Of a DNA stretch of 64,000 nucleotides, positions 1 through 64,000 are shown in pieces. This stretch comes from Candidatus Komeilibacteria bacterium RIFOXYD1_FULL_37_29 (lineage in GTDB: Bacteria > Patescibacteriota > Patescibacteriia > UBA1558 > GWA2-36-10). The stretch spans positions 1,421-65,420 of the forward strand of contig MHKS01000004.1 of NCBI GenBank assembly GCA_001818495.1, in the 5' to 3' direction. Positions within the stretch are counted from its first letter, which is position 1. Every line of letters begins with the position of its first letter. The notes under the pieces are model-generated. The model did no database searches, was not told the origin of the DNA, and worked only from the letters and a program-made list of their open reading frames with translations. A program made the translations under genes and the position numbers.

Positions 1-70
1 AGGCAATGTTCTTATTTGCGAATGTAAGATTTGGGGAGGTCAAGCTCTTTATGGAAAAACAATCGACCAG

Positions 71-307
71 TTGCTCGGATATTTAACTTGGAGGCAAAAT
101 TTTGGAATAATGATAACTTTTGTTAAACAAAAAAACTTTTCAAAAATATTAAATGAGGTGCAAGGTATAGTTACTCAACACGCAAGTTATAAATCGGGTT
201 TTCAACAAATATCTACAACTCATTTTCTCTCCCATCATGCATTAAGCCAGGATGAATCAAAAAGCGTAGAGATTCACCATCTTTTTTATAATTTGTTTTG
301 TGAATAA
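71..307 (+). CDS. hypothetical small protein (78 aa)
   Basis: ORF only; no recognisable motif; immediately upstream of and possibly co-transcribed with 310..615. Confidence 0.2.
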   Translation: MLGYLTWRQNFGIMITFVKQKNFSKILNEVQGIVTQHASYKSGFQQISTTHFLSHHALSQDESKSVEIHHLFYNLFCE

Positions 308-309
308 TT

Positions 310-615
310 ATGCAAACCGAATCAAAACAACAAATTTTAGAACGCCGGAAAGAGATTGAACGGGAACTCGTGGATATGCTCAAAGAGACCAAGAGTGATT
401 TTACTTTGGATCATATCCGAGATGTCATTTTTCACGAAGATGATAACGACGATATGATGAAAGTTGTGGCCATGTTCGATCGTGGCGGTGACGCTTCAGA
501 ATTGAGTAATGTTCTTGAATTGGTAACAGATGCTTGGAATTATTTTCCACATAAAATCCTTGGTGGTATTTCTCCAGCTGAAAAACTGTTGGAATATCAA
601 AATAAAAAGAAGTAA
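310..615 (+). CDS. hypothetical acidic protein (101 aa)
   Basis: Intact ORF abutting the next gene; no recognisable motif; first of three tightly packed small genes. Confidence 0.35.
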   Translation: MQTESKQQILERRKEIERELVDMLKETKSDFTLDHIRDVIFHEDDNDDMMKVVAMFDRGGDASELSNVLELVTDAWNYFPHKILGGISPAEKLLEYQNKKK

Positions 616-617
616 TT

Positions 618-794
618 ATGGCTGATGATAATAATCCAATAGAAAACGAAACAGAAGAAGCTCCGGACGAGGAAGTCGCCGAGCTTATGGAAGCTCACGA
701 TCTTGATAAGGACACGGCCGAGCGTGTGCAAGAGATCATGGAAGATTTAGGTGTGGACGAGGATGATGCCGTCGAAATCGAAGAAAGTCTTTAA
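618..794 (+). CDS. small highly acidic protein (58 aa, MADDNNPIENETEEAPDEE...)
   Basis: ATG 2 nt after stop of previous gene, stop 5 nt before next ATG; below the ORF-track length cutoff; GC-elevated relative to flanks. Confidence 0.3.
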   Translation: MADDNNPIENETEEAPDEEVAELMEAHDLDKDTAERVQEIMEDLGVDEDDAVEIEESL

Positions 795-799
795 TTTTT

Positions 800-1090
800 A
801 TGATTCCATCAAAAAAGAAAATCGACGAGTTAAAGGAATTGGTCAAAAGAGATTTTGGTGTTGAATGGACGGATCAGGAAGCCTCGGATGAAGCATTTAA
901 CTTGCTTAACTTTTACGATGCTCTGGGGAGATTCGCTATGGAGGATATCCAGAAGTATATCGACACCGGTGGAGAACCGAGTTTTGCAGGACCGGACTAT
1001 GATAAGTGGCTAGCAGAGCAGGCGGAAATCGTTAAAAAGATTCAGGCAGATCGGAAGGAAGTCTCTAAATCAAAAAAACGAAAAGGTTAA
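800..1090 (+). CDS. hypothetical protein (96 aa), lysine-rich C-terminus
   Basis: Intact ORF tightly packed with upstream small genes; contains internal copy of TTGCTTAACTTTT motif. Confidence 0.35.
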   Translation: MIPSKKKIDELKELVKRDFGVEWTDQEASDEAFNLLNFYDALGRFAMEDIQKYIDTGGEPSFAGPDYDKWLAEQAEIVKKIQADRKEVSKSKKRKG

Positions 1091-1109
1091 GCAAACATGA
1101 CTCAGCGTA

Positions 1110-1140
1110 ATTTGCTTAACTTTTCCGAAGTTAAGCAAAT
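1110..1140. promoter_or_regulatory. perfect 13-bp-arm palindrome ATTTGCTTAACTT-ttccg-AAGTTAAGCAAAT (operator-like or RNA hairpin)
   Basis: Read directly; a third half-site GTTAAGCAAA at 1086-1095; related copies at 903-915 and 47960-47973. Confidence 0.35.
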
Positions 1141-1392
1141 CGTTCTAGGCTCGCAAATTTCGTCAAACCGGTGGGCTATGTTTGCAAGAGGTGTCAAAGG
1201 TCTATTCGGGGTGCAAAGCTCGCCCCAAGGGCAGACACGGGGCAACAACGTTTTACTTTTTGGCTAGGAGGAGGTCGTAGTTGTAAAACTTGGCAACTTT
1301 CTTGATGTTATTCATTTTTTCGCGTAAAGTAACCATATACTCTTTATCCTCGAGCACTGTTATAAGACCCGACAGTGCCTGACCCCACAAGA

Positions 1393-1420
1393 ACACCTCC
1401 CTCTGGGGAGGTGTTTTTTT
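1393..1420 (+). terminator. Rho-independent terminator (CACCTCCC-tctg-GGGAGGTG + T7)
   Basis: GC stem-loop followed by T-run; followed by extended -10 TGGTATAAT at 1431-1439. Confidence 0.6.
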
Positions 1421-1430
1421 AGGTTTTTTT

Positions 1431-1439
1431 TGGTATAAT
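1431..1439 (+). promoter_or_regulatory. extended -10 promoter element TGGTATAAT upstream of 1483 gene
   Basis: TGnTATAAT consensus; same TTTTTTGGTATAAT module recurs at 13552, 19911, 21244, 24109, 35002. Confidence 0.4.
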
Positions 1440-1482
1440 AATTTTATGAGTTGGAGTATTAAAACTCACTAAAATTTAGGTT

Positions 1483-2823
1483 ATGAACATAGATCACTTG
1501 AGAAAATATAAATTTTTTATATGGGTTACCAGGCCATATTCCATATCTAGAGAATTTACATTTTTGCAACAATTTAACAAAGAGGGTCTCAAATGTTTTC
1601 TTCTAGTACCAGAAAGTAAATATATAGGTAATTATTATCTTGATGAGCATTCTTATAATATTGTTTTAAAAAAGGTGTATAAACGAATACTTAAATCTTC
1701 TGATTTGCATTTGAATGATTATGACAAAAAAGTTAAAGATCTCTTACAAAAATCAATGGATTTAGGTTCGTCAGCTGGTGTAGTGGCCGATCAGCAGTTA
1801 TTAGAAAAGTACTATCAATATTTAGTAAGCACCAATAATTTTTTTGATTATATATTCTTACCATTTGCTTTAATACAATATACGGAGCCAGAATTAAAAA
1901 GAAAATTTGCTAATAATTTTGAAACTATTATAGCCCCAGAAAAAGCTACTAAGTATCAATTAATGGAGCAAATGCTTTTGACTGAATCATTAGAAAAAGT
2001 ACAAAAAGAGTGGGGGTGGTTAAATGCTTATCATGTAGCTGAACCGTCTTATTCTATAGCGGAGCTAGAAAAAATTAAGACTGCTTTGGATAAAAATATA
2101 GTAGAAAAGTTATTTAGTAGTTTTTCAAAGAACAAAGTAGAATTTGATAAATTTATTAAACAAGTTAAAAATTCAGAAGACAAAGTAAAATGTATTTTGT
2201 TTCATCAATATGCATATTTGAGAAACGATAGAGTTGATATTTGGAAACGAGGGCTTTATTTAACAAGACCATTTTTTAAGTATTTACAATCAAAGTTTAC
2301 CAATATATCTCTTAGGGCAGCTTCAAATTTGACTTACGAAGAAATAGAGAGAATTCTTTTGAATCAAAAAATACCCAAAGAATCAGAAATAAAAAAGAGA
2401 GATAGCGCTTTTATTTATTATTTTACAGATAGTATGCACATAGTAACAGATAAACAAGATATTATTGATATACAAAATATGTTTAAGCACAATGTATCTC
2501 CAGTGCAAGAGTTTACAGGAACCATAGCTAATGAGGGGATAGCTAAAGGGGCAGTAAAGATTGTTAATTCATATCAGGAGTTAGAAAAGGTAAATAGAGG
2601 GGATATTTTAGTTGCCAAAGTTACAGATCCCCGTTATACCCCTTATATGCGTATAGCATCAGCTATTATCACAGACGAGGGAGGAGTTTTATCACACGCT
2701 TCTATTACTAGCAGGGAACTCAATTTGCCCTGTATAGTTGGTACTAAGATAGCTAGCAAAGTATTAAAAGATGGCGATATGGTTGAAGTGGATGCTAATC
2801 ATGGAATAGTTAGAAAATTATAG
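1483..2823 (+). CDS. protein with C-terminal PEP-utilising-enzyme mobile (phosphohistidine swivel) domain; N-terminal ~360 aa unknown
   Basis: C-terminus GGVLSHASITSRELNLPCIVG matches the phosphohistidine swivel domain signature of PEP synthase/PPDK/rifampin phosphotransferase; no ATP-grasp GGK motif seen. Confidence 0.6.
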   Translation: MNIDHLRKYKFFIWVTRPYSISREFTFLQQFNKEGLKCFLLVPESKYIGNYYLDEHSYNIVLKKVYKRILKSSDLHLNDYDKKVKDLLQKSMDLGSSAGVVADQQLLEKYYQYLVSTNNFFDYIFLPFALIQYTEPELKRKFANNFETIIAPEKATKYQLMEQMLLTESLEKVQKEWGWLNAYHVAEPSYSIAELEKIKTALDKNIVEKLFSSFSKNKVEFDKFIKQVKNSEDKVKCILFHQYAYLRNDRVDIWKRGLYLTRPFFKYLQSKFTNISLRAASNLTYEEIERILLNQKIPKESEIKKRDSAFIYYFTDSMHIVTDKQDIIDIQNMFKHNVSPVQEFTGTIANEGIAKGAVKIVNSYQELEKVNRGDILVAKVTDPRYTPYMRIASAIITDEGGVLSHASITSRELNLPCIVGTKIASKVLKDGDMVEVDANHGIVRKL

Positions 2824-2843
2824 TTTAGTAACACGAATTAAAA

Positions 2844-2922
2844 TTTTGACCAATCTAGGGTTCGGAATTCATCCCACAAGTGACCCCATCAGAAAGTAAG
2901 CTAATTTAAGCTTATTTTTTGA
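2844..2922. repeat. intergenic repeat copy A: conserved ~55-nt core (TTTTGACCAATCTAGGGTTCGGAATTCATCCCACAAGTGACCCCATCAGAAAGT) + palindromic hairpin TAAGCT-aattt-AGCTTA + T-run
   Basis: Near-identical to 5317-5393, related to 8243-8323, 9080-9146 and partial 6428-6470. Confidence 0.55.
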
Positions 2923-2980
2923 TAAGGTATAGTTTATTATAGAATTAAAATATAAATTTTGCTATACTTTCTATGTAAAT

Positions 2981-3835
2981 ATGAAATTTATGAATAAAGA
3001 AAATCCCACACAAAATAATAGTAATGAAATATTTCTAACCAGGCACAGTGAGGCTGAATATAGGACCAATAGAGCCATTCTAGAAAATGATCCAGAAGGT
3101 TCGTTAGATCCAGAAGATCAAATTTCGCCCGATTTATCAGAAAAAGGGAAAAAACTTGCTAGGGAAAAAGCAGAAGAATTTTTTTCTAAATTAAATCACC
3201 AAGAAGATTCTTTGTTTTTTGTTTCTAGTAATCAGATAAGAGCTATTGAGACAGCTAATATTTATCGGGAGGTTGCTAAAGAGAAAGGATTTGAGATACT
3301 AAAACCAGAGCATACTAGGAGTGAATATTCAGAAGATATGAGTGGTGGAGATATAAGAGTTGTCCAAAGTTTATCATTGCAGGTTCCCAATATGATTATT
3401 CAACATGTATTTTCTAGGGAGGAAGCTTTAAAAGGAGTTGATTGGGATAAGGTTTCAGAGGAAACAAAAGAAAAATGGGATAGGGCTAGAAAAATTATTG
3501 AAGCCGATGATCATGGTTCATGGGGGGCTAATTATTATTATCATTCTGAAGAAATAAAAAAGATTTTTCCTGAATTAAAATCGGCTAAAGATTTAGATGA
3601 AGCACAGTTTAAGAACGTATTAAGGCTTGTTAAATTTGCCGATAAAAAGATAAAAGAGTCGGGATCAGAGAAAAAGATTAAAATTCTTGGTTTTGGACAT
3701 GAAAACTATTTAGGTGTAGCATTGAACGAGTATTTTCAAGATCATGAAATCAAGAATTGTGAGACAGTCAGTTTTCAAGTTGATGAAGATAATATAAAGG
3801 CATCATTTAGGGGGCAGGAAAAAGATATAAGTTAA
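2981..3835 (+). CDS. histidine phosphatase superfamily (phosphoglycerate mutase-like) protein, divergent
   Basis: N-terminal LTRHSEAEY (RHG-type catalytic motif variant) and SSNQIRAIETA second motif; sits between the two swivel-domain paralogues. Confidence 0.45.
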   Translation: MKFMNKENPTQNNSNEIFLTRHSEAEYRTNRAILENDPEGSLDPEDQISPDLSEKGKKLAREKAEEFFSKLNHQEDSLFFVSSNQIRAIETANIYREVAKEKGFEILKPEHTRSEYSEDMSGGDIRVVQSLSLQVPNMIIQHVFSREEALKGVDWDKVSEETKEKWDRARKIIEADDHGSWGANYYYHSEEIKKIFPELKSAKDLDEAQFKNVLRLVKFADKKIKESGSEKKIKILGFGHENYLGVALNEYFQDHEIKNCETVSFQVDEDNIKASFRGQEKDIS

Positions 3836-3856
3836 TTATATTAATATTTTAGTCTT

Positions 3857-5296
3857 ATGAAAAATAAAAATTGGAATTTTGTATATAGTGAAGGACATTC
3901 ATTGCTTCTTAATGAAGTATTTTTTAATGCCTTTACTAATTTTCCCCAAATTCCTGGTATTTTTAAAACCATCCTTTATATAAATAGACACGGGGATCAG
4001 ACTTGTTATGTACCCCCATCTGAAATGACTCGCGTGCGTCAACAAGGTAAAATCTTTTTTGACGTTAAGTATCGGGCACAATTTAAGAAAAATATAGCCA
4101 ACCAAGCAGCAAAATTTAATTTATTTTGGCAAAAGTACAAAAAAACAAAGATTTTATTACTTAATAATGATCAGCTACTTTCTCTTTTTAAAGAATATAT
4201 AGATAATTTAACATTAATGTGCGCTTATTATCAGGTTTCAGGCGGAAGGTCTTACCCATTATTGGAAGAATATGTTAAACAAGAAATGTATTCTTATTTT
4301 AATAAAAATGACGTACCTAAATATTATTCTTTAGTTTTAACATCTACAAAAATTGATTTATTGGAGCGCGAGGAAATAGCTTTACTTAAATTATCAGCAA
4401 AAAAAGCAATCAATTCAAAACAACTTATTGATCATGCTATTAATTATGCCTTTCATTATTTATGTGGATATAATGATGAGAAAATACTGAGTTCACTTAA
4501 GCAGCGTATTTTAGATTTAAAGAAAAAATACAAGTCCGATTCTCTTTATATCAATAAATTTAGTAAAGAGAGAAGATCACTTATGAATCAACGTAATAGA
4601 ATAATGAAAAAATTAATCAAAAATAAACAATTGGTTAACACTATCCAATTTTTAAGAGAGCAAGGGAGATTACGTTTCGAATATAAAGAGTGGTTTTTTG
4701 GAGCGGAGTATAAATTTTTATATATATTTAAAGAGATTGCCAAGCGTTTAGGAATTTCATTGGAAGATTATTTTCTTAGTTATCGTATTGATGATACTAT
4801 TAAATTTTTACAAAATGATATTAAAGTTTCTCAGACTACAATATACGAAAGATCAAAGATATTTATATTTTATCAAAACAAAGGGAAGAAATATTTTTAT
4901 AGTGGTAAATCTGCTGAAGAAAAAGAGGAGGTACTAATGGGTACAGCCATTAAGCAAGAGAGCGTAGTGAGGGGTGTATCGGCTAATCCAGGGAAAGTTA
5001 GTGGAAAAGTCAGAATCATTTTACCTAAAAGTTTTGAGCATATTCAAAGAGCTTTAACATATTTTCAGCAAGGTGAGGTATTAATTACTACAATGACACA
5101 GCCCAGCCTTATTTCTATTATGAAGAGAGCATGCGCGATGGTAACAAATCAGGGTGGTATAACTTCCCACGCAGCCATCATATCAAGAGAGTTTGATATC
5201 CCTTGTATTGTTGGCACGCATATTGCGACAGAGGTATTTAAAGATGGCGATATGGTTGAAGTGGATGCTGATCACGGAATAGTTAGAAAATTATAG
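3857..5296 (+). CDS. paralogue of 1483..2823: unknown N-domain + C-terminal PEP-utilising mobile phosphohistidine domain
   Basis: C-terminus GGITSHAAIISREFDIPCIVG...KDGDMVEVDADHGIVRKL; last ~60 nt and 3' flank almost identical at nucleotide level to 2761-2900. Confidence 0.6.
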   Translation: MKNKNWNFVYSEGHSLLLNEVFFNAFTNFPQIPGIFKTILYINRHGDQTCYVPPSEMTRVRQQGKIFFDVKYRAQFKKNIANQAAKFNLFWQKYKKTKILLLNNDQLLSLFKEYIDNLTLMCAYYQVSGGRSYPLLEEYVKQEMYSYFNKNDVPKYYSLVLTSTKIDLLEREEIALLKLSAKKAINSKQLIDHAINYAFHYLCGYNDEKILSSLKQRILDLKKKYKSDSLYINKFSKERRSLMNQRNRIMKKLIKNKQLVNTIQFLREQGRLRFEYKEWFFGAEYKFLYIFKEIAKRLGISLEDYFLSYRIDDTIKFLQNDIKVSQTTIYERSKIFIFYQNKGKKYFYSGKSAEEKEEVLMGTAIKQESVVRGVSANPGKVSGKVRIILPKSFEHIQRALTYFQQGEVLITTMTQPSLISIMKRACAMVTNQGGITSHAAIISREFDIPCIVGTHIATEVFKDGDMVEVDADHGIVRKL

Positions 5297-5316
5297 TTTA
5301 GTAACACGAATTAAAA

Positions 5317-5393
5317 TTTTGACCAATCTAGGGTTCGGAATTCATCCCACAAGTGACCCCATCAGAAAGTTAGCTTAAAAGGCTAATTTTTTG
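5317..5393. repeat. intergenic repeat copy B (core identical to copy A, different terminal hairpin TTAGC-ttaaaag-GCTAA + T-run)
   Basis: Direct sequence comparison with 2844-2922. Confidence 0.55.
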
Positions 5394-5444
5394 ATACACT
5401 CTAATGGGGTATCGAACTAAATTATAATTTGATATAATAATTTT

Positions 5445-6311
5445 ATGAAAATACCCACAAAAAAACTTAAAAATGGATTTGAGTTACCAGATTTAGGGCT
5501 TGGTACTTGGAAAATTGGTGGCGGTCGGGAGGTTGATACGTCACGCGACAGCGGGTCTATAGAAGCGGTCAAGAAAGCTATAGCTATGGGCTATATCCAT
5601 ATTGACACGGCTGAAGTCTATGGAGCCGGTCATTGTGAAGAGCTAATTGGTCAAGCTATTAAAGATTTCCCTAGAGAAAATTTAATTATTACCAGTAAAG
5701 TAGCCAGAGTTAATTTGGCCTATGACGATGTACTTAGAGCCGCTGAAAAAAGCTTGCAAAAACTGGACATAGATTATATAGACCTTTATTATATTCACGC
5801 GCCAAATCCTGAAATTTCTCTGAAAGAAACAATAAGGGCAATGGACAGGTTAGTGAGTGATAAATTGGTAAAAAATATAGCGGTTAGTAATTTTACAGTT
5901 GATTTATTAAAAGAAGCACAAGCTTATTCAGATAATAAAATTGTAGCTAATCAAATAGAATACAGCTTACTTACTAGAAACAAAGGTAGCCACGGATTAC
6001 CATATGCTGATAACGTAGATATGGAGTCTAAGACTTTACCATATTGTCAGGAGAATGATATTTTGGTCGTGGCAGAAAGGCCTTTAGAAAGAGGTATATT
6101 ATTAGAAAAAAATGAGTTGATGGGTAAGATGGTTAAAAAGTATAATAAGTCGTATGCACAAATTGCTATTAACTGGTTAATATCACAAAAAAATGTAGTT
6201 ACTATTCCCAAATCAGATAATATAGAGCATTTAGAAGAAAATTTGGGAGGAGTAGGATGGAAAATGGAAGAGGAAGATATTGAGCTTTTAAGGCAAAAAT
6301 ATAACAATTAG
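5445..6311 (+). CDS. aldo/keto reductase family oxidoreductase
   Basis: LGLGTW, IDTAEVYG, and overall AKR (TIM-barrel NADP-dependent oxidoreductase) motif order. Confidence 0.85.
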   Translation: MKIPTKKLKNGFELPDLGLGTWKIGGGREVDTSRDSGSIEAVKKAIAMGYIHIDTAEVYGAGHCEELIGQAIKDFPRENLIITSKVARVNLAYDDVLRAAEKSLQKLDIDYIDLYYIHAPNPEISLKETIRAMDRLVSDKLVKNIAVSNFTVDLLKEAQAYSDNKIVANQIEYSLLTRNKGSHGLPYADNVDMESKTLPYCQENDILVVAERPLERGILLEKNELMGKMVKKYNKSYAQIAINWLISQKNVVTIPKSDNIEHLEENLGGVGWKMEEEDIELLRQKYNN

Positions 6312-6427
6312 TTTTAACCTAAATTATCAAATACTACTGAGTGGCATTTCATAAGGTTGGAATATCACTTTTGGTATGTCAAAATCGTCTGAAATAAACA
6401 TCAAGCTGGTTTTTATACGCTCTACTG

Positions 6428-6470
6428 TGGCACCCTATCAGAAAGTTAGCTAACGATAGCTAATTTTTTG
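6428..6470. repeat. partial copy D of the intergenic repeat (GTGGCACCCTATCAGAAAGT + hairpin TTAGCTA-acga-TAGCTAA + T6); bidirectional terminator between convergent genes
   Basis: Sequence similarity to 3' half of copies A-C. Confidence 0.45.
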
Positions 6471-6472
6471 TT

Positions 6473-7078
6473 TTAATTAAATTGTATGAGTTTATGCTTA
6501 TTTTTATCAGTATTTTCTATAATAGCAATAGCTCCATTTTTTAATTTATATTTTTTATAGTTGTCTTTAGTAATAGGTAAATTTAGTATTTTTAAAATTA
6601 ACATAGCAATAGCCCCCACATGGCTGACTATCAATATCTGATTATTTTTATGTTTGCCTATTAAAGATAAATAAAAATTATATATTCTTTTTTGTAAATC
6701 AAGATAGGACTCTCCTTCAGGAAAACGCTGTGTTCCAAAAATTTCACCGCTAGATTTCTCTAGTGCTTCTCTGTCTTTTCTTAAGATACCGCCATGTATG
6801 CCGTGATTTCTTTCTTTGAGTTCCGGACAAGGAATAATTTTTAATTTAGAGTGATTTTTGATTACTTCCTGAGCAGTTTCCAGACATCTTTTCATATCGC
6901 TACTATATAGATAATCTATTTTTTGGTTTTTCAAAACATTAGCTATATTTATAGCCTGCTTTATTCCAACATCATTAAGATTACTATCAATGGTCTGACC
7001 CATAGATATACCTACAGTGTTTTCATATGTTTGCCCGTGGCGTATAAATATTGCTTTCATATTATATATATTTGACAT
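6473..7078 (-). CDS. histidine phosphatase family protein (phosphoglycerate mutase-like)
   Basis: IFIRHGQTYEN (RHG motif), SSDMKRCLETAQ second motif, C-terminal His region. Confidence 0.75.
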   Translation of the reverse strand: MSNIYNMKAIFIRHGQTYENTVGISMGQTIDSNLNDVGIKQAINIANVLKNQKIDYLYSSDMKRCLETAQEVIKNHSKLKIIPCPELKERNHGIHGGILRKDREALEKSSGEIFGTQRFPEGESYLDLQKRIYNFYLSLIGKHKNNQILIVSHVGAIAMLILKILNLPITKDNYKKYKLKNGAIAIIENTDKNKHKLIQFN

Positions 7079-7148
7079 ATAAAACAGTATTGTTATAATA
7101 TCACATTGAATCGTTACTTAACAATCATAATAAATCGGAGGAACACAA

Positions 7149-8099
7149 ATGTCCAAGATTAACAAAAAGCTGCTGGACATACACACGGAGCTTGACAGAG
7201 CAATTCTAGATTTAGCTTTTTTTGGAAAGTTGAATCACAATTTTCATCCTGCTGCGGCAGGGGATGTTAGTCAGGTTTTTTCCAGTGAAGCAAGTACGGA
7301 ATTAGCATCTCGTTTTCACAGTCAAGCCAGCAAATGGTTTCCAATTTCCAAAATAGAGGAGTTGGCATATATTAGGGCTGACGGACGCACAGATTATAGA
7401 AGCGAGGGAGTTAGCAACACTTCTTTCTATGCTTATTCCAAGTGTCTTGCCAATAGAGTGATGCTCATTACCAGAACAGGATCACAAATCCCGGCTATTT
7501 CACAAACCATTTTAGAGGGTTTAGAAGGCACATTACTTGTTCTTCTGGAAATCAATGATGCTGGTGATGCTATCAGAATTTTGTTTGGCAACAAACAGTT
7601 TGGTTCTATTCCCTCCATAGAAACACATGTTCATATTTTAGGAGGAGCCATAGGAATTAAGGAGGGAATAGAAACGCCAGCTTTGGTTCACGCTCATCCC
7701 TTAGAACTTATTCTGTTGGCATCGCACCCCAGAATCAAGGGTAACCAAGATCTCTTCAACGCTATTTTGTATACCCAAGTAGAGGGAATTAACAGAATAG
7801 AGCCAGGCTTAGTAGCTCTTGTGCTTTACAAGCCATCTGGATCAGCTATTTTAGTAGAATCTAGCATATCTTCTTTGGAGAGGCATAAGATAGTTATCTG
7901 GCTAAACCATGGAGTTGTAGTTAGAGCTTCAAGTATCGAGCGTGGTTATGCAGTCATGGCCTATGCAGATAGAGATGCTAAGGTGGCTCTCCAGGCTCTA
8001 GCTGGGAAGTTTGTGGGTTTGCCGTTTGATGTCGTGGAAAGTTTTTTACGACAGCACAATTTGTTAGATTCTTATAACCATCTGGGATTGAATAAATAA
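7149..8099 (+). CDS. class II aldolase/adducin-domain protein (RhaD/FucA-like) with N-terminal extension
   Basis: VHAHP (HxH metal ligands) and later WLNHGVVVRASSIERGYAVMAYADRDAKVA resembling class II aldolase His/Ala-rich helix; good SD (GGAGGAACACAAATG); GC-elevated (~43%). Confidence 0.45.
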   Translation: MSKINKKLLDIHTELDRAILDLAFFGKLNHNFHPAAAGDVSQVFSSEASTELASRFHSQASKWFPISKIEELAYIRADGRTDYRSEGVSNTSFYAYSKCLANRVMLITRTGSQIPAISQTILEGLEGTLLVLLEINDAGDAIRILFGNKQFGSIPSIETHVHILGGAIGIKEGIETPALVHAHPLELILLASHPRIKGNQDLFNAILYTQVEGINRIEPGLVALVLYKPSGSAILVESSISSLERHKIVIWLNHGVVVRASSIERGYAVMAYADRDAKVALQALAGKFVGLPFDVVESFLRQHNLLDSYNHLGLNK

Positions 8100-8109
8100 G
8101 GAGGACACA

Positions 8110-8205
8110 ATGATTATCCCAGAGGAAGGTCGCATAATTTTATGCGACCTTTTTCTTAATCAGATAAACCACCAGCGATTAGCCGGAGGTATGTTCATTT
8201 TATAA
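8110..8205 (+). CDS. possible 31-aa small ORF (MIIPEEGRIILCDLFLNQINHQRLAGGMFIL)
   Basis: Consensus SD AAGGAGG 5 nt upstream of ATG, directly after aldolase-like gene; no homology inferable. Confidence 0.2.
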   Translation: MIIPEEGRIILCDLFLNQINHQRLAGGMFIL

Positions 8206-8242
8206 AAATTAATTTAATTGTATTTCAGGAATACTATATTGC

Positions 8243-8323
8243 AATTTTGACCAATCTAGGGTTTTGAATTTATCCCATAAGTGACCCCATCAAAAAGTTA
8301 CCTAACAATAGCTAATTTTTTGT
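8243..8323. repeat. intergenic repeat copy C (core with 7 substitutions + hairpin + T-run)
   Basis: Alignment to copies A/B: TTTTGACCAATCTAGGGTTTTGAATTTATCCCATAAGTGACCCCATCAAAAAGT. Confidence 0.5.
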
Positions 8324-8373
8324 TTGTTAGAATAAGTGATATAATTGGTATATTAAAATTAGAAATTAAAATT

Positions 8374-9060
8374 ATGAAACTTATATTATTTGATATTGAT
8401 GGGACACTTATTGGAGGAAAACACGGACATCCCAAATCATATAGTGATGCTATAAAAGCTATTCACGGTATTGATATTGAAATTGACTGGAAAGGTGTTC
8501 AGGGTATGACTGACCAGCAGATATTAACAAAATATTTAGTGGTTAATAATATTCCAGAAAATATCATTAGTAAGAATATGGTCAGTTATATGAAGGAGAT
8601 GGAGAAATCTTTTAATGCTAGTATTGGTAACAGTACAATACATCCTTTAGATGGCGTAGAAAAATTATTAATAGAATTGAAATCTAAAGGAGCATTATTG
8701 GGATTGGTAACAGGAAATATAGTTTCCATTGCTCGGGCTAAGTTAGAAAAATTGAATTTATGGGGATACTTTAATGTGGGTGGTTTTGGTAGCGATGATA
8801 TTAGCAGAGCCAGACTAGTTAAATTAGCAATTCAAAGAGCAGAAAAAAAATTTAATTTTGTTTTTGATAAGAATGTAATTCTATTTGGAGATGCACCGCA
8901 GGATATGAAAGCAGGTATTGATGCAGATATATATACAATTGGGGTTACAACGGGAGTGTATTCAAAAGAAGATTTAAATAAGGTGGGTGCAAAGGTAGTT
9001 GTAGATTCACTTAAAAACACTAAGGAAATCGTAAAACTTATAGATAGTATTTTATTGTAA
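8374..9060 (+). CDS. HAD-superfamily hydrolase (phosphatase/beta-phosphoglucomutase-like)
   Basis: MKLILFDIDGTLI (DxDGT motif I), later GDAPQD motif IV; ORF-track start 8281 would read through the repeat, so internal ATG 8374 chosen. Confidence 0.75.
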   Translation: MKLILFDIDGTLIGGKHGHPKSYSDAIKAIHGIDIEIDWKGVQGMTDQQILTKYLVVNNIPENIISKNMVSYMKEMEKSFNASIGNSTIHPLDGVEKLLIELKSKGALLGLVTGNIVSIARAKLEKLNLWGYFNVGGFGSDDISRARLVKLAIQRAEKKFNFVFDKNVILFGDAPQDMKAGIDADIYTIGVTTGVYSKEDLNKVGAKVVVDSLKNTKEIVKLIDSILL

Positions 9061-9079
9061 ATATTTTATAGAACATTTT

Positions 9080-9146
9080 TAGGGTTCAGAATTTGTCCTC
9101 CAAATTATGCCATCTAAAAACTCGGGTCTAAAACCGAGTTTTTGGT
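9080..9146. repeat. degenerate copy E of intergenic repeat (TAGGGTTCAGAATTTGTCCTCCAAATTATGCCATCTAAAAA) fused to bidirectional terminator AAAACTCGG-gtctaaaa-CCGAGTTTTT
   Basis: Pattern match to core of copies A-C; hairpin + T-run between convergent genes. Confidence 0.4.
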
Positions 9147-9183
9147 TACAAAAAATTGAAAGAAATTTAGCCACTAAACTGAT

Positions 9184-11028
9184 TTATTCAATATCCCACG
9201 GAATTGATAGCTGACCGACAAAATCATAATCACCAAATAGTACATCAGCTACTCCAGAGCCTTCACTACCTGGTAGCCAGGCAGCTACGATGGCATCCCA
9301 ATCATTGCTTACAGCACTAATATCCAAGGGTCGACCGGATATAATAATAACTACCAATTTTTTACTGGCCGTTTTGACTCGTGTAATTCTGGCTAGGTCT
9401 TCGGTACTCAATCTAGGATGCTGATTGTCGCCCCAACCCTCGGCATAAGGTTTTTCGCCAACTACGGCAATACCTATATCAGCCAAGTCGTCGCTTACGG
9501 TAAATTTTCCTTCAAGATTATAATCAATGCTTGTGTTAGCCGAAACAGCCTGTTTGATTCCCGACAAAATAGTAGTACCAGGTACCCAGTTGCCGTCGAT
9601 ACCTTGCCATTCTACAGTCCAAGCGCCCATCTGCTGGCCAAGATTATCGGCCGCCGAACCAGCCACTACAATTCTCTTAGCATTGTTTGCCAGGGGCAAA
9701 GTATTATTTTTGTTTTTTAGTTCTACCAATGATTTGCGGACAGCTTCTCGAGCTAGCTTACGGTGAGCTGGAGCGCCGAGTATAGACAGATCAATTTTCG
9801 TCTGGTTTTGATCAAAAAGTCCCAAACTAAATTTGGCTCGCAAAATTCTACTGACGGCATCATCTAACCGCGCTGGGCTGATATCATGGTTTCGAAGGGC
9901 TTTTTGAAGGTCGGCGGTAAATTGCTGGTAATCAAACGGCAACATCACTAGATCAACTCCGGCATTGATGGCTGTGACAATGGATTGATACTTATTGTTA
10001 GATATTTCGTAAACGCCATACCAATCAGATACTACAAAACCTTTGAAGTCCAATTCGTTTTTTAAAACATCGGTCAATAAATAACGCTGGGCGGCCATAT
10101 TTTTTCCTTGCCAGTTATTTAAGCCGGCCATGACGCTCAGAGCGCCCTCATCAATTGCCGCTTGAAACGGCGGTAGGTGAGTGAGTCGCAACTGCGCTTC
10201 GGTTATTTGACTGTCGCCTTGATCAATTTTAAAGTTTTCATTAATTGAAGTTCCCCAAGTCATAGCACCGGTACCGACATAGTGTTTAGCTGTACCTAAA
10301 ACCATCGGCCAGTCACTGTTTGGATTTTGTAAACCGTTTAAATAAGCGCGTCCTAGTTTGGTCACTGTTTGAGTGTTGCTTCCAAAAGTTTCATAGACCC
10401 TGCCCCAGCGTATGTCTTGAGGCACATCTAGATTCGGACCAAAAGTCCAGTGAATGCCTGTGGCTAGCAGCTCTTCTCTGGTAGCCTGGGCCACTCTTTT
10501 GACCAACTCGGTATCGTTGGTAGCTCCTAGACCAATGGCCTGTGGGAAAACCACAGATCCCGGAACATTGGCATGACCATGGTTGGCGTCGACGCCGTAA
10601 AGCAAGGGAATTTTTAGACAGGTTTTTAAAGCTACGGCATTAAAATTTTCTACCATTTTAAGCCAAGCCTCCGGCGTATTTGGATTGGGTTTTGCTCCGG
10701 CTCCGCTCAGTAATGCACCCAAGTGGTAATCAGCAATGTCTTGTGGTTTTAGGAGACTGTTTTTTTCCACCAAGGCCAATTGGCCGATTTTTTCCGCCTC
10801 GGTCATACGACCAAGTAAATCCTTTATTCTTTCTTCAGTTGGAATACTGGGATCTAAATACTTAGCGCTAGCAGCAAGACAATTTCGTGTTTCAATGGCT
10901 GGGCTGGTGGTTCTAGCGGGATTTTTTGTAATTAACTGGTCAAATATAATAAAAGCCAGAGCGATTAATCCTATAGCCAAGATCATTGGGGTATAAAAAT
11001 TTTTTTTCTTTTTTTTCGCTTTGCTCAT
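9184..11028 (-). CDS. glycoside hydrolase family 3 (beta-glucosidase/BglX-like), N-terminal membrane anchor
   Basis: KHYVGTG (GH3 N-domain), GFVVSDW catalytic nucleophile motif, C-domain VVIIISGRPLDI; N-terminal polybasic + TM segment. Confidence 0.85.
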   Translation of the reverse strand: MSKAKKKKKNFYTPMILAIGLIALAFIIFDQLITKNPARTTSPAIETRNCLAASAKYLDPSIPTEERIKDLLGRMTEAEKIGQLALVEKNSLLKPQDIADYHLGALLSGAGAKPNPNTPEAWLKMVENFNAVALKTCLKIPLLYGVDANHGHANVPGSVVFPQAIGLGATNDTELVKRVAQATREELLATGIHWTFGPNLDVPQDIRWGRVYETFGSNTQTVTKLGRAYLNGLQNPNSDWPMVLGTAKHYVGTGAMTWGTSINENFKIDQGDSQITEAQLRLTHLPPFQAAIDEGALSVMAGLNNWQGKNMAAQRYLLTDVLKNELDFKGFVVSDWYGVYEISNNKYQSIVTAINAGVDLVMLPFDYQQFTADLQKALRNHDISPARLDDAVSRILRAKFSLGLFDQNQTKIDLSILGAPAHRKLAREAVRKSLVELKNKNNTLPLANNAKRIVVAGSAADNLGQQMGAWTVEWQGIDGNWVPGTTILSGIKQAVSANTSIDYNLEGKFTVSDDLADIGIAVVGEKPYAEGWGDNQHPRLSTEDLARITRVKTASKKLVVIIISGRPLDISAVSNDWDAIVAAWLPGSEGSGVADVLFGDYDFVGQLSIPWDIE

Positions 11029-11097
11029 GAGCTAATTATACCACTTATTTTTTCAAACAAAAAATAAGTGGTATAATTAAGATATTAAAATTCAAAT

Positions 11098-12015
11098 ATG
11101 AAAAAGATCATTCTGGGAATCGGAGCAGTGTTAGTAGTTTATCTAGCTTTTATTTTGATTAAATCATTTTTAACAGAAGCAGAAATACCGCAGACTAACA
11201 TTCAAAAACAAACAGAGGCCAAGGTTTTTTTGCAAGAATTTAAAGAAGAAAAAATAAAAGAATTTCAAAAATTAGGAGTTAATTTGGAAGATTGGCAAGC
11301 GGCTTATTTTTATTTTATCAGTGCACCAGAAAATGGATATTATGCAGAGGTCAGCGGAAGACAGGAACCAACTATAATATATGGTCCAAATGATAGAATT
11401 TTGCCTCGTAAATTTTCCTGGCAGGAGAGTATAGGTGGCATGAGTAAAATGGCTGGTTTACCAACAATGTACAATAATGTTTTATATTTTGTGAATAGTG
11501 GATGTACTGAAACAGCCAATAGTTTTAATTGTTTATCAGAACAATATTTAGAATATTCCAACGACTATGGCAAATCTTGGCAACAATCTTCTGTCCCTAT
11601 CCCTCAGCGTATTAAAGAAACTTATTTTGTTATTCATAACGAAACTTTATATCATATATATTCAAGCTGGTGTGACAATATTAGTATATTTCCTGCTCTC
11701 GGATATGATTGTGGAGAAGTATATATCAGAAAACTGGAAGAGGGCGATAGATGGAGTGAACCTAAAAAATTATTTTCAACCGCTCGTTCTTTATTGGGAG
11801 TTTATAGTAGTGAAGATTCATTGATGTTAATATGGCAAGATACCAGGTTTAATTGGGCTAATTGGTGTGGGTTTATACCGAGTATAGGTTGTGTTGACGG
11901 AGAGCCTACGAGCGGGCCATATGTATTATATCTTGGTCAATACAATGTACAAGCCGATACATTTGATGAATATATTATTCAGAATCAATATGATAAAGAT
12001 TTAAGGTTGTATTAA
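11098..12015 (+). CDS. hypothetical membrane-anchored Cys-containing protein (305 aa)
   Basis: N-terminal TM helix, several spaced Cys pairs; no family recognised. Confidence 0.4.
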   Translation: MKKIILGIGAVLVVYLAFILIKSFLTEAEIPQTNIQKQTEAKVFLQEFKEEKIKEFQKLGVNLEDWQAAYFYFISAPENGYYAEVSGRQEPTIIYGPNDRILPRKFSWQESIGGMSKMAGLPTMYNNVLYFVNSGCTETANSFNCLSEQYLEYSNDYGKSWQQSSVPIPQRIKETYFVIHNETLYHIYSSWCDNISIFPALGYDCGEVYIRKLEEGDRWSEPKKLFSTARSLLGVYSSEDSLMLIWQDTRFNWANWCGFIPSIGCVDGEPTSGPYVLYLGQYNVQADTFDEYIIQNQYDKDLRLY

Positions 12016-12032
12016 GCAAATTTTTTATAACA

Positions 12033-12056
12033 AAAACCCCCTCTCGGGGGTTTTTG
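12033..12056. terminator. bidirectional Rho-independent terminator AAAAACCCCC-tctc-GGGGGTTTTT
   Basis: Perfect GC hairpin flanked by A-run and T-run between convergent genes. Confidence 0.7.
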
Positions 12057-12081
12057 ATGCTTTAAAATAAGCTTTAATCAA

Positions 12082-13344
12082 TTAAATGTTTTTTCTCCAG
12101 TCGCGTTTAAATGGTTGGTGTCGACGTTTTTTAGAATGAAAATTATTACTTGGTCTAGTTCTATTACCAAAACCTCTTTTACGAGGCGCTTCTTTAGGAG
12201 CAACAATAATTTTATCCATTTTTGGTAAAGACCTGATAGGCAAACGGGTGCGAATCAGTTTTTCAATAGTAAAAATATCTCTTTTTTGTTCGGGAGCAGC
12301 AAACGATATGGCTTTGCCGTTTTTACCAGCGCGACCAGTCCGACCAATGCGGTGGACATAATCTTCTGGATTATCTGGCAGATCATAGTTGATAACCAAT
12401 TCTATGTCTTGGACATCAATACCACGAGAAGCAATATCAGTGGCTACCAAAACTCTAGTTAAACCTGATTTAAAATCTTTGAGAGCCTTGGTGCGTTGCA
12501 TCAATGATTTATTAGAATGTATTTCGGCGGCCGGATAACCCATAGCGTTTATAGAGCTAGTAATCTTTTTGGCACCATGTTTGGTTCTACTAAAAATAAG
12601 CACCCGCTGACCATATTCGGCCAGTAATTCGTTTAGTAAAGAAAGTTTTTGGGCTTGGGATACAATAAATACTTCTTGAGTTATACTAGCCAGAGTAGTT
12701 CCAGCTGGCGCCACTTCCACTCGTAGTGGAGAACGCATGTAGTTTTTAGCCAGTCTAGTTATTCTTTCGGGCATAGTAGCTGAAAAAAGCATAGTTTGAC
12801 GCTGACCAGTTGGTATAGTAGCTAAGATTTTTTTAATATCTGGTTCAAAGCCCATATCTAACATCCGATCAGCTTCGTCTAATACCAAAATTTTTACATT
12901 ACCAAGAATAGATCTTTTCTTACTGAGATGATCTATCAAACGACCAGGGGTAGCTATAATAATATGTGGTCGATTAGCCAGAGCTCTAGTCTGTGGGCCA
13001 ATGGCTGTACCACCGATAATGATAGCGGTGCGCAAACCAAAAGTACCACCCAAAGCCTTGAGAGATTGGTCCACTTGAGCAGCTAATTCACGAGTCGGTA
13101 AAAGCACTAGTCCAGTACCTTTGTTGTGAAACAAACGTTGAATCATAGGAATACCAAAAGCCATGGTTTTACCGGTGCCTGTTTGGGCAATACCCATAAG
13201 ATCCTGGCCAGTAATAGCAATGGGGATAGTTTGTTGTTGTATAGGTGTAGGTTTATTAAAGCCCAATTTTTGCAATTGGCTCAATATACTTGGAAGGATA
13301 TTTAATCCAGTAAAAGATAAGTTTTCGTTACTTGTTTTTGTCAT
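12082..13344 (-). CDS. DEAD-box ATP-dependent RNA helicase
   Basis: Q-motif, AQTGTGKT (Walker A), DEAD, SAT, HRIGRTGRAG motifs in order; basic C-terminal tail. Confidence 0.9.
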   Translation of the reverse strand: MTKTSNENLSFTGLNILPSILSQLQKLGFNKPTPIQQQTIPIAITGQDLMGIAQTGTGKTMAFGIPMIQRLFHNKGTGLVLLPTRELAAQVDQSLKALGGTFGLRTAIIIGGTAIGPQTRALANRPHIIIATPGRLIDHLSKKRSILGNVKILVLDEADRMLDMGFEPDIKKILATIPTGQRQTMLFSATMPERITRLAKNYMRSPLRVEVAPAGTTLASITQEVFIVSQAQKLSLLNELLAEYGQRVLIFSRTKHGAKKITSSINAMGYPAAEIHSNKSLMQRTKALKDFKSGLTRVLVATDIASRGIDVQDIELVINYDLPDNPEDYVHRIGRTGRAGKNGKAISFAAPEQKRDIFTIEKLIRTRLPIRSLPKMDKIIVAPKEAPRKRGFGNRTRPSNNFHSKKRRHQPFKRDWRKNI

Positions 13345-13551
13345 ATATAAAAATTACGACCCGATATTCCATCTGGTCGTATTTATATAAAACGAGAGGT
13401 TCCGAGCCCTGCTCCTTAAAATCGGAGCTTAATAATTGGCTATTATATACTATAATAGTATATTTGTCAATAGTAGAGGCATCTTCCCTCACTATCTGCC
13501 TGTCGGTCACATTCCGCCAAAGGTGGCTAGTTTTTTATTTGAAAGAATAGG

Positions 13552-13560
13552 TGGTATAAT
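13552..13560 (+). promoter_or_regulatory. extended -10 TGGTATAAT upstream of NYN gene
   Basis: Consensus match 29 nt upstream of ATG 13589. Confidence 0.35.
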
Positions 13561-13588
13561 AAAAATATAAAAATTAGGAATTAAAATT

Positions 13589-14119
13589 ATGGAAGAGCAA
13601 AATCAGATAAATCAAAAAATAAGACAACGGATTATCAATCAATCGGTCGCTATACTTTGCGATGGTAATAATATTGAAAGAAGTATTCACGCGATTTCTA
13701 ATAACAAAAATGCCATGATTGATTTTGATGCCGTTATTCCCAAGCTATTAAACGGCCGAGGTTTGAATAGATTACTATATTTTCGTGAAGGCACCTCTAT
13801 TTCAGCCAAGTTTGCTGAAAGACTGCATGAAAATTATTATGGTTCAGTGATTCCCTGCCATAAATCAGCTGACATTCCTTTGACAATCAAAGCCACTCAG
13901 CTGGCTTCCAAGGTTGACACTATTATAATAATGTCTGGTGATTCTGATTATGTAGATTTGGTGTCATATATGAAAGGTGAGGGTGTCAGAGTAGAGATAG
14001 CAGCTCTTAAAAAAACTACCTCCAAAGCGTTGATTGATGAAGCTGATTATTTTCATGAGATTGTTAAAGAAGATTGGTTTGTCTACAAAGCTCCTAGTAA
14101 ATATGTTAAGAGAGTGTAG
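13589..14119 (+). CDS. NYN-domain (LabA/DUF88-like) putative RNA nuclease
   Basis: AILCDGNN near N-terminus and IIIMSGDSDYVDLV matching NYN/LabA aspartate motifs. Confidence 0.55.
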   Translation: MEEQNQINQKIRQRIINQSVAILCDGNNIERSIHAISNNKNAMIDFDAVIPKLLNGRGLNRLLYFREGTSISAKFAERLHENYYGSVIPCHKSADIPLTIKATQLASKVDTIIIMSGDSDYVDLVSYMKGEGVRVEIAALKKTTSKALIDEADYFHEIVKEDWFVYKAPSKYVKRV

Positions 14120-14158
14120 TATATTGCATGAGTAAAAAGATAAAATAATAGATATTTT

Positions 14159-14905
14159 ATGGAGGCAGATAAAATCAAACAAGTTGTTCAAAAAAGTTAT
14201 GCCAACATAGCCACCAAGCCCAGTGGTGGTTGTAAGTGTAGCTGTAGTTCAGATAACAGTGAAGCAATTTCCAAAAGCATTGGCTACTCTGACGAGCAGA
14301 TAGCAGTCGCACCAGAAGCCAACCTTGGTCTGGGTTGTGGCAATCCAACGGCTATTAGTAAAATAAAAGTCGGGGAGACTGTTTTGGATCTTGGCTGTGG
14401 TGCCGGCTTTGATGCTTTTTTAGCCGCCAAAAAAGTTGGCGATACTGGTAAGGTTATTGGTGTAGATATGACTCAGGAGATGATTGATAAAGCCAAAGTA
14501 TTGGCTGAAAAATATAATTATAAAAATGTCGGATTTAAGTGGGGGGAAATTGAAAATTTACCCATAGCTGATAATTCTATAGATGTTGTAATTAGCAATT
14601 GTGTGATTAATTTGGCTCCAGATAAATTAAAGGTATTTAAAGAAGCCTATAGAGTTTTAAAAACCGGAGGTAAAATGTACGTTTCCGATATTGTTTTATT
14701 AAAAGATTTGTCTAAAGAACAGAGAAACAATGAAGATTTAATAGCCAGCTGTGTCGGTGGAGCGCTTTTAAAGGATGATTATATAGACAAGGTTAAACAA
14801 GCTGGTTTAACAGTAAATATTTTAAGTGAAAATAAAGATATTAGTAAAAAACAGTACCAAGGTTTACCTCTTGAAAGCTTATCTTTAGAAATTATTAAAA
14901 TATAA
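14159..14905 (+). CDS. SAM-dependent methyltransferase, arsenite methyltransferase (ArsM)-like
   Basis: Cys-rich N-terminus (GGCKCSCSS), GCGNP motif, [14 protein letters not shown]-binding motif I, conserved Cys later (NCVINL, SCVGG). Confidence 0.55.
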
Positions 14906-15051
14906 GTAAAATTTAAAATAAAATTTACGTCAGCATTTATTTTTTTGTCTATTAATATTAATTGACAAAATATCAGGTAATCGTTAATGTGTAAGTAGCT
15001 GATTGTAGTTATTTCACAACCCTAAACCGCCTTATTTTAGGAGGCTAACTA

Positions 15052-15186
15052 ATGAATAGTAAGAAAGTAGCTATTCGTGCCGTTGAGATATGCCAAAAGG
15101 AGCATATCTCGCCAGAGGGTGCTGTTGTTCTCGCTGCCAGAGAACTTCACATTCCCCTGACGCCAGCGGCGAAGGGGGCAACATGA
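15052..15186 (+). CDS. small protein (44 aa) at start of GC-rich island
   Basis: SD GGAGG 7 nt upstream; stop overlaps start of next gene (ATGA); ~50% GC versus ~33% flanks. Confidence 0.35.
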   Translation: MNSKKVAIRAVEICQKEHISPEGAVVLAARELHIPLTPAAKGAT

Positions 15187-15758
15187 GGCGAGCCCTCTGG
15201 GTACTGTCCTTCAGTATCCTCATAGTCACTGGGATAATCATTGCCTGCCAGGACGGATCAGTCCCGACGGCAATGTCTACCCAAACCAATGACACTCCCA
15301 CGATGTTAGGCGCGGCAACGTCTTTTGTCGCCGGAGCGTCATATTCAGACTCACACCGTAATGCGATTTTTATCCCTCGAAACGAAACTGACAGCGGTGG
15401 CGTGTATGCATTCGATATTAGAATTGATGGCAGCCATCAATTCCAGGCCGAAATTTCTTTGGCAGCTTTCATCGTCTTTTCTGAAGCCCTAGATCTTCAG
15501 CAGATCGCAGATGTTGGAACACCCAAAGAAACGACGTTTCCTGTAAACACTCGGGCCATTCCAGGCACTATCTGGAAACATCGTACTTTAGACGCCTGGA
15601 TTATTATCGAGGACGTAGAAGGCGATGTCTACACTTGTGACATCCGCATAAATGGTTCGAGTCAACTTTTGCCGGTTAAGGTATCGGTCCAAGCTCTTCA
15701 GCAAACGCTATCTATCGCGTTTTTCACCGATCTCCTTTCGGAACGTTCTATCCAATAA
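15183..15758 (+). CDS. lipoprotein (191 aa) with internally duplicated ~70-aa domain
   Basis: Signal peptide + lipobox IIAC-Q; AFDIRIDGSHQ... and TCDIRINGSSQ... tandem domain repeat; ORF-track start 15090 is in-frame upstream but ATG 15183 is translationally coupled and begins the signal peptide. Confidence 0.5.
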   Translation: MRRALWVLSFSILIVTGIIIACQDGSVPTAMSTQTNDTPTMLGAATSFVAGASYSDSHRNAIFIPRNETDSGGVYAFDIRIDGSHQFQAEISLAAFIVFSEALDLQQIADVGTPKETTFPVNTRAIPGTIWKHRTLDAWIIIEDVEGDVYTCDIRINGSSQLLPVKVSVQALQQTLSIAFFTDLLSERSIQ

Positions 15759-15785
15759 CTCCCCACAGCTACAATCAGCCACCTG

Positions 15786-15817
15786 GGAGGATGTATAACA
15801 CGCATCCTCCTCTTTTT
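15786..15817 (+). terminator. Rho-independent terminator GGAGGATG-tataacac-CATCCTCC + T-run
   Basis: 8-bp GC-rich stem then TCTTTTT. Confidence 0.55.
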
Positions 15818-15855
15818 AAATAATGGAAAATAGAGTAAAATATAAGTAGATTATT

Positions 15856-16857
15856 TTGATAAAAATGAAAGAAAAATCCACCAATTTATTTCACAAGGCC
15901 AGTGCCGGCAGTCTGATGACCACTAGCGTACCTACCACCTTTTTAGATAGTACTATTTTTTCTATTGAGGAGTATTTATTAATAAATACCAAGCAGCTCA
16001 AATCAATAAATTATGTTTATATTTTGAGTAAAACAGGTGTCCTCAAGGGGGTTATTTCTATTAAAGAGATTTTTCGTCAGCCCAAAAGCAAAAAAGTATC
16101 GGAAGTAATGATTTCTGAATTAGTAGTAGCCCATCTTCATACCAGTCAGGAAAGAGTAGCTTACTTGGCTTTAAAACATAATATCAAAGCCATACCAGTG
16201 GTGGATAAAGAAGGTAAATTTTTAGGTGTAGTTTTAAATGATGATATCCTACGAGTTATTTATTCTGAAGCCCAGGAAGATATTTCGCACTTTGCCGGTG
16301 TACCACACCACTCATCAATTAATATTGATGATGTTACTAGTTTGTCACTGTTTGTTTCATTGAAACATCGTTTGCCTTGGTTGATTATTGGACTTTTGGG
16401 GGGACTTTTGGCGGCCCGAGTGATTGGTTTTTTTGAAAGCACCTTAGCGCAAAATATAATTTTAGCCGCTTTTATTCCACTAGTAGTTTATATGGCCAGC
16501 GCAGTGGGGACACAGGTAGGATTTTTTATTATCAGAGACCTAGCTATTAACCCCAAGATAAATTTTTTAACTTATACTGTACACCAACTTAAAGTTATTT
16601 TACTCATTGGCATAATCATCTCTTTGGCGGTTTTTGGTATCACTTGGATTTTTTACAGTGAACTGATGATTGCTTTTGTTTTAGCTTGGGCTATGTTTTT
16701 GGCCATCCTATCATCGGTCATTACGGGTCTTTTTATACCTTATGCTTTTAGTCGGGTAAAACTTGATCCGGCCAATGCCAGCGGGCCAATTGCTACTATT
16801 ATTCAGGATTTGATGAGTGTTACTATATATTTGCTGGTAGCCAGCAGTTTGTTGTAA
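15856..16857 (+). CDS. mgtE: magnesium transporter MgtE (CBS pair + MgtE membrane domain; lacks long N-domain)
   Basis: CBS-type region followed by TM domain containing DPANASGPIATIIQDLMSVTIYLLVA, matching the MgtE DPAxxxGPxxTTxxD signature. Confidence 0.75.
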   Translation: MIKMKEKSTNLFHKASAGSLMTTSVPTTFLDSTIFSIEEYLLINTKQLKSINYVYILSKTGVLKGVISIKEIFRQPKSKKVSEVMISELVVAHLHTSQERVAYLALKHNIKAIPVVDKEGKFLGVVLNDDILRVIYSEAQEDISHFAGVPHHSSINIDDVTSLSLFVSLKHRLPWLIIGLLGGLLAARVIGFFESTLAQNIILAAFIPLVVYMASAVGTQVGFFIIRDLAINPKINFLTYTVHQLKVILLIGIIISLAVFGITWIFYSELMIAFVLAWAMFLAILSSVITGLFIPYAFSRVKLDPANASGPIATIIQDLMSVTIYLLVASSLL

Positions 16858-16874
16858 AAATGATTTAGTTAATA

Positions 16875-16907
16875 AAAAACAACTCCCCTAATGGAGTTGT
16901 TTTTTTG
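16875..16907. terminator. bidirectional terminator AACAACTCC-ccta-ATGGAGTTGTT flanked by A/T runs
   Basis: Hairpin between convergent genes. Confidence 0.6.
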
Positions 16908-16926
16908 TATGGCCAGGTCTCAATTT

Positions 16927-18297
16927 TTATTTATTTTTTCCTTTATTGTTAGTATTTTTTGGGGAAATAATCTTTTTTATATTTTTATTTATTTTTTTGA
17001 TTATTTCTGATTTACTTTGAGAGTACTTTTTGTCATCGTCATCATCACTATCATCATCATGTCTTTCACTAGTCCAATATTTTGGAGCTTTTCTAGCCTT
17101 GGTAGTAACCGTGATAGTGTTGGAAGCAGCAGACATATCGCCGTCTTTGTCATAGGCCTTAACTGTAAAGGTATAGGTAGTACCGGGATTAAGTCTGATA
17201 TTGTTAAAGTGTGGTCTTTTTACTTTAGCAATTTGTACGCCGTCTTTAAAGACTGCATAACCTGCGATATTGGTTTTATCAGCTGGAGCTTTCCATTTTA
17301 AATTTACATGTTTATAAGAAACCACATGAGCTTTAAGTTGACTAGGGGCAGTGGGGACAGTAGTGTCAGGGGGTGCTGTATAGGTGGTAGCGGTAGCTGT
17401 ATTGGAATTAGCAGAAGTATTGCCAGCTCCATCATAAGCTTTGATGGTATAAGAGTAAGTAGTTGAAGCGGTTAGACCAGTATTGTGGTAAGTATTAGTA
17501 GTGACATTGGCAATTTTTGTGTTGTTTCTAAAAATAGAATAACCAGTAACACCGACATTATCAGTGGAAGTGGTCCAACTCAAATTGATTTGAGAAGCAG
17601 AAACTGGGTTGGCTGTTAAGTTCGTTGGTGCACTAGGTGCTGTATTGTCAGTGGAAGTAGCTAAAGTAGTAGCGGAAGCCGTGTTAGAAAAATTTGATCT
17701 ATTGCCAGCTCCGTCATAAGCTTTGACAGTATAAGAGTAAGTAGTTGAAGCTGTTAGTCCCAAATCATTAAAAGTTGAGCCAATGATATTGGCAATTTCT
17801 GTATTGTCTCTAAAGATAGCATAACCAGTCACAGCTACATTGTCAGTCGAGGTATTCCAAGCCAAGCTTATTTGAGCAAATGAAACAGCATTGGCTGTCA
17901 GATTAGTTGGTGCGCTAGGAGCTGTAGTATCACTAGTGGCGCTTAGAGTGGTAGCCGAAATAGAAGTCGAATGAGCAGAAGCATTTCCAGCTCCGTCATA
18001 AGCTTTGATAGTATAAGAGTAAGTAGTCGAAGCTGTTAGGCCGATATTATAGAAAACCGTGTTGGTGGTGTTGGCGATTTGTAGGCCGTTTCTAAAAATA
18101 GAATAGCCAGTGACACCAACATTGTCAGTGGAAGTTACCCAACTCAAATTTATTTGTGAAGCCGAGACTGGGCTAGCACTTAGATTGCTTGGTACAGAAG
18201 GAGAGACGATATCGTCTACAGCTTGGGCTGAATTTATCATTACCAAAGAAAATACTCCGATGAGTAATGATCCCAAGATTAATACTACTTTTTTCAT
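16927..18297 (-). CDS. secreted protein with four tandem fibronectin type III-like repeats and acidic/lysine-rich tail
   Basis: Signal peptide; ~90-aa repeats PSAPTNLTA..SWxTSTDNVGVTGYxIFRN...GLTASTTYSYTxKAYDGAGN x4; DDDSDDDDD then K-rich C-terminus. Confidence 0.7.
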   Translation of the reverse strand: MKKVVLILGSLLIGVFSLVMINSAQAVDDIVSPSVPSNLSASPVSASQINLSWVTSTDNVGVTGYSIFRNGLQIANTTNTVFYNIGLTASTTYSYTIKAYDGAGNASAHSTSISATTLSATSDTTAPSAPTNLTANAVSFAQISLAWNTSTDNVAVTGYAIFRDNTEIANIIGSTFNDLGLTASTTYSYTVKAYDGAGNRSNFSNTASATTLATSTDNTAPSAPTNLTANPVSASQINLSWTTSTDNVGVTGYSIFRNNTKIANVTTNTYHNTGLTASTTYSYTIKAYDGAGNTSANSNTATATTYTAPPDTTVPTAPSQLKAHVVSYKHVNLKWKAPADKTNIAGYAVFKDGVQIAKVKRPHFNNIRLNPGTTYTFTVKAYDKDGDMSAASNTITVTTKARKAPKYWTSERHDDDSDDDDDKKYSQSKSEIIKKINKNIKKIISPKNTNNKGKNK

Positions 18298-18545
18298 AGT
18301 TATTTTAATAATTATTTGATTAATTAAAATCGCTTATATAAATTAATACAAAGCAACAATCTGTATGTTACATGGTATATTAATAGGTGGGCGGCGATAG
18401 TCATAAGAGGGGGTTAAAAATTGTCTAATATTAGGCAAATAGTGGTATTTTTAAATCCGTTCGGGGAGGAGAGATTAGACAAGAATTGTTATTTTGCTAT
18501 ATTAAGGTGAGACAATTGGTTAACTTATTTGTATATTATATAGCT

Positions 18546-19034
18546 ATGGGGGTTGGTCAGGACAGTTTTATTAGTTATTATGAGAAATATAAAGATAAGA
18601 TTTATCTATATTTTTTGTATCGGGTCAATTTTAATCGGGATACAGCCGAAGATCTTACCTCAGAAGTTTTTTTGAAAGCCTTAAAAAGTTTTGAAAATTT
18701 TGATCATAATCGTTCTTTCCAAGCCTGGATTTATGCCATTGCTCACAATCACCTGGTCAATTATTATCGAACTGCCAAGCGGGAAGTAGAGTTAACAGAA
18801 AATATTTTTAGTACTAAAGAGGATATCAAAAAAATTGAAGTAAATTATGAACTGGATCTGGTTTTAAAAGAAATTAATGGTTTGGAGGATAGCGACAAGG
18901 AAATATTATTAATGCGTTTTGTTGACGAGCTAACCAATCCAGAGATTGCCGATTTATTGGACAAAGAAGAGGGAGCAATTCGCACCAAAATAAGCCGTAG
19001 TTTAGATAAATTGAGAAAAAAATTAGAAAAATAG
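18546..19034 (+). CDS. ECF-type RNA polymerase sigma-70 family factor
   Basis: Region 2 (DTAEDLTSEVFLKA...AWIYAIAHNHLVNYYR) and region 4 HTH (LTNPEIADLLDKEEGAIRTKISR); ORF-track start 18486 is TTG, ATG 18546 preferred. Confidence 0.8.
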   Translation: MGVGQDSFISYYEKYKDKIYLYFLYRVNFNRDTAEDLTSEVFLKALKSFENFDHNRSFQAWIYAIAHNHLVNYYRTAKREVELTENIFSTKEDIKKIEVNYELDLVLKEINGLEDSDKEILLMRFVDELTNPEIADLLDKEEGAIRTKISRSLDKLRKKLEK

Positions 19035-19036
19035 CT

Positions 19037-19861
19037 ATGGATAATTTAGAAAAATATTTATCAAATTTACCAAAGCCAAAGCTTAGCCGTCTGGTCGATC
19101 TTAAAATTCGGTTTAGAATTTATCGTTTTATGATTTGGAAAGGTATGGGGAATTCAATGTCCACTCTTTTACATCCACATTCTTTTTGGCTTAGGGTTTC
19201 TTATATGACTTTGATTATTATGATTGTTTTGGGTAGTAGCGCAGTTTATGCAGCCAACAATGACAACATTACTCCCGGACATTCACTTTATCCCTTGAAA
19301 AAAACTATTGAGACAGTTGAACAAAATCTATCTTTGACCAAAAATGCTCAGGTCAATACTTTGAATAAACTATCTGAGCGTCGCTTAAAAGAAGCTATTA
19401 ATTTGGCTAGTGAAGATATTGAGAAAAATGACAATGAGCAGGAGTCTAATAGTAATATTAAACAAAATCTTGATGAATTGGTAGAAAATTTGAATGAGGC
19501 AGTTACTATTTCTCAGGAAATAGGCGATCAGGATAAAGCCCAGCAAGTTAAGGAAAATATTAAAGAGAAAAATGAAAATGTTATAAAGTATTTGGAAGAT
19601 TTGGGAGATATTGCTCGCCAAAAAAGAGACCATGAAATTTCTGATAAAGTTGATGAAGCCAAACAGGCCATCAGGAAGTATCAAAAAATATTGGAAGATG
19701 ATGAAAAATCTTCCAATAAAAAAGAAGACTCTAAAAAAAGTCTTTGGGAAAGACGTTCTGATAATAATGATGACAATGATGAGCCATTAAAAAATAGCAA
19801 CGAGTCAGGCCGAGATGATTTTTCAGATGAAGGCCGAGACGAAGATAATGGTAGTGATTAA
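19037..19861 (+). CDS. membrane protein downstream of sigma factor (putative anti-sigma factor), coiled-coil and acidic C-terminus
   Basis: Start 3 nt after sigma stop; single TM (LIIMIVLGSSAVYAA), then charged/coiled-coil region; context only. Confidence 0.4.
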   Translation: MDNLEKYLSNLPKPKLSRLVDLKIRFRIYRFMIWKGMGNSMSTLLHPHSFWLRVSYMTLIIMIVLGSSAVYAANNDNITPGHSLYPLKKTIETVEQNLSLTKNAQVNTLNKLSERRLKEAINLASEDIEKNDNEQESNSNIKQNLDELVENLNEAVTISQEIGDQDKAQQVKENIKEKNENVIKYLEDLGDIARQKRDHEISDKVDEAKQAIRKYQKILEDDEKSSNKKEDSKKSLWERRSDNNDDNDEPLKNSNESGRDDFSDEGRDEDNGSD

Positions 19862-19910
19862 TCAACAATATTATCAATAACCAAAAGCCATCTACAAAAA
19901 GGTGGTTTTT

Positions 19911-19919
19911 TGGTATAAT
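19911..19919 (+). promoter_or_regulatory. extended -10 TGGTATAAT upstream of 19949 gene
   Basis: TTTTTTGGTATAAT module. Confidence 0.35.
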
Positions 19920-19948
19920 ATAATTACTTATCAGTAAGCAGGGCAATT

Positions 19949-20839
19949 ATGGCCAAAAAAATCATTTTTATATTTTCTTTCAGCCTTTTATTTTGGGCGT
20001 TACCCAGTGTTTCTCAGGCAGGACTTTTAGATGGCTTGGCTTGTGTAAAATGTGGCAATTGCGGTTTTGCGGATATTGCCACAGCTTTTTATGATTTAAT
20101 AGTAATATTACTGGGAGCGATTGGTGCCGTGGCCTTGGTCTATTTTGTCTGGGGTGGTACTCGTTGGATGATTTCTGGTGGTAATATGGAAAGAGTGAAT
20201 GAAGGCAAATCTATTATGATTAATACTGTTTTTGCTATTATTTTGGCCTTTAGCAGTAATATTATGATCAAGTTTTTTATTGAAGATATTTTAAATGTTA
20301 ATATGGAGGAAATTCGTTTGGGGGCAGCCGGTGTCTGTGACGAAGCACTTAATGTTACCCAGAACCGGGCTAATAATGCAGTTGGTTGTACTTCGGCTTG
20401 GGAGGGAGGAATCTCTTGTGGTGGCAGTTGTGGTGGTATTAACACCAGCGGTATAAACACCCAACAATGTTCCGATGCTTCACCGGCTTTGACAGATTTA
20501 CTTACTTGTTTGACACAGGGTGTAAATAATAGTCAGGTTTTAGATCCTAGTGATTTGATTATTACTTCTATTAGTCAAGATATTGGTCTGGCAACTTGTC
20601 GAGACAATTGGGTAGATGCTACTTGTGTGCATGTCAGAAATTCTTGCCATTATGGCGGACCAGCCAAAAATATGGACGGATCTTATGCCGCTGATTTAAG
20701 GAGCACTCATTTAAGTGATAGTCAGAGAGATGTTATTAGAACTATTATTGTTTCTTGTCATGGAAATTATTTATACCATCCGCCGTCTGATCCACCAACC
20801 CATATTCATATTAGTGCCGCTGGTTGTGGTGGTACCTAG
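19949..20839 (+). CDS. secreted/membrane protein with VirB2/TrbC-pilin-like topology and Cys-rich C-terminal extension
   Basis: Signal peptide (..SVSQA), then two hydrophobic helices separated by short polar loop (VALVYFVWGGTRWMISGGN...INTVFAIILAFSS), 170-aa tail with about 20 Cys; topology argument only. Confidence 0.3.
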   Translation: MAKKIIFIFSFSLLFWALPSVSQAGLLDGLACVKCGNCGFADIATAFYDLIVILLGAIGAVALVYFVWGGTRWMISGGNMERVNEGKSIMINTVFAIILAFSSNIMIKFFIEDILNVNMEEIRLGAAGVCDEALNVTQNRANNAVGCTSAWEGGISCGGSCGGINTSGINTQQCSDASPALTDLLTCLTQGVNNSQVLDPSDLIITSISQDIGLATCRDNWVDATCVHVRNSCHYGGPAKNMDGSYAADLRSTHLSDSQRDVIRTIIVSCHGNYLYHPPSDPPTHIHISAAGCGGT

Positions 20840-20885
20840 ATAATTATCATGGTGGCTAGTAAATTAAATTTTAATTGTTTAATTT

Positions 20886-21200
20886 ATGAATCTAAATAAA
20901 ATGTCCCCGGTCCTTGTTGGATTTTTGCAGTCAGTTGGTGTGGCTATTTACTGTGCTCTGGTCTCTTTATTTTTCTGGTCAATGGGGAATAATCTTGACG
21001 AACCACCACAGATTTTAGGAATGGCCACAATGTTATTTTTATTGGTTTTTTCGGTCGCTGTTTGTGGCACTTTGGTTTTTGGCTACCCAAGTTATTTAAT
21101 GATCGGCCAAAATATCAAAAGAGCTTTACATATTTTAGCTTATACTTTGCTGTTTTCCATACTGATATTGGGAATTGTTTTGTTAGCAATTGTTTTGTAG
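20886..21200 (+). CDS. small integral membrane protein (3 TM)
   Basis: Hydrophobicity pattern only. Confidence 0.35.
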   Translation: MNLNKMSPVLVGFLQSVGVAIYCALVSLFFWSMGNNLDEPPQILGMATMLFLLVFSVAVCGTLVFGYPSYLMIGQNIKRALHILAYTLLFSILILGIVLLAIVL

Positions 21201-21220
21201 TTAATTATTTAGAATAATAG

Positions 21221-21246
21221 AAATCGCCAGTTGGGCGATTTTTTGG
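21221..21246 (+). terminator. terminator AAATCGCC-agtt-GGGCGATTT + T-run, fused to -10 TGGTATAAT (21244-21252)
   Basis: Hairpin + T6; same stem sequence recurs at 24086. Confidence 0.6.
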
Positions 21247-21275
21247 TATAATAAAGGCATTATTAAATCATTACT

Positions 21276-21803
21276 ATGAACAAAGTCATTATTTCATTAT
21301 TTTTAATACCCCTCTTAGCCGGTTGTAGCCTATGGGGGAAAGATAAACAAACCAATCCAACAGGGGAAAATAATAATAATCAAGTTGAGGACAATAAAGT
21401 TGTAGAAGGCGATTTGGATTATTCGGATCTTAACTCAGCGGTTGGTTTGGAACTTCCACAGGCCTTAAAAGGTGATTTACGTTTAGGGGCTATTCGGTCA
21501 TCAGAGGGACTTGATCTGCCGGAGAGTATGGAAGGAGATCTTTATCTTTTTAGTCTGACTTCCGCTGAGGGATTAAATCTGCCACAGACAGTCAAGGGTA
21601 ATCTTTATTTAAATAGTCTGACTTCCGCCAAAGACTTGGTTTTACCAAAGAATATTTCCGGAGATCTTGATTTATCTGGACTACTTTCGGCAGATAGTCT
21701 CAATCTTCCAGAAGAGGTGGGGGGCATTGTCTATTTGCGTAGCTTAAAAGATAGCGAGAAACAAACCATAAAAGATCAATACCCACAGCTAAATATTCTA
21801 TAA
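21276..21803 (+). CDS. lipoprotein with five tandem ~20-aa repeats (LxLPxxxxGDLyLxSLTSAEG)
   Basis: Lipobox LLAGCS; repeats readable in translation. Confidence 0.5.
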   Translation: MNKVIISLFLIPLLAGCSLWGKDKQTNPTGENNNNQVEDNKVVEGDLDYSDLNSAVGLELPQALKGDLRLGAIRSSEGLDLPESMEGDLYLFSLTSAEGLNLPQTVKGNLYLNSLTSAKDLVLPKNISGDLDLSGLLSADSLNLPEEVGGIVYLRSLKDSEKQTIKDQYPQLNIL

Positions 21804-21908
21804 ATTAAAATAAAGCGAAAAAAGATTAGCTGGGGCACAGTCAACTAATCTTTTTGTTACCTTTTAACTTTTTATTCGTTATATATTAGTGAGAGAAGAT
21901 AAAAATCC

Positions 21909-22460
21909 ATGGATAATAAAGAATTAGCGCTAATTCAGGCCTGTCAAAGCGGAAACAATGAAGCTTTTGGACAATTATATGACCAGTATTTTAAAAAAAT
22001 ATACAGTTTTATCTATTATAAGGTTAGCCACAAGGAAAGCGCGGAAGATTTGGTAGCGGATACTTTTTATAAAGCTCTGGCTAATTTAAAAAAATTTAAT
22101 AGCGCTCAAGGAAATTTCAACGCCTGGATTTATCGAATAGCCAGGAATACAGTGATTGATCACTACCGCGGTAGTAAAGATGTTCAAGATTTGGGGGCTT
22201 TACCGGATTTTTCAGAGATAGATAGTACTATAGATCAAAGATTATCTTTGGAAGAAGTGCGTGATAAATTATATAAGTTAAATGAAACCCAGAGAGAAAT
22301 AATTATTTTACGGGTTTGGCATGATTTATCATATCAAGAGATAGCCGAAATAGTCGGCAAGTCAGAGGATAACTGCAAAATGATTTTTTCCCGGGGTATT
22401 AAAGAACTTAGATTATCACTAGCTAGTCTCATAATATTATTTACTATGTTGATCAATTAA
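21909..22460 (+). CDS. ECF-type RNA polymerase sigma-70 family factor
   Basis: Region 2 (AEDLVADTFYKA...AWIYRIARNTVIDHYR) and region 4 (LSYQEIAEIVGKSEDNCKMIFSRG). Confidence 0.8.
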   Translation: MDNKELALIQACQSGNNEAFGQLYDQYFKKIYSFIYYKVSHKESAEDLVADTFYKALANLKKFNSAQGNFNAWIYRIARNTVIDHYRGSKDVQDLGALPDFSEIDSTIDQRLSLEEVRDKLYKLNETQREIIILRVWHDLSYQEIAEIVGKSEDNCKMIFSRGIKELRLSLASLIILFTMLIN

Positions 22461-22464
22461 AAAT

Positions 22465-23982
22465 ATGACAGAAAATATAAAAATTTTTTTAGATGACTTA
22501 TATGCAGTGGACAGTAGCTTTAAAAAACACGAAAGAGAATTGATTGATATTATAGAAAAATTATTATCTTCTAAACCAGATATAAAATTTAATAAATCTT
22601 TCCAAAGCCGGTTGCGCGCCGAGCTTTTGGAAAAATTAGCCCAAAAAGAAAATAAAAAAATTAATTTTAATTATATGAATAACAAACTATTTTATGCTTT
22701 TGGTGCATTAGCACTATTTTTATTGCTAATTATACCAAGCTTATCTCCAGAGAGTTCTTTCAAGAATACCAAGACAGCCAAAGTCAATTTTGACTTACAG
22801 GTTAATAAGGTCAGTAAAAATGCTTTTGGTCCATTGGTGGCTCAAAATGCTGCTACAGCCGGATCAGAAGTTTCTTATGCCGTTGGTCGTGGTGGTGGCG
22901 GTGGTGGAGTAGCCGCAGCCGGGGATATGGCTGTTGAAGCGGACAGTAAATTAATATACCCTCAGCCCGTAGAGTACAAATATGTTTATGCCGGAGAAGA
23001 ATTTTCTCTTGATAATGCTCAAATGGAAGTTTTGAAAAAGATCAAAGGTTCAGGTTCTCAAAACGAGATGGCTCAATTTTTACAAAACGTAAATTTTGAT
23101 AATATCAGTTTACAATCTTTGGACGATCCTAAACTAAGAAACTTTACTATCTACGAGGACAAAGACTTTGGTTATTCTATTTATGTTGATTTGTATGAAG
23201 GTATGATTTCTATCAATGAAACTTGGGAAAGATGGCCAATCTATAATTACAATACTTATCTTGAGCCGATGAAGATAGAAAATATTCCTGGCGACGAACA
23301 ACTGATAGGCATGGCCAATAAATTTTTAAATGATTATGGTATCAGTACCGCTAGCTATGGCGAGCCACGGGTAGACAATAGTTGGCGCGAAATTTATATG
23401 CGGACTGAAGATAAGAGTATGGTCTATGTGCCGGATGTAATGACTATTGTTTACCCATTGATTATTAATGGGCAGGAAATTTATGAAGAATGGGGTGGAA
23501 CTATGGGGCTTCGAGTGTCTATAAATGTTAGATATAACAAGGTCAGCAACATGTGGAATTTGAGCAATCAGAAATATCAGAGCTCAATTTATGACATGGA
23601 AACAGATGTTAATAAAATATTAGACTTAGCCTCACGTGGCGGAAATTATTATTACTACTATCAGGATCCTAGTGCTAAAACAGTAGAAATAACTCTGGGT
23701 ACTCCACGCTTGGGCTATATGCAGACCTGGCAGTATACTGATAATGTTAGCCATGAGTTATTGGTCCCAGCTTTGATTTTTCCGGTCACCAATATTCCTA
23801 CCGATGCCGAGTATTTTTATCGGGAGAGCGTAGTTATTCCACTGGCCAAAGAAATTATTGATCAAAGGATGCAGGGTGGTGATTTGCCAGTACAGATTAT
23901 GGAGGATCAAACAGTGTCATCAGAAGAGACAGCTCCAGCCGAGCCAGTAGTTGACTTACCAGCCGTAAAATTGGAAGAATAA
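22465..23982 (+). CDS. membrane-anchored protein downstream of sigma factor (putative anti-sigma/sensor), Gly-rich linker and large extracytoplasmic domain
   Basis: Start 5 nt after sigma stop; N-terminal cytoplasmic segment, one TM, GRGGGGGGVAAAG linker; context only. Confidence 0.4.
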   Translation: MTENIKIFLDDLYAVDSSFKKHERELIDIIEKLLSSKPDIKFNKSFQSRLRAELLEKLAQKENKKINFNYMNNKLFYAFGALALFLLLIIPSLSPESSFKNTKTAKVNFDLQVNKVSKNAFGPLVAQNAATAGSEVSYAVGRGGGGGGVAAAGDMAVEADSKLIYPQPVEYKYVYAGEEFSLDNAQMEVLKKIKGSGSQNEMAQFLQNVNFDNISLQSLDDPKLRNFTIYEDKDFGYSIYVDLYEGMISINETWERWPIYNYNTYLEPMKIENIPGDEQLIGMANKFLNDYGISTASYGEPRVDNSWREIYMRTEDKSMVYVPDVMTIVYPLIINGQEIYEEWGGTMGLRVSINVRYNKVSNMWNLSNQKYQSSIYDMETDVNKILDLASRGGNYYYYYQDPSAKTVEITLGTPRLGYMQTWQYTDNVSHELLVPALIFPVTNIPTDAEYFYRESVVIPLAKEIIDQRMQGGDLPVQIMEDQTVSSEETAPAEPVVDLPAVKLEE

Positions 23983-24085
23983 CTTGAAAAATTTTTCATG
24001 AAACACCCAAAATTGGTATTTTTTTCTGAAAATATAGACATCTTAAAACCTAAAGACAGTTAATTTTTATAAATTTTTTTAATAA

Positions 24086-24109
24086 AAATCGCCTCTAGGG
24101 CGATTTTTT
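24086..24109 (+). terminator. terminator AAAATCGCC-tcta-GGGCGATTTTTT fused to -10 TGGTATACT (24109-24117)
   Basis: Same stem as 21221 terminator. Confidence 0.6.
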
Positions 24110-24141
24110 GGTATACTAAGTGTATTATTAATATAAAAAAT

Positions 24142-24861
24142 ATGAAAAATATAGTATTTATTTTAGCCATAAGCTTGCTTTTGTCTGGTTGCTCTTTGAT
24201 TAGATCCGTTCCCAAAATAGAGCCAAATACTCAATCACCAGATGGTATAAACACCAATTCGCCAGCGCCAGTGGTTACCGTTAAAGATAGTCTTGATTTG
24301 AGTGGGCAAGGCTTGAGCCAGGTTGATCAATCAGTTTTTAAGCAAAGCAATTTACGTCAGTTAGATGTTTCTGACAACCAATTGACCGGGGCTTTGCCAG
24401 CTGAGATTAGACAGTTACAAAATTTGCAGATTTTAAGAGCGACCAATAATCAAATGACTGGTGTACCAGCGGAGATTGGACAACTTAGTAATTTGATAGA
24501 ACTGGATTTATCAAACAATCAATTGACTGGTTTACCTTACGAACTCGGAAATTTAAAAAATTTAAAAATATTAAATTTATCAGGTAATAACGTATCACAA
24601 TATGATCTAGATATTATTCGTCAGAGCTTATCGGCGGATGTAAATATTATTATGGACAGCCAGCAAAATGTGGCAGTGATTTATTGTCAGCCAGAGCAAA
24701 GACAGGCTGAAGTATGTACGACTATTTATAGTCCAGTGTGTGCCACAGTTAATATCCAATGTATCAAAGCGCCCTGTGATCCTATTAAGGAAACTTTTTC
24801 TAATAGTTGTGTAGCTTGTCAAAATAGTTTAGTAGAATCTTATGTTACTGGGGAATGTTAA
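24142..24861 (+). CDS. lipoprotein with leucine-rich repeats and C-terminal Kazal-like Cys-rich domain
   Basis: Lipobox LLSGCS; LRR units LxxLxxLDLSNNQLTGLP x5; C-terminal C..YSPVCATV..C..C..FSNSCVAC..C pattern resembling Kazal inhibitor domain. Confidence 0.5.
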   Translation: MKNIVFILAISLLLSGCSLIRSVPKIEPNTQSPDGINTNSPAPVVTVKDSLDLSGQGLSQVDQSVFKQSNLRQLDVSDNQLTGALPAEIRQLQNLQILRATNNQMTGVPAEIGQLSNLIELDLSNNQLTGLPYELGNLKNLKILNLSGNNVSQYDLDIIRQSLSADVNIIMDSQQNVAVIYCQPEQRQAEVCTTIYSPVCATVNIQCIKAPCDPIKETFSNSCVACQNSLVESYVTGEC

Positions 24862-24995
24862 ATTATGGCTCAATAGTATTTTTAAAAAGAAAAGGGGATT
24901 TTTGGAAAAGTTGGAGAAAATATTTTAGAAATTAATAGAGTAAGGCGTTTTGGCGTCTCACTCTATTTTTGATTTCCGGGCGAGTAGTGTAGAGT

Positions 24996-25172
24996 TTAAC
25001 GCTCTTCTCGTTCGAAATCTTCAACCGGCTCTTCGTCTGATGTAACAGACACTGGCGGAAGATGGTCTGGCCGTCCATGATTTTGTCTAGCGCTTTTGGC
25101 GCCAGTACAACTACATTGGAGGCCCACGGGCACACCAACATGACAGAACGGGCAAGTGTCAATCTCGGCCAT
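24996..25172 (-). CDS. small Cys4 zinc-ribbon-like protein (58 aa) with acidic tail
   Basis: SD AAAGGAG 7 nt upstream of ATG; CPFC...C.C motif; GC-rich (~50%) island; longer 85-aa ORF-track version overlaps upstream small gene. Confidence 0.4.
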   Translation of the reverse strand: MAEIDTCPFCHVGVPVGLQCSCTGAKSARQNHGRPDHLPPVSVTSDEEPVEDFEREER

Positions 25173-25209
25173 AAAATACTCCTTTCGGGCAAGAGACATG
25201 GTTGGGTAT

Positions 25210-25320
25210 TTAGTGGAGAATGCCTGGAAGGTATAGGTAGGCAAGGAAAGCAAGTATTATGCCTACCATACTAACCAATAAGTAGATACTGCCATGAATT
25301 AGGTCTTTACGAATACCCAT
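25210..25320 (-). CDS. 36-aa hydrophobic membrane peptide (MGIRKDLIHGSIYLLVSMVGIILAFLAYLYLPGILH)
   Basis: Consensus SD AAAGGAGGA 7 nt upstream; single predicted TM helix; immediately upstream of the zinc-ribbon gene on the same strand. Confidence 0.35.
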   Translation of the reverse strand: MGIRKDLIHGSIYLLVSMVGIILAFLAYLYLPGILH

Positions 25321-25503
25321 CTTTTAATCCTCCTTTCAAGCCAAGATACTTTGTGATATAGAACGGGGATATAATTTTGAAGTTTAATTGAAAACTTAGA
25401 GCTAGTCAATATTTATAGTTTGACAAAATAGTTTTTAGAGAGTAGTTTAGGTAGTTGAGAAGAAGTTTTTTTACATAACCTATGACTATGAAAGGAGTTT
25501 GTC

Positions 25504-26211
25504 ATGAAAGCTGTATCGAGATGGCTTTATGACTGCCTCAGTCATATGGTCTTAATTGTTGGCTGGCTATGGGCTTATTACATTTTCCGTATCAAAAACA
25601 AGGTCGAGATAATCGGCCGAGAAAATATACCCCATAGTACCAATGCACTATTCCTTTCCAACCATCAAACACTGATCGACTCTTTCCTAATTGGATTGGT
25701 TACGGTCAGTTTTTGGGAGACGCTTTTTCATCCCGAGCGTATTCCTTGGAATGCCCCTGATCGAACCAACTTTTTGACGCATAGGGTCTGGAAACACCTT
25801 TTCCAGCTTTTGAAAAATGTACCAGTAGAGCGTAAGATTACTAATCTAGAAACCATCAATCATCAGGTAGAGCTTTTTTGTGAAGCTCTAACTGGTAGTA
25901 ATCTGTTATTATTTTTTGAAGGCACTCGGACCAGGAATGGCGATATCGGCGAATGTCGTCCAGGGGTATCTGAGACCATCCGCTTAGCTAAACCACGTTT
26001 TGTCGTTCCAATATTATTGGAAGACATACAGGTAATCATGCCAATTGAAGTAGGTTTCAGCTACAAAGGTATTTCTGGTGGCCACAAAGGTCGCATTGTT
26101 ATCGGGCAGCCGATTGATTTTTCCGACCTGGATATGTCAGGTCGAGTGAGAAAAGAGATCGGACATCGTGTCCGGCAAGCAGTGATTGATTTAAAAACTC
26201 ATCGTCAGTAG
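25504..26211 (+). CDS. 1-acyl-sn-glycerol-3-phosphate acyltransferase family (PlsC-like LPLAT)
   Basis: NHQTLIDSF (HX4D motif), FFEGTRTRNG (FPEGTR motif), N-terminal TM; SD AAAGGAG; GC-elevated. Confidence 0.7.
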   Translation: MKAVSRWLYDCLSHMVLIVGWLWAYYIFRIKNKVEIIGRENIPHSTNALFLSNHQTLIDSFLIGLVTVSFWETLFHPERIPWNAPDRTNFLTHRVWKHLFQLLKNVPVERKITNLETINHQVELFCEALTGSNLLLFFEGTRTRNGDIGECRPGVSETIRLAKPRFVVPILLEDIQVIMPIEVGFSYKGISGGHKGRIVIGQPIDFSDLDMSGRVRKEIGHRVRQAVIDLKTHRQ

Positions 26212-26226
26212 CGATGAGTTTTAATT

Positions 26227-26958
26227 TTATTGATTTAAGGCCGCTAAAAATAGATCTTCATTGGGTTTGTGGGGGAGATGGCCGATATTATTTATATAGT
26301 TTATTTTTATATAGCCATCACGATCAATGACAAGTTTCGTCACTGATGATTGATATATTTCCATTGATAAAAAGCCAATAATATCAGTATTTAAAATACT
26401 GGTGATCATCGCGCGGATTAAGTTGCCATGGCAAAAAAGTCCAACCCTTTGGCCTTTATTTTTTTTATAGATATCAGCTAAAATACGGCGGGATTTTTCT
26501 TGTAGTTTGTTCATCTTATCATTCATAGATGTATATTCCCGGACTTTTTTAATACGGGTTTTTTCAGACATTCTAAAATATTTTACTTTATACCATTCAG
26601 TCCAATCTACTTCATCTAGACGTTTATCTATATACATCTTTTTTTTGTGTTCTTTGGCAAATTCCTGAGCTGTTTCTTTGGACCTGACAAATTCACTGAT
26701 ATATATTTTTTCCAGCCCAATCTGTTTTAATTTATTATTAAGTAATTTCCTTTGTTTTTTACCCAATTTAGACAAAGGCATACCTTTGTCACCTAATTTT
26801 TTTTTGAGAGAATAGTCAGGATGGCAATGTCGTATCAGATAGATTCTGGTGTAGGGGCCATTAATTACCTGTCGGGTTTTAGCATAAGGAGTCTGCTCTT
26901 CTACCGATGGTTCTTTAAGGCCAAGCTTTACAAAAGGAATTGTTAATTTTATACTCAT
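26227..26958 (-). CDS. histidine phosphatase family protein
   Basis: IYLIRHCHPDY (RHG-type motif), SEFVRSKETAQ, CHGNLIRA C-terminal His motif. Confidence 0.6.
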   Translation of the reverse strand: MSIKLTIPFVKLGLKEPSVEEQTPYAKTRQVINGPYTRIYLIRHCHPDYSLKKKLGDKGMPLSKLGKKQRKLLNNKLKQIGLEKIYISEFVRSKETAQEFAKEHKKKMYIDKRLDEVDWTEWYKVKYFRMSEKTRIKKVREYTSMNDKMNKLQEKSRRILADIYKKNKGQRVGLFCHGNLIRAMITSILNTDIIGFLSMEIYQSSVTKLVIDRDGYIKINYINNIGHLPHKPNEDLFLAALNQ

Positions 26959-27065
26959 AATTTCATTTTACAGTATGTATTTTAATGTTATTTGATAAAA
27001 AAAGCAACCTTGTGGTTTGAAATAAAATGTGTTTTAATACGTATTAGATAAAAGCCCACTCACAC

Positions 27066-27647
27066 ATGTCAATTGTCCAAAATCCAGACAAATTATCGGA
27101 CGAAGAAATCGTTAGGCTTACTTTAAAAGAGAAAGACAATTTTTTGTATTTGATTAAAAGATATGAAGGTAAACTAAGCCGTTATATCAGTCGTATCGCT
27201 GGGCTAAATAAAGAAGACACGGAAGATATTTTGCAAGAAGTTTTTATAAAAACTTATCAAAATATCAATAGCTTTGATAAAGATTTAAAATTTTCTTCCT
27301 GGATTTATCGTATTACTCATAATGAGGTGATTGATAATTATCGCAAAAAACAAGCTAGGCCACAGATGATTACTTATGATAATGAATTAATACTAAATAA
27401 TATCATTGGTGATTTGGATATTTCTCGCGAGCTTGATCGTAAGTATTTGCAGACACATATTAGTCAGCTTCTTAGCAGTTTAGATTTGAAGTATCGGGAA
27501 GTGTTGGTTTTAAAATTTTTGGAAGAAAAAGAATATAAAGAAATATCGGATATTTTAAAAAAACCAATGGGCACGGTAGCTACTCTGATCAATCGGGCCA
27601 AAAAGCAGTTTCTGGAAAAATTAAAAAAACAAGATATTAAATTATAA
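27066..27647 (+). CDS. ECF-type RNA polymerase sigma-70 family factor
   Basis: Region 2 (TEDILQEVFIKTYQNI...SWIYRITHNEVIDNYR), region 4 (KEYKEISDILKKPMGTVATLINRAKK). Confidence 0.8.
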   Translation: MSIVQNPDKLSDEEIVRLTLKEKDNFLYLIKRYEGKLSRYISRIAGLNKEDTEDILQEVFIKTYQNINSFDKDLKFSSWIYRITHNEVIDNYRKKQARPQMITYDNELILNNIIGDLDISRELDRKYLQTHISQLLSSLDLKYREVLVLKFLEEKEYKEISDILKKPMGTVATLINRAKKQFLEKLKKQDIKL

Positions 27648-27650
27648 TAT

Positions 27651-28412
27651 ATGGAGGAAAAAGATATTTCTCAAGAAATACTTGATAAAATAAAGGAAGT
27701 TAAACCAAAACCCCGTTGGCAATTTTTGCTGAATGATTATTTGATTTGGTTTTTGGCCAGTTTCTCCTTGATTGTTAGTAGTCTAGCCTTTGCCGTTGTT
27801 TTATATATGTTGGTAGATAATGATTGGGATGTCTATACTCGTATCAGCAACAGCCTATTGGAATTTGTATTTTTGACATTTCCTTATTTTTGGTTGATAT
27901 TTTTGGGAGGATTTATTTTAATTACCTATTATAATTTTCGGCATACTAAAAATGGATACAAGTATCCGCTTAGTAAAATATTTTTAGCTTCGTTTTTAAT
28001 AAATATATTGCTCGGCACATTTTTATATAATGTCGGAGTCGGCCAAGCTATTGATAATGCGGTAGCCAAACGTGTGCCTTTTTATAAAGAATTTATTAAT
28101 AAAAGAAAGCACATTTGGTCTAGAATTGATGATGGTCTTTTGGGGGGAGTGGTCACGGCTATTGAAGAAGAATATATACTTATAAAAGATATAGAGGGAA
28201 ATGTTTGGACTATAAAGCATTTTAATACTACTACTCCAGAATTTGTTCGTTTGCAACTTGGTCAGCCGGTTCGCATTATTGGTCAAAAAATAGACAGTCA
28301 AAATTTTGAAATGTTTATAATGCTACCGATGCGCGGTATGCATTGGATGAGGGGGCAAAATTTTCCGCCAGCTGTACCACCACCTATGATCAATGAAAGA
28401 AATTTTAGATAA
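27651..28412 (+). CDS. membrane protein downstream of sigma factor (putative anti-sigma)
   Basis: Start 4 nt after sigma stop; 3-4 TM helices then soluble domain; context only. Confidence 0.4.
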   Translation: MEEKDISQEILDKIKEVKPKPRWQFLLNDYLIWFLASFSLIVSSLAFAVVLYMLVDNDWDVYTRISNSLLEFVFLTFPYFWLIFLGGFILITYYNFRHTKNGYKYPLSKIFLASFLINILLGTFLYNVGVGQAIDNAVAKRVPFYKEFINKRKHIWSRIDDGLLGGVVTAIEEEYILIKDIEGNVWTIKHFNTTTPEFVRLQLGQPVRIIGQKIDSQNFEMFIMLPMRGMHWMRGQNFPPAVPPPMINERNFR

Positions 28413-28480
28413 AAGCGTATTAATAAAATAGAAAGCCCGATCGATCGCTTTTATTTAATCAACCTAAGAGAATAATTAAC

Positions 28481-28927
28481 ATGAAGAAAAGTAAATTTTA
28501 TTTACTCAGTGGATTTTTGGGTCTAGTGGCTACCACGCTTATCGTATCTTCTTTAGCTTCGGCCCATGGTTTGGGCGGACAATTTGATCGGGGCAATATT
28601 TCTCCTGAGCGACAACAGGCCATGGAGGAAGCTCGTCAAGAAATGGAGACATATCATAATGTCATTGTCACAGCTTTAGACAATGGTGATTATGAGGCTT
28701 GGAAAACAGCCATGGATAGTCATCCTAGAATAACCGATATTATCAATGCTGATAATTTTGGGCAGTTTGTCCAAATGCATAACTATATGCAAGAAGGAGA
28801 TTTTGAGGCAGCTCAAGAAATACGAGATGAATTGGGCTTGGAAAAAGCTGGACCAATGATGGGTATGGGATTTGGCCGAGGCTTGAGAATGGGGCATCAA
28901 TTTAGAGGAGAAAATTTAGTCGAATAA
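28481..28927 (+). CDS. secreted small protein with Met/Gly-rich C-terminus (possible metal-binding)
   Basis: Signal peptide; GPMMGMGFGRGLRMGHQFRG tail; SD AAGAGAATAATTAACATG weak. Confidence 0.4.
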   Translation: MKKSKFYLLSGFLGLVATTLIVSSLASAHGLGGQFDRGNISPERQQAMEEARQEMETYHNVIVTALDNGDYEAWKTAMDSHPRITDIINADNFGQFVQMHNYMQEGDFEAAQEIRDELGLEKAGPMMGMGFGRGLRMGHQFRGENLVE

Positions 28928-28954
28928 TAAAAGAAGTAAGGAGATTTTCATAAC

Positions 28955-28988
28955 AAAAAAACACCCGGGCGCGATGGGTGTTTTTTTA
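28955..28988. terminator. bidirectional terminator ACACCC-gggcgcgat-GGGTGT flanked by A7/T7
   Basis: Hairpin between convergent genes. Confidence 0.55.
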
Positions 28989-28993
28989 TCTTT

Positions 28994-29539
28994 TTATTTT
29001 AACCAGGGATTATTTTTTACCAAAGGGCATTTTTGCCACTGCTGACCCAGTCCCAAATTATTACCGGCCTCATCAATGTATAGTCCCATCAAAATTAAAA
29101 TATAAATTATATGCTCGTCTACTAGGGGGTTATGCTCTGGTGGTAAAACAGCCAGATACATGAGTGCAAACATCATAGCTCCACCTAAGGTAGCCAAACG
29201 GCTAGCAATACCCAGTATGAGTGCTAGACCGATGAAAAGTAAGCCCAACATAAATAGCCAATCGACTAGGGGTTGGCCGGCCATCGCCTGGAAGATTTCT
29301 TTAAAAGGTCCACTACTGCCAAATTTTAAAAAGCCCAAAGTGGGTGAAGTGCCACCGAGCCAGGACTTATCAGCTTCGGTGGTAAAACTCAAGCCAAAAA
29401 CTTTATCCAAAAATGCCCAGAGTAAGAGCCAACCGAGAAAAATTCTCAGTAGTCCCTTGGAGTATTTTAATTTATCTTTCATTTTTTTGTGGGTTAATTT
29501 TTTTATTAGTAAAAGGAACACATTTTTTTGATAGATCAA
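28994..29539 (-). CDS. DoxX-family membrane protein
   Basis: LRIFLGWLLLWAFLDKV...4 TM layout typical of DoxX; start may be the internal Met. Confidence 0.5.
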   Translation of the reverse strand: MIYQKNVFLLLIKKLTHKKMKDKLKYSKGLLRIFLGWLLLWAFLDKVFGLSFTTEADKSWLGGTSPTLGFLKFGSSGPFKEIFQAMAGQPLVDWLFMLGLLFIGLALILGIASRLATLGGAMMFALMYLAVLPPEHNPLVDEHIIYILILMGLYIDEAGNNLGLGQQWQKCPLVKNNPWLK

Positions 29540-30161
29540 CTGATAGACGAAATATTATTACCACTATGACAAAAACAGTCAACAGTAAGCGAGGTGGAGG
29601 AAATCCTTCGGGAGAATTGAGATACTCTAGCCATACAGTTTTTTCTATAAAATAAGCTCTCAGCGCTAAAAGTAACCAGGCCAAATAGCCCAAGCGCAAC
29701 ATTTGGCGCCATATTTTTGGCCCTAGCCGCAACATCATCTTGTCCGTAGAAATAATGGCTAGGAAAGTAAAAATAGCCATGGAAATAGTGCCTAGTAAGA
29801 TGTCGGCTGAAAATAGATTATCAAAAAAATGGAATAAATATTTGTTCTGGTCTACTAGTAAAAGTGATAAGCTATAAGCTAGAGCCAGCCAATAAGCCGC
29901 CAGACCGATTTGTTTGCGATAGCCGATTTTGGTATCTAAAAAATCCCACCAATAACAAAACCCACTGAGCGAAAAAGAGATACCCAAAAGTAAAGCAGAA
30001 GTACCAGCTAAAGCCTTGGAGATAGTAAGAAAATTAAAAGATTTATCTAACCAATAGGTCAGCCCTAGTAGACCAATATAAATCACCAAAGCCAAGATCC
30101 AGCTATGTATCCATATTTTTCTTTTGATATGCTTTTGAAATATGTCTTTTGTTTCCAACAT
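29472..30161 (-). CDS. polytopic membrane protein (about 6 TM), hypothetical
   Basis: Hydrophobicity; overlaps 3' of next gene by up to 68 nt. Confidence 0.4.
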   Translation of the reverse strand: MLETKDIFQKHIKRKIWIHSWILALVIYIGLLGLTYWLDKSFNFLTISKALAGTSALLLGISFSLSGFCYWWDFLDTKIGYRKQIGLAAYWLALAYSLSLLLVDQNKYLFHFFDNLFSADILLGTISMAIFTFLAIISTDKMMLRLGPKIWRQMLRLGYLAWLLLALRAYFIEKTVWLEYLNSPEGFPPPRLLLTVFVIVVIIFRLSVDLSKKCVPFTNKKINPQKNER

Positions 30162-30229
30162 TGTCTATATTATACTAAATTATGCTTTATTTACAAAATA
30201 GTGTTTTCAGGTATAATATAAAAGTATCT

Positions 30230-30607
30230 ATGAAATTGAAGCAAAGTAGAATAGTTATTTTTTCTTTATTTATCTCTTTGGTTAATTTATTAGCCGTAGG
30301 CTGCTTTTTTGCTGGGCAAAGTCTGATGGATACCCATGATCATACACCTATGGTTAGTGAGTGTTGTAGCATTAGCAGTAGCGATTCATCAGAACATGTT
30401 GGCTACGGTCTAGAATACAATTTAACGGATATCGATTATTTATTATTGAATGTAGGGCTGTTGGTAGCCTTGATGCTGGTCGTATATGTAAAAGAAATAA
30501 ATTTTTTAAATTATTATACTATTAAAGATCGTTACGGCGGTTTCAAATTATTTTATAAATTTATTCTTTTGTTTAAAAAGGGGATACTCAATCCGAAAAT
30601 CTACTAG
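30230..30607 (+). CDS. small membrane protein with Cys/His-rich segment (possible metal-related)
   Basis: TATAAT at 30212-30217 only 12 nt before ATG 30230 (near-leaderless); TM helix then HDHTPMVSECCSISSSDSSEH. Confidence 0.35.
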   Translation: MKLKQSRIVIFSLFISLVNLLAVGCFFAGQSLMDTHDHTPMVSECCSISSSDSSEHVGYGLEYNLTDIDYLLLNVGLLVALMLVVYVKEINFLNYYTIKDRYGGFKLFYKFILLFKKGILNPKIY

Positions 30608-30697
30608 CCCGTATTATCTAGGCCTTGCTTTTGTATTTTTTAGTAATTTAATTAAAGTGGGCTTTTTTGATAGTTAAAATAATGATAATTTATTAAT

Positions 30698-32032
30698 ATG
30701 AAAAATAAACAAAGTAAATCTATATATATATCGGGCATGACTTGTACTTCTTGTGAGGTCTTGATAACGGACGTTTTGAAAGAGGAGGGCGTTAAAGACA
30801 TTAAAATTAGTCATAGCCGCGGGCGAGCTGATGTTGAATATGAAGCTGGCCAAATATCTTGGGATCGGATTTTTAAAAAAATTAAAACTTTGGGATATGG
30901 TACTTCTTTTGAACCCATTAAAGAAGAAAAAGTTAGAGTCACAGGTGAACAGTGGTTTTACGCTGTGTTAATAGTTTTTGGTTTGTATTTAGTTTATAAA
31001 TACTTACAGTGGATCGGGCTACTAGATTGGCTTAAAGTTGATACTAATAATATAAATTATGGAGCAGCCTTTATTATTGGTGTTGTGGCCTCACTATCTA
31101 CTTGTTTGGTAGTGGTCGGGGCGGTGGTCGTTTCTTTTGCCGCTAAATATCAGTCTTATGGTACGTTTTATCAGCGTAATGTAAAGCCACATTTATTGTT
31201 TCATCTGGGACGACTACTAACATTTTTTGTCTTAGGCGGAGTTTTGGGTTTAGTCGGCTCATGGTTTAATATTTCAGATTTTTTTGTTAGCTGGTTTACT
31301 ATTTTTATTGCACTTATTTTATTATGGTTAGCTTTAAATATTTTAGGGCTAGTGCCGTCTTTAAGTGTTTTGGGTATTAGGATGCCCAAAAATAGTTTGG
31401 CTTTATGGAAAAAATTACAGACATCAGAGCATGCTTTGGCACCCTTTGTTTTAGGAGGGTTTACTTTTTTTCTGCCTTGCGGCTTTACTCAGAGTATGCA
31501 GCTTTTTGCTATGGCTTCAGGCGATTTTATGACCGGAGCCATCACTTTAACTTTATTTGCCTTAGGCACTACGCCGGTTTTGTTTGGTTTAGGAGTAGCT
31601 ACTACTCGGTTTAATAATATGAAAGCGGTGGTCTTACAAAAAGCTATTGGTTTTATAGTATTATTATTTGCTTTTTATACACTATCTTCTGGATTGGCCA
31701 TCAGAGGCATAAATATTGATTTGTTCTCCAACCAGGCTACTACTATCAGTAGCGCAGTCAGAGAAGATAATGTTCAAGTGATCAATATGAAGGTAGATTA
31801 TAGTGCTTATACCCCTAGTACCTTTAAATTGGAAAAAGGTGTGCCAGTTAAATGGATTATTGATGGAACTGAAGCTGTTGGATGTACCAATGCAATTATT
31901 GTGCCGGACTTAGGAATTAAAAAAACTCTTACGGCCGGAGAAAATATTATTGAATTTACACCACAGGAAGTTGGAACAATTAATTTTTCTTGTTCAATGG
32001 GCATGGTGCGCGGTAAGTTTATTGTTGAATAA
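30698..32032 (+). CDS. fusion protein: N-terminal heavy-metal-associated (HMA) domain + polytopic membrane domain with conserved Cys + C-terminal beta-rich domain
   Basis: GMTCTSCE (MxCxxC) HMA motif; TM segments with STCLVV and FFLPCGF cysteines (CcdA/DsbD- or MerT-like); immediately upstream of copA. Confidence 0.5.
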   Translation: MKNKQSKSIYISGMTCTSCEVLITDVLKEEGVKDIKISHSRGRADVEYEAGQISWDRIFKKIKTLGYGTSFEPIKEEKVRVTGEQWFYAVLIVFGLYLVYKYLQWIGLLDWLKVDTNNINYGAAFIIGVVASLSTCLVVVGAVVVSFAAKYQSYGTFYQRNVKPHLLFHLGRLLTFFVLGGVLGLVGSWFNISDFFVSWFTIFIALILLWLALNILGLVPSLSVLGIRMPKNSLALWKKLQTSEHALAPFVLGGFTFFLPCGFTQSMQLFAMASGDFMTGAITLTLFALGTTPVLFGLGVATTRFNNMKAVVLQKAIGFIVLLFAFYTLSSGLAIRGINIDLFSNQATTISSAVREDNVQVINMKVDYSAYTPSTFKLEKGVPVKWIIDGTEAVGCTNAIIVPDLGIKKTLTAGENIIEFTPQEVGTINFSCSMGMVRGKFIVE

Positions 32033-32047
32033 TTTATTATAAAATAT

Positions 32048-34210
32048 ATGGAAAGTATAAATTTAAAGATTTCGGGGATGCATTGTGCTTCCTGCGCTCT
32101 CAATATAGAGAAAAACATCAAAAAAAAGCCAGGGGTAAAGAACGTTAGTGTTAACTATGCCAATAATCAAGCTAGGGTAGAATTTGATAATGCTCAGATT
32201 ACTCGTCAGGATATCGAGGTAGCTGTTTCGCAGGCTGGTGATTATAAAGTGGTAGGAGAACATGAGCACGGTCTGGAGATTGATTTAACCAAAAAAGCTT
32301 ATAAAAAGTTTATCTGGGCACTTATTTTTACTCTACCACTTTTAGTCACTATGTTTTATAGGCCAGATTTTAATGTGATGATTTCTGGTATTGGTTTGGA
32401 AGAATGGTTAGTGCACAATTTAACTTTTATTGTGGTCTTTATCAGCGGTTGGCAGTTTCATCGGGGTATGTGGTTACAGCTGAAAAGACTAAGAGCCAAT
32501 ATGGATACACTGATTTCCATTGGCACACTAGCGGCTTATTTTTATAGTTTATATGCTATGTTTTCTGACAAGCATGTTTATTATGAAACCGCGGCAGTGA
32601 TTATTACTTTGATATTACTAGGTAAATATCTGGAAGAAAAAAGTAAGGGTCGGGCCTCTACCGCTATTAAACAACTTTTGTCTTTAGGAGTAAAAATGGC
32701 TACGGTTTTAATCGGAGTAAAGGAGGAAAAAAGAAATGTTGAGCATCTAAAAATTAATGATGTTGTTTTAGTTAAGCCGGGAGAAAAAATTCCACTAGAT
32801 GGTGAGATTATAGCTGGTGAAACCTCTATTGATGAATCAATGCTCACCGGAGAAAGTGTACCAGTAGAGAAAAAAATCGGTGATTCTGTCTATGGAGCAA
32901 CTATTAATAATCAGGGAGTGATTAAGATAAGAATTACTAAAATTGGTGCCGACACTGTCTTGTCCCAGATTATAAAATTGGTTGAAGATGCCCAAGCTTC
33001 TAAAGCGCCAATTCAAAAATTGGCTGATAGAGTTTCGGGGATTTTTGTACCGGCGGTCATTGCTATAGCTATTTTTACCTTTGTGGTATGGTTTTGGCTA
33101 GTGGGAGCTGGATTAGAAATTAGCTTAATAAATGCTGTCGCGGTTATTGTGATTGCTTGTCCTTGTGCTTTAGGATTGGCTACGCCGACAGCTATTATGG
33201 TGGGTTCTGGGCATGGTGCGGCTAACGGAATATTGATCAAAGATTCACAAAGCTTAGAGGTGGCCCATAAGATTGATGTGGTAGTTTTTGACAAAACTGG
33301 TACTTTGACCGAAGGACAGCCGACAGTGACAGATATAAAAGTTTTAGACTCCAATTCATCAGAAGACAAAATTATGTCTTTGGCCTGCTCTTTGGAAGCT
33401 AGTAGCGAACATTCTCTAGCCAATGCTTTTTTAAAGTATGCGCGTTATAAAAAAATAAAACTAGAAAATACCAGTCAGGTAACTGCTTTAAAAGGTAAGG
33501 GCATTAGTGGACTAGTAGGTAGTAAAAAAATATATTTAGGCAATAAGGAGCTTTTAAAAGATCTGGGTATAAAATCTACTGAGCTACAGGATAAAATTTT
33601 TGAAAATTATGCTAGCCAAGCCAAAACACCAATTTATTTTGTAAAAGATAATCAAGTAGTAGCAGTCATAGCGGTCGCCGATATTATCCGTTTATCTTCT
33701 CGCGAGGCAATTAAAAAATTACAGCAGAGCATGGAAGTATATATGCTGACTGGTGATCACAAACTAACCGCTCAGGCTATTGCCAAGGATTTGGGGATTA
33801 AAAATGTTATCGCTGAAGTTTTACCAGATCAAAAAGTAGCCAAGATTCGTGAGCTTAAAAAACAGGGCAAGGTCGTGGCCTTTGTGGGAGATGGCATCAA
33901 TGACGCTCCAGCGTTGACTTTGGCTGATTTGGGTATTGCAGTCGGTGGCGGTACAGACATTGCTATGGAAAGCGGTAATATTGTGCTCATGAATAGCGAT
34001 CCAATGAAAGTAATTAGTGCCATTAATTTATCTAAAAAGACCTTTAGAGTTATTAAGGAAAATTTATTTTTTGCTTTTATTTATAATGTGATTGCTATTC
34101 CGCTAGCAGCTTTGGGGCTACTGAGTCCTATGATTGCTGCTGCTGCTATGAGCTTTAGTAGTGTTTCGGTAGTGGTCAATAGTTTGAGAATCAGGCGCGC
34201 TAAAATATAA
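32048..34210 (+). CDS. copA: copper-translocating P1B-type ATPase
   Basis: N-terminal [16 protein letters not shown] motif, DKTGTLT phosphorylation site, GDGINDAP hinge. Confidence 0.92.
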
Positions 34211-34225
34211 CTATTATATTTACAA

Positions 34226-34256
34226 AAACACCCCCAGGGGTGTTTTTGTTTTTTGA
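34226..34256 (+). terminator. terminator AAAACACCCC-cag-GGGTGTTTTTGTTTTTT
   Basis: GC hairpin + T-run. Confidence 0.65.
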
Positions 34257-34299
34257 CTAAAAATGCTATACTTTTTAAGTAAATATTAAATATAAATAT

Positions 34300-34896
34300 A
34301 TGTCTGTTAAGAAAAAAGCCAACAAATCTTCAGTTAGAAAGCTAAAATTACCGACTAAAACTATTGGTTATTTGGAAAAAGCTGGCGTTAAACACAATCT
34401 TTTACAGCACAAGACAATTTATACAGCTGTTGACGCCGCCAATACTATGAAGAAAAAAATGGCCGAAATCGCCAAATCACTTTTGGTTAAAGCCGATAAA
34501 GATTATTATATGGTACTTTTGCCAGCGGATCATAATTTAGATATGGATAAAATCAAAAAAGTTTTAAGTAAGGGTAAACAAAAACAAGTTAAAGTAGTCA
34601 AGATTCCCGGAGAGTCGGTGGCTCGAGATTTTTTGAAAGTAAAAAATGATGCTATTGCTGCTTTTGGGTCACTTTATAAATTGCCGGTGATTGTAGAAAA
34701 AAGGTTAGCCAATATTAAGAAGGCAGTTTTTTCCTCAGAAAGTTTTAATCATTCAGTGGAAATGACGGTTAAAGATTTCATTAATTTGGAGAAAGCCCTG
34801 GTGGACTCTTTTGGCATTAAAAAGAAAATTAAAAAAGTTCCAGCCCCAACCAAGAAAAAATCTACTAGTAAAAAAGTCCGCAGAAAAAACAAATAG
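34300..34896 (+). CDS. YbaK/ProX-family aminoacyl-tRNA deacylase-like protein with lysine-rich tails
   Basis: HKTIYTAVDAANTM...KSLLVK...YMVLLPADHNLDMDKIKKVL pattern matching YbaK/ProX deacylase domain. Confidence 0.5.
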   Translation: MSVKKKANKSSVRKLKLPTKTIGYLEKAGVKHNLLQHKTIYTAVDAANTMKKKMAEIAKSLLVKADKDYYMVLLPADHNLDMDKIKKVLSKGKQKQVKVVKIPGESVARDFLKVKNDAIAAFGSLYKLPVIVEKRLANIKKAVFSSESFNHSVEMTVKDFINLEKALVDSFGIKKKIKKVPAPTKKKSTSKKVRRKNK

Positions 34897-34920
34897 TTAG
34901 TCGTTGAGTTATAAAAATAA

Positions 34921-34949
34921 AACACCCAGCTTTTAGGCAGGGTGTTTTA
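34921..34949 (+). terminator. terminator AACACCC-agcttttaggc-AGGGTGTTTT
   Basis: Hairpin + T-run; followed by -10 TGGTATAAT 35002-35010. Confidence 0.5.
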
Positions 34950-35054
34950 AGTAGGAGAGATTTAGCCATAGAACTTTTATTTTGTCTAAAGGGGCTATTT
35001 CTGGTATAATTTAAGTATACTTGCCTGTTGTTAGGTAGCATAATAAATTTCACT

Positions 35055-36785
35055 ATGTCATCTCATTTACCAATATCTCAAGAAGAACTAAAAAAGATTC
35101 TTTTTGATTCTAAAGCAATCAAAGAGAATGATTGGAATGAAGCTCAGGACAACGCTCACCGTCGTCGTCGGGGGATTGAGGAAGTTTTGATAGAGCGGGG
35201 CTTTTTAAATATTAATTATTTGTATGAATTGATCAGTGATTATTTACAGGTTCCTTTTATCAATTTACGTAAAAGAAAATTGGATCACGAAGTTCTCAAC
35301 ATAATTGATGAAAAAACCGCTAGAAAAGCCCGTGCCATTCCTTTTGCTTTAGAAAAAGGCAAACTTAAGGTAGCTTTTGTTGATCCTAGAAATAAAGAAA
35401 AATTGGAGATGGTGAAAAAAGTCAGCAAAAAGAAGGTAGATGTCTTTTTTACCAATTATAAAAATTTCCTTTTTGCCTCTCGTCTTTATCAAAAAAATAT
35501 CCAAGAGGAGCTTAATCAGATATTGGATAGCAAGGTATTAAAAGTAGATGGTAAGCCTACTGAGGTAGAAATACCGATTATTAAAATTATTGACACTATT
35601 TTAGAGTCAGCTCTTTTCGATCAGGCCTCAGATATACATATTGAGGCCTTGCCTGATGCAGTAGTAATTAGATTTAGAGTAGACGGTGATTTACACGATG
35701 TAGTAGAATTACCCTCATCAATTCATGATGCGGTGGTGGCCCGTATTAAGATTCTGTCTAATCTTAGGATTGATGAACATCGCGTTCCTCAAGACGGTCG
35801 TTTTTCTTTTAAAATAGAAGATGAAGAAGAATCAGTTAGAGTCTCAGTTTTACCGGCTTTTTATGGAGAAAAAATAGTTATGCGTCTGATGACCGATGAT
35901 GCTCAAAACCTTAGCTTGGAAGATTTGGGTTTTTTACAACACAACCAGGATATAATGATGCGCCAGATTAACAAGCCATTTGGTATGATCTTAGTGGTCG
36001 GTCCAACCGGCTCTGGTAAAACCACTACCCTATATTCTATTTTAAATATTTTAAATACTGAAGAGGTAAATATCTCCACCATTGAAGATCCTATTGAATA
36101 TGGCGTTCATCGGGTTAATCAAACGCAAATTAATCCCAAGGCCGGTTATGACTTTGCCAATGGACTGCGCGCTTTGCTTAGGCAGGATCCAGATATTATC
36201 ATGATTGGCGAAATTCGTGATAATGATACAGCTCAAGTAGCAGTCCGAGCTGGTTTGACTGGACATTTGGTATTGTCCACACTACATACCAATAATGCTA
36301 CCGGAGCTCCACCTAGACTATTGGATATGGGAGTAGAACCATTTTTGGTTGCTTCCACTCTCAATTTAGTAATTGCTCAAAGATTGGTTCGACGCATTTG
36401 TTTAAATTGTATTGAGAGTTTTAAATTAAATAAAGATCAGCTCAAGGCCTTAAGTAAAGAATTTGATCTAGAGGCCATGTTTCATCGTTTTAAGGGATTA
36501 AAAGTCATAGAAAGTAAAGTTGACTCTTTCGCTGATCTGACTTTTTACAAAGGCAAGGGTTGCTCTCGCTGTAATAGTTCTGGTTATAGCAAAAGAATAG
36601 CCGTTTTGGAATTATTGGAGAATACTAAAAAAATTCAGGACTGTGTTATTAAAAGTAGTAGTTCTTCAGAGTTAAAAACTATAGCTAAAGAGGATGGTAT
36701 GATTACTATTTTTGAGGATGGTATGCAAAAAGTTCTTTTAGGTATGACGACCATTGAAGAAGTATTACGTATAAAAAGAGAATAA
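35055..36785 (+). CDS. pilB: type IV pilus assembly ATPase PilB / GspE family
   Basis: GspII_E N-domain, Walker A GPTGSGKTTT, Asp/His boxes, tetracysteine CLNC...CSRC; ORF-track start 35028 is TTG, ATG 35055 preferred. Confidence 0.9.
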   Translation: MSSHLPISQEELKKILFDSKAIKENDWNEAQDNAHRRRRGIEEVLIERGFLNINYLYELISDYLQVPFINLRKRKLDHEVLNIIDEKTARKARAIPFALEKGKLKVAFVDPRNKEKLEMVKKVSKKKVDVFFTNYKNFLFASRLYQKNIQEELNQILDSKVLKVDGKPTEVEIPIIKIIDTILESALFDQASDIHIEALPDAVVIRFRVDGDLHDVVELPSSIHDAVVARIKILSNLRIDEHRVPQDGRFSFKIEDEEESVRVSVLPAFYGEKIVMRLMTDDAQNLSLEDLGFLQHNQDIMMRQINKPFGMILVVGPTGSGKTTTLYSILNILNTEEVNISTIEDPIEYGVHRVNQTQINPKAGYDFANGLRALLRQDPDIIMIGEIRDNDTAQVAVRAGLTGHLVLSTLHTNNATGAPPRLLDMGVEPFLVASTLNLVIAQRLVRRICLNCIESFKLNKDQLKALSKEFDLEAMFHRFKGLKVIESKVDSFADLTFYKGKGCSRCNSSGYSKRIAVLELLENTKKIQDCVIKSSSSSELKTIAKEDGMITIFEDGMQKVLLGMTTIEEVLRIKRE

Positions 36786-36791
36786 AATAAT

Positions 36792-38138
36792 ATGGAATAT
36801 ATCAAAGATCAAACTAAAAAAGATGATACTACTGGCACTTTGGATCTTAGTAAATTAAGTGGCGAGGGAGAATTGACCAAAGGAGCTTCTCAGATGTCTT
36901 CTTTTAAGTTTTATTTAACTAAGCCATCGGCTCAGTGGGTAAAAAAAGAAGTCGTTGATAAAAATAAAGACACTGAGGTTAATAAAGACACTGCGGTTAA
37001 AAAAGACACTGAGAATAAGAAAAAGGAACTACCCAAGAATGTTTCCAAGGAATTATTAAAAAAGCCGATTCATAAAAAAGCTATTTTTCTATTTAAACGG
37101 GTTTCTTTAACGGATAATATGCTTTTTATGGATAATATGTCTACTATGCTAAGAGCCGGTCTATCACTCACACCATCTTTAAAAACTATTAGAAATGAGA
37201 TAAGAAATAAATATTTTAAGGAGGTCTTAGAGTATTTATATAATCATATTGAAAATGGTCAAACTTTGTCTACTGGTATGAAACACTATCCCAAAGTTTT
37301 TCCTGATATGGTCATAGCGACAGTAGAAGTAGGAGAAAATACTGGCATGTTGTCTGATACTTTTGGTCATTTGGCTGATATTATGAAAAGACAAAAAGCT
37401 CTTCGTAGCAAAGTACTGGGAGCAATGATGTATCCGTCTATTGTTATATTAGCTTTGTTGGCAGTAAGTGTGTTTTTATCTATGGTTATATTTCCCCAGT
37501 TGATTGGATTATTTGAAGCTTCGGGAGTAAAATTACCTTTTATTTTAGTGGCTGTTAACGCCATAAATTTTACTATTAGTAACTACTGGCCATACGTATT
37601 AGGGGTTTTTGTGGTTATAATAATTTTGACTAAAGTAGTGTTTTCTAAACCAGGTCCCAAGTTATTATGGCACACAGCTTTATTAAGAGTGCCTTTTATT
37701 GGAAAATTAGTCAGAGAATTAGCCCTGACCCGTTTTGCTGGTAATCTGCAAGCTCTTTTGGCTGCTGGTTTGGCCATTGTTCAATCTATGGAGATAGTGG
37801 CTAAAACTTTAGGCAACATGAAATATAAAAAAGAAATTTTAATAATGGCCAAAGAACTGGAAAAAGGAAAAACTTTGCAAAGTGCCATGGCCAAAAGACC
37901 AAAGTTATTTCCATCTTTGACTATACAATTAACGCAAGTGGGTGAAACAACTGGCCAGCTAGAAGAAATATTATCAAAAATTGCAAGATTTTATGAGGAT
38001 AGAGTTAATGGTGTTTTGAATAATTTATCTACAATTTTAGAACCAGTTTTATTGGTAATTGTGGGCATAGCAGTGGGCTTTATCGCAGTTTCTGTTATTG
38101 GGCCAATGTATGAATTAACTAATTCTTTCGCTGATTAA
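36792..38138 (+). CDS. pilC: type IV pilus inner-membrane platform protein PilC / GspF family with N-terminal extension
   Basis: Two T2SS-F repeats (…GLSLTPSLKTI… and …GKTLQSAMAK…), 3 TM segments. Confidence 0.8.
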   Translation: MEYIKDQTKKDDTTGTLDLSKLSGEGELTKGASQMSSFKFYLTKPSAQWVKKEVVDKNKDTEVNKDTAVKKDTENKKKELPKNVSKELLKKPIHKKAIFLFKRVSLTDNMLFMDNMSTMLRAGLSLTPSLKTIRNEIRNKYFKEVLEYLYNHIENGQTLSTGMKHYPKVFPDMVIATVEVGENTGMLSDTFGHLADIMKRQKALRSKVLGAMMYPSIVILALLAVSVFLSMVIFPQLIGLFEASGVKLPFILVAVNAINFTISNYWPYVLGVFVVIIILTKVVFSKPGPKLLWHTALLRVPFIGKLVRELALTRFAGNLQALLAAGLAIVQSMEIVAKTLGNMKYKKEILIMAKELEKGKTLQSAMAKRPKLFPSLTIQLTQVGETTGQLEEILSKIARFYEDRVNGVLNNLSTILEPVLLVIVGIAVGFIAVSVIGPMYELTNSFAD

Positions 38139-38143
38139 TTTTT

Positions 38144-38620
38144 ATGCTTATAAAAAACAGAGATGGCGTCACGATGTTGGAATTGTTAATAGTGATTATG
38201 TTGGTATCTTTGATTGCTAGCATGGGGTTTGGTGCTTATAAAATTTGGCAGAGAAAAATATTACTTATAAATACTCATGATGAAATAAAAAGTGCATTAA
38301 TCAGAGCTCAACAATTAGCTACAGCTGCTTCTGGTAGTAGTGATTGGGGGCTGCATTTAGCTACTTCATCTTATACTATTTTTCCTGGTAGTGTTTATAA
38401 TCCTCTTAATGCCAATAACAAAATTTGGAATTTGGAAAATGTAGAAATTCAAAATCCAGAAAACACATTTTCTAATGCTTGGGGAGTTTATGGCCCAGAT
38501 GTAATTTTTTCCAAATTTGATGGAGAGGCTAATAATACCGGCACAGTGTCAATCATTTTGGGCACGGATTCTAGTTATAATAAAAGTATAGAGGTTAGAG
38601 CACCTGGTCAGATTGATTAA
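38144..38620 (+). CDS. prepilin-type (type IV pilin/pseudopilin) protein
   Basis: N-terminal RDGVTMLELLIVIMLVSLIA: G/TMLE cleavage-methylation motif + hydrophobic helix. Confidence 0.65.
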   Translation: MLIKNRDGVTMLELLIVIMLVSLIASMGFGAYKIWQRKILLINTHDEIKSALIRAQQLATAASGSSDWGLHLATSSYTIFPGSVYNPLNANNKIWNLENVEIQNPENTFSNAWGVYGPDVIFSKFDGEANNTGTVSIILGTDSSYNKSIEVRAPGQID

Positions 38621-38623
38621 ATT

Positions 38624-40534
38624 ATGACAAAAATAAAAATAAAAAATCTTCAGGGGTTTTCTATGATGGAGTTATTGGTGAGTATATCTTTTATAGCTTC
38701 CATGATCGTTTTGGTATTATCCGTTAATGTTTCCAACAATAAATTGAGATATATTAACGAAGAAAAAACCAAAGCCCTTTTCTATACCATAGAATCAATG
38801 GAGGCCATCAGACTGGTGGATTGGGTTAATCTATTACCGGGGGATTACGCTATTAATTTAGTGGGCAATAATTGGGTAGTGAGTGAGGGTAGTCAAGTTT
38901 TAGATGGTGTCTATACTAGAACTATTACAGTTTCTGATGTTTATAGAGAAAGTTATGGTAACGGCCAAGTTTATGGTGATATTGTGGAGGCGGGGGGTTA
39001 TTTAGATACAGATACTAAAAAAATTACTATTAATATCAGTTGGAATAGTAAGGCTGGTATAACCGAGCAAGAGGAAATGGAAACCTATTTACATCGCTGG
39101 GCAGCTAATCGTTGGGTCCAAACCGATTGGGTTGGCGGAGCAGGACAAATAGATTGGTTGGATGAAACTAGGTTTTTTTCTAAAGAGCAAGGCGTAGATG
39201 TTTCTGTAGCTGGCATTACTACTTTACAGCTTGGTTATATTGATTGGAGCAATACCACCACCACGGATAATTTTGATACGCCTAGTAATTTTGATGACAA
39301 TGATGTAACTGAGAAAGATGGGATTGCTTACCTAATCACAGAAAATAATCCTTCTGGAGCTGAGCTATTTATATTAGATGTCAGTGATCCTTATAATGTT
39401 TTTGAAATATCATCTATAGATGTTGGCGCCTCTATTAATGGTATTAAAGTAGATGACCATTATGCATATTTGGCGACCTCTGATAATGTGGCTGAATTTA
39501 AAATTATAGATATTAATAATTTGGCCAATCCTTATATATATAACAGTTATAATTTGCCGAGCAATGATGACGCTATTGATTTAGCTCTGACAGGAACAGA
39601 GATATACATAGTCCAGGGTGATGATTTATATTCTTTAAGTATTTTAAATCCGGCAAATATTCAGCTATTAGATTCATTGGATTTAGATGAAGGCCTGGAT
39701 AAATTATTTTTTTCAGACACCTATGTTTATCTGGCCACCTTAGATAGTGAAGCGGAATTTCAAATAATTAATGTAGTCAATCCGGCGGATTTAAATTTAG
39801 TGGGCATCTATAATTTACCTGGTGCACTCAAAGGAACAGACGTAGTGGTCAGAGGAGATAAGGCTTATATATCAACACAAAATAATGGTAGCGGATCTGA
39901 ATTTTTTGTCCTAGATGTTAATAATCCGGCCACGCCTATTTTTTTGGGTGAATACGAAGTTAATGAAACAGTGCACTCTTTTGCTTTAGTAGGCCCTTAT
40001 GCTCTTTTGGGGACCAATTTTTTAGAGGAAGAATTAAATGTTTTAAATGTTACTAACCCAGGTAGTATTTTAAAAGAATTTGGTTTTAATTTAGAGGGTT
40101 ATGTATTAGGCATGTCAGCTAATTGCTCTATGATTTATGCCGCTACATCCAGTAACATCGGGGAGTTCTTTATTATTTCCACAGAAATAACAGATTGTGA
40201 TTATTCTACTAGTGGTATTTTAGAATCTTCTACCTTTGATGCTGGTAATGCCACTAGTTCTTATAATTGGATTTCATGGTCTGGTCAGGAGCCACTAAAC
40301 ACCGATATCCGTTTTCAAGTGGCTACTAGCGATAACGCTGGTGGACCTTGGGTGTTCACAGGGCCAGATGGCACTAGTGCTACTTATTATACAGATAGTA
40401 ATGGTGAATATATAGATTATGCCAGCCATGCTTCCAATCGATATATTAGGTATAAACTTTTTTTAGATAGCCAAGCGGATTTACAAACGCCCATTTTAGA
40501 TGAGGTAGCCATTAGTTATTCAGAAAATCAATAG
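38624..40534 (+). CDS. large prepilin-type protein (minor pilin/tip adhesin candidate) with repetitive beta-rich domain
   Basis: N-terminus QGFSMMELLVSISFIA prepilin motif; ~600 aa extracellular region with recurring YxAT../FxILDV.NP motifs. Confidence 0.55.
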   Translation: MTKIKIKNLQGFSMMELLVSISFIASMIVLVLSVNVSNNKLRYINEEKTKALFYTIESMEAIRLVDWVNLLPGDYAINLVGNNWVVSEGSQVLDGVYTRTITVSDVYRESYGNGQVYGDIVEAGGYLDTDTKKITINISWNSKAGITEQEEMETYLHRWAANRWVQTDWVGGAGQIDWLDETRFFSKEQGVDVSVAGITTLQLGYIDWSNTTTTDNFDTPSNFDDNDVTEKDGIAYLITENNPSGAELFILDVSDPYNVFEISSIDVGASINGIKVDDHYAYLATSDNVAEFKIIDINNLANPYIYNSYNLPSNDDAIDLALTGTEIYIVQGDDLYSLSILNPANIQLLDSLDLDEGLDKLFFSDTYVYLATLDSEAEFQIINVVNPADLNLVGIYNLPGALKGTDVVVRGDKAYISTQNNGSGSEFFVLDVNNPATPIFLGEYEVNETVHSFALVGPYALLGTNFLEEELNVLNVTNPGSILKEFGFNLEGYVLGMSANCSMIYAATSSNIGEFFIISTEITDCDYSTSGILESSTFDAGNATSSYNWISWSGQEPLNTDIRFQVATSDNAGGPWVFTGPDGTSATYYTDSNGEYIDYASHASNRYIRYKLFLDSQADLQTPILDEVAISYSENQ

Positions 40535-40535
40535 T

Positions 40536-41072
40536 ATGAAAATTTTTGTAAAAAATAAACGCGGATTCACTTTATTAGAAACTATAATGTATTTATTTAT
40601 AGCCACTATTTTGATGATAACGATTTCTGGTTTGGTTTTATCTATTTTTAATGCTCGTCGATATTTTATATCAATAAACGATGTTAATCATAATGCTAGA
40701 TTTATTATTCATTATTTAACTAATCGGATGCATAATGTGGATAATATTGTAGATGTTAGCCCAGCAGTTGAAAAATTTCATTTTTATCAGATACCTAGTA
40801 CTCGTTTTAGTATGGAAATTTCCGGAGAGGATTTTGTATATCGCGAAGGGCAAGACACTGGAGCTGGTTTCCCAGAGCAGCCAAGTTTAGCACCAGTTGT
40901 ATTGAATAATTCCAATATTATAGTTTCCAATTTGTCGTTATTAGCAGTCAATGATTATCAAGGCGCCACTAATCAAGGAGTGCAGATAAATTTTACTCTA
41001 AGCACTGGATCGGCCAATGATCAATTTGGGTATTATCAAAAAAATTTCTCAACTTTTATTAGTATTAGATGA
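40536..41072 (+). CDS. prepilin-type protein
   Basis: N-terminus KRGFTLLETIMYLFIATIL cleavage/methylation motif. Confidence 0.65.
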   Translation: MKIFVKNKRGFTLLETIMYLFIATILMITISGLVLSIFNARRYFISINDVNHNARFIIHYLTNRMHNVDNIVDVSPAVEKFHFYQIPSTRFSMEISGEDFVYREGQDTGAGFPEQPSLAPVVLNNSNIIVSNLSLLAVNDYQGATNQGVQINFTLSTGSANDQFGYYQKNFSTFISIR

Positions 41073-41479
41073 TGTATATTTATTTTTTAAAAAATAAAAA
41101 AGGTGCCGCTACTCTCATATCAGCTATTTTTGTAGCTTCGGCTATGCTGTCTATATCTTTGTCTTTATCTTTGATTTCTATTAATATGAGAAGCAGTCTT
41201 AATTCATTTGTAGATGCCACACATACTTTTTACGCGGCTGAATCTGGAGTAGAAGAATCTTTAATCCAGTTGAGGAAAGAGCCAAATAATTATATTTTTG
41301 AAGACCTTTTGATTAATGGTATATCAATTCAACGTAATTTCATTGAAAATTATTGTGAAGGTGAGTCTTGTCGCTCTTTGATAGAAGCAACAGCTTCCAC
41401 TACCCAAGCGACTAGAAAAGTAAGGTATTCTTGTGCCAAGGATATATCCAATTGTACTTGGAGTGAACTTATTCCCTAA
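41069..41479 (+). CDS. pilin-like membrane-anchored protein (degenerate prepilin N-terminus)
   Basis: KKGAATLISAIFVASAML hydrophobic N-terminus, overlaps upstream pilin gene by 4 nt. Confidence 0.35.
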   Translation: MMYIYFLKNKKGAATLISAIFVASAMLSISLSLSLISINMRSSLNSFVDATHTFYAAESGVEESLIQLRKEPNNYIFEDLLINGISIQRNFIENYCEGESCRSLIEATASTTQATRKVRYSCAKDISNCTWSELIP

Positions 41480-41577
41480 CTATTTTTTGGGTGTTTATAA
41501 ATTATTGACAATCTTTTGTAAAAAGCTAATAATGAAAATGGCTAAGGGTAAAAACCCTTATTTTAATCAATAAAAGT

Positions 41578-42306
41578 ATGTTTAATAGAAGAAATAAGCT
41601 AGTTTTTGGTAGCGTGGTGATATTATTAACTTTGTTTTTAGTTGGCTGTCAAAGAAACAAGGCTCAAGATTTAAATTTAGATAGTAATGATCAAGCTTCA
41701 ACAACTGACGAGTCTCAGAGCGAAGATCAAAAATTAATCGGCGGTGATCAGGATGCCCACGGTTGTCTGATAGCAGCTGGTTATTCTTGGTGTCAGTCCA
41801 AAAATAAATGTTTGCGAACTTGGGAAGAAACTTGTCCGATTGAGCAAACAGAGGCCAGAGAGTCAATTATTTTTGAAGATTTAGAATGGAAAAAGTATAG
41901 TAATGATTTTTTTGCTTATAGCGTTGACTATCCAACTATTGTCAATATCATGGGTAATAACTTGGATGAGCATGTAGAATTTAATGGCCAGTTAGTAGAT
42001 AATGAATGGTGGCCTCAAATTTCTATTTCTCATTATAATAATGATTTTTATCGTCCCAGTACCGGGGCTGATGTTAGTCAGTGGGTCAAACCATTTCCTG
42101 GTTATGGGCAAGGAGAAAAGATTAGTATTGCCGGGCTAGATACTGTCCATTATGTCCAAGAAAAGACTAGCACAGCTTGGGCAACTGATTATTTTTATTT
42201 TATCAAAGATGGTCAGCTTTATAACATCACCATTATCCATACCAATGATCAAGAGAATTGGCAGATTTACAAAAAGATTTTAAATAGCTTTTCCTTTGAA
42301 GATTAA
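41578..42306 (+). CDS. lipoprotein, hypothetical
   Basis: Signal peptide + lipobox LVGCQ. Confidence 0.45.
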   Translation: MFNRRNKLVFGSVVILLTLFLVGCQRNKAQDLNLDSNDQASTTDESQSEDQKLIGGDQDAHGCLIAAGYSWCQSKNKCLRTWEETCPIEQTEARESIIFEDLEWKKYSNDFFAYSVDYPTIVNIMGNNLDEHVEFNGQLVDNEWWPQISISHYNNDFYRPSTGADVSQWVKPFPGYGQGEKISIAGLDTVHYVQEKTSTAWATDYFYFIKDGQLYNITIIHTNDQENWQIYKKILNSFSFED

Positions 42307-42329
42307 AAATATTTTAAATAGTTTTAAAT

Positions 42330-42359
42330 AAATCTCCTTTTAGGGAGATTTATTTTTTT
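42330..42359. terminator. bidirectional terminator AAATCTCC-tttta-GGGAGATTT + T7
   Basis: Perfect hairpin between convergent genes. Confidence 0.65.
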
Positions 42360-42360
42360 G

Positions 42361-43137
42361 TTAAATTTTTTTCAGATAATTTTTGGCTCCGGCTCTGGTT
42401 TGAAAATGGAGAGCGGCTTTTATATGTTCGCTTTGCGCGCCAGTAGATTTTAATTGATAGGCCAGAGTATTTCTCAGTATTTGCGGGTTGATATTAACTG
42501 CTGGTTTGATATTTTTGGAGTATTGAGAAATTATTCTCTCTACTGAGCGGACGCTTAAGGATTTATTTTTTGATTTATTTGATCTATCGAAATTTATGAA
42601 TAGATAATCAATATCATCATGACGACTATCTAAGTATTTTTTAAGATGCATCCAAACGTGGGGGCTGAGATAGATAGAATTATTTTTTGATAAAAATAAT
42701 TCTTGGCGGATGTCATCTACTTGTTGTTTTTTTACTTCGATTAAGCGCCCGACTTTTAAACCGGAGTGATAGAGTAATTCCAATAAAGCTTTGTCGCGTA
42801 AAGCTAGGTGACTATTTTTTTTGAGGGGGTTTTCTAAAAATTGGTTCAATATTTCATTATCCAATATTTTTAACTCCAGATTATGGTCAGATAAAAGGTC
42901 AAATTGGAATTGTTGATGTATAAAGTGTAGATAATTATTAATAATTTTTAAACGTAGATTTATAGTATTAATTTTTTGATATTTTTTTAGTAAATATTTA
43001 AAATAATTTTTTAGTTCACTGGCCGTCGCTTTTTTATTATTTAGCCAATGCAAAAACTGTCGGACATGCCAAAGGTAATTTTTGATGGTGGAATTTTTGA
43101 GATTTTTTGATTTTAAATATTTTTTATAATTATCCAT
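42361..43137 (-). CDS. tyrosine site-specific recombinase (XerC/XerD / phage-integrase family)
   Basis: RDKALLELLYHSGLKVGRLIEVK (box I Arg), HVWMH, LRNTLAYQL (HxxR), C-terminal Tyr region; N-terminal SAM-like core-binding domain. Confidence 0.7.
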   Translation of the reverse strand: MDNYKKYLKSKNLKNSTIKNYLWHVRQFLHWLNNKKATASELKNYFKYLLKKYQKINTINLRLKIINNYLHFIHQQFQFDLLSDHNLELKILDNEILNQFLENPLKKNSHLALRDKALLELLYHSGLKVGRLIEVKKQQVDDIRQELFLSKNNSIYLSPHVWMHLKKYLDSRHDDIDYLFINFDRSNKSKNKSLSVRSVERIISQYSKNIKPAVNINPQILRNTLAYQLKSTGAQSEHIKAALHFQTRAGAKNYLKKI

Positions 43138-43336
43138 AAGTTTATTTTAACATAAAACGACACAAAAGTAATTATATAGTCTTGGCTTCCAAACCTTGAC
43201 TTTTAAAGATAAAAATGTTAACATAAGTCCGTATTTCGGCTGATAGCTGAGTATATAATTAATTTCCCAGTACTGGGCTTAGCCTGACCAAGTCTAATTG
43301 AGACCAAGCTCGGATTCGGGAGTAGAAAGGATAAAT

Positions 43337-43693
43337 ATGTTAGACAAAAAGAAAAAACAGCGGATTATTGAAAAATTTAAGATTCATAAGAGCGATACCG
43401 GTTCAGCTGAGGTGCAAATTGCCATTTTGACCGAAGAGATCAAAGAGCTGACTAAGCATCTTAGAGAACACAAAAAGGATTTTTCTTCTAGACGCGGGCT
43501 ATTAGCCAAAGTATCTCTTCGTCACAAACTGTTGCGTTATTTGGAGAGAGAAGATGAAAAGAGATTTACCAAACTGGTTAAAGTATTAAAGCTTAAGATC
43601 AGCAAGAAAGAAAGATTTGATATAGAAGAAACTATAGAATTAGCAGCTGAAGAAGTGGATGGAGAAGAGGAACAAGAAGAAATCAAAGAATAA
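43337..43693 (+). CDS. rpsO: 30S ribosomal protein S15 with acidic C-terminal extension
   Basis: DTGSAEVQIAILTEEI...HKKDFSSRRGLLAKVSLRHKLLRYL matches S15; SD GAAAGGA; ORF-track start 43298 extends upstream. Confidence 0.85.
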   Translation: MLDKKKKQRIIEKFKIHKSDTGSAEVQIAILTEEIKELTKHLREHKKDFSSRRGLLAKVSLRHKLLRYLEREDEKRFTKLVKVLKLKISKKERFDIEETIELAAEEVDGEEEQEEIKE

Positions 43694-43697
43694 ATTT

Positions 43698-43746
43698 AAA
43701 ACCCCGGACCATTTTGCCTCAAGGAGGCTGTGTTACGGGGTTTTAA
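43698..43746 (+). terminator. stem-loop/terminator between rpsO and pnp (AAAACCCCG...CGGGGTTTT)
   Basis: 9-bp arms with 29-nt loop followed by T-run; classic position of rpsO terminator / pnp leader processing hairpin. Confidence 0.55.
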
Positions 43747-43855
43747 TAAAATAATTAACAGTCGAGAGTTGGTAGGTAAGTATTAGATTGTCAGTGGTCT
43801 AATAATCTAATATTTGCCATATCAGCTCGACGACCATTTTGAAAGGAGCTCAAAT

Positions 43856-46060
43856 ATGAGTATCAAACAATTTAACACACAAGTTGCCGGGCAAGAACTA
43901 AAGGTAGAAGTCGGTAAATTAGCCAAACAAGCTCATGGAGCTTGTACAGTTACCTATGGTGAGACTGTAGTTTTAGCTACGGTTGTCAGTTCAGGCCAAC
44001 CAAAAGAAGGAGTAGATTATTTTCCTTTGATGGTTGATTATGAAGAAAAAATGTATGCCGCCGGTAAGATTAAGGGATCTCGTTTTATCAAACGAGAAGG
44101 TCGGGCTACCGATGATGCGATACTTACCGGTCGTTTAATTGATCGTTCTATTAGGCCGTTGTTTAAAGAAAGTGAAAGAAACGATATACAAGTCGTAGTG
44201 ACGGTTTTGTCTTATGACGGCATAAATGATCCAGTTTTTCCGGCTATCATGGCTACTTCGGTGGCCTTGGGGATTTCTCCTATTCCTTGGGGCGGTCCTT
44301 TAGCTGGACTGCAGATTGGCCGAGTCGAAAAAGAGTGGGTCATCAATCCTAGCGTTGAAGCTAAGAGTAAAAGTGATATTGATTTATTTGTTTCTGGTTC
44401 CAAAGATGAAGTGATTATGATTGAAGCTGGCGCTAACGAAGCTTTGGAAGCTGATATTTTTGAAGCGATTAAGTTTGCTGGTAAACACATTGCTAAAATC
44501 ATAGATTTTGTAGAAGATATTATCAAAAATGTTGGTGCTAAAAAGCAGGAGTCTTTAAACAACCCAGAAAAAGAAGCGGTTATTTCTTTGGTCAAGGCCA
44601 AGGTAGATCAAGTTTTAGCTCAATATGATTTAAGCAATTGTTTTCATCCTGATAAATCTAAAATGAAAGCCTCGATTGATGAGGTGAATGAAAAAGTAAA
44701 CCTAGTTTTAAAAGAAGATAATGAGGTTTCCAAGGATATGCGGGCTATGGGCTTGGCTATGATTGATGAAGCTCTCGTCAAGGCTTTTAAAGATTTGGTT
44801 TTAAAGCAAGGACAGCGACCAGACAAAAGAAAATTTGATGAGATCCGCGTATTGGAAGCCGAAGTAGGCTTATTGCCACGTACTCACGGTAGTGGCTTGT
44901 TTGCTCGTGGTGAAACTCAAGTATTGTCAGTGGTTACTCTTGGCTCTCCGGGAGACGAACAGACTCTAGATACTATGGAAGAATCTGGTACTAAAAAATA
45001 TATGCATCATTACAACTTCCCTGGCTATTCTGTCGGAGAAGTAAAACCGCTACGTGGTCCTGGTCGTCGGGAAATTGGTCATGGTGCTTTGGCAGAAAAA
45101 GCTTTGGTGCCAGTTTTGCCTAAAGACGAAGATTTTCCTTATACTATTCGGGTAGTTTCGGAAGTATTGGGCTCTAATGGCTCATCATCTCAAGCTTCTA
45201 TTTGTGGGTCAACATTATCACTGATGGATGCTGGCGTACCGATTAAAAAACCAGTAGCTGGTATTGCTATGGGAGTAGTGGTAGATGATAACAACAAGAA
45301 TAATTATAAAATTTTGACCGATATTCAAGGTATTGAGGACCATGCTGGCCATATGGATTTTAAAATTGCTGGCACCAGAGACGGTATTACGGCTATTCAG
45401 TTAGATATAAAATTGGGTGGTATTAGTTATCAGGTGGTTGAAGAGACCTTAGCTAAAGCCAAGGTAGCTCGAGAGAAAATTTTAGATGTTATGGCGGCAG
45501 TGATTTCAGAGCCACGAGCCGAACTTTCTCCTTATGCTCCTCGTATTACTACTTTACACATTGATCCGGAAAAAATTCGAGAAGTGATTGGTACGGGTGG
45601 CAAAATAATCAATGAAATAATCGCCGCTTGTAATGTTAGTATTGATATTGAGCAAGACGGCTTAGTCATGATTACTTCTACTGATGGTGAAGGAGCCAAA
45701 AAAGCCCAGGCTTGGATTGAGGGGATTGTTAAGGAGATAGTGCCGGGAGAAATTTATGAAGGACAAGTTTTAAAAATCGTTACCGATAAAAATAAAGGCA
45801 CAGAAATAGGGGCCATTGTTCAATTGACCCCCAATAAAGATGGTATGGTGCACATATCACAAATTGCCTACGAGCGAGTTAACAAGGTTTCCGATAAAAT
45901 CAAGGTGGGTGATGTGGTTAAGGTCAAGGTAGTTGAGGTTGATAAGGAAAAAAACAGAGTTAGTCTTTCTATCAAAGACTTATTGCCTAAGCCAGAAGGA
46001 TTTACTCCACCAGCTGACAGAACATCAAAGTTTAAAAAACCAGGATTTTTCAAAAAATAA
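43856..46060 (+). CDS. pnp: polynucleotide phosphorylase
   Basis: Two RNase PH domains, KH and S1 domains; SD GAAAGGAG; synteny rpsO-pnp. Confidence 0.95.
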   Translation: MSIKQFNTQVAGQELKVEVGKLAKQAHGACTVTYGETVVLATVVSSGQPKEGVDYFPLMVDYEEKMYAAGKIKGSRFIKREGRATDDAILTGRLIDRSIRPLFKESERNDIQVVVTVLSYDGINDPVFPAIMATSVALGISPIPWGGPLAGLQIGRVEKEWVINPSVEAKSKSDIDLFVSGSKDEVIMIEAGANEALEADIFEAIKFAGKHIAKIIDFVEDIIKNVGAKKQESLNNPEKEAVISLVKAKVDQVLAQYDLSNCFHPDKSKMKASIDEVNEKVNLVLKEDNEVSKDMRAMGLAMIDEALVKAFKDLVLKQGQRPDKRKFDEIRVLEAEVGLLPRTHGSGLFARGETQVLSVVTLGSPGDEQTLDTMEESGTKKYMHHYNFPGYSVGEVKPLRGPGRREIGHGALAEKALVPVLPKDEDFPYTIRVVSEVLGSNGSSSQASICGSTLSLMDAGVPIKKPVAGIAMGVVVDDNNKNNYKILTDIQGIEDHAGHMDFKIAGTRDGITAIQLDIKLGGISYQVVEETLAKAKVAREKILDVMAAVISEPRAELSPYAPRITTLHIDPEKIREVIGTGGKIINEIIAACNVSIDIEQDGLVMITSTDGEGAKKAQAWIEGIVKEIVPGEIYEGQVLKIVTDKNKGTEIGAIVQLTPNKDGMVHISQIAYERVNKVSDKIKVGDVVKVKVVEVDKEKNRVSLSIKDLLPKPEGFTPPADRTSKFKKPGFFKK

Positions 46061-46110
46061 TTTTTGGCCATTTTAAAGGCGTTAATTTAACAGAGTATTA
46101 AAATTATTCT

Positions 46111-47421
46111 GTGGATTTTCTTAAACTAGTACAAAAAAAAGAGCAGATAGCTGACAATAAGATAATTATAGCCACGGTTATTTTGGTTGTTTTGATAATG
46201 TCGGCTATAGTATTTTGGCCAGGGGCCTCTCAACATAAATTACTCACTTATTTGCCGGAAGGAGCTTCTTTTTATTGGCACTGGACTAGTAAAAATTATT
46301 TTTCTCAGGATTTTTTAGCTCAGACCGAGGTAGATAGCCGGATGGATGAGCTAAAAAACATCTTGGGTAGTAATTTTTTGAATTTACAGGAAGTTTTGTG
46401 GTTTCAAGTAGATAATAATTCGGCCAATGATAATTATCTATTGAGGTTTTCCAGACTGCCACGGTCATATGTCAGAGATTTAGAGGATAGGAGATTGGAT
46501 TTTAGGGTTTATAGCCCAGCCAAAAATATTTTGCTGATAAACAAAGGAAAAAGTATAGATAATTTGATAGCCAACCCAGACAAAACTGATTATTTTGACG
46601 CTGGTATGAGTATTTATTGGCAGAAAAATCAGGCACCGGATTTTTTACAAGAATTGGCTGGTACTTTAGAACCTTTATTTTCCACTAATGACGTTTTGAT
46701 AAATTGGCAAAAGGTTTCGCTACAAAGAAACAAGCTTGTTTTATTGGAAGAACGAGCGGTCGGAGTCAAAGATTTCAAAAATTTTTTTACTCCGGCCGAT
46801 TTTGAGCTAGCTTTTGGTTTTGGTAGCCAAATGTCTGATGATTTGGCGGGAAAAATATCCAATGATTTACTAAAACCATTTTTTGATTCCTTGCCTTATT
46901 ATCATTTGAGTAAAACAGCCATTAAAGAACGTATTTTAAAGGATACTATTGTTTGGCAAAAAGGTGACGGCTGGCTTTTGGCTAGCCATCAGCCCTTCCG
47001 AGAGAATATTTTGGATTTTATCCATAATTTAAAAGTGGAAGAAGTAGCTAGGGTATTGTCTGATGGTACGGCTTATACTGAGCTGGTGGCCGCCAAGGAT
47101 CAAACTATCATTGAACAGCAGATTAATGGTCAAAAAATCTTGCAAATTGATCAAATATTTCTTTGGGATATCGGCGAGCAGCATTATTTGACTAATCGTA
47201 GAGAAATGATTGAAAATTTAAGCTCTGATAACCATTATTTAGTCAATATTTTGCAAGATTGTGTTAGTATGGACGCTCAAATAGGAGATTTTATTTATTT
47301 AGCCACAGCCAATTTGCCGACTGGGCAAATAAAAGACTATTTATTGGATAATCAGGTATCTAAACTAGAAATGTTTTCCTTTGCTACTGGTACTATTTCC
47401 GGTCTAAACATTTGTTTTTAG
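46111..47421 (+). CDS. hypothetical membrane-anchored protein (436 aa)
   Basis: N-terminal TM helix; no family recognised. Confidence 0.4.
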   Translation: MDFLKLVQKKEQIADNKIIIATVILVVLIMSAIVFWPGASQHKLLTYLPEGASFYWHWTSKNYFSQDFLAQTEVDSRMDELKNILGSNFLNLQEVLWFQVDNNSANDNYLLRFSRLPRSYVRDLEDRRLDFRVYSPAKNILLINKGKSIDNLIANPDKTDYFDAGMSIYWQKNQAPDFLQELAGTLEPLFSTNDVLINWQKVSLQRNKLVLLEERAVGVKDFKNFFTPADFELAFGFGSQMSDDLAGKISNDLLKPFFDSLPYYHLSKTAIKERILKDTIVWQKGDGWLLASHQPFRENILDFIHNLKVEEVARVLSDGTAYTELVAAKDQTIIEQQINGQKILQIDQIFLWDIGEQHYLTNRREMIENLSSDNHYLVNILQDCVSMDAQIGDFIYLATANLPTGQIKDYLLDNQVSKLEMFSFATGTISGLNICF

Positions 47422-47429
47422 GTCAATAT

Positions 47430-48140
47430 TTATAACAATAGTGCTTGCACCCTATACTGAGCGTAGCGAAGTTGTACCATGTGGATAACTTGTTGATATA
47501 TTTAAATTATATTTTTACTTTCTGTCAAATTATATTTTAATATGTTATTTTTTTAGCTAATATTAGTTAATATTCTACATTGACAGAAAAGTTATTATAT
47601 GATATACTTACTATGTTGATAAGTAGATCTTTAATATCATTTTGAGAAAAAGGATTGTATATTAGCCAATTTAGTGTATAACCCTTTTCATTTTACTGTT
47701 CTATTTAAAAAATGGGAAAATGCCTTGACCATTTCCAAAAATAAAACAAAAATAAAAACATAAAAAGGACTATCCTTTCTACACGAAAGAATTGAGTATT
47801 TCAGCCAGAGGCTGATCCGCCTTTGGCGGAAATTGATTAGAAGTATTCAGCTCTTTCGTGTAGAGGAGTTAGCTCCATAGCACGGTAAAATGAGTAGCTC
47901 TGAGTCAAGATGAGCATCAAAATTACGCTTTTGCGAAAAAGTATTTGTCAATTCGACTTACAAAAAAGTTAAGCAAATCATAATTTGCATAAGCGCTAAA
48001 AGCGCACACACCAGCCACAAAAACAACAGTTTAAGGGCACCGGAGGTGCGCTTTTTCATTTGGGTCAATAACCTTGATTTGTTAGGGTTTATTTGCTAAT
48101 ATGTAAGGGTATTTTTAGGCTTAGTTTTAATCAACAAACC
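47430..48140. other. 710-bp non-coding, highly structured region (candidate ncRNA/leader)
   Basis: No ORF >40 aa with RBS; 12-bp inverted repeat CTACACGAAAGA (47782/47856) enclosing direct repeats; 9-bp stem AAAGCGCAC...GTGCGCTTT + T-run at 48000-48060. Confidence 0.25.
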
Positions 48141-48141
48141 T

Positions 48142-48504
48142 ATGAAAATGGACAAAAAATTTATTGAAGAGAGAAAAAATGATTTAGAAGCTAGAAAGAC
48201 TCAGCTAAAAAAGGAGCTGTTTACTTCAGCTGATCAGGTGACAGAGAATGATTATGATGCTAAATTTATTGATTTAGGAGAAAAAGAGGATGAAAATGCA
48301 GCTGAGGTAGAAATGTTTGAAAAGAATTTATCAATGGAAAAAACCTTGGAAGTGTCTTTATATAATGTTAATCTAGCCTTAAAGAAGATTGAAGAAGGAA
48401 ATTATGGTCTTTGCGAAAAATGTGGTGGACCGATTAATCCTGACCGTCTAAAAGCTTTCCCGTCAGCGACAGCTTGTATGAAATGTAAAGAAAAATCATT
48501 ATAA
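48142..48504 (+). CDS. DksA/TraR-family C4 zinc-finger protein
   Basis: Coiled-coil N-region, C-terminal CEKCGGPI...(17)...CMKC C4 finger. Confidence 0.65.
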   Translation: MKMDKKFIEERKNDLEARKTQLKKELFTSADQVTENDYDAKFIDLGEKEDENAAEVEMFEKNLSMEKTLEVSLYNVNLALKKIEEGNYGLCEKCGGPINPDRLKAFPSATACMKCKEKSL

Positions 48505-48945
48505 ATGATTAAACATTTTTTTATAGTATTATTACTTTTTGTTGTTGATAGATTTACTAAAATTTATATTCTAGAAAATCCATCACCAGAAGTTTGGGGT
48601 GGTTTTTTTGATTTACATATCAATCAAGAAATAGCTTTTTCTTTGCCGTTGACCTATTTGGTTCTTTACCCGATTATTATAGCTATTTTGGTGGTGTTAT
48701 TTATATCTTGGAAAAAAGATTTTGCTAAGAAAAGTATCTTGATCTGGCCCTGGGCCTTAATTATTATTGGGGCGATTAGTAATTTATTGGATCGTGTCAG
48801 CTATGGCGGGGTGATAGATTTTATTAGGGTACCTTATTTTACGGTTTTTAATTTAGCCGATGTTTATATATCAGCGGGAGTGGTTTGGATATTATGGTAT
48901 TATTGGTTTTATGGAAAAAATAAACAGGAAAATAAAGTAGCTTAA
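48505..48945 (+). CDS. lspA: lipoprotein signal peptidase (signal peptidase II)
   Basis: SNLLDRV and FNLADVYIS catalytic-Asp motifs, 4 TM. Confidence 0.85.
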   Translation: MIKHFFIVLLLFVVDRFTKIYILENPSPEVWGGFFDLHINQEIAFSLPLTYLVLYPIIIAILVVLFISWKKDFAKKSILIWPWALIIIGAISNLLDRVSYGGVIDFIRVPYFTVFNLADVYISAGVVWILWYYWFYGKNKQENKVA

Positions 48946-49148
48946 TTTTTTAAGTAAGATATTTAAGAAGATGTGACTTGACATATCTTCTTTTATTTTC
49001 TAAGATACCAATAACCAAGAAAAGCGATTTGAGAGTAGCCGGCTTTTGTCAGCTAGGCACGGGTTAGTTTTTGTTTTGATTTTCAGCGGGGGCTAAAGTC
49101 AAGGCAGATCATTTAAGTCGCTTTTCTTGGGTAGAAAAGTGATTTTGT

Positions 49149-50663
49149 ATGAAAAGAGTATACAGTATAGCGCCTTATGGACTCAAAGGCATATTAGTAG
49201 AAATTGAAGCCAATTTGAGTCGGCATTTACCTAAAATTATTATAGTCGGATTACCCGATGCGGCCGTTTGCGAAGCCAAAGAAAGAGTTTGGGCAGCTAT
49301 TGAAAATAGCGGCTTTAATTTTCCGCGCCAGAAAGTAGTTATTAATTTAGCGCCGGCTCAAATTAAAAAAGAGGGAGGTTCTTACGATTTGCCGATGGCT
49401 ATGGCTATATTATTGGCTAGTGGAGTTATAAAAAATATTGAGCAAAACAGCGCCTTTATTGGTGAGTTGTCTTTAAATGGTGATTTAAAATCTGTGCCAG
49501 GTATTTTGGTCATGGTCGCTAGCTTAAAAAAGATGGGATTTAAGCAAGTATTTTTGCCTAGAGTAAATAGCAGAGAAGCTTCGGTGGTGGAGGGGATTGA
49601 TATTTTCCCAGTACAAAATCTTTTAGAGCTAGTCAATCATTTAAATGGTGATAAAAAATTATTGGTCAGTGAAAACATAGCTTTTTGTCCAGAAAAATCT
49701 TTAGGGGAAGTTGATATGGCTGATATCAAAGGGCAAGCTCAGGCTAAAAGAGTTTTAGAAATTGCCGCCTCTGGCGGACACAATGTTCTTATGGTCGGCC
49801 CACCTGGTGTTGGCAAAACACTACTAGCCAAAGCTTTCTTATCTATCTTGCCGGATATTAGTTCGTCGGAAGCTTTGGACACCAGTAAGATATACAGTTT
49901 GGCTGGCCTTTTGTCCGATGATCGGCCAATGATAAATAGTCGGATAATGAGAAAACCACATCATTCGGCTTCGGTAGCGGCTATTATTGGTGGTGGCGCT
50001 TGGCCTAGACCAGGAGAAATATCTTTGGCCCACAATAATGTTTTATTTTTAGATGAGATTTTGGAATTCCCCAGACAGATACTAGAATCTTTAAGACAGC
50101 CACTTGAGGATAAGATAATTACTGTTTCTAGAGCTAAAAGCAGTTTAGATTTTCCAGCCAATTTTATATTACTAGCTACTGCCAATCCCTGTCCTTGTGG
50201 TTTTTTAACTGATAGACACAAAACTTGTCGTTGTAAAGATAGTGATATAAAAAAATATCAAAAAAAGTTATCCGGTCCGCTTTTAGATCGGATAGATTTG
50301 CAGCTATTGTTGGACAGAGTAGAGCAGGATGATTTGATCGCCGGCCCGTCTTATGGTGAGTCTTCCACTTTGATAGCGGGTAGAGTAAAAAGAGCCAGAG
50401 CCATTCAACAGCAGAGATTTTCTCAGAGTAACAATCAGTTAAATAGTGATCTAAATAATAAATTGGTTTATAAATTTTGCGATATTTCTGAGTCTAGTCG
50501 GCAGATATTAGCTCAGGCTATTAGAACTTTGGATCTGTCGGCACGGGCTTATTTTAAGATTTTAAAGGTAGCTAGGACCATCGCGGATTTAGAAGCCAGC
50601 TCCAAAATAGAGGATAGTCATATTTTAGAAGCTTTACAGTATCGAGCTAAAATTTTTAATTAA
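49149..50663 (+). CDS. YifB/ComM-family Mg-chelatase-like AAA+ ATPase
   Basis: N-terminal Lon-like domain, Walker A GPPGVGKT, sensor motifs, C-terminal ChlI-type helical domain. Confidence 0.9.
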   Translation: MKRVYSIAPYGLKGILVEIEANLSRHLPKIIIVGLPDAAVCEAKERVWAAIENSGFNFPRQKVVINLAPAQIKKEGGSYDLPMAMAILLASGVIKNIEQNSAFIGELSLNGDLKSVPGILVMVASLKKMGFKQVFLPRVNSREASVVEGIDIFPVQNLLELVNHLNGDKKLLVSENIAFCPEKSLGEVDMADIKGQAQAKRVLEIAASGGHNVLMVGPPGVGKTLLAKAFLSILPDISSSEALDTSKIYSLAGLLSDDRPMINSRIMRKPHHSASVAAIIGGGAWPRPGEISLAHNNVLFLDEILEFPRQILESLRQPLEDKIITVSRAKSSLDFPANFILLATANPCPCGFLTDRHKTCRCKDSDIKKYQKKLSGPLLDRIDLQLLLDRVEQDDLIAGPSYGESSTLIAGRVKRARAIQQQRFSQSNNQLNSDLNNKLVYKFCDISESSRQILAQAIRTLDLSARAYFKILKVARTIADLEASSKIEDSHILEALQYRAKIFN

Positions 50664-51112
50664 TTTGATTTTTTATATTTTTTATGTTATAAGGAAAGTG
50701 TCGGTAGTTCTTTAATAAAATAATTCTCTTCAGGACTTCAGACGGGAGTTATTCCTTTCTGGTGTCCTGAAGAGAATTTCTTGGACACTGTTAGTGTTTG
50801 GGGATACTTGTCGAAGGTTTCCTATAGAGTATTCTCTACCCAGGCCTGGCAGTCTAATCAACAAGCATATGTTTCGTGCACTTTACGGATTTTTTAATCT
50901 GATATTTATGTTGATACTGTTCAAGATATTTGCCCCCGAGGTTTTTGATTTAGCAATTCAATTGCTAATTACTATTCTAAGCTTCCTCAATGAAGCCGCT
51001 GGTTCTTTGTCCACCGAGGGCATGCCAAACACTTTTCCAGAGGGTTTATAACCTCTGGTTTAGCTAGAAGTATGAGGTCCGATTCACATCGGCCTCTTCT
51101 TTTTATAAATAG

Positions 51113-51142
51113 AAATCGTCGCAAAAGATTTTGCGACGATTT
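51113..51142. terminator. bidirectional terminator AAATCGTCGCAAAA-g-ATTTTGCGACGATTT
   Basis: 14-bp perfect inverted repeat flanked by AT runs. Confidence 0.6.
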
Positions 51143-51172
51143 ATTAGCTGGTTGAGCAGCTTGACGGGGGCA

Positions 51173-51466
51173 TCAGCTATACTTGTGCTCTTTTTTGTAG
51201 ATGTTTCGGTTGGACCGAAGCATTGACCAAAAGAGTAAAGCACACAATGAGTTGCTGGCGATATTGATGCTGGCCGTCAGGTTGTTTGGAGAGGCAATAT
51301 GCCAGATAAAGGAGATGAGTGCCACCAGGAAACAGACAATAGCCAAATAGGCTTGACCGTCTTCCAAGCGGTTGGTGGTCCAGGTCTTTTTCCTTTTGTC
51401 GACCTGGACCATCCAGCTGACTATATTGAAAATAAAAGCCAGCGACATGAAGAGCCATAGCCACAT
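51173..51466 (-). CDS. small membrane protein (3 TM), hypothetical
   Basis: SD GGGAGG 8 nt upstream of ATG; hydrophobic; alternative overlapping frame 51177..51464 rejected. Confidence 0.4.
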   Translation of the reverse strand: MWLWLFMSLAFIFNIVSWMVQVDKRKKTWTTNRLEDGQAYLAIVCFLVALISFIWHIASPNNLTASINIASNSLCALLFWSMLRSNRNIYKKEHKYS

Positions 51467-51589
51467 AGTCGATTCCTCCCTATGAGTGGGTGGTTTAGAG
51501 TACAGGATAATTAATTGTATATTATATTATAAATATAGTTATTTGTCAATAATATAGGTGAATAGCTAAAATTATGTTACTATACTTTT

Positions 51590-52399
51590 ATGAAAAAATA
51601 TATTTTAGCTATTATAATAATCATTGGTCTGGGTTTGTGGTGGGCTTATCAAAGTAGCCGTCCGGAAATAATAAAAATAGAATTACCAGTCGCTCAGGAT
51701 TTTGATAATTTTGCTAATGAAAATTTTAATCCAGAGTTAGTAGTCAATGATGTGCCCGAAGAGCTAGAGGTAACTGAAATACCAGAAACAGCCGATGAAA
51801 TTATGGAGCCAGAACCAATAGTCAAACAAATAAACGATGTTAATTTGGCTGTACCTTTTACATCTCAGGCGCCCACGGCCAATTGGGAGCAACCTTTTCA
51901 GGACGCTTGTGAAGAGGCTAGTATACTAATGACGGTTTATTATTATCAAAATAAAAAAATGCCGTCAGCCCTAGAGGTAGAGAGTATTTTAAATAGTATG
52001 GTAGATTGGCAGGCTGAATTTATGAATGGCACTCATGATATTACTATTGAAGAAACTGGTCAATTGGCGCAGGGATTTTTTGATTACCAGGCCAAAGTAA
52101 TACCCAATCTTACAGCCGAAAAAATCCGGGAGTTTTTAAGAATGGGGCAGCCAATGATTGTGCCGGCTAACGGTCATATTTTGGACAATCCTTATTTTAG
52201 TGGTGATGGTCCAGATTATCATATGTTGGTGGTCAAAGGATTTGTGGGTGACAAATTTATTACCAATGATCCTGGTACCAAAAGGGGGGCGGACTTTATC
52301 TATACAGAAGAAAATTTGTTGGCCGCCATAGCTGATTGGGATAAAGAAAAGGCCCTGACAGTCGGGCCTAAGGTTGGTTTGATTTTGTATAAAGACTAA
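51590..52399 (+). CDS. membrane-anchored C39-like cysteine peptidase family protein (Peptidase_C39_2-like)
   Basis: N-terminal TM; QDACEEASILM (Gln/Cys catalytic pair context) and YHMLVVKGF (His) spaced as in C39-like peptidases. Confidence 0.45.
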   Translation: MKKYILAIIIIIGLGLWWAYQSSRPEIIKIELPVAQDFDNFANENFNPELVVNDVPEELEVTEIPETADEIMEPEPIVKQINDVNLAVPFTSQAPTANWEQPFQDACEEASILMTVYYYQNKKMPSALEVESILNSMVDWQAEFMNGTHDITIEETGQLAQGFFDYQAKVIPNLTAEKIREFLRMGQPMIVPANGHILDNPYFSGDGPDYHMLVVKGFVGDKFITNDPGTKRGADFIYTEENLLAAIADWDKEKALTVGPKVGLILYKD

Positions 52400-53061
52400 G
52401 CTAGTTTCGTATGGTTTATGTTTAGATTAAAATCATATTTTAAATACTCGGCAGCTTTTTGGCAGTAGTTCATGCGCTCTACAAAGATAGAGAAATAGTC
52501 CATAATATTGGTGACCTTGGTATCAAGGGTTAAAGACAAAGTAATGGTCTTTTTTTTGTTGTTTATATTTAGATGATTAGCCGTGACAGCATAATTTACT
52601 CGATCATGGATATCTTCTTTTATTTTTTTGTTATTTTTAATAACCACGCGGTTTCTATGCACATCAGATTTATCGGCGATAATTAAACAGGCTGTTATTT
52701 TATCTACTATTTTTAAATCATCTTTATCGTGAGAAACTATGGCTTGGATGATTCTAGATATTTGGACTGGGTCGGCTTGGTTGATGTAGCATTGAGAAAA
52801 AAGCATACCTGCCCAATAATGATGCTGAGTGCGTCCCAAAAAATTGCCCATATCATGACACCAGCCCGAGATTGCAGCAATTTCTTGGTCTTTGGCGCTT
52901 AGGCCTACGGCTTTGGCCAGTATTTTAGAGCGGTCACCGACAATATCCAAATGACGACGACCGTGATCAGTGTAACCCAAAGAATGCATATATTTATCCG
53001 TTTGATCTATAAAAGAATTGATCCGCGGATCTTTTTTTATATCTTTTAATTTTAATTCCAT
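52396..53061 (-). CDS. HD-domain phosphohydrolase
   Basis: RRHLDIV...CHDMGNF (H...HD metal motif) and later SHDKDD. Confidence 0.5.
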   Translation of the reverse strand: MELKLKDIKKDPRINSFIDQTDKYMHSLGYTDHGRRHLDIVGDRSKILAKAVGLSAKDQEIAAISGWCHDMGNFLGRTQHHYWAGMLFSQCYINQADPVQISRIIQAIVSHDKDDLKIVDKITACLIIADKSDVHRNRVVIKNNKKIKEDIHDRVNYAVTANHLNINNKKKTITLSLTLDTKVTNIMDYFSIFVERMNYCQKAAEYLKYDFNLNINHTKLA

Positions 53062-53067
53062 CAGGAC

Positions 53068-53346
53068 TTATTTTTTTAGGGCGTCTTTTAAAGTTTTTCC
53101 AGCTTTAAATTTTGGTACCACTACCTTGGGTATCTCTATACGTTCTTGGGGGTTACGAGGATTGACACCCATCCTGGCGTGTCTTTCTCTGGCAGAGAAA
53201 GTTCCAAAACCAGTTAGTGTCAACTCTTTGCCACCCTTTAGCCTTTCGATAACTAAATCTTCGAAAGCCTGGAGGACGTCCTCAGTCTCTTTTTTACTGA
53301 TGCCGGCTTTGATAGCCACTGTTTCTATGAGCTGAGCTTTATTCAT
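53068..53346 (-). CDS. hup: DNA-binding protein HU
   Basis: MNKAQLIE...GFGTFSARERHARMGVNPRNPQERIEIP matches HU/IHF fold signature. Confidence 0.9.
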   Translation of the reverse strand: MNKAQLIETVAIKAGISKKETEDVLQAFEDLVIERLKGGKELTLTGFGTFSARERHARMGVNPRNPQERIEIPKVVVPKFKAGKTLKDALKK

Positions 53347-53355
53347 AGAGTTATG

Positions 53356-54159
53356 TTAATTGATTATTTCTCTTAATAATTTTATCTTCTTAGTTTGATG
53401 AGTCTTATTATCTATTTCTAATAATACTGCATTTACTTCGATTTGACCAGATGTTGGTAAATCATGTCTAATTTTGGTTTCAGTTAAAAATTTTTCAATA
53501 ATTATATCAGCTTTTACACCTAAGACCGAAGGGTGGGCTCCAACCATACCAATATCGGTGATATAGCCAGTACCCTGGTCTAAAATTTGAGCATCAGCTG
53601 TCGGAACATGAGTATGAGTACCCAGGACAGCAGATACCCGACCGTCTAAATAAAGACCCATGGCTCTTTTATCGCTAGTAGCTTCAGCGTGCAGATCGAT
53701 GATAATATTGCTGTCTTTGGGTATTTTTGTTAGTAAGTAATTTATTTCAGTAAAAGGATTGGCCAGAGTTGTTTCGTTGTCCATAAAAGTGCGGCCATTT
53801 AAATTTATGACAACTAGCTTGGTGCCATTTACTTCACTAATTTGGAAAAGATATTTTTGGGGACAACGACTATCATTGGCTGGAGCAGCTATCTGATAAT
53901 TTGTTTCTTCGGCTAGTTTGTCTAATTCGTATTTTTTCCAAATGTGATTGCCACCAGTAAATATTTTAACACCAGCCCCCGATACTTCTTGTAGTGTCTT
54001 CGGTGTGACGCCTTTATTGTGGGCCAGATTTTCTACATTAGCAATAATAATATCGGGCCGATATTTTTTCTGCCAAAGGGGGGATATATCTTTGACGCCT
54101 TTTCTACCCAACGATCCGGATATATCGCCAAAAAATAATACTTTAGTACTACCTAGCAT
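53356..54159 (-). CDS. ymdB: YmdB-family metallophosphoesterase (2',3'-cyclic nucleotide phosphodiesterase, TIGR00282)
   Basis: VLFFGDISGSLGRKGV N-terminus, GNHIW, calcineurin-like metal motifs; downstream of rny as in Firmicutes. Confidence 0.8.
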   Translation of the reverse strand: MLGSTKVLFFGDISGSLGRKGVKDISPLWQKKYRPDIIIANVENLAHNKGVTPKTLQEVSGAGVKIFTGGNHIWKKYELDKLAEETNYQIAAPANDSRCPQKYLFQISEVNGTKLVVINLNGRTFMDNETTLANPFTEINYLLTKIPKDSNIIIDLHAEATSDKRAMGLYLDGRVSAVLGTHTHVPTADAQILDQGTGYITDIGMVGAHPSVLGVKADIIIEKFLTETKIRHDLPTSGQIEVNAVLLEIDNKTHQTKKIKLLREIIN

Positions 54160-55663
54160 ATTCAGTTATTCTTTTTTCTCTAATAATAGTTACTTTGATT
54201 TCGCCAGGATATTTGAGGTCATTTTCTATTTTATTGGCAATATCTCGGGCCAATTTTTCACTAGCATAATCATCAATTTGCTCTGGAGAGACAAAAACAC
54301 GGATTTCTCGGCCAGCCTGGATAGCATAAGCTTTTTCTACTCCAGCAAATGATTTGGCAGTATCTTCTAGTTCGGTTAGACGCTGGATATATTCTTCAAA
54401 AGAATCGCGACGAGCACCCGGTCTAGATCCAGAGATGGCATCGGCTATTTTTACAATAGTTCCTTCCAGTGTCTTGGGGTGATCTTCATGATGGGCTAGT
54501 GACATATAAGCCACTTCTTCTGGTAAACCAAATTTTTTCATCAGATCATAACCAATTTCTGGATGAGATCCTTTGATTTCATGGTCTAGGGCCTTACCAA
54601 TATCATGGAGTAAACCACCTTTTTTACAGACACTGACATCAGCCTTAAGCTCAGCAGCCAAAAGACCGGCCAAATAGGAGACTTCTAAGGCGTGTTGTAA
54701 TTGATTTTGTCCGTAGCTAGTACGGTATTTTAAGCGACCGAGTATTTGTAGTAATTTATTATCTAGGCCGACTATGCCAGCTTTGTAAGCAGCCTCTTCT
54801 CCAGCTTTTTTTATATCAACAGCCAATTCTTTTTTGGCGGTATTAACAGTTTCTTCTATTCTACCCGGGTGAATACGGCCGTCAGCCATCAGTTTGTCCA
54901 GAGTTCTTTTGGCCAAGTGGCGGCGGATAGGATTAAAAGCAGAAACTAAGATAGTATCTGGAGTGTCATCAATGATGATTTCTACGCCAGTTAACTGTTC
55001 AATTGATTTGATGTTTCTACCTTCACGGCCAATGATACGTCCTTTCATTTCTTCATTAGGTAAAGACACAGAAGTAGTGGTAGTCTCGACAGTGTGGGGA
55101 GCAGCACAACGTTCAATGACGGAGCTAAGCATTTCTTTGGCTTTAGCTTCCATTTCTTCAGAGCCTTGCTCTTCCAATTTTCTCATGCGTTGCAACAAGT
55201 CATCTTTGATACGCACTTCGGTATTTTTGATCAGTATCTCTTTGGCTTCTTCTTGAGAAAGGGCAGCCACTTTTTCCAGTTTATCCAACTGTTGTTGGCG
55301 GATTTCTTTTATTTCCGCCTTGTTTTTTTCTAATTGTTTTTTATCGTTAGCTATTTTTTGCTTATCGCTTTCTAACTCCATCAGTTTTTGGTCAAATAGA
55401 CTTTCTCTTTTGGTTACTCTATTTTCCAAATCCTGTAAATTTTTACGACGTTCTTTTTCTTCGCCTTTAGCTTCTTCGATAACTTTTAAAGACCGTTCTT
55501 TTGCTTCCAAAAGAATATCAGCCGATTTCTGATTGGCTTTGGCTAGGATTGTTTCGGCTTTTTTTTCAGCCGAGCTTACTCTTTGACTAGTAAATAGTTT
55601 TTTTATAAAAAAACCAAGAATCGCACCAATGATTAGGGCGCCAATTAATTGAAGTGGGTTCAT
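54149..55663 (-). CDS. rny: ribonuclease Y
   Basis: N-terminal TM, long coiled-coil, KH domain (GRIIGREGRNIK), HD domain (HDIGKA...). Confidence 0.92.
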   Translation of the reverse strand: MNPLQLIGALIIGAILGFFIKKLFTSQRVSSAEKKAETILAKANQKSADILLEAKERSLKVIEEAKGEEKERRKNLQDLENRVTKRESLFDQKLMELESDKQKIANDKKQLEKNKAEIKEIRQQQLDKLEKVAALSQEEAKEILIKNTEVRIKDDLLQRMRKLEEQGSEEMEAKAKEMLSSVIERCAAPHTVETTTTSVSLPNEEMKGRIIGREGRNIKSIEQLTGVEIIIDDTPDTILVSAFNPIRRHLAKRTLDKLMADGRIHPGRIEETVNTAKKELAVDIKKAGEEAAYKAGIVGLDNKLLQILGRLKYRTSYGQNQLQHALEVSYLAGLLAAELKADVSVCKKGGLLHDIGKALDHEIKGSHPEIGYDLMKKFGLPEEVAYMSLAHHEDHPKTLEGTIVKIADAISGSRPGARRDSFEEYIQRLTELEDTAKSFAGVEKAYAIQAGREIRVFVSPEQIDDYASEKLARDIANKIENDLKYPGEIKVTIIREKRITEYAR

Positions 55664-55689
55664 TATTTATAAACTTTCCAGTTTACTGT

Positions 55690-56150
55690 TTGTAGATTGC
55701 AGCCAATGGCTAAAAAATCTATCTCAATTGATAGCTATACTTATAAATAGAGATTATTTTTTTGGTATGCATTTGCCAGATTGGCTTTGAAATATTTTGA
55801 AATTATAAGAGAATTTTCCAGAATAAAACTTCAACAAAGTTCAAAACAGTAAATTAATTTTATTAAATTTAGTGAGGATTTTACTATTTTTCCCTTAATT
55901 TATAGTATTTGATAGTATCCTCATTGCTGAGAATAACATAATCCCTATTAAAAATCAAGACCATAGGTGCTGTCATAAATTCAAAGACCATCAGCTTAAT
56001 GTATGACATCAGTTGAAGTTTTTCAACTATCAATTGGTGCTATACGCTGATGGTCCAGTGATGAGTTGTTTAAAACTAGAGTTTAAAAACTCTAACACTC
56101 ACCTTGAGCAGAATATTAGCATATTTTGAAAATATTGAAAAGTATTTTTA
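55690..56150. other. 460-bp non-coding region with cruciform-capable inverted repeats (GACCATCAGC...GCTGATGGTC) upstream of rny
   Basis: No ORF; 10-bp IR 55981/56046 enclosing second hairpin CAGTTGAAG-ttttt-CAACT. Confidence 0.25.
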
Positions 56151-56154
56151 AAGA

Positions 56155-56727
56155 TTATTTTATTATCTTGTCTATCAGTCCGTAAGTTAGTGCTTCCTCG
56201 GCCGTCATGTAGTAATCTCGGTCAGTATCTTTTTCAATTTTAGTTATTTTTTGGCCAGTATGATACTGCAGTATTTTATTTAGGCGATCTTTTAGTTTGA
56301 GGATTTGCTCGGCTTTTATTTTTATATCACTGGCTTGTCCGCTAGCGCCACCCATGACTTGATGAATCAAAATTTCTGAGTTGGGCAGAGCAAATCTTTG
56401 GCCTTTGGCACCACCAGCTAAAAGTACGGCCGCCATAGAAGCGGCTAGTCCGACACAGATGGTTGAAACCGGACTTTTGACATGTTGGATGGTGTCGTAT
56501 ATTGCTAGTCCATCGGTGACCGATCCGCCCGGGCAGTTGATATACATCTTAATCGGATTTTTGTTGTCTTGAGCATCTAGAAAAAGCAGTTGGGCAATAA
56601 CCAAATTGGCGATCCGGTCGTCAATGGCGTCGCCTAAAAAGATAATCCGGTCTTTTAAGAGGCGAGAGTAGATATCATAAGCTCTTTCACCGCCGGGGAC
56701 TTTTTCAATGACAGTTGGTATAAGCAT
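56155..56727 (-). CDS. clpP: ATP-dependent Clp protease proteolytic subunit
   Basis: Full-length match to ClpP including catalytic Ser ([11 protein letters not shown]), His (HQ) and Asp regions. Confidence 0.95.
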
Positions 56728-56733
56728 AAGTTT

Positions 56734-57699
56734 TTATATTATTTTTAATTTATTATTATCATAAACCAGACGGCCTGACAAGGAGAACCCAGCGGCTTTT
56801 TTATGGCCACCACCGCCAAAAATTTTGGCTAGCTGTGTCAGGTCAATATTCAAAGTAGTGCGCAGCGATCCTTTGATGACATTGTTTTTCATTTCTGTCA
56901 GGACCATTAATATTTTAGCATCTTTTAGAATATGTAAGAAGTTTATTATACCCTCGGTGGCTGTTTCATCAACTTGGCATTCTTTAAAATCTTCTTGATT
57001 AAACCAGGTATAAACAATGCCGTGATGTTTGGACTCACGTAATCTCTCCATGGCCCTACCCCATAGGCGCAGATGAGCTATATTGGTGTTGGTTAAGGCG
57101 TTTTTTACAATGCGATGTGGTTTGGCACCTTGCTTAGTCATTTCTGAAATAGCATTAAAACAGTGATAGCTAGTAGCTGCATTGGTAAAGCCATTGGTGT
57201 CAGTAATCATGCCACAGCTTAGTCCGGTCGCTATGTCGCTGTCCCAATCAATTTGCCAGTCCCTAAACAATCGATAGAGGACCTCAGCATTGGAAGATGC
57301 TTCTGGTATGACCAGATTCATATCGCCAAAATGGGGATTGGTAATATGATGGTCAATGTTTATTAATTTGTAGCCTTGGGGTAAAGCAGTCATCAGTTTG
57401 TCTACGCCGGCGTATTCCAAACTGGCGCAATCAACAGTGATTATTAGATCGTATTTTTTGGTAAATAATCTATGATCATCGCTAATCAAATGAGCATTGG
57501 GTAAAAAGGAAAATTTTTCTGGTAAAGGGTGCAGACAAAAACTAAAAACATTTTTACCTAATCTTTTAAGATAAGCCAATAAAGCCAAATTTGATCCCAG
57601 CGTATCACCGTCGGGTTTTTGGTGGGAAATAAGTAAAATATTTTGAGCAATATTTATTTCCTGTCTAATATTTTCACTGATGGTTTTGTGATTTTCCAT
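56734..57699 (-). CDS. nrnA: DHH/DHHA1 phosphoesterase (NrnA-like bifunctional oligoribonuclease/pAp phosphatase)
   Basis: HQKPDGDTLGS, DHH (NIDHHITN), DHHA1 GGGGHKKAAG. Confidence 0.8.
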   Translation of the reverse strand: MENHKTISENIRQEINIAQNILLISHQKPDGDTLGSNLALLAYLKRLGKNVFSFCLHPLPEKFSFLPNAHLISDDHRLFTKKYDLIITVDCASLEYAGVDKLMTALPQGYKLINIDHHITNPHFGDMNLVIPEASSNAEVLYRLFRDWQIDWDSDIATGLSCGMITDTNGFTNAATSYHCFNAISEMTKQGAKPHRIVKNALTNTNIAHLRLWGRAMERLRESKHHGIVYTWFNQEDFKECQVDETATEGIINFLHILKDAKILMVLTEMKNNVIKGSLRTTLNIDLTQLAKIFGGGGHKKAAGFSLSGRLVYDNNKLKII

Positions 57700-57830
57700 A
57701 ACGAGGTAGTTTAGCGGAAAAATAAGCTTTCGTCAATGATTTGGCTATAGATATTGACATAATGGTCGATATTTATTAGTATAGACAATTGGTTTGTACT
57801 ATACATTTTTAGCTATAGAAAGGAGCTCTT

Positions 57831-58235
57831 ATGTGTCAAAGTGGTCCGCCGACAGAACCAACTGGTTTTGCCAGGCTATTAGGGGTTAATACTTTGGGTA
57901 TTTATTTTCCCGAGGAGAATAAATATGTGGTGGAAATCGATTCTTTGAATCGAGAGGCTACCAATTTCTTCGGGACTTTGCACGGTGGCGTTATCTTGGG
58001 TCTGTGTGACGACTTCTGTGGTATGCTTATTTACCATAAATATGGTATAAATACTGCCGTGACCATTGAGGTCAAATCGCACATTGTCTATCTTTTGCCG
58101 GTTCGGCCGACATCTAAGCTCACATTTGTTTGTGGCATCGGCTCGGAGATGTCGGGCATAATTTATTTGTATGTTAATGTGATATCAGGTGAAAAGAAGG
58201 TAGCAGAGATGACAGCCAAATGGCATCGCCGCTAA
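57831..58235 (+). CDS. PaaI/YbgC-type hotdog-fold thioesterase
   Basis: GTLHGGVILGLCDDFCGM motif; SD GAAAGGAG. Confidence 0.65.
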   Translation: MCQSGPPTEPTGFARLLGVNTLGIYFPEENKYVVEIDSLNREATNFFGTLHGGVILGLCDDFCGMLIYHKYGINTAVTIEVKSHIVYLLPVRPTSKLTFVCGIGSEMSGIIYLYVNVISGEKKVAEMTAKWHRR

Positions 58236-58284
58236 GCTTCAACAATCAAATAGCCCACCGCGTCAGACGTGGTGGGCTTAAAAT

Positions 58285-58623
58285 TTATTCTTTTAAAGCT
58301 TCATCTATAGCACTGTATTTAAGAGCTCTTTCGTCTAGTTGCCAATTTATTTTTGGAACAACCCTTAGTTTTATATTTTTACCCAAATTTTTTTGGACAT
58401 GGCCAGCAAATTTTTGGATCACTGCCAGTCCGGTACCGATTTTATTTTGGGGGATGATACTGAGATAGGCCGTAGCGTTTTTTAAGTCATCAGAAACAGT
58501 TACTTCAGAGACGCTGATTAACATACCGATAGGCGGCTCAAAATCACGGATAATTATTTTGTTTATTTCTGCACGCAATAGTTCGGCTACTTGAGGGATA
58601 CGTTTATTCATATATTTCTTCAA
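58285..58623 (-). CDS. rbfA: ribosome-binding factor A
   Basis: KH-like RbfA fold pattern LKNATAYLSIIP...; directly downstream of infB (overlap 20 nt). Confidence 0.75.
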   Translation of the reverse strand: MKKYMNKRIPQVAELLRAEINKIIIRDFEPPIGMLISVSEVTVSDDLKNATAYLSIIPQNKIGTGLAVIQKFAGHVQKNLGKNIKLRVVPKINWQLDERALKYSAIDEALKE

Positions 58624-60586
58624 AAAATTCTAAAGTGTCACCAATGGCAATAATCGGCTCGCCTTTATATTCCAGTCCGGCTTCATTTCCTTCGACTACT
58701 TCAGAGACCGCTTCTTTGGCTGATTGTAAGCTTAGGAGTTCTCCTAAGGCCTCAACTTGGCCATTTTTTAGTACTTTTATTTTACTCTTTTTGGTAATTT
58801 TACCAGCTGTTATTTTACCGCCGACTATCATAGAGTTTTTGGTAGATTTAAAGATTGCCAAAACCTGCATTTTACCAAGAAATTTGTGAATAGTTTTTTT
58901 ACCTTTGATACTTTTTAAAATTTTCTCCACTTCTTCTAGTAATTTATAAATAATATCAAAATGGAGGATAGTAACATGTTTTTCATCAGCCAAAGATTTT
59001 AGATTTTTATTTTCTTTGATATGAAAACCAATAATCAAAGCATTGGTGGCGGCGGCATTTAAGACATCGTCTTCAGTAATTTGTCCTAATCCTTTTTTTA
59101 GTATTTGAATATTAGTATTAGGTACGTTTATTTTTGATAGTGATTCTTCAATGGCCTCGGCTGAGCCCAAGACATCAGATTTTATAATCAAGTTTAAATT
59201 TACGGCATTTTCATTGTTTTCCTTATCGCTATTTTTATTGATGCTAGAAGAATTCCTCATAGCCTTGCTTTGGGAACTCATTTCTTTGAGGCGAACTTTA
59301 TATTGTTTTTTATCCGTAATAACTTCTAGTATTTCACCAATGCTTGGCAACTGTTTCAAACCTAGTATTTTAACTGGTGTAGCTGGGCCAGCTGTAGGCA
59401 TTGCTTGTCCTTTCCAGTCCTGCATGATTTTTATTTTTCCTGGTACAGAGCCAACTAGAAACATGTCGCCTATTTTTAGTATACCAGCTTGAACCAAGAC
59501 AGTGGCTACTGGTCCGGCGCTTTTATCAACGTGTGATTCAATAATAGTACCAACGGCATCACCAGATGGGTCAGCTTTTAATTCTTCCATGTCGGCTACT
59601 AGTATAATAGTATCTAAAAGTTCGGAAATATTTTTTTTGAATTTGGCGGAAATAGGTTGGCAAATAGTTTTACCTCCCCAGTCTTCGGGAATCATATTTA
59701 TTTCTGACAATCCTTGTTTGACCCTATCGACATCTGCCCCTTCTTTATCAATTTTATTAATGGCTACTATATAAGGAAGTTTCTCTTTTTGAATAACGGA
59801 GATACTTTCTAGAGTCTGTGGTTGGAGCCCATCATCAGCGGCCACTACTAAGACTGCTATATCAGCGATTTGTCCACCACGACTACGCATGGCTTTAAAA
59901 GCTTCGTGGCCGGGGGTGTCTAAAAAAGTAATTAATCGATCTTTTTTACGTACTTGATAAGCACCAATGTGCTGGGTAATTCCACCAGCTTCTTGATCAA
60001 CTATATTTGTTTCTCGGATTGCGTCTAGCAGTTTGGTTTTGCCATGATCAACATGGCCCATCACTACTACTACCGGTGCTTTGATTTCTTGTTGGTGTTC
60101 CGGACGATTGGTTAAGAGTATTTTTAATTTTTCTCTTTTGCTCTGCTCTTCTAAAATTTCTTCATTAGACCTAGTAACCTTAAATCCCAAATCCTCAGCA
60201 ATGATAGTAGCCGTATCAAAATCAATTCTTTCATTTAAAGAAACCATAATGCCATTTTTCATCAGTTCGGCCATTAGTTTGGCAACGGGTAATTTCATTT
60301 TTTCGGCCAAGTCTTTTACGACGATAGTTTCGGCAATACTAAGTTCTTTGCTGACTGGTAGATTTTTGGCGCCTTGTGGTTCTTTGCCACGCTCTTCTAT
60401 CTTAGATAATTCTTTTTGAAAGACTTCTTTTTTGGTGGCTTTTTTCCAAGCGGCCATAATTTTTGGTGCTAGCTTATCATCTACCTTGAGAGCTCTGGCA
60501 CCAATATCAAAACCGAGTCCGGGTAGTCTTTCCAGGAGCTCATTAACGGTGACTTTGAGTTGTCTAGCTAAGGTGCTTACATTCAT
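58604..60586 (-). CDS. infB: translation initiation factor IF-2
   Basis: G1 [13 protein letters not shown]3 [13 protein letters not shown]4, C-terminal IF2 beta-barrels. Confidence 0.95.
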
Positions 60587-60760
60587 GATAGTAGAATGAA
60601 ATAATTAAATACACGGTGCTAGAGTGTATGGTTAGTAAAAAATAGTATTTCGTGCTTACTTTACTAGAAATTACTAAAAAAGTCAATCATCTATGGGGTT
60701 TTTGGTCTTGACAAGGGTGGGTCATTTAGTGTAAATTTAACAGTCAAAATTAAAAAAGTC

Positions 60761-61870
60761 ATGGATTTGTCAAATAAAGAATTGAATAGGTTGGTCAGCT
60801 CTTCTAATAATATATTGATTAGTGGACCCAGCAACCCTCATTTAGATGTTTTGGCTTCAGCTATAGCCTGGCAGTTTTTTTTATTGAAGGAAAATAAAAA
60901 GGTTGATCTTTGTTTTGATGGTCAGATTTCTCAATATACTTTCTTGCCGGAAAAGGTGGAGATTTTACAGACGCTAGGCAATTTGAATAAGTTTAAGATT
61001 ATTTTAGATATTTCTAAGACCAAGGTGAAACAGCTTAGTTATGATATGGACAAGGACAATCTGACTATTGATGTGGTGCCAGAGGGGGGAGTTTTTAATG
61101 CTCAGGATGTAACGACCGATCGGGGAGAGTATAAATATGATTTGATTATTACTTTGGGCGCCGATGATTTGGAGTCTTTGGGTAAAGTATTTTCTGAAAA
61201 CAGACATTTTTTCTATAGCCGACCAATTGTCAATTTGGATATCTCGGTGCTCAATGAAAATTTTGGTCAGCTTAATATCATAGAATCAAGCAGCACTTCT
61301 TTGGCCGAAGTATCTTATAATATTTTGTCAAAAAATATTGATCGTGATATGGCCACCTGTCTTTTGGCTGGCATGATCATGGCCACCAATAGTTTTCAAT
61401 CTCCCAAAGTTACTCCCAGCAGTTTAGAGATTGCTTCTCAGTTGATTATCAAAGGTGCCAAGCGTGAACAAATCATTGAAGGATTGTATAGGACCAAAGA
61501 CATCAGGACGCTGAAGAGCTGGGGTAAGGTTTTGTCTCGTTTACAAAAACAGGGCAGTATTATTAGTGCCCATCTCAATCACGATGAACTAGAAAATTTG
61601 CCCAAGGATTTTGCGGATATGGTCAAGGATTTGATACTGTCTACCCCAGGTGCGCAGGTGGCGGTTATATTTTATCAATTAGAGCTTGGTCAAACCGAAG
61701 CTTGGGTTTATAGTATTACCAATATCAATGCTTTTGATTTGGTCAAGGATTTGAGAGCAACTGGTAATCGTTATTTAGCCAAAGTAATAATAGATAAAGA
61801 CCTGATTACCAGTCAGACTAAGGTGATAGAAATTTTGGCTAAAAAATTGGATATCATAAACAGTCTTTAA
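60761..61870 (+). CDS. DHH-family-like protein with degenerate catalytic motifs (possible inactive NrnA paralogue)
   Basis: ILISGPSNPHLDVLASAIAW aligns to ILLISHQKPDGDTLGSNLAL of 56734..57699 but DGD->NPH and no DHH/GGGH motifs. Confidence 0.35.
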   Translation: MDLSNKELNRLVSSSNNILISGPSNPHLDVLASAIAWQFFLLKENKKVDLCFDGQISQYTFLPEKVEILQTLGNLNKFKIILDISKTKVKQLSYDMDKDNLTIDVVPEGGVFNAQDVTTDRGEYKYDLIITLGADDLESLGKVFSENRHFFYSRPIVNLDISVLNENFGQLNIIESSSTSLAEVSYNILSKNIDRDMATCLLAGMIMATNSFQSPKVTPSSLEIASQLIIKGAKREQIIEGLYRTKDIRTLKSWGKVLSRLQKQGSIISAHLNHDELENLPKDFADMVKDLILSTPGAQVAVIFYQLELGQTEAWVYSITNINAFDLVKDLRATGNRYLAKVIIDKDLITSQTKVIEILAKKLDIINSL

Positions 61871-61939
61871 AATACTTCACAAAAAATGGTTGGTAGTTTA
61901 TAATGTCTATGTTTTCCGTCAGAGGCGGACGGGTATTTA

Positions 61940-62015
61940 CGTCCTGTAGCTCAGCTGGTTAGAGCATCACTCTTATAAAGTGGGGGTCCCGGGTTCAAAT
62001 CCCGGCAGGACGACC
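61940..62015 (+). tRNA. tRNA-Ile (anticodon UAU), CCA encoded
   Basis: Cloverleaf folded by hand: acceptor CGTCCTG/CAGGACG, D-arm GCTCAGCTGGTTAGAGC, anticodon stem TCACT/AGTGG with loop CTTATAA, T-arm CCGGGTTCAAATCCCGG, 3' ACCA. Confidence 0.85.
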
Positions 62016-62085
62016 ATTTAATTAAATTGACACACTTATTGGTTTTTGGTAAAATTGTATAGTTAAACTAAACAAATACAAATAT

Positions 62086-62178
62086 ATGGGTACAAAATTA
62101 AAAAATAAAAGACTATCAGTTAAAAGACGACGTAGAAAGAAACTCAGAAGAAGAAATAGTCAGAAAAAGAAGAAATAG
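62086..62178 (+). CDS. possible 30-aa polybasic peptide (MGTKLKNKRLSVKRRRRKKLRRRNSQKKKK)
   Basis: ATG ORF ending 30 nt before a strong terminator; no SD; no match to bL34/bL36 motifs recognised. Confidence 0.2.
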   Translation: MGTKLKNKRLSVKRRRRKKLRRRNSQKKKK

Positions 62179-62210
62179 ATTTTAAAACACATAACTTTTA
62201 AATTTTTAGT

Positions 62211-62240
62211 CCCGCCGCGTTTAACGCGGCGGGGTTTTTG
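62211..62240 (+). terminator. strong Rho-independent terminator CCCGCCGCG-tttaa-CGCGGCGGG + GTTTTTG
   Basis: 9-bp GC stem, T-run. Confidence 0.8.
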
Positions 62241-62297
62241 TAAAGTTTAAACCCCTAGCTTCGGCCAGGGGTTTAGGGGTATGTCTCCAAACAGTCT

Positions 62298-62522
62298 TTA
62301 GGCGGCAGGGTTTTTATGGATCCGGCCGTAATCAATCCAAGAAACACAATGGGTTTCGACATATCGATTTTGGAAACAATCAATCTGTCCTAAAAGTGTG
62401 TCTTGGAAGTAGACGCCTTTTTCTACCCCGACTGTTTTGATGTCAAAATCATACCGCTTATTAGCTTCAAAGGTAAATCCTTTGATAGAAACTGGATGGT
62501 GGAAAAGAACAACTTGTCGCAT
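62298..62522 (-). CDS. hypothetical small protein (74 aa)
   Basis: Intact ORF with terminator hairpin (62255-62285) downstream; no family recognised. Confidence 0.35.
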   Translation of the reverse strand: MRQVVLFHHPVSIKGFTFEANKRYDFDIKTVGVEKGVYFQDTLLGQIDCFQNRYVETHCVSWIDYGRIHKNPAA

Positions 62523-62570
62523 GGCTATGCTCCTTTTACTATATGTAATGACAATTTTACTGATGTAAAA

Positions 62571-62599
62571 AAATAACCCCTAAATTATTAGGGGTTATT
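62571..62599. terminator. bidirectional terminator AATAACCCCTAA-atta-TTAGGGGTTATT
   Basis: 12-bp perfect hairpin flanked by A/T runs. Confidence 0.6.
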
Positions 62600-62810
62600 G
62601 GCTAGACAATAGTTTTTAAAAAATAAAAGTCTAAGGGGGTAGGAATACTTAAATGGATTTCGTATAAATATTAGCTTCATAAAACATTTTTATTAGTATA
62701 GCTTATTTTTTGAAAATTAAAAAGTTTAACTTGTGGATATTTTTATGAATTAGAAATTTTAGGACGAAGTATAATAAATATGTTATAATGTATATATTAA
62801 TAAAAAATAT

Positions 62811-63203
62811 ATGAATAAGACAATTTATTTTGCCACTCGGGGATTTGCTATATTATTTATACTGATGACTGTTTTATTTGCCTTTGATTTAGGCAAATTT
62901 TCTTGGTTGGGATTATTGATGCATCTTTTGCCAACTTTGGTATTGGTGATAATTTTAGGCATTTCTTGGGTGCAGGAGAAAATTGGTGGTATCTTGTGGA
63001 TTTTAGCGGCCCTAACTTATGTAGTAATAGCTTGGGGTGATGTCAACTGGCTGGCTTATCTACTGATGGCTGGCCCAGCTATAGTGATTGGTGGCTTATT
63101 TTTATGGTCTTCATTTATGAGCGGGGGAAATACTAGTTTACCAAAATTACCCAAACTATTTCCCAACGCTACTCCTTCTTCAAAATTAATGGAGAAAAAA
63201 TAG
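62811..63203 (+). CDS. integral membrane protein (4 TM), hypothetical
   Basis: Hydrophobicity pattern. Confidence 0.45.
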   Translation: MNKTIYFATRGFAILFILMTVLFAFDLGKFSWLGLLMHLLPTLVLVIILGISWVQEKIGGILWILAALTYVVIAWGDVNWLAYLLMAGPAIVIGGLFLWSSFMSGGNTSLPKLPKLFPNATPSSKLMEKK

Positions 63204-63268
63204 AATTAATTATATTTTGAATAAAATGTCCTATCTAAATAAGGGCATTTTATTTTTGGAAAGTATTG

Positions 63269-63304
63269 ATCCAGCCTTTCGCGAAAAGCTGGATTGATTT
63301 TTTA
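63269..63304 (+). terminator. terminator ATCCAGC-ctttcgcgaaaa-GCTGGAT + TGATTTTTT
   Basis: 7-bp stem + T-run. Confidence 0.5.
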
Positions 63305-63366
63305 CGAAAATTAGTGTATAATATTCCTGTTTTTTGTTAATTAATTAAGTAAATAGGAGAATAATA

Positions 63367-64000
63367 TGCAAGACAAACTCAAGGAACTATTTATTTTCGC
63401 CTTAGAAGTAGCTGTTATTTCAGCTGTTTTGTATTTTGTCAGAGGACAGCTAGTAGAGAGTCATCACCGAGAGGTTAGTCATTATTTACCGATGTTGATT
63501 GATATTTCGTTTTTGGCATTATTTGCTAGTTTTGGTAGTCGGATGGCCAATGCTTTGGGCATCGCGCCAATGGCTGGCAAAATAATCATGGGCATTATTG
63601 CTGGTCCAGCAGTTTTGGGTGTACTCCAACCAGATGCTGAGGGCGTTGAGTTTGCCCGACTTATCGGTGTGTTATTTATTCTTTTTGAAGCAGGTCTTCA
63701 TTTTGATATGGACCTTTTGAAAAAGAATATTATCATCGCCACTGTTGTGGCTTTCTGTGGCGTCTTGGTACCACTCATATCTTTTGCTGCTTTGGGTCAC
63801 TATGTGATCGGATTGGACTGGGTACCCAGCATTTTCTTAGGGGGTATTTTTACCGCTACTTCCGTTGGTTTGTCGGTTGAGGCTCTCAAAAGAGCTGGTA
63901 AGTTGGACACCAATCTGGGTAATCAGATAGTGGGGGCGGCAGTAATTGACGACATTTTGGGTGTTATTATCTTGACCGTCTTGGCTAAGATATCTGATGC
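63367..64000 (+). CDS. monovalent cation:proton antiporter (CPA1/CPA2, Na+/H+ exchanger family), 3' truncated by window end
   Basis: Multiple TM helices; IVGAAVIDDILGVIIL matches Na_H_Exchanger family signature; SD AGGAGAATAATATG. Confidence 0.8.

What the first reader, a model, noticed from the sequence alone, without database searches (positions are those of the whole stretch)
1483..9146. Accessory block: two paralogous proteins ending in a phosphohistidine swivel domain, among three phosphatases, an aldolase-like protein and an AKR
Two paralogues (1483..2823 and 3857..5296) each carry about 360-400 aa of unrecognisable N-terminal sequence, then a C-terminal PEP-utilising-enzyme mobile domain (GGxxSHA[AS]IxSRExxxPCIVG).

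In established families (PEP synthase, PPDK, rifampin phosphotransferase) this swivel domain shuttles phosphate between an ATP-grasp domain and a substrate-binding domain. Here I see no ATP-grasp motif (no GGK-type P-loop) and no PEP-binding TIM barrel in the window. The domain is C-terminal, as in rifampin-phosphotransferase-type enzymes.

The neighbours are three phosphoryl-transfer hydrolases: RHG-type histidine phosphatases at 2981..3835 and 6473..7078, and a HAD hydrolase at 8374..9060. A class-II-aldolase-like protein, a 31-aa ORF with a perfect ribosome-binding site, and an aldo-keto reductase complete the block.

The last 60 nt of the two paralogues and about 75 nt of 3' flank are virtually identical, which suggests recent gene conversion. 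The block resembles a split phosphotransfer and sugar/small-molecule modification pathway that I cannot assign to a described system.
Basis: partly seen in the sequence, partly recalled or inferred. Interest (0 to 1): 0.72.

Follow-up and report, generated by a model that had tools for sequence, protein, structure and literature searches.

The report
Split rifampin-phosphotransferase-type kinase subunits
The two paralogues are the substrate-binding and phosphate-carrying half of a known class of ATP-driven small-molecule kinases (the rifampin phosphotransferase family), with the ATP-binding half encoded elsewhere. In these tiny-genome bacteria and archaea the family has expanded into long gene arrays and giant multi-module proteins that share one ATP-binding unit.

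Summary
A (1483..2823) and B (3857..5296) each end in a PF00391 swivel domain with the catalytic His. Their 3' ends plus flank are 130/133 nt identical.

A and B are therefore HpeH/PpsA-type subunits of two-component RPH-family dikinases. No ATP-grasp gene lies in the 64-kb window or in about 8.5 kb upstream.

In relatives (Patescibacteria, DPANN):
- such genes form tandem arrays of up to 10 or more;
- they sit beside a highly conserved, stand-alone 314-aa PPDK_N gene;
- or they are fused into polyproteins, one ATP-grasp plus up to 8 modules (3761 aa).

The protein at 2981..3835 (HP1) is a distinct histidine-phosphatase-fold family. It recurs as G–HP1–(B-type module), where G is the ATP-grasp gene.

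The AKR, aldolase-like, HAD and second phosphatase genes are not conserved neighbours. They are linked only by an 85-nt intergenic repeat confined to this block.

Substrates are unknown. This is a new variant of a known kind.

The parts
1483..2823 (+). Paralogue A (446 aa). It has an RPH-type substrate-binding domain (aa 1-~340) and a phosphohistidine swivel domain (aa ~345-446). The catalytic His405 codon is at 2695-2697. The phosphotransfer motif LRNDRVD (aa 246-252) is at 2218-2238.
2981..3835 (+). HP1, an atypical histidine-phosphatase-fold protein with a helical cap. It is a conserved partner of B-type modules. The public gene call starts at 2990.
3857..5296 (+). Paralogue B (479 aa), with the same two-domain architecture. 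The catalytic His438 codon is at 5168-5170. The motif is LRFEYKE.
   Evidence: Pfam PF00391. The N-domain matches a profile built without B: 97.6 bits, E 4.6e-32. NCBIfam NF004882 aligns B 234-478. The closest N-domains are those encoded directly after HP1 homologues.
2765..2897 (+). Gene-conversion tract, copy 1: the last 19 codons of A, the stop codon and 74 nt of flank. Copy 2 is at 5238-5370.
   Evidence: 130/133 identical, against about 50-57% identity just upstream.
5238..5370 (+). Gene-conversion tract, copy 2 (3' end of B plus flank).
2837..2921 (+). Intergenic repeat copy 1: a conserved ~60 nt followed by a terminator-like hairpin and a T-run.
   Evidence: No Rfam match.
5310..5394 (+). 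Intergenic repeat copy 2.
6432..6473 (+). Intergenic repeat, partial copy (the hairpin part), between the AKR and the convergent His_Phos_1 gene.
8238..8322 (+). Intergenic repeat copy 3, upstream of the HAD gene.
5445..6311 (+). Aldo-keto reductase. It is a neighbour linked to the block only by the shared repeat. No AKR appears among the recurrent neighbour families in relatives.
   Evidence: PF00248 E 6e-59. Census.
6473..7078 (-). Canonical branch-1 histidine phosphatase (HP2). It is a neighbour; a link to the kinase genes is not shown.
   Evidence: PF00300 E 3.5e-39. Best NCBIfam matches are to alpha-ribazole phosphatase and PspA models, all below cut-off.
7149..8099 (+). Class II aldolase/adducin-domain protein with an ~90-aa N-terminal extension. 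It is a neighbour; a link is not shown.
   Evidence: PF00596 30 bits (threshold 22.2). NF002963 62 bits (cut-off 170).
8374..9060 (+). HAD-family phosphatase (the public call starts at 8320). HAD genes recur weakly next to family arrays.
   Evidence: PF13419 E 2.4e-17. HAD_2 appears in 4 of 150 neighbours elsewhere. L001 and L014 have HAD genes within arrays.

Best explanation
A and B are the substrate-binding plus phosphohistidine-carrier subunits ('H-type': HpeH, PpsA, CreH, AcvA) of two-component ATP-dependent small-molecule dikinases of the rifampin phosphotransferase (RPH) superfamily.

Mechanism, inferred by homology:
1. A separate ~314-aa ATP-grasp subunit (PPDK_N only, 'G') binds ATP and transfers the beta,gamma-diphosphoryl group to the swivel His (H405 in A, H438 in B).
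2. The gamma-phosphate is released as Pi.
3. The swivel domain swings back onto its own N-terminal domain.
4. There the conserved [RK]-x-x-R-x-[DE] site, the counterpart of RPH Arg666/Glu667/Lys670, helps pass the phosphate to a hydroxyl group of a bound small molecule. The products are AMP, Pi and the phospho-product.

The N-domains of A and B are far diverged, so they should take different substrates. The swivel domains stay alike, and here are even gene-converted at the 3' end. I infer this is because they must dock on the same ATP-grasp partner.

In this genome (Candidatus Komeilibacteria) the G gene is not within the window or ~8.5 kb upstream of A, so it would act in trans from elsewhere.

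HP1 (2981..3835) is a dedicated histidine-phosphatase-fold partner of the B-type module. It either hydrolyses or rearranges the phospho-product, or resets the phospho-swivel domain.

Shown: domain identities, folds, catalytic residues, gene linkage in relatives. Inferred: trans-charging in this genome, the substrates, and the role of HP1.
For: - Sequence: a family profile aligns positions 207-477 to RPH 603-878 (E 3e-33). This places the family motif on RPH R666-E667...K670. Mutagenesis shows R666 and E667 to be essential for the second phosphotransfer (PMC4844700).
- The motif is conserved in 46 members.
- The catalytic His is present in 143 of 143 non-PEPS swivel domains in the loci held.
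- The two-component form is experimentally established. HpeI is the ATP-grasp and HpeH is the RIF-binding-like plus swivel subunit (PMC12167813). AcvAB, PpsAB and CreHI are further examples.
- Linkage to G:
  - Stand-alone PPDK_N genes sit next to family genes in L018, L025 and L009.
  - All three distinct loci fetched by starting from the G protein have family genes adjacent.
  - G is 67-80% identical across many Patescibacteria classes. By contrast, N-domains fall below BLAST detection between paralogues.
- Fusions with one G and n modules: L034 and L040 are G-N-S (816 and 828 aa). L023 has 2 modules, L020 has 4, and L016 has 8 in 3761 aa. None contains masked bases.
- G can be far from its modules. 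In the Uhrbacteria contig, 10 or more module genes come first and G lies at the far end.
- HP1: see the parts list.
Against: - No ATP-grasp gene lies in the 64-kb window or in ~8.5 kb upstream of A, and I could not read the rest of this genome.
- All four other HP1-containing module loci have G adjacent. The window, where A occupies that position, is the exception.
- Several arrays (L001, L002) also lack G within 10 kb.
- In A the RPH Glu667 position is Asn, and across the family it is mostly Thr, Asp or Asn. The catalytic site is therefore similar to RPH but not identical.
- No substrate can be named, and no member of this clade has been assayed.
- HpeH alone can move phosphate between phospho-donor and acceptor, so ATP-grasp-independent chemistry is possible.
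Confidence: 0.62

Rival explanations
1. ATP-grasp-independent phosphotransferases. A and B are charged by something other than PPDK_N. One route is a phospho-metabolite donor, acting as transphosphorylases. Another is HP1, whose RHG histidine forms a phospho-enzyme, giving a His-to-His relay.
For: - No G gene lies in 64 kb plus ~8.5 kb upstream of A.
- A occupies the slot where G lies in related HP1 operons.
- HpeH alone catalyses phosphotransfer from 4-phosphoacetophenone to acetovanillone.
- HP1 keeps all residues needed to form a phospho-His intermediate.
Against: - Everywhere else HP1 co-occurs with G, not instead of it.
- Fusion proteins always carry G.
- Stand-alone G is extremely conserved and widespread in these lineages.
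- G can lie more than 10 kb from its modules.
- I found no described precedent for a His_Phos-to-swivel relay.
Confidence: 0.15
2. The whole block 1483..9146 is one sugar or small-molecule phosphate pathway. Kinase modules would make a phospho-sugar. The class II aldolase-like enzyme would cleave or convert it. The AKR would reduce the aldehyde product, and the HAD and His_Phos enzymes would remove phosphate.
For: - Characterised class II aldolase-family enzymes act on phosphorylated sugars (general knowledge, not tested here).
- An 85-nt intergenic repeat occurs four times within the block and nowhere else in the window.
- A GH3 glycosidase is adjacent.
- The same block is carried unchanged on several metagenome contigs.
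- Phosphatases follow the kinase step in the Acv/Hpe pathways.
Against: - The neighbourhood is not conserved. BLAST clustering of 303 neighbours in 35 loci gives no shared AKR or aldolase cluster.
- In the Pfam census of 150 immediate neighbours, neither family is among the recurrent ones. HAD (4), HD (3) and His_Phos_1 (2) recur only weakly.
- The contigs are the same species, so they are not independent support.
- HP2 is on the opposite strand.
Confidence: 0.15
3. Truncated PEP synthase paralogues. The N-terminal ~350 aa would be a degenerate PPDK_N ATP-grasp domain and the protein would simply lack the PEP/pyruvate barrel.
For: The swivel domain starts at about the same residue as in PEP synthase. 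By sequence it is closer to PEPS than to RPH (PEPS E 1e-49 against RPH 3e-33). The NCBIfam PEP synthase models give the best partial hits.
Against: - A PPDK_N profile built from 28 PEP synthases gives no hit to A, B or any window ORF at E<=10.
- Pfam finds no PF01326.
- The model is mainly helical and superposes on the RPH substrate domain, not on an ATP-grasp.
- In fusion proteins the true ATP-grasp precedes this domain.
Confidence: 0.02
4. Antibiotic or toxin-inactivating kinases, that is, RPH-like resistance or chemical defence carried in an accessory or defence island. This is a hypothesis about the substrates and is compatible with the main mechanism.
For: - RPH is an antibiotic kinase.
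- The family shows tandem, fast-diverging paralogues.
- A type I R-M system and an RT plus PD-(D/E)XK gene set lie immediately upstream of the block.
- Shedu-type and recombinase genes lie next to the L093 module.
- rph-like hits have been reported in CPR genomes (PMC8651080).
Against: - There are no PADLOC hits.
- A dedicated phosphatase partner would undo an inactivating phosphorylation.
- Arrays also sit among housekeeping and sugar-nucleotide genes.
- Beyond the shared fold, sequence similarity to RPH is confined to the block-9 region; whether RPH's rifampin-contact residues are kept was not examined. Distant RPH clades do not confer rifampin resistance.
Confidence: 0.1

Closest known systems
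Two-component RPH-type dikinases: HpeHI (Rhodococcus), AcvAB (Sphingobium), PpsAB phenylphosphate synthase (Thauera), CreHI (Corynebacterium)
   Same: - The split is the same: one subunit carries the RIF-binding-like substrate domain plus a C-terminal His swivel domain, and the other is a separate PPDK_N ATP-grasp protein.
- The predicted chemistry is the same: ATP + X-OH gives AMP + Pi + X-O-P through phospho-His.
- A phosphatase is encoded nearby in the Acv pathway.
   Different: - A and B are shorter: 446 and 479 aa, against His569 in PpsA and His581 in HpeH, which are ~600-aa proteins.
- They match the PRK08296-type NCBIfam models only over the swivel region and far below cut-off.
- Their swivel domain is PEPS-like, and B keeps the Thr that is the regulatory site in PEP synthase, two residues before the His.
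- The partner G is not adjacent here.
- In relatives one G goes with many modules, either as arrays or as polyproteins. This is not described for the aromatic-catabolism enzymes.
- A histidine-phosphatase-fold partner replaces the HAD type.
- Hosts are CPR bacteria and DPANN archaea. Substrates are unknown and not obviously phenolic.
Rifampin phosphotransferase (RPH, e.g. L. monocytogenes 5HV1/5FBS)
   Different: There is no ATP-grasp domain in the polypeptide. Identity is 15%. The Glu667 equivalent is not kept in A. Rifampin-contact motifs were not examined here. Distant RPH clades do not confer rifampin resistance.
PEP synthase / pyruvate phosphate dikinase
   Same: The swivel domain is homologous (E 1e-49 to P. 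furiosus-type PEPS), with the GGxxSHAAIxSRE motif.
   Different: There is no PPDK_N domain and no PEP/pyruvate TIM barrel. The N-domain is unrelated to either.
Histidine phosphatase superfamily (SixA, dPGM/PhoE branch 1; MINPP and acid phosphatases branch 2), for HP1
   Same: The fold and the catalytic Arg-His...Arg...His-Glu set are shared.
   Different: HP1 falls below the Pfam threshold and has a helical cap of ~90 aa. It forms a small family of its own (49 database clusters) that is nearly always encoded beside G and module genes.

Membership tests
PEP-utilising enzyme mobile (swivel) domain, PF00391 | Profile match above the gathering threshold | tested here: met
   A scores 81 bits and B 83.3 bits, against a threshold of 23.1.
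PEP-utilising enzyme mobile (swivel) domain, PF00391 | Catalytic phospho-accepting His in the G-G-x-x-[ST/C]-H-A motif | tested here: met
   H405 in A and H438 in B. The His is invariant in alignment A2 and in 143 of 143 domains.
RPH superfamily of small-molecule dikinases | Substrate domain with the RPH 'RIF-binding domain' fold directly before the swivel domain | tested here: met
RPH superfamily of small-molecule dikinases | Block-9 Arg-Glu...Lys phosphotransfer residues | tested here: inconclusive
   The Arg666 position is R or K in 40 of 46 members. A second basic residue is R in 41 of 46. An acid follows two residues later in 41 of 46. The Glu667 position is T, D or N in most members (N in A). 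B has R-x-E-x-K-E.
RPH superfamily of small-molecule dikinases | N-terminal ATP-grasp domain in the same chain (single-chain RPH proper) | tested here: not met
   No PF01326 or PPDK_N profile hit in A or B. A and B are therefore not RPH enzymes in the strict sense.
RPH superfamily of small-molecule dikinases | Rifampin phosphorylation or resistance | not testable with these tools
   This needs an assay. The literature shows distant clades do not confer resistance.
Two-component RPH-type dikinases (HpeHI, PpsAB, CreHI, AcvAB) | H-type subunit: substrate domain plus swivel domain, without an ATP-grasp | tested here: met
   The definition is taken from PMC12167813.
Two-component RPH-type dikinases (HpeHI, PpsAB, CreHI, AcvAB) | Separate PPDK_N-only subunit encoded with it | tested here: not met
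   Absent from the window and from ~8.5 kb upstream of A. Present next to family genes in relatives. The rest of this genome could not be read.
Two-component RPH-type dikinases (HpeHI, PpsAB, CreHI, AcvAB) | Close sequence relationship to the characterised phenolic kinases (~45% identity among them) | tested here: not met
   PRK08296-type NCBIfam models, which I take from memory (not verified here) to be the PpsA-like ones, match only residues ~314-445, at 68-90 bits against cut-offs of 578-730. This is a different clade.
PEP synthase / PPDK | ATP-grasp plus swivel plus PEP/pyruvate TIM barrel | tested here: not met
   Only the swivel part matches.
Histidine phosphatase superfamily (HP1, 2981..3835) | RHG-type catalytic core and alpha/beta fold | tested here: met
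Known anti-phage defence systems (PADLOC) | Match to any PADLOC model | tested here: not met
   No hits for the seven block proteins or for G.

The most novel reading that the evidence does not exclude
CPR bacteria and DPANN archaea run a 'one ATP-grasp, many acceptor modules' kinase system. A single, highly conserved PPDK_N unit would charge a changeable battery of swivel-carrying substrate modules. These modules occur as tandem arrays, as polyproteins with up to 8 or more modules, and as dispersed copies such as A and B. Some have a dedicated histidine-phosphatase-fold partner (HP1).

This would give organisms with minimal genomes a broad, quickly evolving capacity to phosphorylate scavenged metabolites or toxic small molecules, and so to trap, activate or neutralise them. 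The modules are exchanged between the two domains of life. I found no description of this arrangement in the papers searched.
Probability: 0.35. Interest if true: 0.8.

Novelty: new variant of a known kind. Interest (0 to 1): 0.6.

Why it matters
Stogios et al. (2016) called the RPH-type dikinases a large unexplored family. Only a few members have known substrates: rifamycins and phenolic compounds.

In Patescibacteria and DPANN the family has a different organisation:
- many fast-diverging substrate modules;
- one conserved ATP-binding subunit;
- giant multi-module fusions;
- a private phosphatase-fold partner.

In at least one ~1-Mb genome these genes fill about 12 kb of a 20-kb stretch. They therefore probably reflect an important part of how these symbionts handle small molecules.

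The finding gives concrete candidates for biochemistry: A, B, HP1 and a cognate G. It also corrects the common annotation of such genes as 'PEP synthase', which can mislead metabolic reconstructions of these lineages.

Tried and rejected
- Truncated PEP synthase (N-terminus = ATP-grasp): rejected by a PPDK_N profile search and by fold comparison.
- ATP-grasp partner in the window: none found. Pfam was run on 39 window ORFs (9 in the block region, 30 chosen as at least about 220 aa elsewhere), and the PPDK_N and PEP-barrel profiles on all ORFs of at least 70 aa. None lies in the ~8.5 kb upstream of A either.
- Conserved seven-gene module: rejected by BLAST clustering of 303 neighbours and a Pfam census of 150 neighbours.
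- L002 312-aa neighbour: it looked His_Phos-like by eye, but BLASTP against HP1 and the HP1 profile give no support.
- L005 315-aa neighbour: its sequence looks like a SAM-methyltransferase by eye; it has no precomputed Pfam hit.
- Longer family members (690-770 aa) as hidden ATP-grasp fusions: they are in fact fused tandem copies with two swivel domains.
- The 85-nt repeat as a known RNA: no Rfam match. With only three copies, covariation is not informative.
- Known defence system: no PADLOC hits.
- Literature searches for this family in CPR or DPANN found nothing specific.
- The rest of the Komeilibacteria genome could not be scanned with the remaining quotas.

Full report
**1. The observation**

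- A (1483..2823, 446 aa) and B (3857..5296, 479 aa) match only one Pfam family, PF00391, at their C-termini (E 4.9e-23 and 8.9e-24).
- Both carry the catalytic histidine motif: GGVLSH405AS in A and GGITSH438AA in B.
- The neighbours are as described: an AKR, a canonical His_Phos_1 protein on the minus strand, an Aldolase_II-domain protein, a HAD hydrolase, and a GH3 glycosidase beyond them.
- The protein at 2981..3835 ("HP1") is just below the Pfam threshold for His_Phos_1.
- The 3' identity is real. Positions 2765-2897 and 5238-5370 are 130/133 identical, while the swivel-coding DNA immediately upstream is only 50-57% identical.

Two additions to the observation:

- The shared flank belongs to an 85-nt intergenic repeat: a conserved ~60 nt followed by a terminator-like hairpin and a T-run. 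It has four copies (2837-2921, 5310-5394, 8238-8322 and a partial copy at 6432-6473). All lie inside this block and none elsewhere in the 64 kb. It has no Rfam match.
- The A/B identity extends 72 nt further upstream than the repeat, into the last 19 codons. Gene conversion between A and B is therefore the simplest reading.

**2. What the N-terminal domains are**

By BLASTP, A and B align only over their last 107 residues. A profile of the N-domain built without B nevertheless matches B over its full length (97.6 bits, E 4.6e-32). They are true but old paralogues.

Partial NCBIfam hits already ran upstream of the swivel domain into RPH-type models.

A profile of 46 family members matches three RPH crystal-structure sequences at E about 3e-33, with profile positions 207-477 aligned to RPH 603-878.

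A PPDK_N profile that I built from 28 canonical PEP synthases finds nothing in A, B or any window ORF.

The domain is the RPH substrate ("rifampin-binding") domain.

The family's most conserved N-domain motif is [YFW][LIF][RK][TDN]xRx[DE], which is LRNDRVD in A and LRFEYKE in B. It aligns to RPH block 9, Arg666-Glu667...Lys670. In RPH, Arg666 and Glu667 are essential for the second phosphotransfer, and the block is kept even in the most distant RPH clades (PMC4844700).

**3. The family and its genomic organisation**

The source is Candidatus Komeilibacteria bacterium RIFOXYC1_FULL_37_11. This follows from a 100% match of HP1 to a named protein. The gene content of the window is typical of CPR bacteria.

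A has more than 1000 database relatives of 330-520 aa with PF00391 as their only Pfam domain. The named sources are Patescibacteria and DPANN archaea.

The N-domain evolves fast. A single-sequence search of 1.84 billion cluster representatives with the N-domain of A finds only 133.

Context look-ups and a scan of species-representative genomes show three things.

(i) Tandem arrays:
- 8 genes in 20 kb in a 1-Mb Patescibacteria contig (L001);
- 7 in a row in an archaeal contig (L002);
- about 9 in Nealsonbacteria (L012);
- 10 or more in Uhrbacteria (L017 and L099).

(ii) A stand-alone PPDK_N-only gene ("G", about 314 aa) lies next to such genes (L018, L025, L009).

(iii) Fusion proteins with one G and n modules:
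- G-N-S of 816 and 828 aa, which is the RPH architecture (L034, L040);
- G plus 2 modules (L023, 1311 aa);
- G plus 4 modules (L020, 1994 aa);
- G plus 8 modules (L016, Woesearchaeota, 3761 aa);
- a partial ORF of 2937 aa or more (L033).
- None of these contains masked bases.

The "long" family members of 690-770 aa are two fused modules, not hidden ATP-grasp fusions.

All 143 swivel domains outside canonical PEP synthases keep the catalytic His.

Starting from the other side, stand-alone G proteins are very numerous and 67-80% identical across many Patescibacteria classes. All three distinct G loci that I fetched have module genes adjacent.

In the Uhrbacteria contig G sits at the far end of the array, more than 10 kb from some modules.

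**4. Mechanism**

The split architecture is experimentally characterised:
- AcvAB;
- CreHI;
- HpeHI, described in the most detail. HpeI is an ATP-grasp protein. HpeH is modelled as RIF-binding-like plus swivel domains. The conserved His is essential (PMC12167813).

By homology, G should transfer the beta,gamma-diphosphoryl group of ATP to the swivel His. The gamma-phosphate leaves as Pi. The swivel domain then returns to its own N-domain and phosphorylates a bound hydroxyl compound.

The one-G-to-many-modules pattern explains the sequence pattern. N-domains diverge beyond BLAST recognition, while swivel domains and G stay conserved. In the window the swivel 3' ends are even homogenised. The modules share a docking partner but not a substrate. 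This last step is inference.

In the window no G is present. None lies in the ~8.5 kb upstream of A either. That stretch carries a type I R-M system, an RT plus PD-(D/E)XK pair and small ORFs. Trans-charging from a distant G is therefore assumed, not shown.

**5. HP1 and the other neighbours**

HP1 belongs to a small family: 49 database clusters, 275-310 aa, mostly without any Pfam hit. R21, H22, S82, S83, R87, T91, R126, H240, E241, N259, C260 and E261 are invariant.

Its homologues are embedded in kinase operons:
- G-HP1-NS in L092;
- [G-x-S]-HP1-NS in L093;
- NS-[G-x-S]-x-S-HP1-NS in L095;
- inside the G-containing operon of L043.
- Only the most distant homologue (L094) lies elsewhere.

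The module encoded directly after HP1 in L092, L093 and L095 is among the five best matches to B's N-domain. HP1 followed by a B-type module is thus a conserved pair. In the window A stands where G usually stands.

HP1 is absent from the other ~34 family loci, so it serves a subfamily and not the whole system.

Its role is open. It could be a product phosphatase or mutase, as a HAD phosphatase follows AcvAB. It could instead be a phospho-swivel phosphatase, since SixA and PGAM5 are protein phosphatases with this fold. B keeps the Thr that is the regulatory site in PEP synthase, two residues before the His.

The AKR, the aldolase-like gene and HP2 are not recurrent neighbours in relatives. HAD, HD and His_Phos_1 genes recur only weakly. 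Their sole link to A and B is the block-specific repeat.

**6. Comparison with what is known, and verdict**

A and B work like the H-type subunits of two-component RPH-family dikinases and share their architecture.

They are not RPH proper, because they lack an ATP-grasp domain. They are not PEP synthases, because they lack both the ATP-grasp and the barrel. They do not belong to the phenolic-kinase clade, whose models match only at the swivel domain.

What appears new is the organisation in CPR and DPANN:
- arrays and polyproteins served by one ATP-grasp unit;
- the HP1 partner;
- cross-domain sharing. A is 40% identical in the N-domain, and 45% overall, to a protein on an archaeal contig.

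My literature searches found no description of this. One survey counts rph-like hits in CPR genomes as resistance genes.

I rate this a new variant of a known kind, of moderate to good interest. The window itself holds an incomplete copy of the system, with two modules plus HP1 and no G. Substrates remain unknown.

Noticed in passing
window 2837-2921, 5310-5394, 8238-8322, 6432-6473: An 85-nt intergenic repeat (conserved ~60 nt, then a terminator-like hairpin and a T-run). It has four copies, all within the block and none elsewhere in the 64 kb. It has no Rfam match. It could be a shared terminator or regulatory element, or a small mobile repeat.
   Followed up: partly
window 61940-62016: A tRNA-Ile with anticodon TAT. 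To my knowledge most bacteria read AUA with a lysidine-modified CAU tRNA, so a UAU tRNA-Ile would be an uncommon decoding solution; this was not checked here.
   Followed up: no
window 8110-8205: A 31-aa ORF directly after the aldolase-like gene, with AAGGAGG 7 nt upstream of its ATG. Public gene calls on the same contig do not call it (L096).
   Followed up: partly
L016 3323-14608; L033 1-8814; L020 8708-14692; L023 384-4319; L043 5663-9862: Giant polyproteins in DPANN and CPR relatives. One N-terminal ATP-grasp domain is followed by 2 to 8 or more modules of substrate domain plus swivel (up to 3761 aa). All swivel domains keep the catalytic His.
   Followed up: partly
L096 1-8300 (DNA immediately left of the window): Upstream of the block lie a type I restriction-modification system, an HTH protein, a reverse transcriptase (RVT_1), a PD-(D/E)XK nuclease and a 415-aa unknown protein. 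The layout resembles a defence island and suggests the block sits in a variable region.
   Followed up: no
L002 116-9719 versus window 1483-2823: A's N-domain is 40% identical to a gene in a seven-gene array on an archaeal contig (which carries RLI and RNase P p30). This points to transfer of modules between CPR bacteria and DPANN archaea.
   Followed up: partly
window 26227-26958 (-): A third His_Phos_1 gene (E 5.7e-30), about 20 kb from the block. That makes three histidine-phosphatase-fold genes in 64 kb.
   Followed up: no
L087 3070-6758 and L089 101-1298, 4360-5004: Runs of 190-280-aa proteins with no Pfam match lie between module genes and G in other Patescibacteria. L087 also has an acylphosphatase gene right after a module. 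These are possible further partners that I did not analyse.
   Followed up: no
window 310-1090: Three small, very acidic ORFs (101, 58 and 96 aa) of unknown function lie just upstream of A. They are followed by a strong terminator at 1389-1418.
   Followed up: no

What the first reader, a model, noticed from the sequence alone, without database searches (positions are those of the whole stretch)
2824..9146. Family of five intergenic repeats: conserved ~50-nt core fused to variable terminator hairpins
The core TTTTGACCAATCTAGGGTTCGGAATTCATCCCACAAGTGACCCCATCAGAAAGT recurs five times. Copies at 2844 and 5317 are identical. The copy at 8243 has 7 substitutions. The 3' half appears at 6428. A degenerate copy sits at 9080.

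Each copy is followed by a different short palindrome (TAAGCT/AGCTTA, TTAGC/GCTAA, TTAGCTA/TAGCTAA, AAACTCGG/CCGAGTTT) and a T-run, so each sits at a gene 3' end as a terminator. The core contains a small hairpin, GGGTT-cGGAATTCat-CCC, with a faintly tRNA T-arm-like GGTTCGGAATTCATCC.

No ORF is associated, so this is not an IS element. It looks like a REP/MITE-like or small-RNA-encoding element confined to this accessory region.
Basis: seen in the sequence. Interest (0 to 1): 0.6.

Follow-up and report, generated by a model that had tools for sequence, protein, structure and literature searches.

The report
tRNA-His-derived repeat punctuating a gene array
The five intergenic repeats are real copies of a roughly 95-base module that descends from the last two-thirds of the tRNA-His gene plus that gene's own terminator, and it marks the boundaries of accessory genes in a variable region of an uncultured groundwater (Patescibacteria) bacterium and three relatives.

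Summary
There are five co-oriented copies at 2824-2921, 5297-5394, about 6423-6472, 8225-8322 and 9075-9146, and none elsewhere in the 64 kb. Each ends in an intrinsic terminator whose stem covaries across 10 copies from four genomes.

From "ACCCC" to "CCA", the module is colinear with tRNA-His, running from the 3' strand of the anticodon stem to the CCA end. The only length difference is an enlarged T-loop. It keeps the tRNA gene's trailer (TCAAAAA) and its terminator family.

In three related genomes, arrays of the module start at the genuine tRNA-Arg/tRNA-His pair. They run through accessory genes that differ completely between genomes. No integrase, terminal inverted repeats, covarying core structure or Rfam match was found.

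Copies recombine with each other. Copies 1 and 2 share a 131-nt near-identical tract that includes 57 coding bases of two otherwise very divergent genes. One strain variant lacks exactly the 2473 bp between them.

Best reading: a tRNA-His-derived boundary and terminator module of a gene array built downstream of tRNA-His. The recombination mechanism is inferred, not shown. This is a new variant of a known kind, of moderate interest.

The parts
2824..2923 (+). Module copy 1 (core 2844-2897; terminator hairpin about 2888-2923), directly after the stop codon of the 446-aa PEP-utilizers gene
5297..5395 (+). Module copy 2 (core 5317-5370, identical to copy 1; terminator 5361-5395), directly after the stop codon of the 479-aa PEP-utilizers gene
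2767..2897 (+). Near-identical tract shared with 5240-5370 (2 mismatches in 131 nt). It spans 57 nt of coding sequence plus the core, and is read as a gene-conversion or recombination tract
2898..5370 (+). The 2473-bp unit (terminator of copy 1, 284-aa gene, 479-aa gene, core of copy 2) that is absent from strain variant L007. The junction lies inside the shared tract
5395..5444 (+). Flank and promoter downstream of copy 2 (GATACACTCTAATGGGGTATCGAAC...TGATATAAT). It is homologous to the flank downstream of the real tRNA-His gene in the sister species
6423..6472 (+). Copy 4: 3' part only (GGCACCCTATCAGAAAG plus terminator 6439-6470), between convergent genes. The left side resembles the tRNA-His acceptor 3' strand
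8123..8166 (+). Separate terminator-like hairpin and T-run of the aldolase-like gene, upstream of copy 3. Copy 3 is therefore not needed to terminate that gene
8225..8322 (+). Module copy 3, full length with the conserved 5' segment AGGAATACTATATTGCAATTT. Core 8245-8298 (5 substitutions); terminator 8291-8322
9075..9146 (+). Copy 5, degenerate (29/42 identical in the core). It has its own unrelated terminator stem at 9114-9145 and lies between the HAD hydrolase gene and the convergent GH3 gene

Best explanation
The repeat is an intergenic module of about 95 nt derived from the tRNA-His locus. It contains the 3' two-thirds of the tRNA, from the anticodon-stem 3' strand through the variable loop, T arm, acceptor 3' strand and discriminator C to CCA. 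It also contains the tRNA gene's trailer and its intrinsic terminator.

Copies sit in direct orientation at the boundaries of accessory genes, in the variable array that lies downstream of the tRNA-Arg/tRNA-His pair in this Patescibacteria clade.

Each copy does two things:
- Its hairpin and U-tract terminate the upstream gene.
- Its conserved core gives neighbouring units a shared tract at which DNA recombines, so that genes are gained, lost and converted between copies.

The module arose by partial duplication of the tRNA-His locus. This was either an att-type duplication when DNA inserted at the tRNA's 3' end, or a tandem duplication with one breakpoint inside the tRNA.

Shown here: the homology, the array architecture, terminator covariation, and recombination between copies 1 and 2. 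Inferred: that recombination at the module built the array, and which enzyme does it.
For: Homology to tRNA-His:
- The module is colinear with tRNA-His with the same spacing of 5+4+5 nt, then the T-loop, then 5+7+1+3 nt. It has the same TCAAAAA trailer and the same TTAGCTAA-type hairpin.
- A profile built from module copies only hits the tRNA-His loci of two relatives (E 1.7e-7 and 7.6e-7). It does not hit tRNA-Arg or tRNA-Ile.
- Alignments restricted to the tRNA body favour tRNA-His over other tRNAs.

Array architecture:
- In three related genomes the arrays begin at tRNA-Arg/tRNA-His and share the tRNA's orientation.
- Genes between copies differ completely among genomes, apart from distant PEP-utilizers paralogs.
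- The flank after copy 2 is homologous to the flank after the real tRNA-His in the sister species, at 82% over about 100 nt.

Function and recombination:
- The terminator stem has 8 pairs with compensatory changes.
- Copies 1 and 2 share 131 nt, although the two proteins are only 48% identical over their last 107 residues.
- Variant L007 lacks exactly the unit between them.
- The region is a strain-variable hotspot. A defence island lies upstream in most contigs, and a PrimPol-helicase lies there in L007.
Against: - No integrase or other recombinase lies in or beside any of the four arrays, within the 8-20 kb held for each.
- Copies are not identical to the resident tRNA's 3' end. They share derived features (a 12-nt T-loop and a conserved 5' segment) across genomes.
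- A copy in genome T is about 87-88% identical to copies in genomes S and U. By eye from the sequences printed, the tRNA-His genes of T and U look less alike than that. This points to selection on the core or to horizontal spread, which simple relics would not show.
- The window's own tRNA-His was not found within 9.7 kb upstream.
- L007 is a metagenome scaffold, and a collapsed repeat cannot be ruled out.
- Four of seven full copies abut PEP-utilizers stop codons. Unit duplication explains that as well.
Confidence: 0.5

Rival explanations
1. The module is a functional tRNA-like RNA element. It would be either a 3'-UTR element or a small RNA exapted from tRNA-His. The retained T-arm remnant, acceptor strand, CCA and tRNA trailer could direct 3'-end processing or protect the transcript. 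Its C-rich single-stranded stretches could also pair with targets.
For: - The core's primary sequence is conserved at 80-88% between genomes.
- It always lies on the transcribed strand, just upstream of a working terminator.
- Full copies share the 5' segment AGGAATAYTATATTGYAATTT, which contains a TATATT box.
Against: - No covarying pairs occur outside the terminator. Only an invariant GGG/CCC pairing is seen.
- There is no partner for the acceptor strand, so no tRNA-like fold. ARAGORN and Rfam do not recognise it.
- No sigma-70-like promoter is predicted upstream of copy 3 on the + strand, and copy 3 lies behind another terminator.
- This reading does not explain the clustering next to tRNA-His.
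Confidence: 0.2
2. The module is a passive by-product of tandem duplication of a unit made of a PEP-utilizers gene plus the adjacent partial tRNA-His and terminator. Gene conversion keeps the copies alike. The core has no function of its own, and other genes later replaced some paralogs.
For: - Copies 1, 2, S_b and S_c directly abut PEP-utilizers stop codons.
- The gene 3' end plus module aligns as a unit between the window and the sister species.
- This protein family forms tandem arrays of 7-9 paralogs in other genomes.
- The tract shared by copies 1 and 2 shows that conversion happens.
Against: - The paralogs are far more diverged than the modules.
- Subtypes of the module are shared across species rather than homogenised within a genome.
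- Copies 3, 4 and 5, T_a and U_a have no PEP-utilizers remnant upstream.
- Arrays of the same gene family in L011 and L012 carry no module.
Confidence: 0.2
3. The module is a REP/MITE-like, non-autonomous mobile element that inserts at gene 3' ends.
For: It is short, repeated, intergenic and ORF-free.
Against: - No terminal inverted repeats or target-site duplications bracket any copy.
- All copies lie in one orientation in one 6.3-kb stretch.
- No transposase was found nearby.
Confidence: 0.03

Closest known systems
Partial tRNA-gene copies (attL/attR direct repeats) flanking genomic islands integrated at tRNA 3' ends, including tandem accretion of islands at one tRNA
   Same: - It is a direct repeat of the 3' part of a tRNA gene.
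- It lies downstream of the intact tRNA, in the tRNA's orientation.
- It bounds variable, strain-specific gene content at an integration hotspot.
- That partial tRNA genes arise from integration of genetic elements is documented (PMC9897764, abstract). tRNA genes as island hotspots are reviewed in PMC2704930 (identified from the search listing only; not opened).
   Different: - No integrase was found in any array.
- The units are only 0.35-2.5 kb.
- The repeat is not identical to the resident tRNA. It is a diverged pseudo-tRNA with an enlarged T-loop and a conserved extra 5' segment, shared across four genomes.
- It carries the tRNA's terminator and serves as the terminator of the upstream gene.
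Integron attC sites and gene-cassette arrays
   Same: It is a co-oriented array of unrelated genes, each followed by a copy of a conserved site of about 60-100 nt. One cassette-sized unit is present or absent between strains.
   Different: - There is no intI nearby.
- The module does not fold as one long imperfect hairpin with paired ends.
- The conserved part is the 5' core and the variable part is the 3' hairpin, the reverse of attC (attC layout recalled from my own knowledge).
- The downstream genes have their own promoter-like TGnTATAAT boxes.
Bidirectional intrinsic (Rho-independent) terminators
   Same: Each copy ends in an A-tract, a stem-loop and a U-tract. The stem covaries.
   Different: A terminator does not need the roughly 60 nt of conserved, unstructured sequence upstream.

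Membership tests
Functional tRNA gene | Cloverleaf recognised by tRNA finders or the Rfam tRNA model | tested here: not met
   ARAGORN finds only tRNA-Ile in the window. There is no tRNA hit at E<=10 on copies 1 or 3. No 5' acceptor strand or D arm is present.
tRNA-fragment att repeats of integrated elements | Homology to the 3' part of a tRNA gene | tested here: met
   The module is colinear with tRNA-His from the anticodon-stem 3' strand to CCA, plus trailer and terminator. A module-only profile hits tRNA-His loci at E about 1e-7.
tRNA-fragment att repeats of integrated elements | Direct repeats downstream of the intact tRNA, in the same orientation | tested here: inconclusive
   Met in genomes S, T and U. 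In the window genome no tRNA-His lies within 9.7 kb upstream, and the contigs break there.
tRNA-fragment att repeats of integrated elements | Integrase gene inside the bounded segment | tested here: not met
   Pfam, PHROGs and PADLOC scans of genes in and beside the four arrays find no recombinase.
tRNA-fragment att repeats of integrated elements | Repeat identical or near-identical to the resident tRNA 3' end | tested here: not met
   Only about 20-21 of 30 colinear positions match, counted by eye on the and 49 sequences. The T-loop is enlarged from 7 to 12 nt. Genome T's copy does not resemble T's own tRNA-His T arm.
Integron attC | Adjacent intI, and a single imperfect hairpin with paired terminal sites | tested here: not met
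   No integrase was found. The folds show a weak 5' hairpin plus a separate terminator, not one long hairpin.
MITE / REP element | Terminal inverted repeats, target-site duplication, dispersed copies | tested here: not met
   No bracketing inverted repeats were found. All copies lie in one 6.3-kb stretch in one orientation.
Intrinsic terminator | Stem-loop followed by a U-tract, with structure conserved through compensatory change | tested here: met
   Folds of all five copies. 8 of 14 stem pairs show compensatory changes in 10 sequences.
Structured small RNA or known Rfam family | Rfam match, or covarying structure in the conserved core | tested here: not met
   No family reaches its gathering score, and nothing credible appears at E<=10. 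The core has only an invariant GGG/CCC pairing. A possible GGAATA/TATTCC stem is kept in only some copies.

The most novel reading that the evidence does not exclude
The module is the recombination site of an integrase-in-trans (or host-recombinase-driven) cassette system in Patescibacteria. Small units of promoter, gene(s) and module would be captured one after another at the 3' end of tRNA-His. This would be functionally analogous to integron attC or plasmid pdif modules, but built from a pseudo-tRNA. It would explain the conservation of the core's sequence across genomes, the trans-species subtypes, the arrays headed by tRNA-His and the strain-level loss of one unit.
Probability: 0.15. Interest if true: 0.75.

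Novelty: new variant of a known kind. Interest (0 to 1): 0.45.

Why it matters
Patescibacteria have tiny genomes, and little is known about how they acquire accessory genes. Here a pseudo-tRNA-His module, carrying the tRNA's own terminator, marks every boundary of a fast-changing gene array next to tRNA-His in four genomes, with no integrase in sight.

If the module is the site at which genes are swapped, it would be a simple, previously undescribed route of gene-cassette exchange in this radiation. If it is an RNA element, it would be an example of a tRNA remnant reused at mRNA 3' ends. Either way it gives a searchable marker for variable regions in these genomes.

If it is only a duplication relic, it is ordinary.

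Tried and rejected
- **Strict DNA pattern.** A pattern built from copies 1, 3 and 5 found nothing in genome contigs or metagenome contigs. The window's own genome is not in those collections. A relaxed 20-position pattern, designed after a chance profile hit in the sister species, found the related copies. About half of its hits were unrelated coding sequence in Bacteroidetes and other taxa.
- **Viral, phage and plasmid collections.** The viral-contig scan gave only weak, short profile matches to part of the core, which I treated as chance and did not follow up. Phage and plasmid BLAST found nothing.
- **Gene remnants upstream of copies 3, 4 and 5.** There is no similarity beyond shuffled controls. 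An apparent resemblance between the HAD C-terminus and the PEP-utilizers C-terminus was dismissed as chance.
- **Link to the retron reverse transcriptase upstream.** I considered SINE-like retro-copies and diversity-generating retroelement repeats. Both were rejected: the arrays in S, T and U have no reverse transcriptase (within the loci held), the differences between copies are not adenine-specific, and the repeats are non-coding.
- **dif/Xer-like site in the 5' segment.** Compared by eye with the consensus from memory. No convincing match, and not formally tested.
- **Locating the window genome's tRNA-His.** The homolog search returned only a 99% representative on short contigs.
- **More distant relatives.** L011, L012, L041-L043 and L054 carry no copy.
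- **Non-coding stretch at 1120-1420.** No Rfam match, and a folding z-score of -0.9.
Full report
**1. The observation**

The 54-nt core occurs exactly at 2844-2897 and 5317-5370, where none is expected by chance. A profile built from the copies finds five matches on the + strand: 5297-5398, 2824-2926, 8225-8327, 9043-9150 and 6423-6475. Nothing else matches in the 64 kb window or in the sequence upstream of it.

The third core starts at 8245 and differs at 5 positions, not 7. Copy 4 is 32/39 identical over its 3' part. Copy 5 is 29/42 identical over the core.

Every copy ends in an A-tract, a stem-loop and a T-run.

**2. Setting**

The window comes from a groundwater Patescibacteria (candidate phyla radiation) population. 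Many near-identical contigs exist.

| Position | Feature | Source |
|---|---|---|
| 1483-2823 | 446-aa PEP-utilizers protein | |
| 2824-2921 | copy 1 | |
| 2981-3835 | 284-aa weak histidine-phosphatase-like protein | |
| 3857-5296 | 479-aa PEP-utilizers protein | |
| 5297-5394 | copy 2 | |
| 5445-6311 | aldo-keto reductase | |
| about 6423-6472 | copy 4 | |
| 6473-7078, minus strand | histidine phosphatase | |
| 7149-8099 | class II aldolase-like protein, with its own hairpin and T-run at about 8123-8166 | |
| 8225-8322 | copy 3 | |
| 8374-9060 | HAD hydrolase | |
| 9075-9146 | copy 5 | |
| 9184-11028, minus strand | GH3 glycosidase | |

Upstream of the window lies a defence island. It carries AbiEii, a type I-like restriction system, a type VI retron and PDC-S54.

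The genes after copies 1, 2 and 3 each have a TGnTATAAT-type box between the module's T-run and the start codon. The module is therefore not a 5' leader.

**3. Copies 1 and 2 recombine**

The two PEP-utilizers proteins align only over their last 107 residues, at 48% identity. Yet 2767-2897 and 5240-5370 differ at only 2 of 131 positions, and 57 of those positions are coding. This is a conversion or recombination tract.

Contig L007 is otherwise identical to the window over the shared genes. It joins the 446-aa gene directly to copy 2's terminator and the reductase gene. It lacks exactly the 2473-bp unit, and the junction lies inside the shared tract. L007 also has a PrimPol-helicase upstream in place of the defence island. 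It is a metagenome scaffold, so a collapsed repeat is not excluded.

**4. Relatives**

A strict pattern found nothing. The module profile then gave a weak hit just after a stop codon in the sister species, whose GH3 is 86% identical to the window's. A relaxed 20-position pattern recovered real copies in three further genomes:

- **S**: JBAZSG01, the same organism as Ga0172379_10001012.
- **T**: JBAYIR01.
- **U**: CAZWIT01. It is labelled Gammaproteobacteria, but has 31% G+C and a methyltransferase 80% identical to S's (78.6% nt identity to the window's).

More distant relatives carry no copy. Phage and plasmid collections have none.

**5. What the module is**

Two of the profile hits are genuine tRNA-His genes. 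Set side by side, the module is colinear with tRNA-His from the 3' strand of the anticodon stem onward:

| Segment | tRNA-His | Module |
|---|---|---|
| Anticodon-stem 3' strand | ACCGC | ACCCC |
| Variable loop | TAAT | AATC |
| T-stem 5' strand | GAGGG | TAGGG |
| T-loop | TTCAATT | TTCnGAATTCAT |
| T-stem 3' strand | CCCTC | CCCAC |
| Acceptor 3' strand | TGGGCAC | AAGGGAC |
| Discriminator | C | C |
| 3' end | CCA | CCA |

The spacing is identical except for the T-loop, which grows from 7 to 12 nt. After CCA come the same trailer, TCAAAAA, and the same family of terminator hairpins, TTAGCTAA...TTAGCTAA.

A profile built from module copies only hits the tRNA-His loci of S and U at E = 1.7e-7 and 7.6e-7. 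It does not hit tRNA-Arg or tRNA-Ile. Alignments limited to the tRNA body are modest but specific to tRNA-His, with p between 0.003 and 0.05 against mostly above 0.05 for other tRNAs.

Full copies add a conserved 5' segment, AGGAATAYTATATTGYAATTT.

**6. Array architecture**

In S, T and U the array starts at an adjacent tRNA-Arg(TCT)/tRNA-His(GTG) pair and runs in the tRNA's direction.

- **S**: tRNA-His, a 482-aa PEP-utilizers gene, module, a 72-aa gene, module, a 362-aa PEP-utilizers gene, module, two small genes, then a degenerate module.
- **T and U**: the genes between modules are unrelated to those of S and the window.

The 50 nt after copy 2, promoter included, are homologous to the flank after the real tRNA-His of S. 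The similarity is 82% over about 100 nt, counting the 3' end of the module. Copy 4 keeps GGCACCC, the tRNA's own acceptor sequence, rather than the module's GTGACC.

The window genome's tRNA-His was not found within 9.7 kb upstream. Most assemblies break in or just downstream of the defence island.

**7. Structure and constraint**

In 10 copies, the terminator stem has 8 pairs with compensatory changes. The core has only an invariant GGG/CCC pairing. A possible GGAATA/TATTCC stem, in the position of the anticodon stem, is complete in U, nearly complete in T, and lost in the window's copies.

There is no Rfam match. No terminal inverted repeats bracket any copy. No sigma-70-like promoter is predicted upstream of copy 3 on the + strand.

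Core identity between genomes is 73-88%. Subtypes of the module are shared across species: TTTTGACC in the window and in S_a, TTTACCCC in S_b and T_a. Coding DNA of the window and S is about 85% identical, so conservation between those two is not remarkable on its own. The 87-88% identity between T_a and the S and U copies does stand out. By eye, on the sequences, it appears to exceed the similarity of the tRNA-His genes of T and U.

**8. Interpretation**

The origin from the tRNA-His locus is well supported, at roughly 0.85. The role of the hairpin as a terminator is shown. That copies recombine is shown for copies 1 and 2.

How the array was built is inferred. The two candidates are att-type duplication, when DNA inserted at the tRNA's 3' end, and tandem duplication with a breakpoint inside the tRNA. 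I favour recombination at the module as the way units are gained and lost, at 0.5. The reasons are that arrays are anchored at tRNA-His, that gene content turns over completely between relatives, and that the region is a strain-variable hotspot.

Against this reading: no recombinase was found in any array, and the core is a diverged, conserved pseudo-tRNA rather than a copy of the resident tRNA.

The rivals are:

- A tRNA-like RNA element (0.2). Sequence conservation supports it. The lack of structure, the lack of a promoter, and the failure to explain clustering weaken it.
- A passive by-product of duplicating units of PEP-utilizers gene plus module (0.2). Four full copies abut such genes, which supports it. 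Copies without any gene remnant and the trans-species subtypes weaken it.
- MITE/REP and integron attC readings. Both fail their defining features.

**9. Comparison and novelty**

The closest known thing is the partial tRNA copy that flanks genomic islands at tRNA genes (PMC9897764). This case differs in four ways:

- The units are small.
- No integrase is present.
- The repeat is a derived pseudo-tRNA shared across genomes.
- The repeat carries the tRNA's terminator and is reused as a gene terminator.

It is a new variant of a known kind. Interest is moderate (0.45). It would rise if read-level data showed cassette excision, or if a dedicated recombinase were found.

Noticed in passing
window 1-1267, and L036 1-10000 (upstream of the window): The window starts in the tail of a defence island: AbiEii, a type I-like restriction helicase and methylase, a type VI retron (HTH_VI and RT_VI), a Cas4-like PDDEXK nuclease and PDC-S54. 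Window 71-307 encodes the C-terminus of PDC-S54. Four small ORFs of unknown function follow.
   Followed up: partly
L007 1-1736: This strain variant has a PrimPol-helicase (577 aa, cut at the contig start) in place of the defence island, directly upstream of the 446-aa gene. Several other assemblies break at window positions about 1245-1290.
   Followed up: partly
window 1483-2823 and 3857-5296; L011, L012: Proteins of about 450 aa, with only a C-terminal PEP-utilizers swivel domain recognisable, form tandem arrays of 7-9 very divergent paralogs. This is seen in another Patescibacteria genome and in an archaeal (DPANN-like) contig. Their function is unknown.
   Followed up: partly
window 8311-8379, 11043-11111, 13526-13594; L015 at several sites: A stereotyped block of about 70 nt, comprising promoter and 5' leader (AGAATAAGTGnTATAAT...TTAAAATTAGRAATTAAAATTATG), recurs in front of unrelated genes. 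It is about 80% conserved between the window and the sister species.
   Followed up: partly
window 1120-1420: A non-coding stretch of about 300 nt, richer in G+C than its surroundings, ends in a strong terminator (1389-1418). Its first 110 nt differ at about 20 positions between strains, while the rest is identical. There is no Rfam match and the folding z-score is unremarkable.
   Followed up: partly
L035 about 500-520 (copy S_c): One module copy in the sister species carries a 19-nt G+C-rich palindrome (CTGCCTGCCGGCAGGCAGG) inserted just after the T-loop-like part.
   Followed up: no
window 61940-62016: The only tRNA in the window is tRNA-Ile with anticodon TAT. This is uncommon in bacteria, which usually read AUA with a modified CAT anticodon.
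   Followed up: no
window 17384-18201: Three tandem 282-nt repeats (75-77% identical) lie inside the 456-aa fibronectin type III protein gene on the minus strand.
   Followed up: no
L022 / L024 (CAZWIT010000003.1): This genome bin is labelled 'uncultured Gammaproteobacteria'. It has 31% G+C, shares an 80%-identical methyltransferase with the sister species S (78.6% nt identity to the window), and shows synteny with the window. It is probably a mislabelled Patescibacteria genome.
   Followed up: partly
L004 / L048 2582-3929: In one assembly the 446-aa gene is split into 148-aa and 307-aa ORFs. This is either a frameshift or an assembly error.
   Followed up: no

What the first reader, a model, noticed from the sequence alone, without database searches (positions are those of the whole stretch)
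14996..15830. GC-rich (~50%) island flanked by 11-bp inverted repeats: 44-aa protein plus lipoprotein with a duplicated domain
Composition jumps from about 33% to about 50% GC across roughly 800 bp. The left boundary reads GCTGATTGTAG (14999-15009). Its reverse complement CTACAATCAGC sits at 15769-15779, just past the second gene's stop.

Inside are two translationally coupled genes with an ATGA overlap and SD-like sequences: a 44-aa soluble protein and a lipobox lipoprotein. The lipoprotein contains two tandem copies of a roughly 70-aa domain (AFDIRIDGSHQ... / TCDIRINGSSQ...). Its own terminator follows.

The compositional discontinuity plus the flanking inverted repeat suggests a small horizontally acquired cassette. 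No transposase or integrase lies inside it.
Basis: seen in the sequence. Interest (0 to 1): 0.68.

Follow-up and report, generated by a model that had tools for sequence, protein, structure and literature searches.

The report
Foreign self-contained lipoprotein gene cassette
An ~0.9-kb piece of foreign DNA in a candidate-phyla-radiation bacterium carries its own promoter, two coupled genes (a 44-aa protein and an orphan surface lipoprotein) and its own terminator; its 11-base inverted repeats sit inside the transcript, where they most likely pair the two ends of the mRNA, and do not mark the ends of a mobile element.

Summary
Window 14916-15811 is the GC-richest stretch of the 64 kb (48% against 36%). 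It carries two overlapping genes, a perfect 11-bp inverted repeat and a terminator.

It is foreign DNA. The same unit, with identical spacing of all signals, lies in an unrelated 56%-GC genome in a different gene context. Third-codon GC is 0.44-0.50 in both copies, against 0.28-0.33 and 0.74-0.77 in the two hosts. The closest relative lacks it. At least ten independently assembled contigs rule out a chimera. Both genes are under purifying selection (dN/dS 0.19 and 0.25).

The repeats are not element ends. Homology between the two copies extends outwards to a TTGACA promoter and a terminator. One arm lies 7 nt after the -10 box; the other lies 10 nt after the stop codon and 5 nt before the terminator.

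The best reading is a moron-like, promoter-to-terminator accessory cassette whose mRNA is closed by 5'-3' pairing, as in hok mRNA. Both ribosome-binding sites sit in hairpins, and two perfect hairpins in the coding sequence are conserved at synonymous sites.

The lipoprotein family is an orphan: three clusters among billions of proteins, with no domain or fold match. Its role is unknown; an envelope or exclusion role is a guess. How the cassette moves is unresolved.

The parts
14916..15811 (+). Whole acquired cassette (896 bp, 46% GC overall; 48% between the repeat arms)
   Evidence: blastn against the closest cassette-free relative L014: 14136-14915 matches its ArsM gene (85%) and 15812-16865 matches MgtE plus its upstream region (78%). 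Nothing in between matches. The left end of the L001 copy (9671) aligns to about the same point.
14916..14942 (+). Upstream AT-only hairpin followed by a T run (weak insulating terminator)
   Evidence: 7-bp stem AAATAAA/TTTATTT. At the same distance before the -35 box, L001 has an 11-bp hairpin plus T run (9682-9710). The sequence is not conserved (44% identity), only the hairpin. This part is tentative.
14962..14990 (+). Promoter-like element: TTGACA (14962-14967), 17 nt, TAATGT (14985-14990)
   Evidence: TTGACAAAAT is 10/10 identical in L001, where the spacer is 16 nt and the -10 box is TACTGT. The -10 box is too weak for the consensus scanner. Function is inferred.
14998..15008 (+). Left repeat arm GCTGATTGTAG, at the predicted 5' end of the mRNA (7 nt after the -10 box)
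   Evidence: Identical in L001 at the same 7-nt distance from the -10 box.
15029..15045 (+). Hairpin holding the ORF1 ribosome-binding site (GCCUU / GAGGC; AGGAGG at 15039-15044)
   Evidence: Present in the consensus fold of both copies; the loop differs by an indel and substitutions. The stem is short and shows no covariation.
15052..15186 (+). ORF1, 44-aa soluble protein (core IRAxEICxxEHISPEGAVVLAARE)
   Evidence: Conserved in L001 (39 aa). dN/dS 0.19; third-position identity 0.49 against 0.77 at positions 1 and 2. No family hit.
15085..15110 (+). Perfect 9-bp hairpin inside ORF1 (GAGATATGC-N8-GCATATCTC)
   Evidence: The stem is identical in L001 while the loop differs. All synonymous sites in the stem are conserved.
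15154..15178 (+). Hairpin pairing the end of ORF1 (CCCCU) with the ORF2 ribosome-binding site (GGGGG): translational coupling
   Evidence: Consensus fold with one two-sided change that keeps the pair (C-G to U-A) in L001. ATGA overlap at 15183-15186.
15183..15758 (+). ORF2, 191-aa lipoprotein: signal peptide with lipobox IIAC (Cys22), Ser/Thr/Pro-rich spacer, two tandem ~65-70-aa beta-rich domains (FDIRIDGSHQ / CDIRINGSSQ)
   Evidence: dN/dS 0.25. Only three protein clusters known. No domain or fold match.
15421..15443 (+). Perfect 10-bp hairpin inside ORF2 (GAATTGATGG-CAG-CCATCAATTC)
   Evidence: Conserved in L001 with a different loop (Ser codon AGC to TCC). One stem change, C to T, keeps a G-U pair on the sense strand only.
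15769..15779 (+). Right repeat arm CTACAATCAGC, 10 nt after the ORF2 stop codon and 5 nt before the terminator stem
   Evidence: Identical sequence and identical spacings in L001.
15785..15817 (+). Intrinsic terminator (10-bp stem 15785-15811, then a T run that is partly native DNA)
   Evidence: L001 has a terminator of different sequence at the same place. The T run and downstream sequence are homologous to L014's MgtE upstream region.

Best explanation
Window 14916-15811 is a horizontally acquired, self-contained transcription unit. Functionally it resembles a phage 'moron', although it sits in a chromosome. Its order is: a weak upstream hairpin, a TTGACA-N17-TAATGT promoter, a 5' leader, two translationally coupled genes, a 3' trailer and an intrinsic terminator.

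The genes encode a 44-aa soluble protein and a membrane-anchored lipoprotein. The lipoprotein has a flexible spacer and two tandem beta-rich domains.

The 11-bp inverted repeats are not transposon ends. They are the first bases of the predicted mRNA and the bases just before the terminator. They most likely pair in the RNA and close the ~0.8-kb transcript into a panhandle. A base-paired 5' end plus a terminator hairpin at the 3' end would protect the message from end-dependent RNases. Hairpins over both ribosome-binding sites would keep translation low, and make ORF2 translation depend on ORF1 translation.

All these signals are carried in cis and need only universal host functions, so the unit should stay expressible in very different hosts.

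The biological role of the lipoprotein is a guess. By analogy with lipoproteins encoded by independent accessory units in phages, I suggest an envelope-protective or exclusion function.

Shown: composition, anatomy, foreignness, boundaries, purifying selection, conserved spacing, and synonymous-site constraint on the hairpins. Inferred: promoter use and transcription start, pairing in vivo, and protein function.

Confidence by part: foreign self-contained cassette about 0.9; repeats acting as an mRNA 5'-3' closing helix about 0.5; envelope or exclusion role about 0.2. The overall figure is for the first two together.
For: Foreign and real:
- The identical cassette sits in the same context on contigs from independent assemblies in ENA, JGI, NCBI and Logan (23 carrying contigs indexed, 8 read, two more).
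- A 66%-identical lipoprotein lies in L001, a 56%-GC MAG. There it sits between DNA polymerase III alpha and a threonyl-tRNA synthetase region, with the same promoter box, repeat arms, small ORF and terminator.
- GC3 of the cassette genes is 0.44-0.50 in both hosts. Host genes have 0.28-0.33 in the window and 0.74-0.77 in L001.
- The closest relative, L014 (MgtE 83% identical), has no cassette. This sets the junctions at 14915/14916 and 15811/15812.

Real genes: dN/dS is 0.19 and 0.25 at dS of about 1-1.4.

Repeats are internal and constrained:
- Homology extends beyond both arms.
- The leader from the -35 box to the ATG is 73% identical, against 49-58% at third codon positions.
- Both arms are 11/11 identical.
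- The spacings are the same in both copies: -10 box to left arm 7 nt, stop codon to right arm 10 nt, right arm to terminator 5 nt.

RNA folding:
- The closing helix is in the minimum-energy and centroid folds of both transcripts, with pair probabilities of 0.96-1.0.
- Folding z-scores are -8.6 and -6.8, against -0.4 to -2.9 for neighbouring genes.
- The only two perfect hairpins of 9 bp or more in the window's coding sequence are both kept in L001, with changed loops. Third-codon positions in their stems are conserved 12/13, against 121/218 elsewhere (p 0.007). The single change keeps a G-U pair on the sense strand only.
- The hairpin over the ORF2 ribosome-binding site has a two-sided change that keeps the pair.

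Lipoprotein: the host encodes signal peptidase II.

[quoted passage not shown] The hok mRNA is closed by a 5'-3' tac/fbi stem with a sequestered ribosome-binding site and a coupled upstream reading frame (PMC9841398). Ltp is a lipid anchor plus a spacer plus repeat domains (PMC3952083).
Against: - Only two diverged copies exist, and the 11-bp core is identical in both. There is therefore no covariation for the closing helix.
- Over the whole predicted fold, changed pairs are kept no more often than random complementary column pairs (0.38-0.43 against 0.38-0.40). Only a handful of helices are supported, not a global structure.
- The antisense strand folds as well as the sense strand (z -6.9 and -7.5). 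Energy alone cannot separate RNA pairing from a DNA-level palindrome function.
- The -10 box is weak, CPR promoters are not characterised, and the transcription start is inferred.
- Coupled transcription and translation could prevent a 760-nt long-range helix from forming.
- No phage genes lie nearby, so the unit is moron-like only in design.
- Protein function has no direct evidence.
- The insertion mechanism is unknown. There is no target duplication in the window, and L001 shows a 92-nt direct repeat with a gene fragment.
Confidence: 0.55

Rival explanations
1. Invertible (phase-variable) segment. A site-specific recombinase encoded elsewhere flips 15009-15768 between the two 11-bp arms. 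The promoter and terminator stay fixed outside, so the lipoprotein operon switches ON and OFF.
For: The geometry fits: promoter, arm, genes, arm, terminator. Arm length is in the range of known switches such as the 9-bp fim repeats (my knowledge). Both arms are perfectly conserved. The arms extend to 13/14 in the window and 15/17 in L001, using different flanking bases. Surface lipoproteins are typical phase-variable products. One contig (L013) begins inside the left arm at 15005. A tyrosine recombinase gene lies in the window at 42361-43137.
Against: All ten contigs read, and the independent L001 and L012 copies, have the ON orientation. No recombinase lies within 6-10 kb in either host. The window's recombinase is 27 kb away, next to rpsO and pnp, so it may simply be the chromosome's housekeeping Xer-type recombinase (my inference). 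A cassette that works in hosts of 36% and 56% GC would need a matching recombinase in each. This model does not explain the conserved coding hairpins or the sequestered ribosome-binding sites.
Confidence: 0.12
2. The two arms are DNA operator half-sites for the cassette's own 44-aa protein. That protein would be a small helical DNA binder that represses its promoter at +1 and may loop to the second site.
For: The left arm overlaps the predicted transcription start. The regulator would travel with the cassette, which explains portability. ORF1 is conserved and looks like a two-helix protein by eye. The 11-mer sequence itself is invariant, not just its complementarity.
Against: ORF1 matches no DNA-binding family, even at E up to 10. 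The sites are non-palindromic single half-sites 760 bp apart in inverted orientation, which is unusual for operators. A site between the stop codon and the terminator has no obvious regulatory use. This model does not explain the constraint on the coding hairpins.
Confidence: 0.12
3. Non-autonomous transposable element (MITE-like or IS-derived). The 11-bp repeats are terminal inverted repeats recognised by a transposase supplied in trans.
For: Inverted repeats bracket both genes and there is no transposase inside. The element occurs in two unrelated genomes.
Against: Homology between the two copies continues outside both arms, to the promoter upstream and a positionally conserved terminator downstream. 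The junctions with native DNA lie about 80 bp and 30 bp outside the arms. No target-site duplication abuts the arms. The 12-bp AAAATATAAGTA repeat is native sequence, also present in L014. There is one copy per 64 kb and no other 11-mer copies.
Confidence: 0.04
4. Not foreign: either an assembly chimera, or vertically inherited genes whose GC is high because of amino-acid composition.
For: None beyond the abrupt change in composition.
Against: The same junctions occur on contigs from independent assemblies and samples (23 indexed, 10 read). GC3, which is largely independent of amino-acid content, is 0.44-0.48 against 0.28-0.33 in flanking genes. The closest relative lacks the cassette. An unrelated 56%-GC genome has it.
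Confidence: 0.02

Closest known systems
Phage 'morons' (e.g. HK97 gene 15; lambda bor lipoprotein)
   Same: An independent transcription unit with its own promoter and terminator. Its GC content deviates from its neighbours, it was acquired horizontally, it has no mobility gene of its own, and it often encodes envelope proteins (PMC3594210).
   Different: This unit lies in a CPR chromosome with no phage genes within about 10 kb. The genes flanking it are not adjacent in the relative; L014 has six other genes there. It carries two coupled genes and an internal 5'-3' repeat pair. Both proteins are orphans.
hok mRNA of the hok/sok type I toxin-antitoxin system (tac/fbi fold-back)
   Same: A compact cassette whose full-length mRNA is closed by a long-distance helix between the 5' end and the 3' UTR. 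The ribosome-binding site is sequestered, and an upstream reading frame is translationally coupled to the main one (PMC9841398).
   Different: The product is a 191-aa lipoprotein, not a small membrane toxin. No conserved antisense promoter or RNA was found; the one antisense promoter-like site (15631-15603) is not conserved in L001. The transcript is about twice as long. There is no sequence or Rfam similarity.
Ltp-type superinfection-exclusion lipoproteins of temperate Streptococcus phages
   Same: The architecture is a lipid anchor, a Ser/Thr-rich spacer and two tandem repeat domains, expressed from an accessory gene (PMC3952083).
   Different: There is no sequence or profile similarity. The repeats here are predicted to be beta-rich with one helix each. 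Function is untested.
Invertible DNA switches (fimS; Bacteroides invertons)
   Same: Short inverted repeats bracket a segment whose orientation relative to a fixed promoter would decide expression of a surface protein.
   Different: No second orientation was seen, and no nearby recombinase exists. Here the genes would flip, not the promoter.
MITEs / IS-derived non-autonomous elements
   Same: Small size, inverted repeats, no transposase.
   Different: The repeats are not terminal, there is no target duplication, and the element is single-copy.

Membership tests
Moron (independent accessory transcription unit) | Own promoter and own factor-independent terminator | tested here: met
   The terminator is found by the scan in both copies. 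TTGACA-N16/17-TAnTGT is conserved in both copies, but the -10 box is too weak for the scanner, so promoter function is inferred.
Moron (independent accessory transcription unit) | Nucleotide composition differs from the surrounding genes | tested here: met
   GC is 48% against 36%, and GC3 is 0.44-0.48 against 0.28-0.33. In L001, GC3 is 0.47-0.50 against 0.74-0.77.
Moron (independent accessory transcription unit) | Inserted between two genes that are adjacent in a related genome | tested here: inconclusive
   L014 lacks the cassette but has 4.6 kb with six other genes between ArsM and MgtE. No clean empty site was found.
Moron (independent accessory transcription unit) | Resides in a phage or prophage genome | tested here: not met
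   No phage-type genes lie within about 6-10 kb in the window or in L001. There is no hit in viral contigs or in phage records.
MITE / IS-derived element | Inverted repeats form the termini of the mobile unit | tested here: not met
   Homology between copies and the junctions with native DNA both lie outside the arms.
MITE / IS-derived element | Target-site duplication flanking the element | tested here: not met
   None abuts the arms or the junctions. The 12-bp repeat near 15837 is native sequence, also present in L014.
MITE / IS-derived element | Multiple copies per genome | tested here: inconclusive
   There is one copy in 64 kb. The rest of the genome was not available.
Invertible DNA switch | Inverted repeats bracket the segment | tested here: met
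   Arms at 14998-15008 and 15769-15779.
Invertible DNA switch | Both orientations present in populations | tested here: not met
   Ten contigs of the window type, plus L001 and L012, all have the same orientation. Raw reads were not available, so a minority orientation is not excluded.
Invertible DNA switch | Cognate site-specific recombinase, usually adjacent | tested here: not met
   None within 6-10 kb in either host. The nearest tyrosine recombinase is at 42361-43137.
hok/sok-type type I toxin-antitoxin | 5'-3' fold-back helix closing the full-length mRNA | tested here: inconclusive
   Predicted in both copies with probability close to 1. There is no covariation and no experimental support.
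hok/sok-type type I toxin-antitoxin | Small hydrophobic toxin peptide and a cis-encoded antisense RNA | tested here: not met
   The products are a 44-aa soluble protein and a 191-aa lipoprotein. No conserved antisense promoter was found. There is no Rfam match.
Integron gene cassette | Promoterless ORF followed by an attC recombination site | tested here: not met
   The cassette has its own promoter and terminator. No attC-like imperfect palindrome follows the genes.
Bacterial lipoprotein (Lgt/LspA pathway) | Signal peptide ending in a lipobox with an invariant Cys; host has signal peptidase II | tested here: met
   MRRALWVLSFSILIVTGIIIA|C. The Cys is invariant in all three family members. LspA lies at 48505-48945. 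Lipidation itself is not testable here.

The most novel reading that the evidence does not exclude
The cassette may be a portable gene unit whose post-transcriptional control travels with it. In this reading it makes a hok-like 'latent' mRNA, closed by its own 5' and 3' ends, with both ribosome-binding sites masked. The message would be activated only after 3' trimming or by ribosomes reaching the stop codon 10 nt before the 3' arm. It would control an orphan surface lipoprotein in ultra-small CPR bacteria. Alternatively, the same repeats could be the sites of a new gene-flipping phase switch carried on a transferable unit. Either reading would be a new design for horizontally exchanged accessory genes outside phages.
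Probability: 0.15. Interest if true: 0.7.

Novelty: new variant of a known kind. Interest (0 to 1): 0.45.

Why it matters
CPR (Patescibacteria) genomes are small, and little is known about how they gain accessory functions. This is a clean, bounded example of a promoter-to-terminator unit moving between hosts of 36% and 56% GC while keeping its own composition, signals and spacing.

If the end-to-end mRNA pairing is real, transferable cassettes can carry built-in message stabilisation and translation control. That would help explain how foreign genes are expressed at once in distant hosts.

The lipoprotein is the founding member of a very small orphan family with a duplicated domain. In episymbiotic bacteria it is a candidate surface factor for phage exclusion or host contact.

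Tried and rejected
- Family and structure searches of both proteins found nothing above noise: Pfam, NCBIfam, PHROGs, PADLOC and PDB sequences.
- Word-indexed search of 5.8 billion proteins found only the cassette's own cluster plus one 66% relative. ORF1 found only itself.
- Exhaustive HMMER search of 1.84 billion representatives added one remote relative, P0004 (E 5e-6). Its locus, L011, has native composition and no ORF1, repeat arms or similar leader.
- Scans for related loci in genome, viral and metagenome collections returned only L001 again. A degenerate WKHRTLDAWI DNA pattern gave 0 hits in metagenome and viral contigs. tblastn against phages and plasmids gave no match.
- The promoter-plus-left-arm pattern hit three related viral contigs (L019-L021). 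This is one independent hit inside a reverse-strand ORF with no cassette, about the number expected by chance.
- The arm-to-arm pattern could not be run because the gap was too long.
- Rfam gave no match.
- The idea that a 12-bp direct repeat (14897-14908 / 15837-15848) is a target duplication was rejected. The right copy is native MgtE upstream sequence, also present in L014, and it does not abut the junction.
- The idea of a globally conserved RNA fold was rejected. Kept-pair fractions equal the null.
- An Obelisk-like or viroid-like origin was considered because of the size (~0.9 kb, ~200-aa plus ~45-aa ORFs) and the strong folding on both strands. It was rejected because the unit has DNA promoter and terminator signals, a signal peptide and a beta-rich fold, and is integrated in DNA assemblies.
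- A clean att-type integration in L001 was rejected. The 92-nt direct repeat comes with a fragment of a DUF3048-like gene start.
Full report
**1. What is in the sequence**

The region was read directly.
- GC in 200-nt windows rises from 0.22-0.29 just upstream to 0.46-0.565 across 15000-15799, then falls to 0.33-0.37.
- In 800-nt windows this is the GC maximum of the whole 64 kb (0.482; mean 0.36, sd 0.036).
Its exact reverse complement lies at 15769-15779.
- There are no other exact copies in the window. The arms extend to 13 of 14.
- ORF1 (15052-15186, 44 aa) and ORF2 (15183-15758, 191 aa) overlap in ATGA, and each has a purine-rich ribosome-binding site.
- ORF2 begins MRRALWVLSFSILIVTGIIIA|CQ, a signal peptide with a lipobox. 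A signal peptidase II gene is present in the window (48505-48945, PF01252, E 6e-24).
- A 10-bp terminator stem with a T run follows at 15785-15817.
- The internal duplication is real. BLASTP of the two halves gives E 1e-5 over the DIRIxGS core. A profile-profile comparison of repeat 1 and repeat 2 from three family members gives 91% probability, E 9e-7.

**2. Not an artefact**

The exact protein is indexed on 23 contigs from ENA, JGI, NCBI and Logan assemblies of different samples. Ten of these were read. All have the same neighbours: GH3, a 305-aa protein, a DEAD-box helicase, an NYN protein, ArsM, the cassette, MgtE and an fn3 protein. Their DNA across the cassette is identical to the window. 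The source organism is named Candidatus Komeilibacteria bacterium RIFOXYC1_FULL_37_11.

**3. A second copy shows the unit and its limits**

The only other close homologue is P0002 (66% identity). It lies on a 47.8-kb contig of an unclassified bacterial MAG of 56% GC (L001). There it sits between DNA polymerase III alpha and a membrane protein followed by ThrRS, a completely different context.

Reading that locus and aligning it with the window shows the same parts in the same order:
- TTGACAAAAT, then 16-17 nt, then TAnTGT.
- 7 nt later, (T)AGCTGATTGTAG.
- A leader with AGGAGGC.
- A 39-aa homologue of ORF1.
- The lipoprotein.
- 10 nt after its stop codon, CTACAATCAGC.
- 5 nt later, a terminator of different sequence.

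Homology therefore runs beyond both repeat arms.

The closest relative of the window genome I could recover is L014, a 702-kb contig whose MgtE is 83% identical. It has ArsM and MgtE but no cassette.
- blastn aligns window 14136-14915 with its ArsM gene.
- It aligns window 15812-16865 with MgtE and its upstream region.
- Nothing in between matches.

The acquired segment is thus 14916-15811 (896 bp). L014 carries 4.6 kb with six unrelated genes at this spot, so this is a variable region and not a clean empty site. The left end of the L001 copy (9671) aligns to the same point. A 1098-bp Logan contig (L012) reproduces the L001 copy exactly.

**4. Foreign in both hosts, and functional**

- Third-codon GC is 0.44 and 0.48 for the cassette genes in the window, against 0.28 (ArsM) and 0.33 (MgtE).
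- In L001 it is 0.50 and 0.47, against 0.74 (DNA polymerase III alpha) and 0.77 (ThrRS).
- The two copies are old relatives (dS about 1.0-1.4), yet both keep about 48% GC. They were probably taken up independently from sources of about 48% GC that are still unsampled.
- dN/dS is 0.19 for ORF1 and 0.25 for ORF2. Third positions are 49-58% identical, against 75-80% at positions 1 and 2. Both are real protein-coding genes.
- One 898-bp contig (L009) is identical to the window over 15100-15884. It then differs at 24 mostly third-codon positions in the first ~110 nt of MgtE. This suggests a second strain with an identical cassette beside diverged flanks, unless it is an assembly-graph chimera.

**5. 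What the inverted repeats are**

They are not termini (section 3). There is no target duplication. The 12-bp repeat AAAATATAAGTA is native sequence that L014 also has upstream of MgtE.

The arms are invariant (22 of 22 positions) between copies whose neutral sites are only about 50-58% identical. Their distances to the -10 box, the stop codon and the terminator are identical. The leader as a whole is 73% identical.

With the predicted promoter, transcription would start at about 14996-14998. The left arm would then be the 5' end of the mRNA, and the right arm would lie just before the terminator hairpin.

Folding results:
- Folding each full transcript puts the arm-arm helix in the minimum-energy and centroid structures, with pair probabilities of 0.96-1.0.
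- Both transcripts fold far better than dinucleotide shuffles (z -8.6 and -6.8). Neighbouring genes give -0.4 to -2.9.
- The excess stability comes from a few long helices and not from a global fold. Over the whole predicted structure, changed pairs are kept no more often than random complementary pairs.

The supported helices are:
- the closing helix;
- a small hairpin over the ORF1 ribosome-binding site;
- a hairpin pairing the end of ORF1 with the ORF2 ribosome-binding site, which has one two-sided change that keeps the pair;
- the terminator;
- two perfect hairpins inside the coding sequence, at 15085-15110 and 15421-15443.

These last two are the only perfect hairpins of 9 bp or more in the window's coding region. 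Both are retained in L001 with altered loops. Third-codon positions in their stems are conserved 12 of 13, against 121 of 218 elsewhere (Fisher p 0.007). The one change (C to T at 15443) keeps a G-U pair on the sense strand only. This points to selection on structure in the sense RNA.

**6. Most likely mechanism**

I read the segment as a portable, insulated expression unit. All of its control elements act in cis.
- The promoter and terminator define the transcript.
- The 5' terminus is base-paired to the 3' trailer, and the 3' end carries the terminator hairpin. That arrangement should resist 5'-end-dependent and 3'-exonucleolytic decay (established for 5'-terminal stems in E. coli; my knowledge).
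- Both ribosome-binding sites are partly masked.
- ORF2 translation is coupled to ORF1 through the ATGA overlap and the masking hairpin.
- The right arm starts only 10 nt after the stop codon. A terminating ribosome would therefore reach it, which could link translation to opening of the helix (inference).

The nearest precedent for such an mRNA is hok, whose full-length form is closed by the tac/fbi 5'-3' stem, with a sequestered ribosome-binding site and a coupled upstream frame (PMC9841398). In overall design the unit matches phage morons: own promoter and terminator, deviant GC, horizontal spread (PMC3594210). It is not in a phage, however.

Rival readings:
- Invertible ON/OFF switch. The geometry fits. 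But all contigs have one orientation, no nearby recombinase exists, and a cognate enzyme would be needed in two very different hosts.
- Operator half-sites for ORF1. ORF1 shows no DNA-binding signature, and the site arrangement is odd.
- MITE-like element. This is refuted by the boundaries.

**7. The proteins**

The lipoprotein family is tiny. It comprises the window cluster, P0002 and one remote relative, P0004 (E 5e-6), among 1.84 billion representatives. P0004 shares the N-terminal Cys and the two IRIDG-containing repeats. It sits in a ~46%-GC contig with native composition, without ORF1 or the repeat arms.

No Pfam, NCBIfam, PHROG, PADLOC or PDB sequence hit was obtained. AlphaFold2 models are weak (pLDDT 45 and 58). 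They consistently show two beta-rich modules, each with one helix. Foldseek found no credible match.

The anchor-spacer-two-repeat layout parallels the superinfection-exclusion lipoprotein Ltp (PMC3952083), without detectable homology. An envelope-protective or exclusion role is therefore only an analogy. ORF1 has no relatives beyond the two copies.

**8. How it moved is unresolved**

The window shows no duplication at the junctions. In L001 a 92-nt direct repeat (98% identical; 9580-9671 and 10739-10830) brackets the cassette plus about 160 bp. That extra stretch contains, on the minus strand, the start of a DUF3048-like gene. This looks like an untidy recombination event and not site-specific integration. 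No copy was found in viral, plasmid or phage collections.

**9. Verdict**

This is a real, well-bounded, horizontally acquired accessory cassette of a known general kind (a moron-like unit). It has an uncommon feature: conserved repeats that most likely close the mRNA end to end, plus conserved coding hairpins. It encodes an orphan lipoprotein. Interest is moderate. The transfer conclusion is solid. The RNA mechanism is plausible but rests on two sequences and on prediction. The biological role is unknown.

Noticed in passing
L001:9580-9671 and L001:10739-10830; L001:10574-10739: In the second host, the cassette plus about 160 bp is bracketed by a 92-nt direct repeat (98% identical). The repeat contains the last codons of DNA polymerase III alpha, and the promoter, ribosome-binding site and first 14 codons of the downstream gene. 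The extra 160 bp holds, on the minus strand, a 35-aa start fragment resembling the DUF3048 genes of the same contig (35-nt match to L001 2792-2826).
   Followed up: partly
L009 (ERZ909580, 898 bp) = window 15100-15997: The contig is identical to the window through 15884. It then has 24 mostly third-codon differences in the first ~110 nt of MgtE. This is either a second strain or species with an identical cassette beside diverged flanks (a recent inter-strain transfer) or an assembly-graph chimera.
   Followed up: partly
window 14906-15864 versus L014:1298-6000: The ArsM-MgtE interval is a variable spot. The closest relative carries six unrelated genes there (417, 156, 95, 154 [DUF333], 154 [PAS] and 441 aa [CLIPPER_2]). 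It also lacks the 305-aa, DEAD-box helicase and NYN genes that precede ArsM in the window.
   Followed up: partly
window 14943-14970: A 16-nt near-perfect palindrome (TTTTGTCTATTAATAT / ATATTAATTGACAAAA) overlaps the -35 box of the cassette promoter. It is not conserved in L001.
   Followed up: no
window 15009-15026; L001:9772-9792: Part of the left arm (AUUGU) can also pair with a nearby ACAA(U/C) box 10-14 nt downstream in the leader: 6 bp in L001 (in the fold) and 4 bp in the window (read by eye; not in the predicted fold). This is a possible alternative partner if the 3' arm is absent, reminiscent of the hok tac/ucb alternative pairing.
   Followed up: partly
window 16927-18297 (minus strand): A 456-aa secreted protein has four fibronectin-type-III-like repeats, with DNA repeats of 73-78% identity. 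Its length varies between assemblies (468 aa in L003).
   Followed up: no
window 61940-62016: tRNA-Ile with anticodon TAT (UAU). This is an uncommon way for bacteria to read AUA, which most read with a lysidine-modified CAU tRNA.
   Followed up: no
window 42361-43137 (minus strand): A 258-aa tyrosine recombinase (PF00589, E 5e-13) lies next to rpsO and pnp, 27 kb from the cassette. It is the only recombinase noticed in the window.
   Followed up: partly
window 18516-20839, about 21900-23980 and about 27070-28410: Modules of an ECF-type sigma-70 gene followed by an unannotated or DUF5667 protein recur. T4SS_pilin-like and LRR proteins lie nearby, along with a type IV pilus / T2SS ATPase and platform pair at 35028-38138.
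   Followed up: no
L019:3325-3368, L020:1631-1674, L021:13835-13878: Three related IMG/VR phage contigs contain TTGACAAAAT-N23-GCTGATTGTAG inside a reverse-strand ORF. No cassette follows, and the number of hits is about what chance predicts.
   Followed up: yes
L011:5224-5234/5481-5491 and L011:5449-5458/5635-5644: In the remote homologue's gene, the DNA encoding each IRIDG motif (TTGACGG...) has a perfect 10-11-nt reverse complement 176-246 nt downstream. The window copy has a perfect hairpin at its first IRIDG motif. This could be coincidence or a recurring nucleic-acid feature of the family.
   Followed up: no
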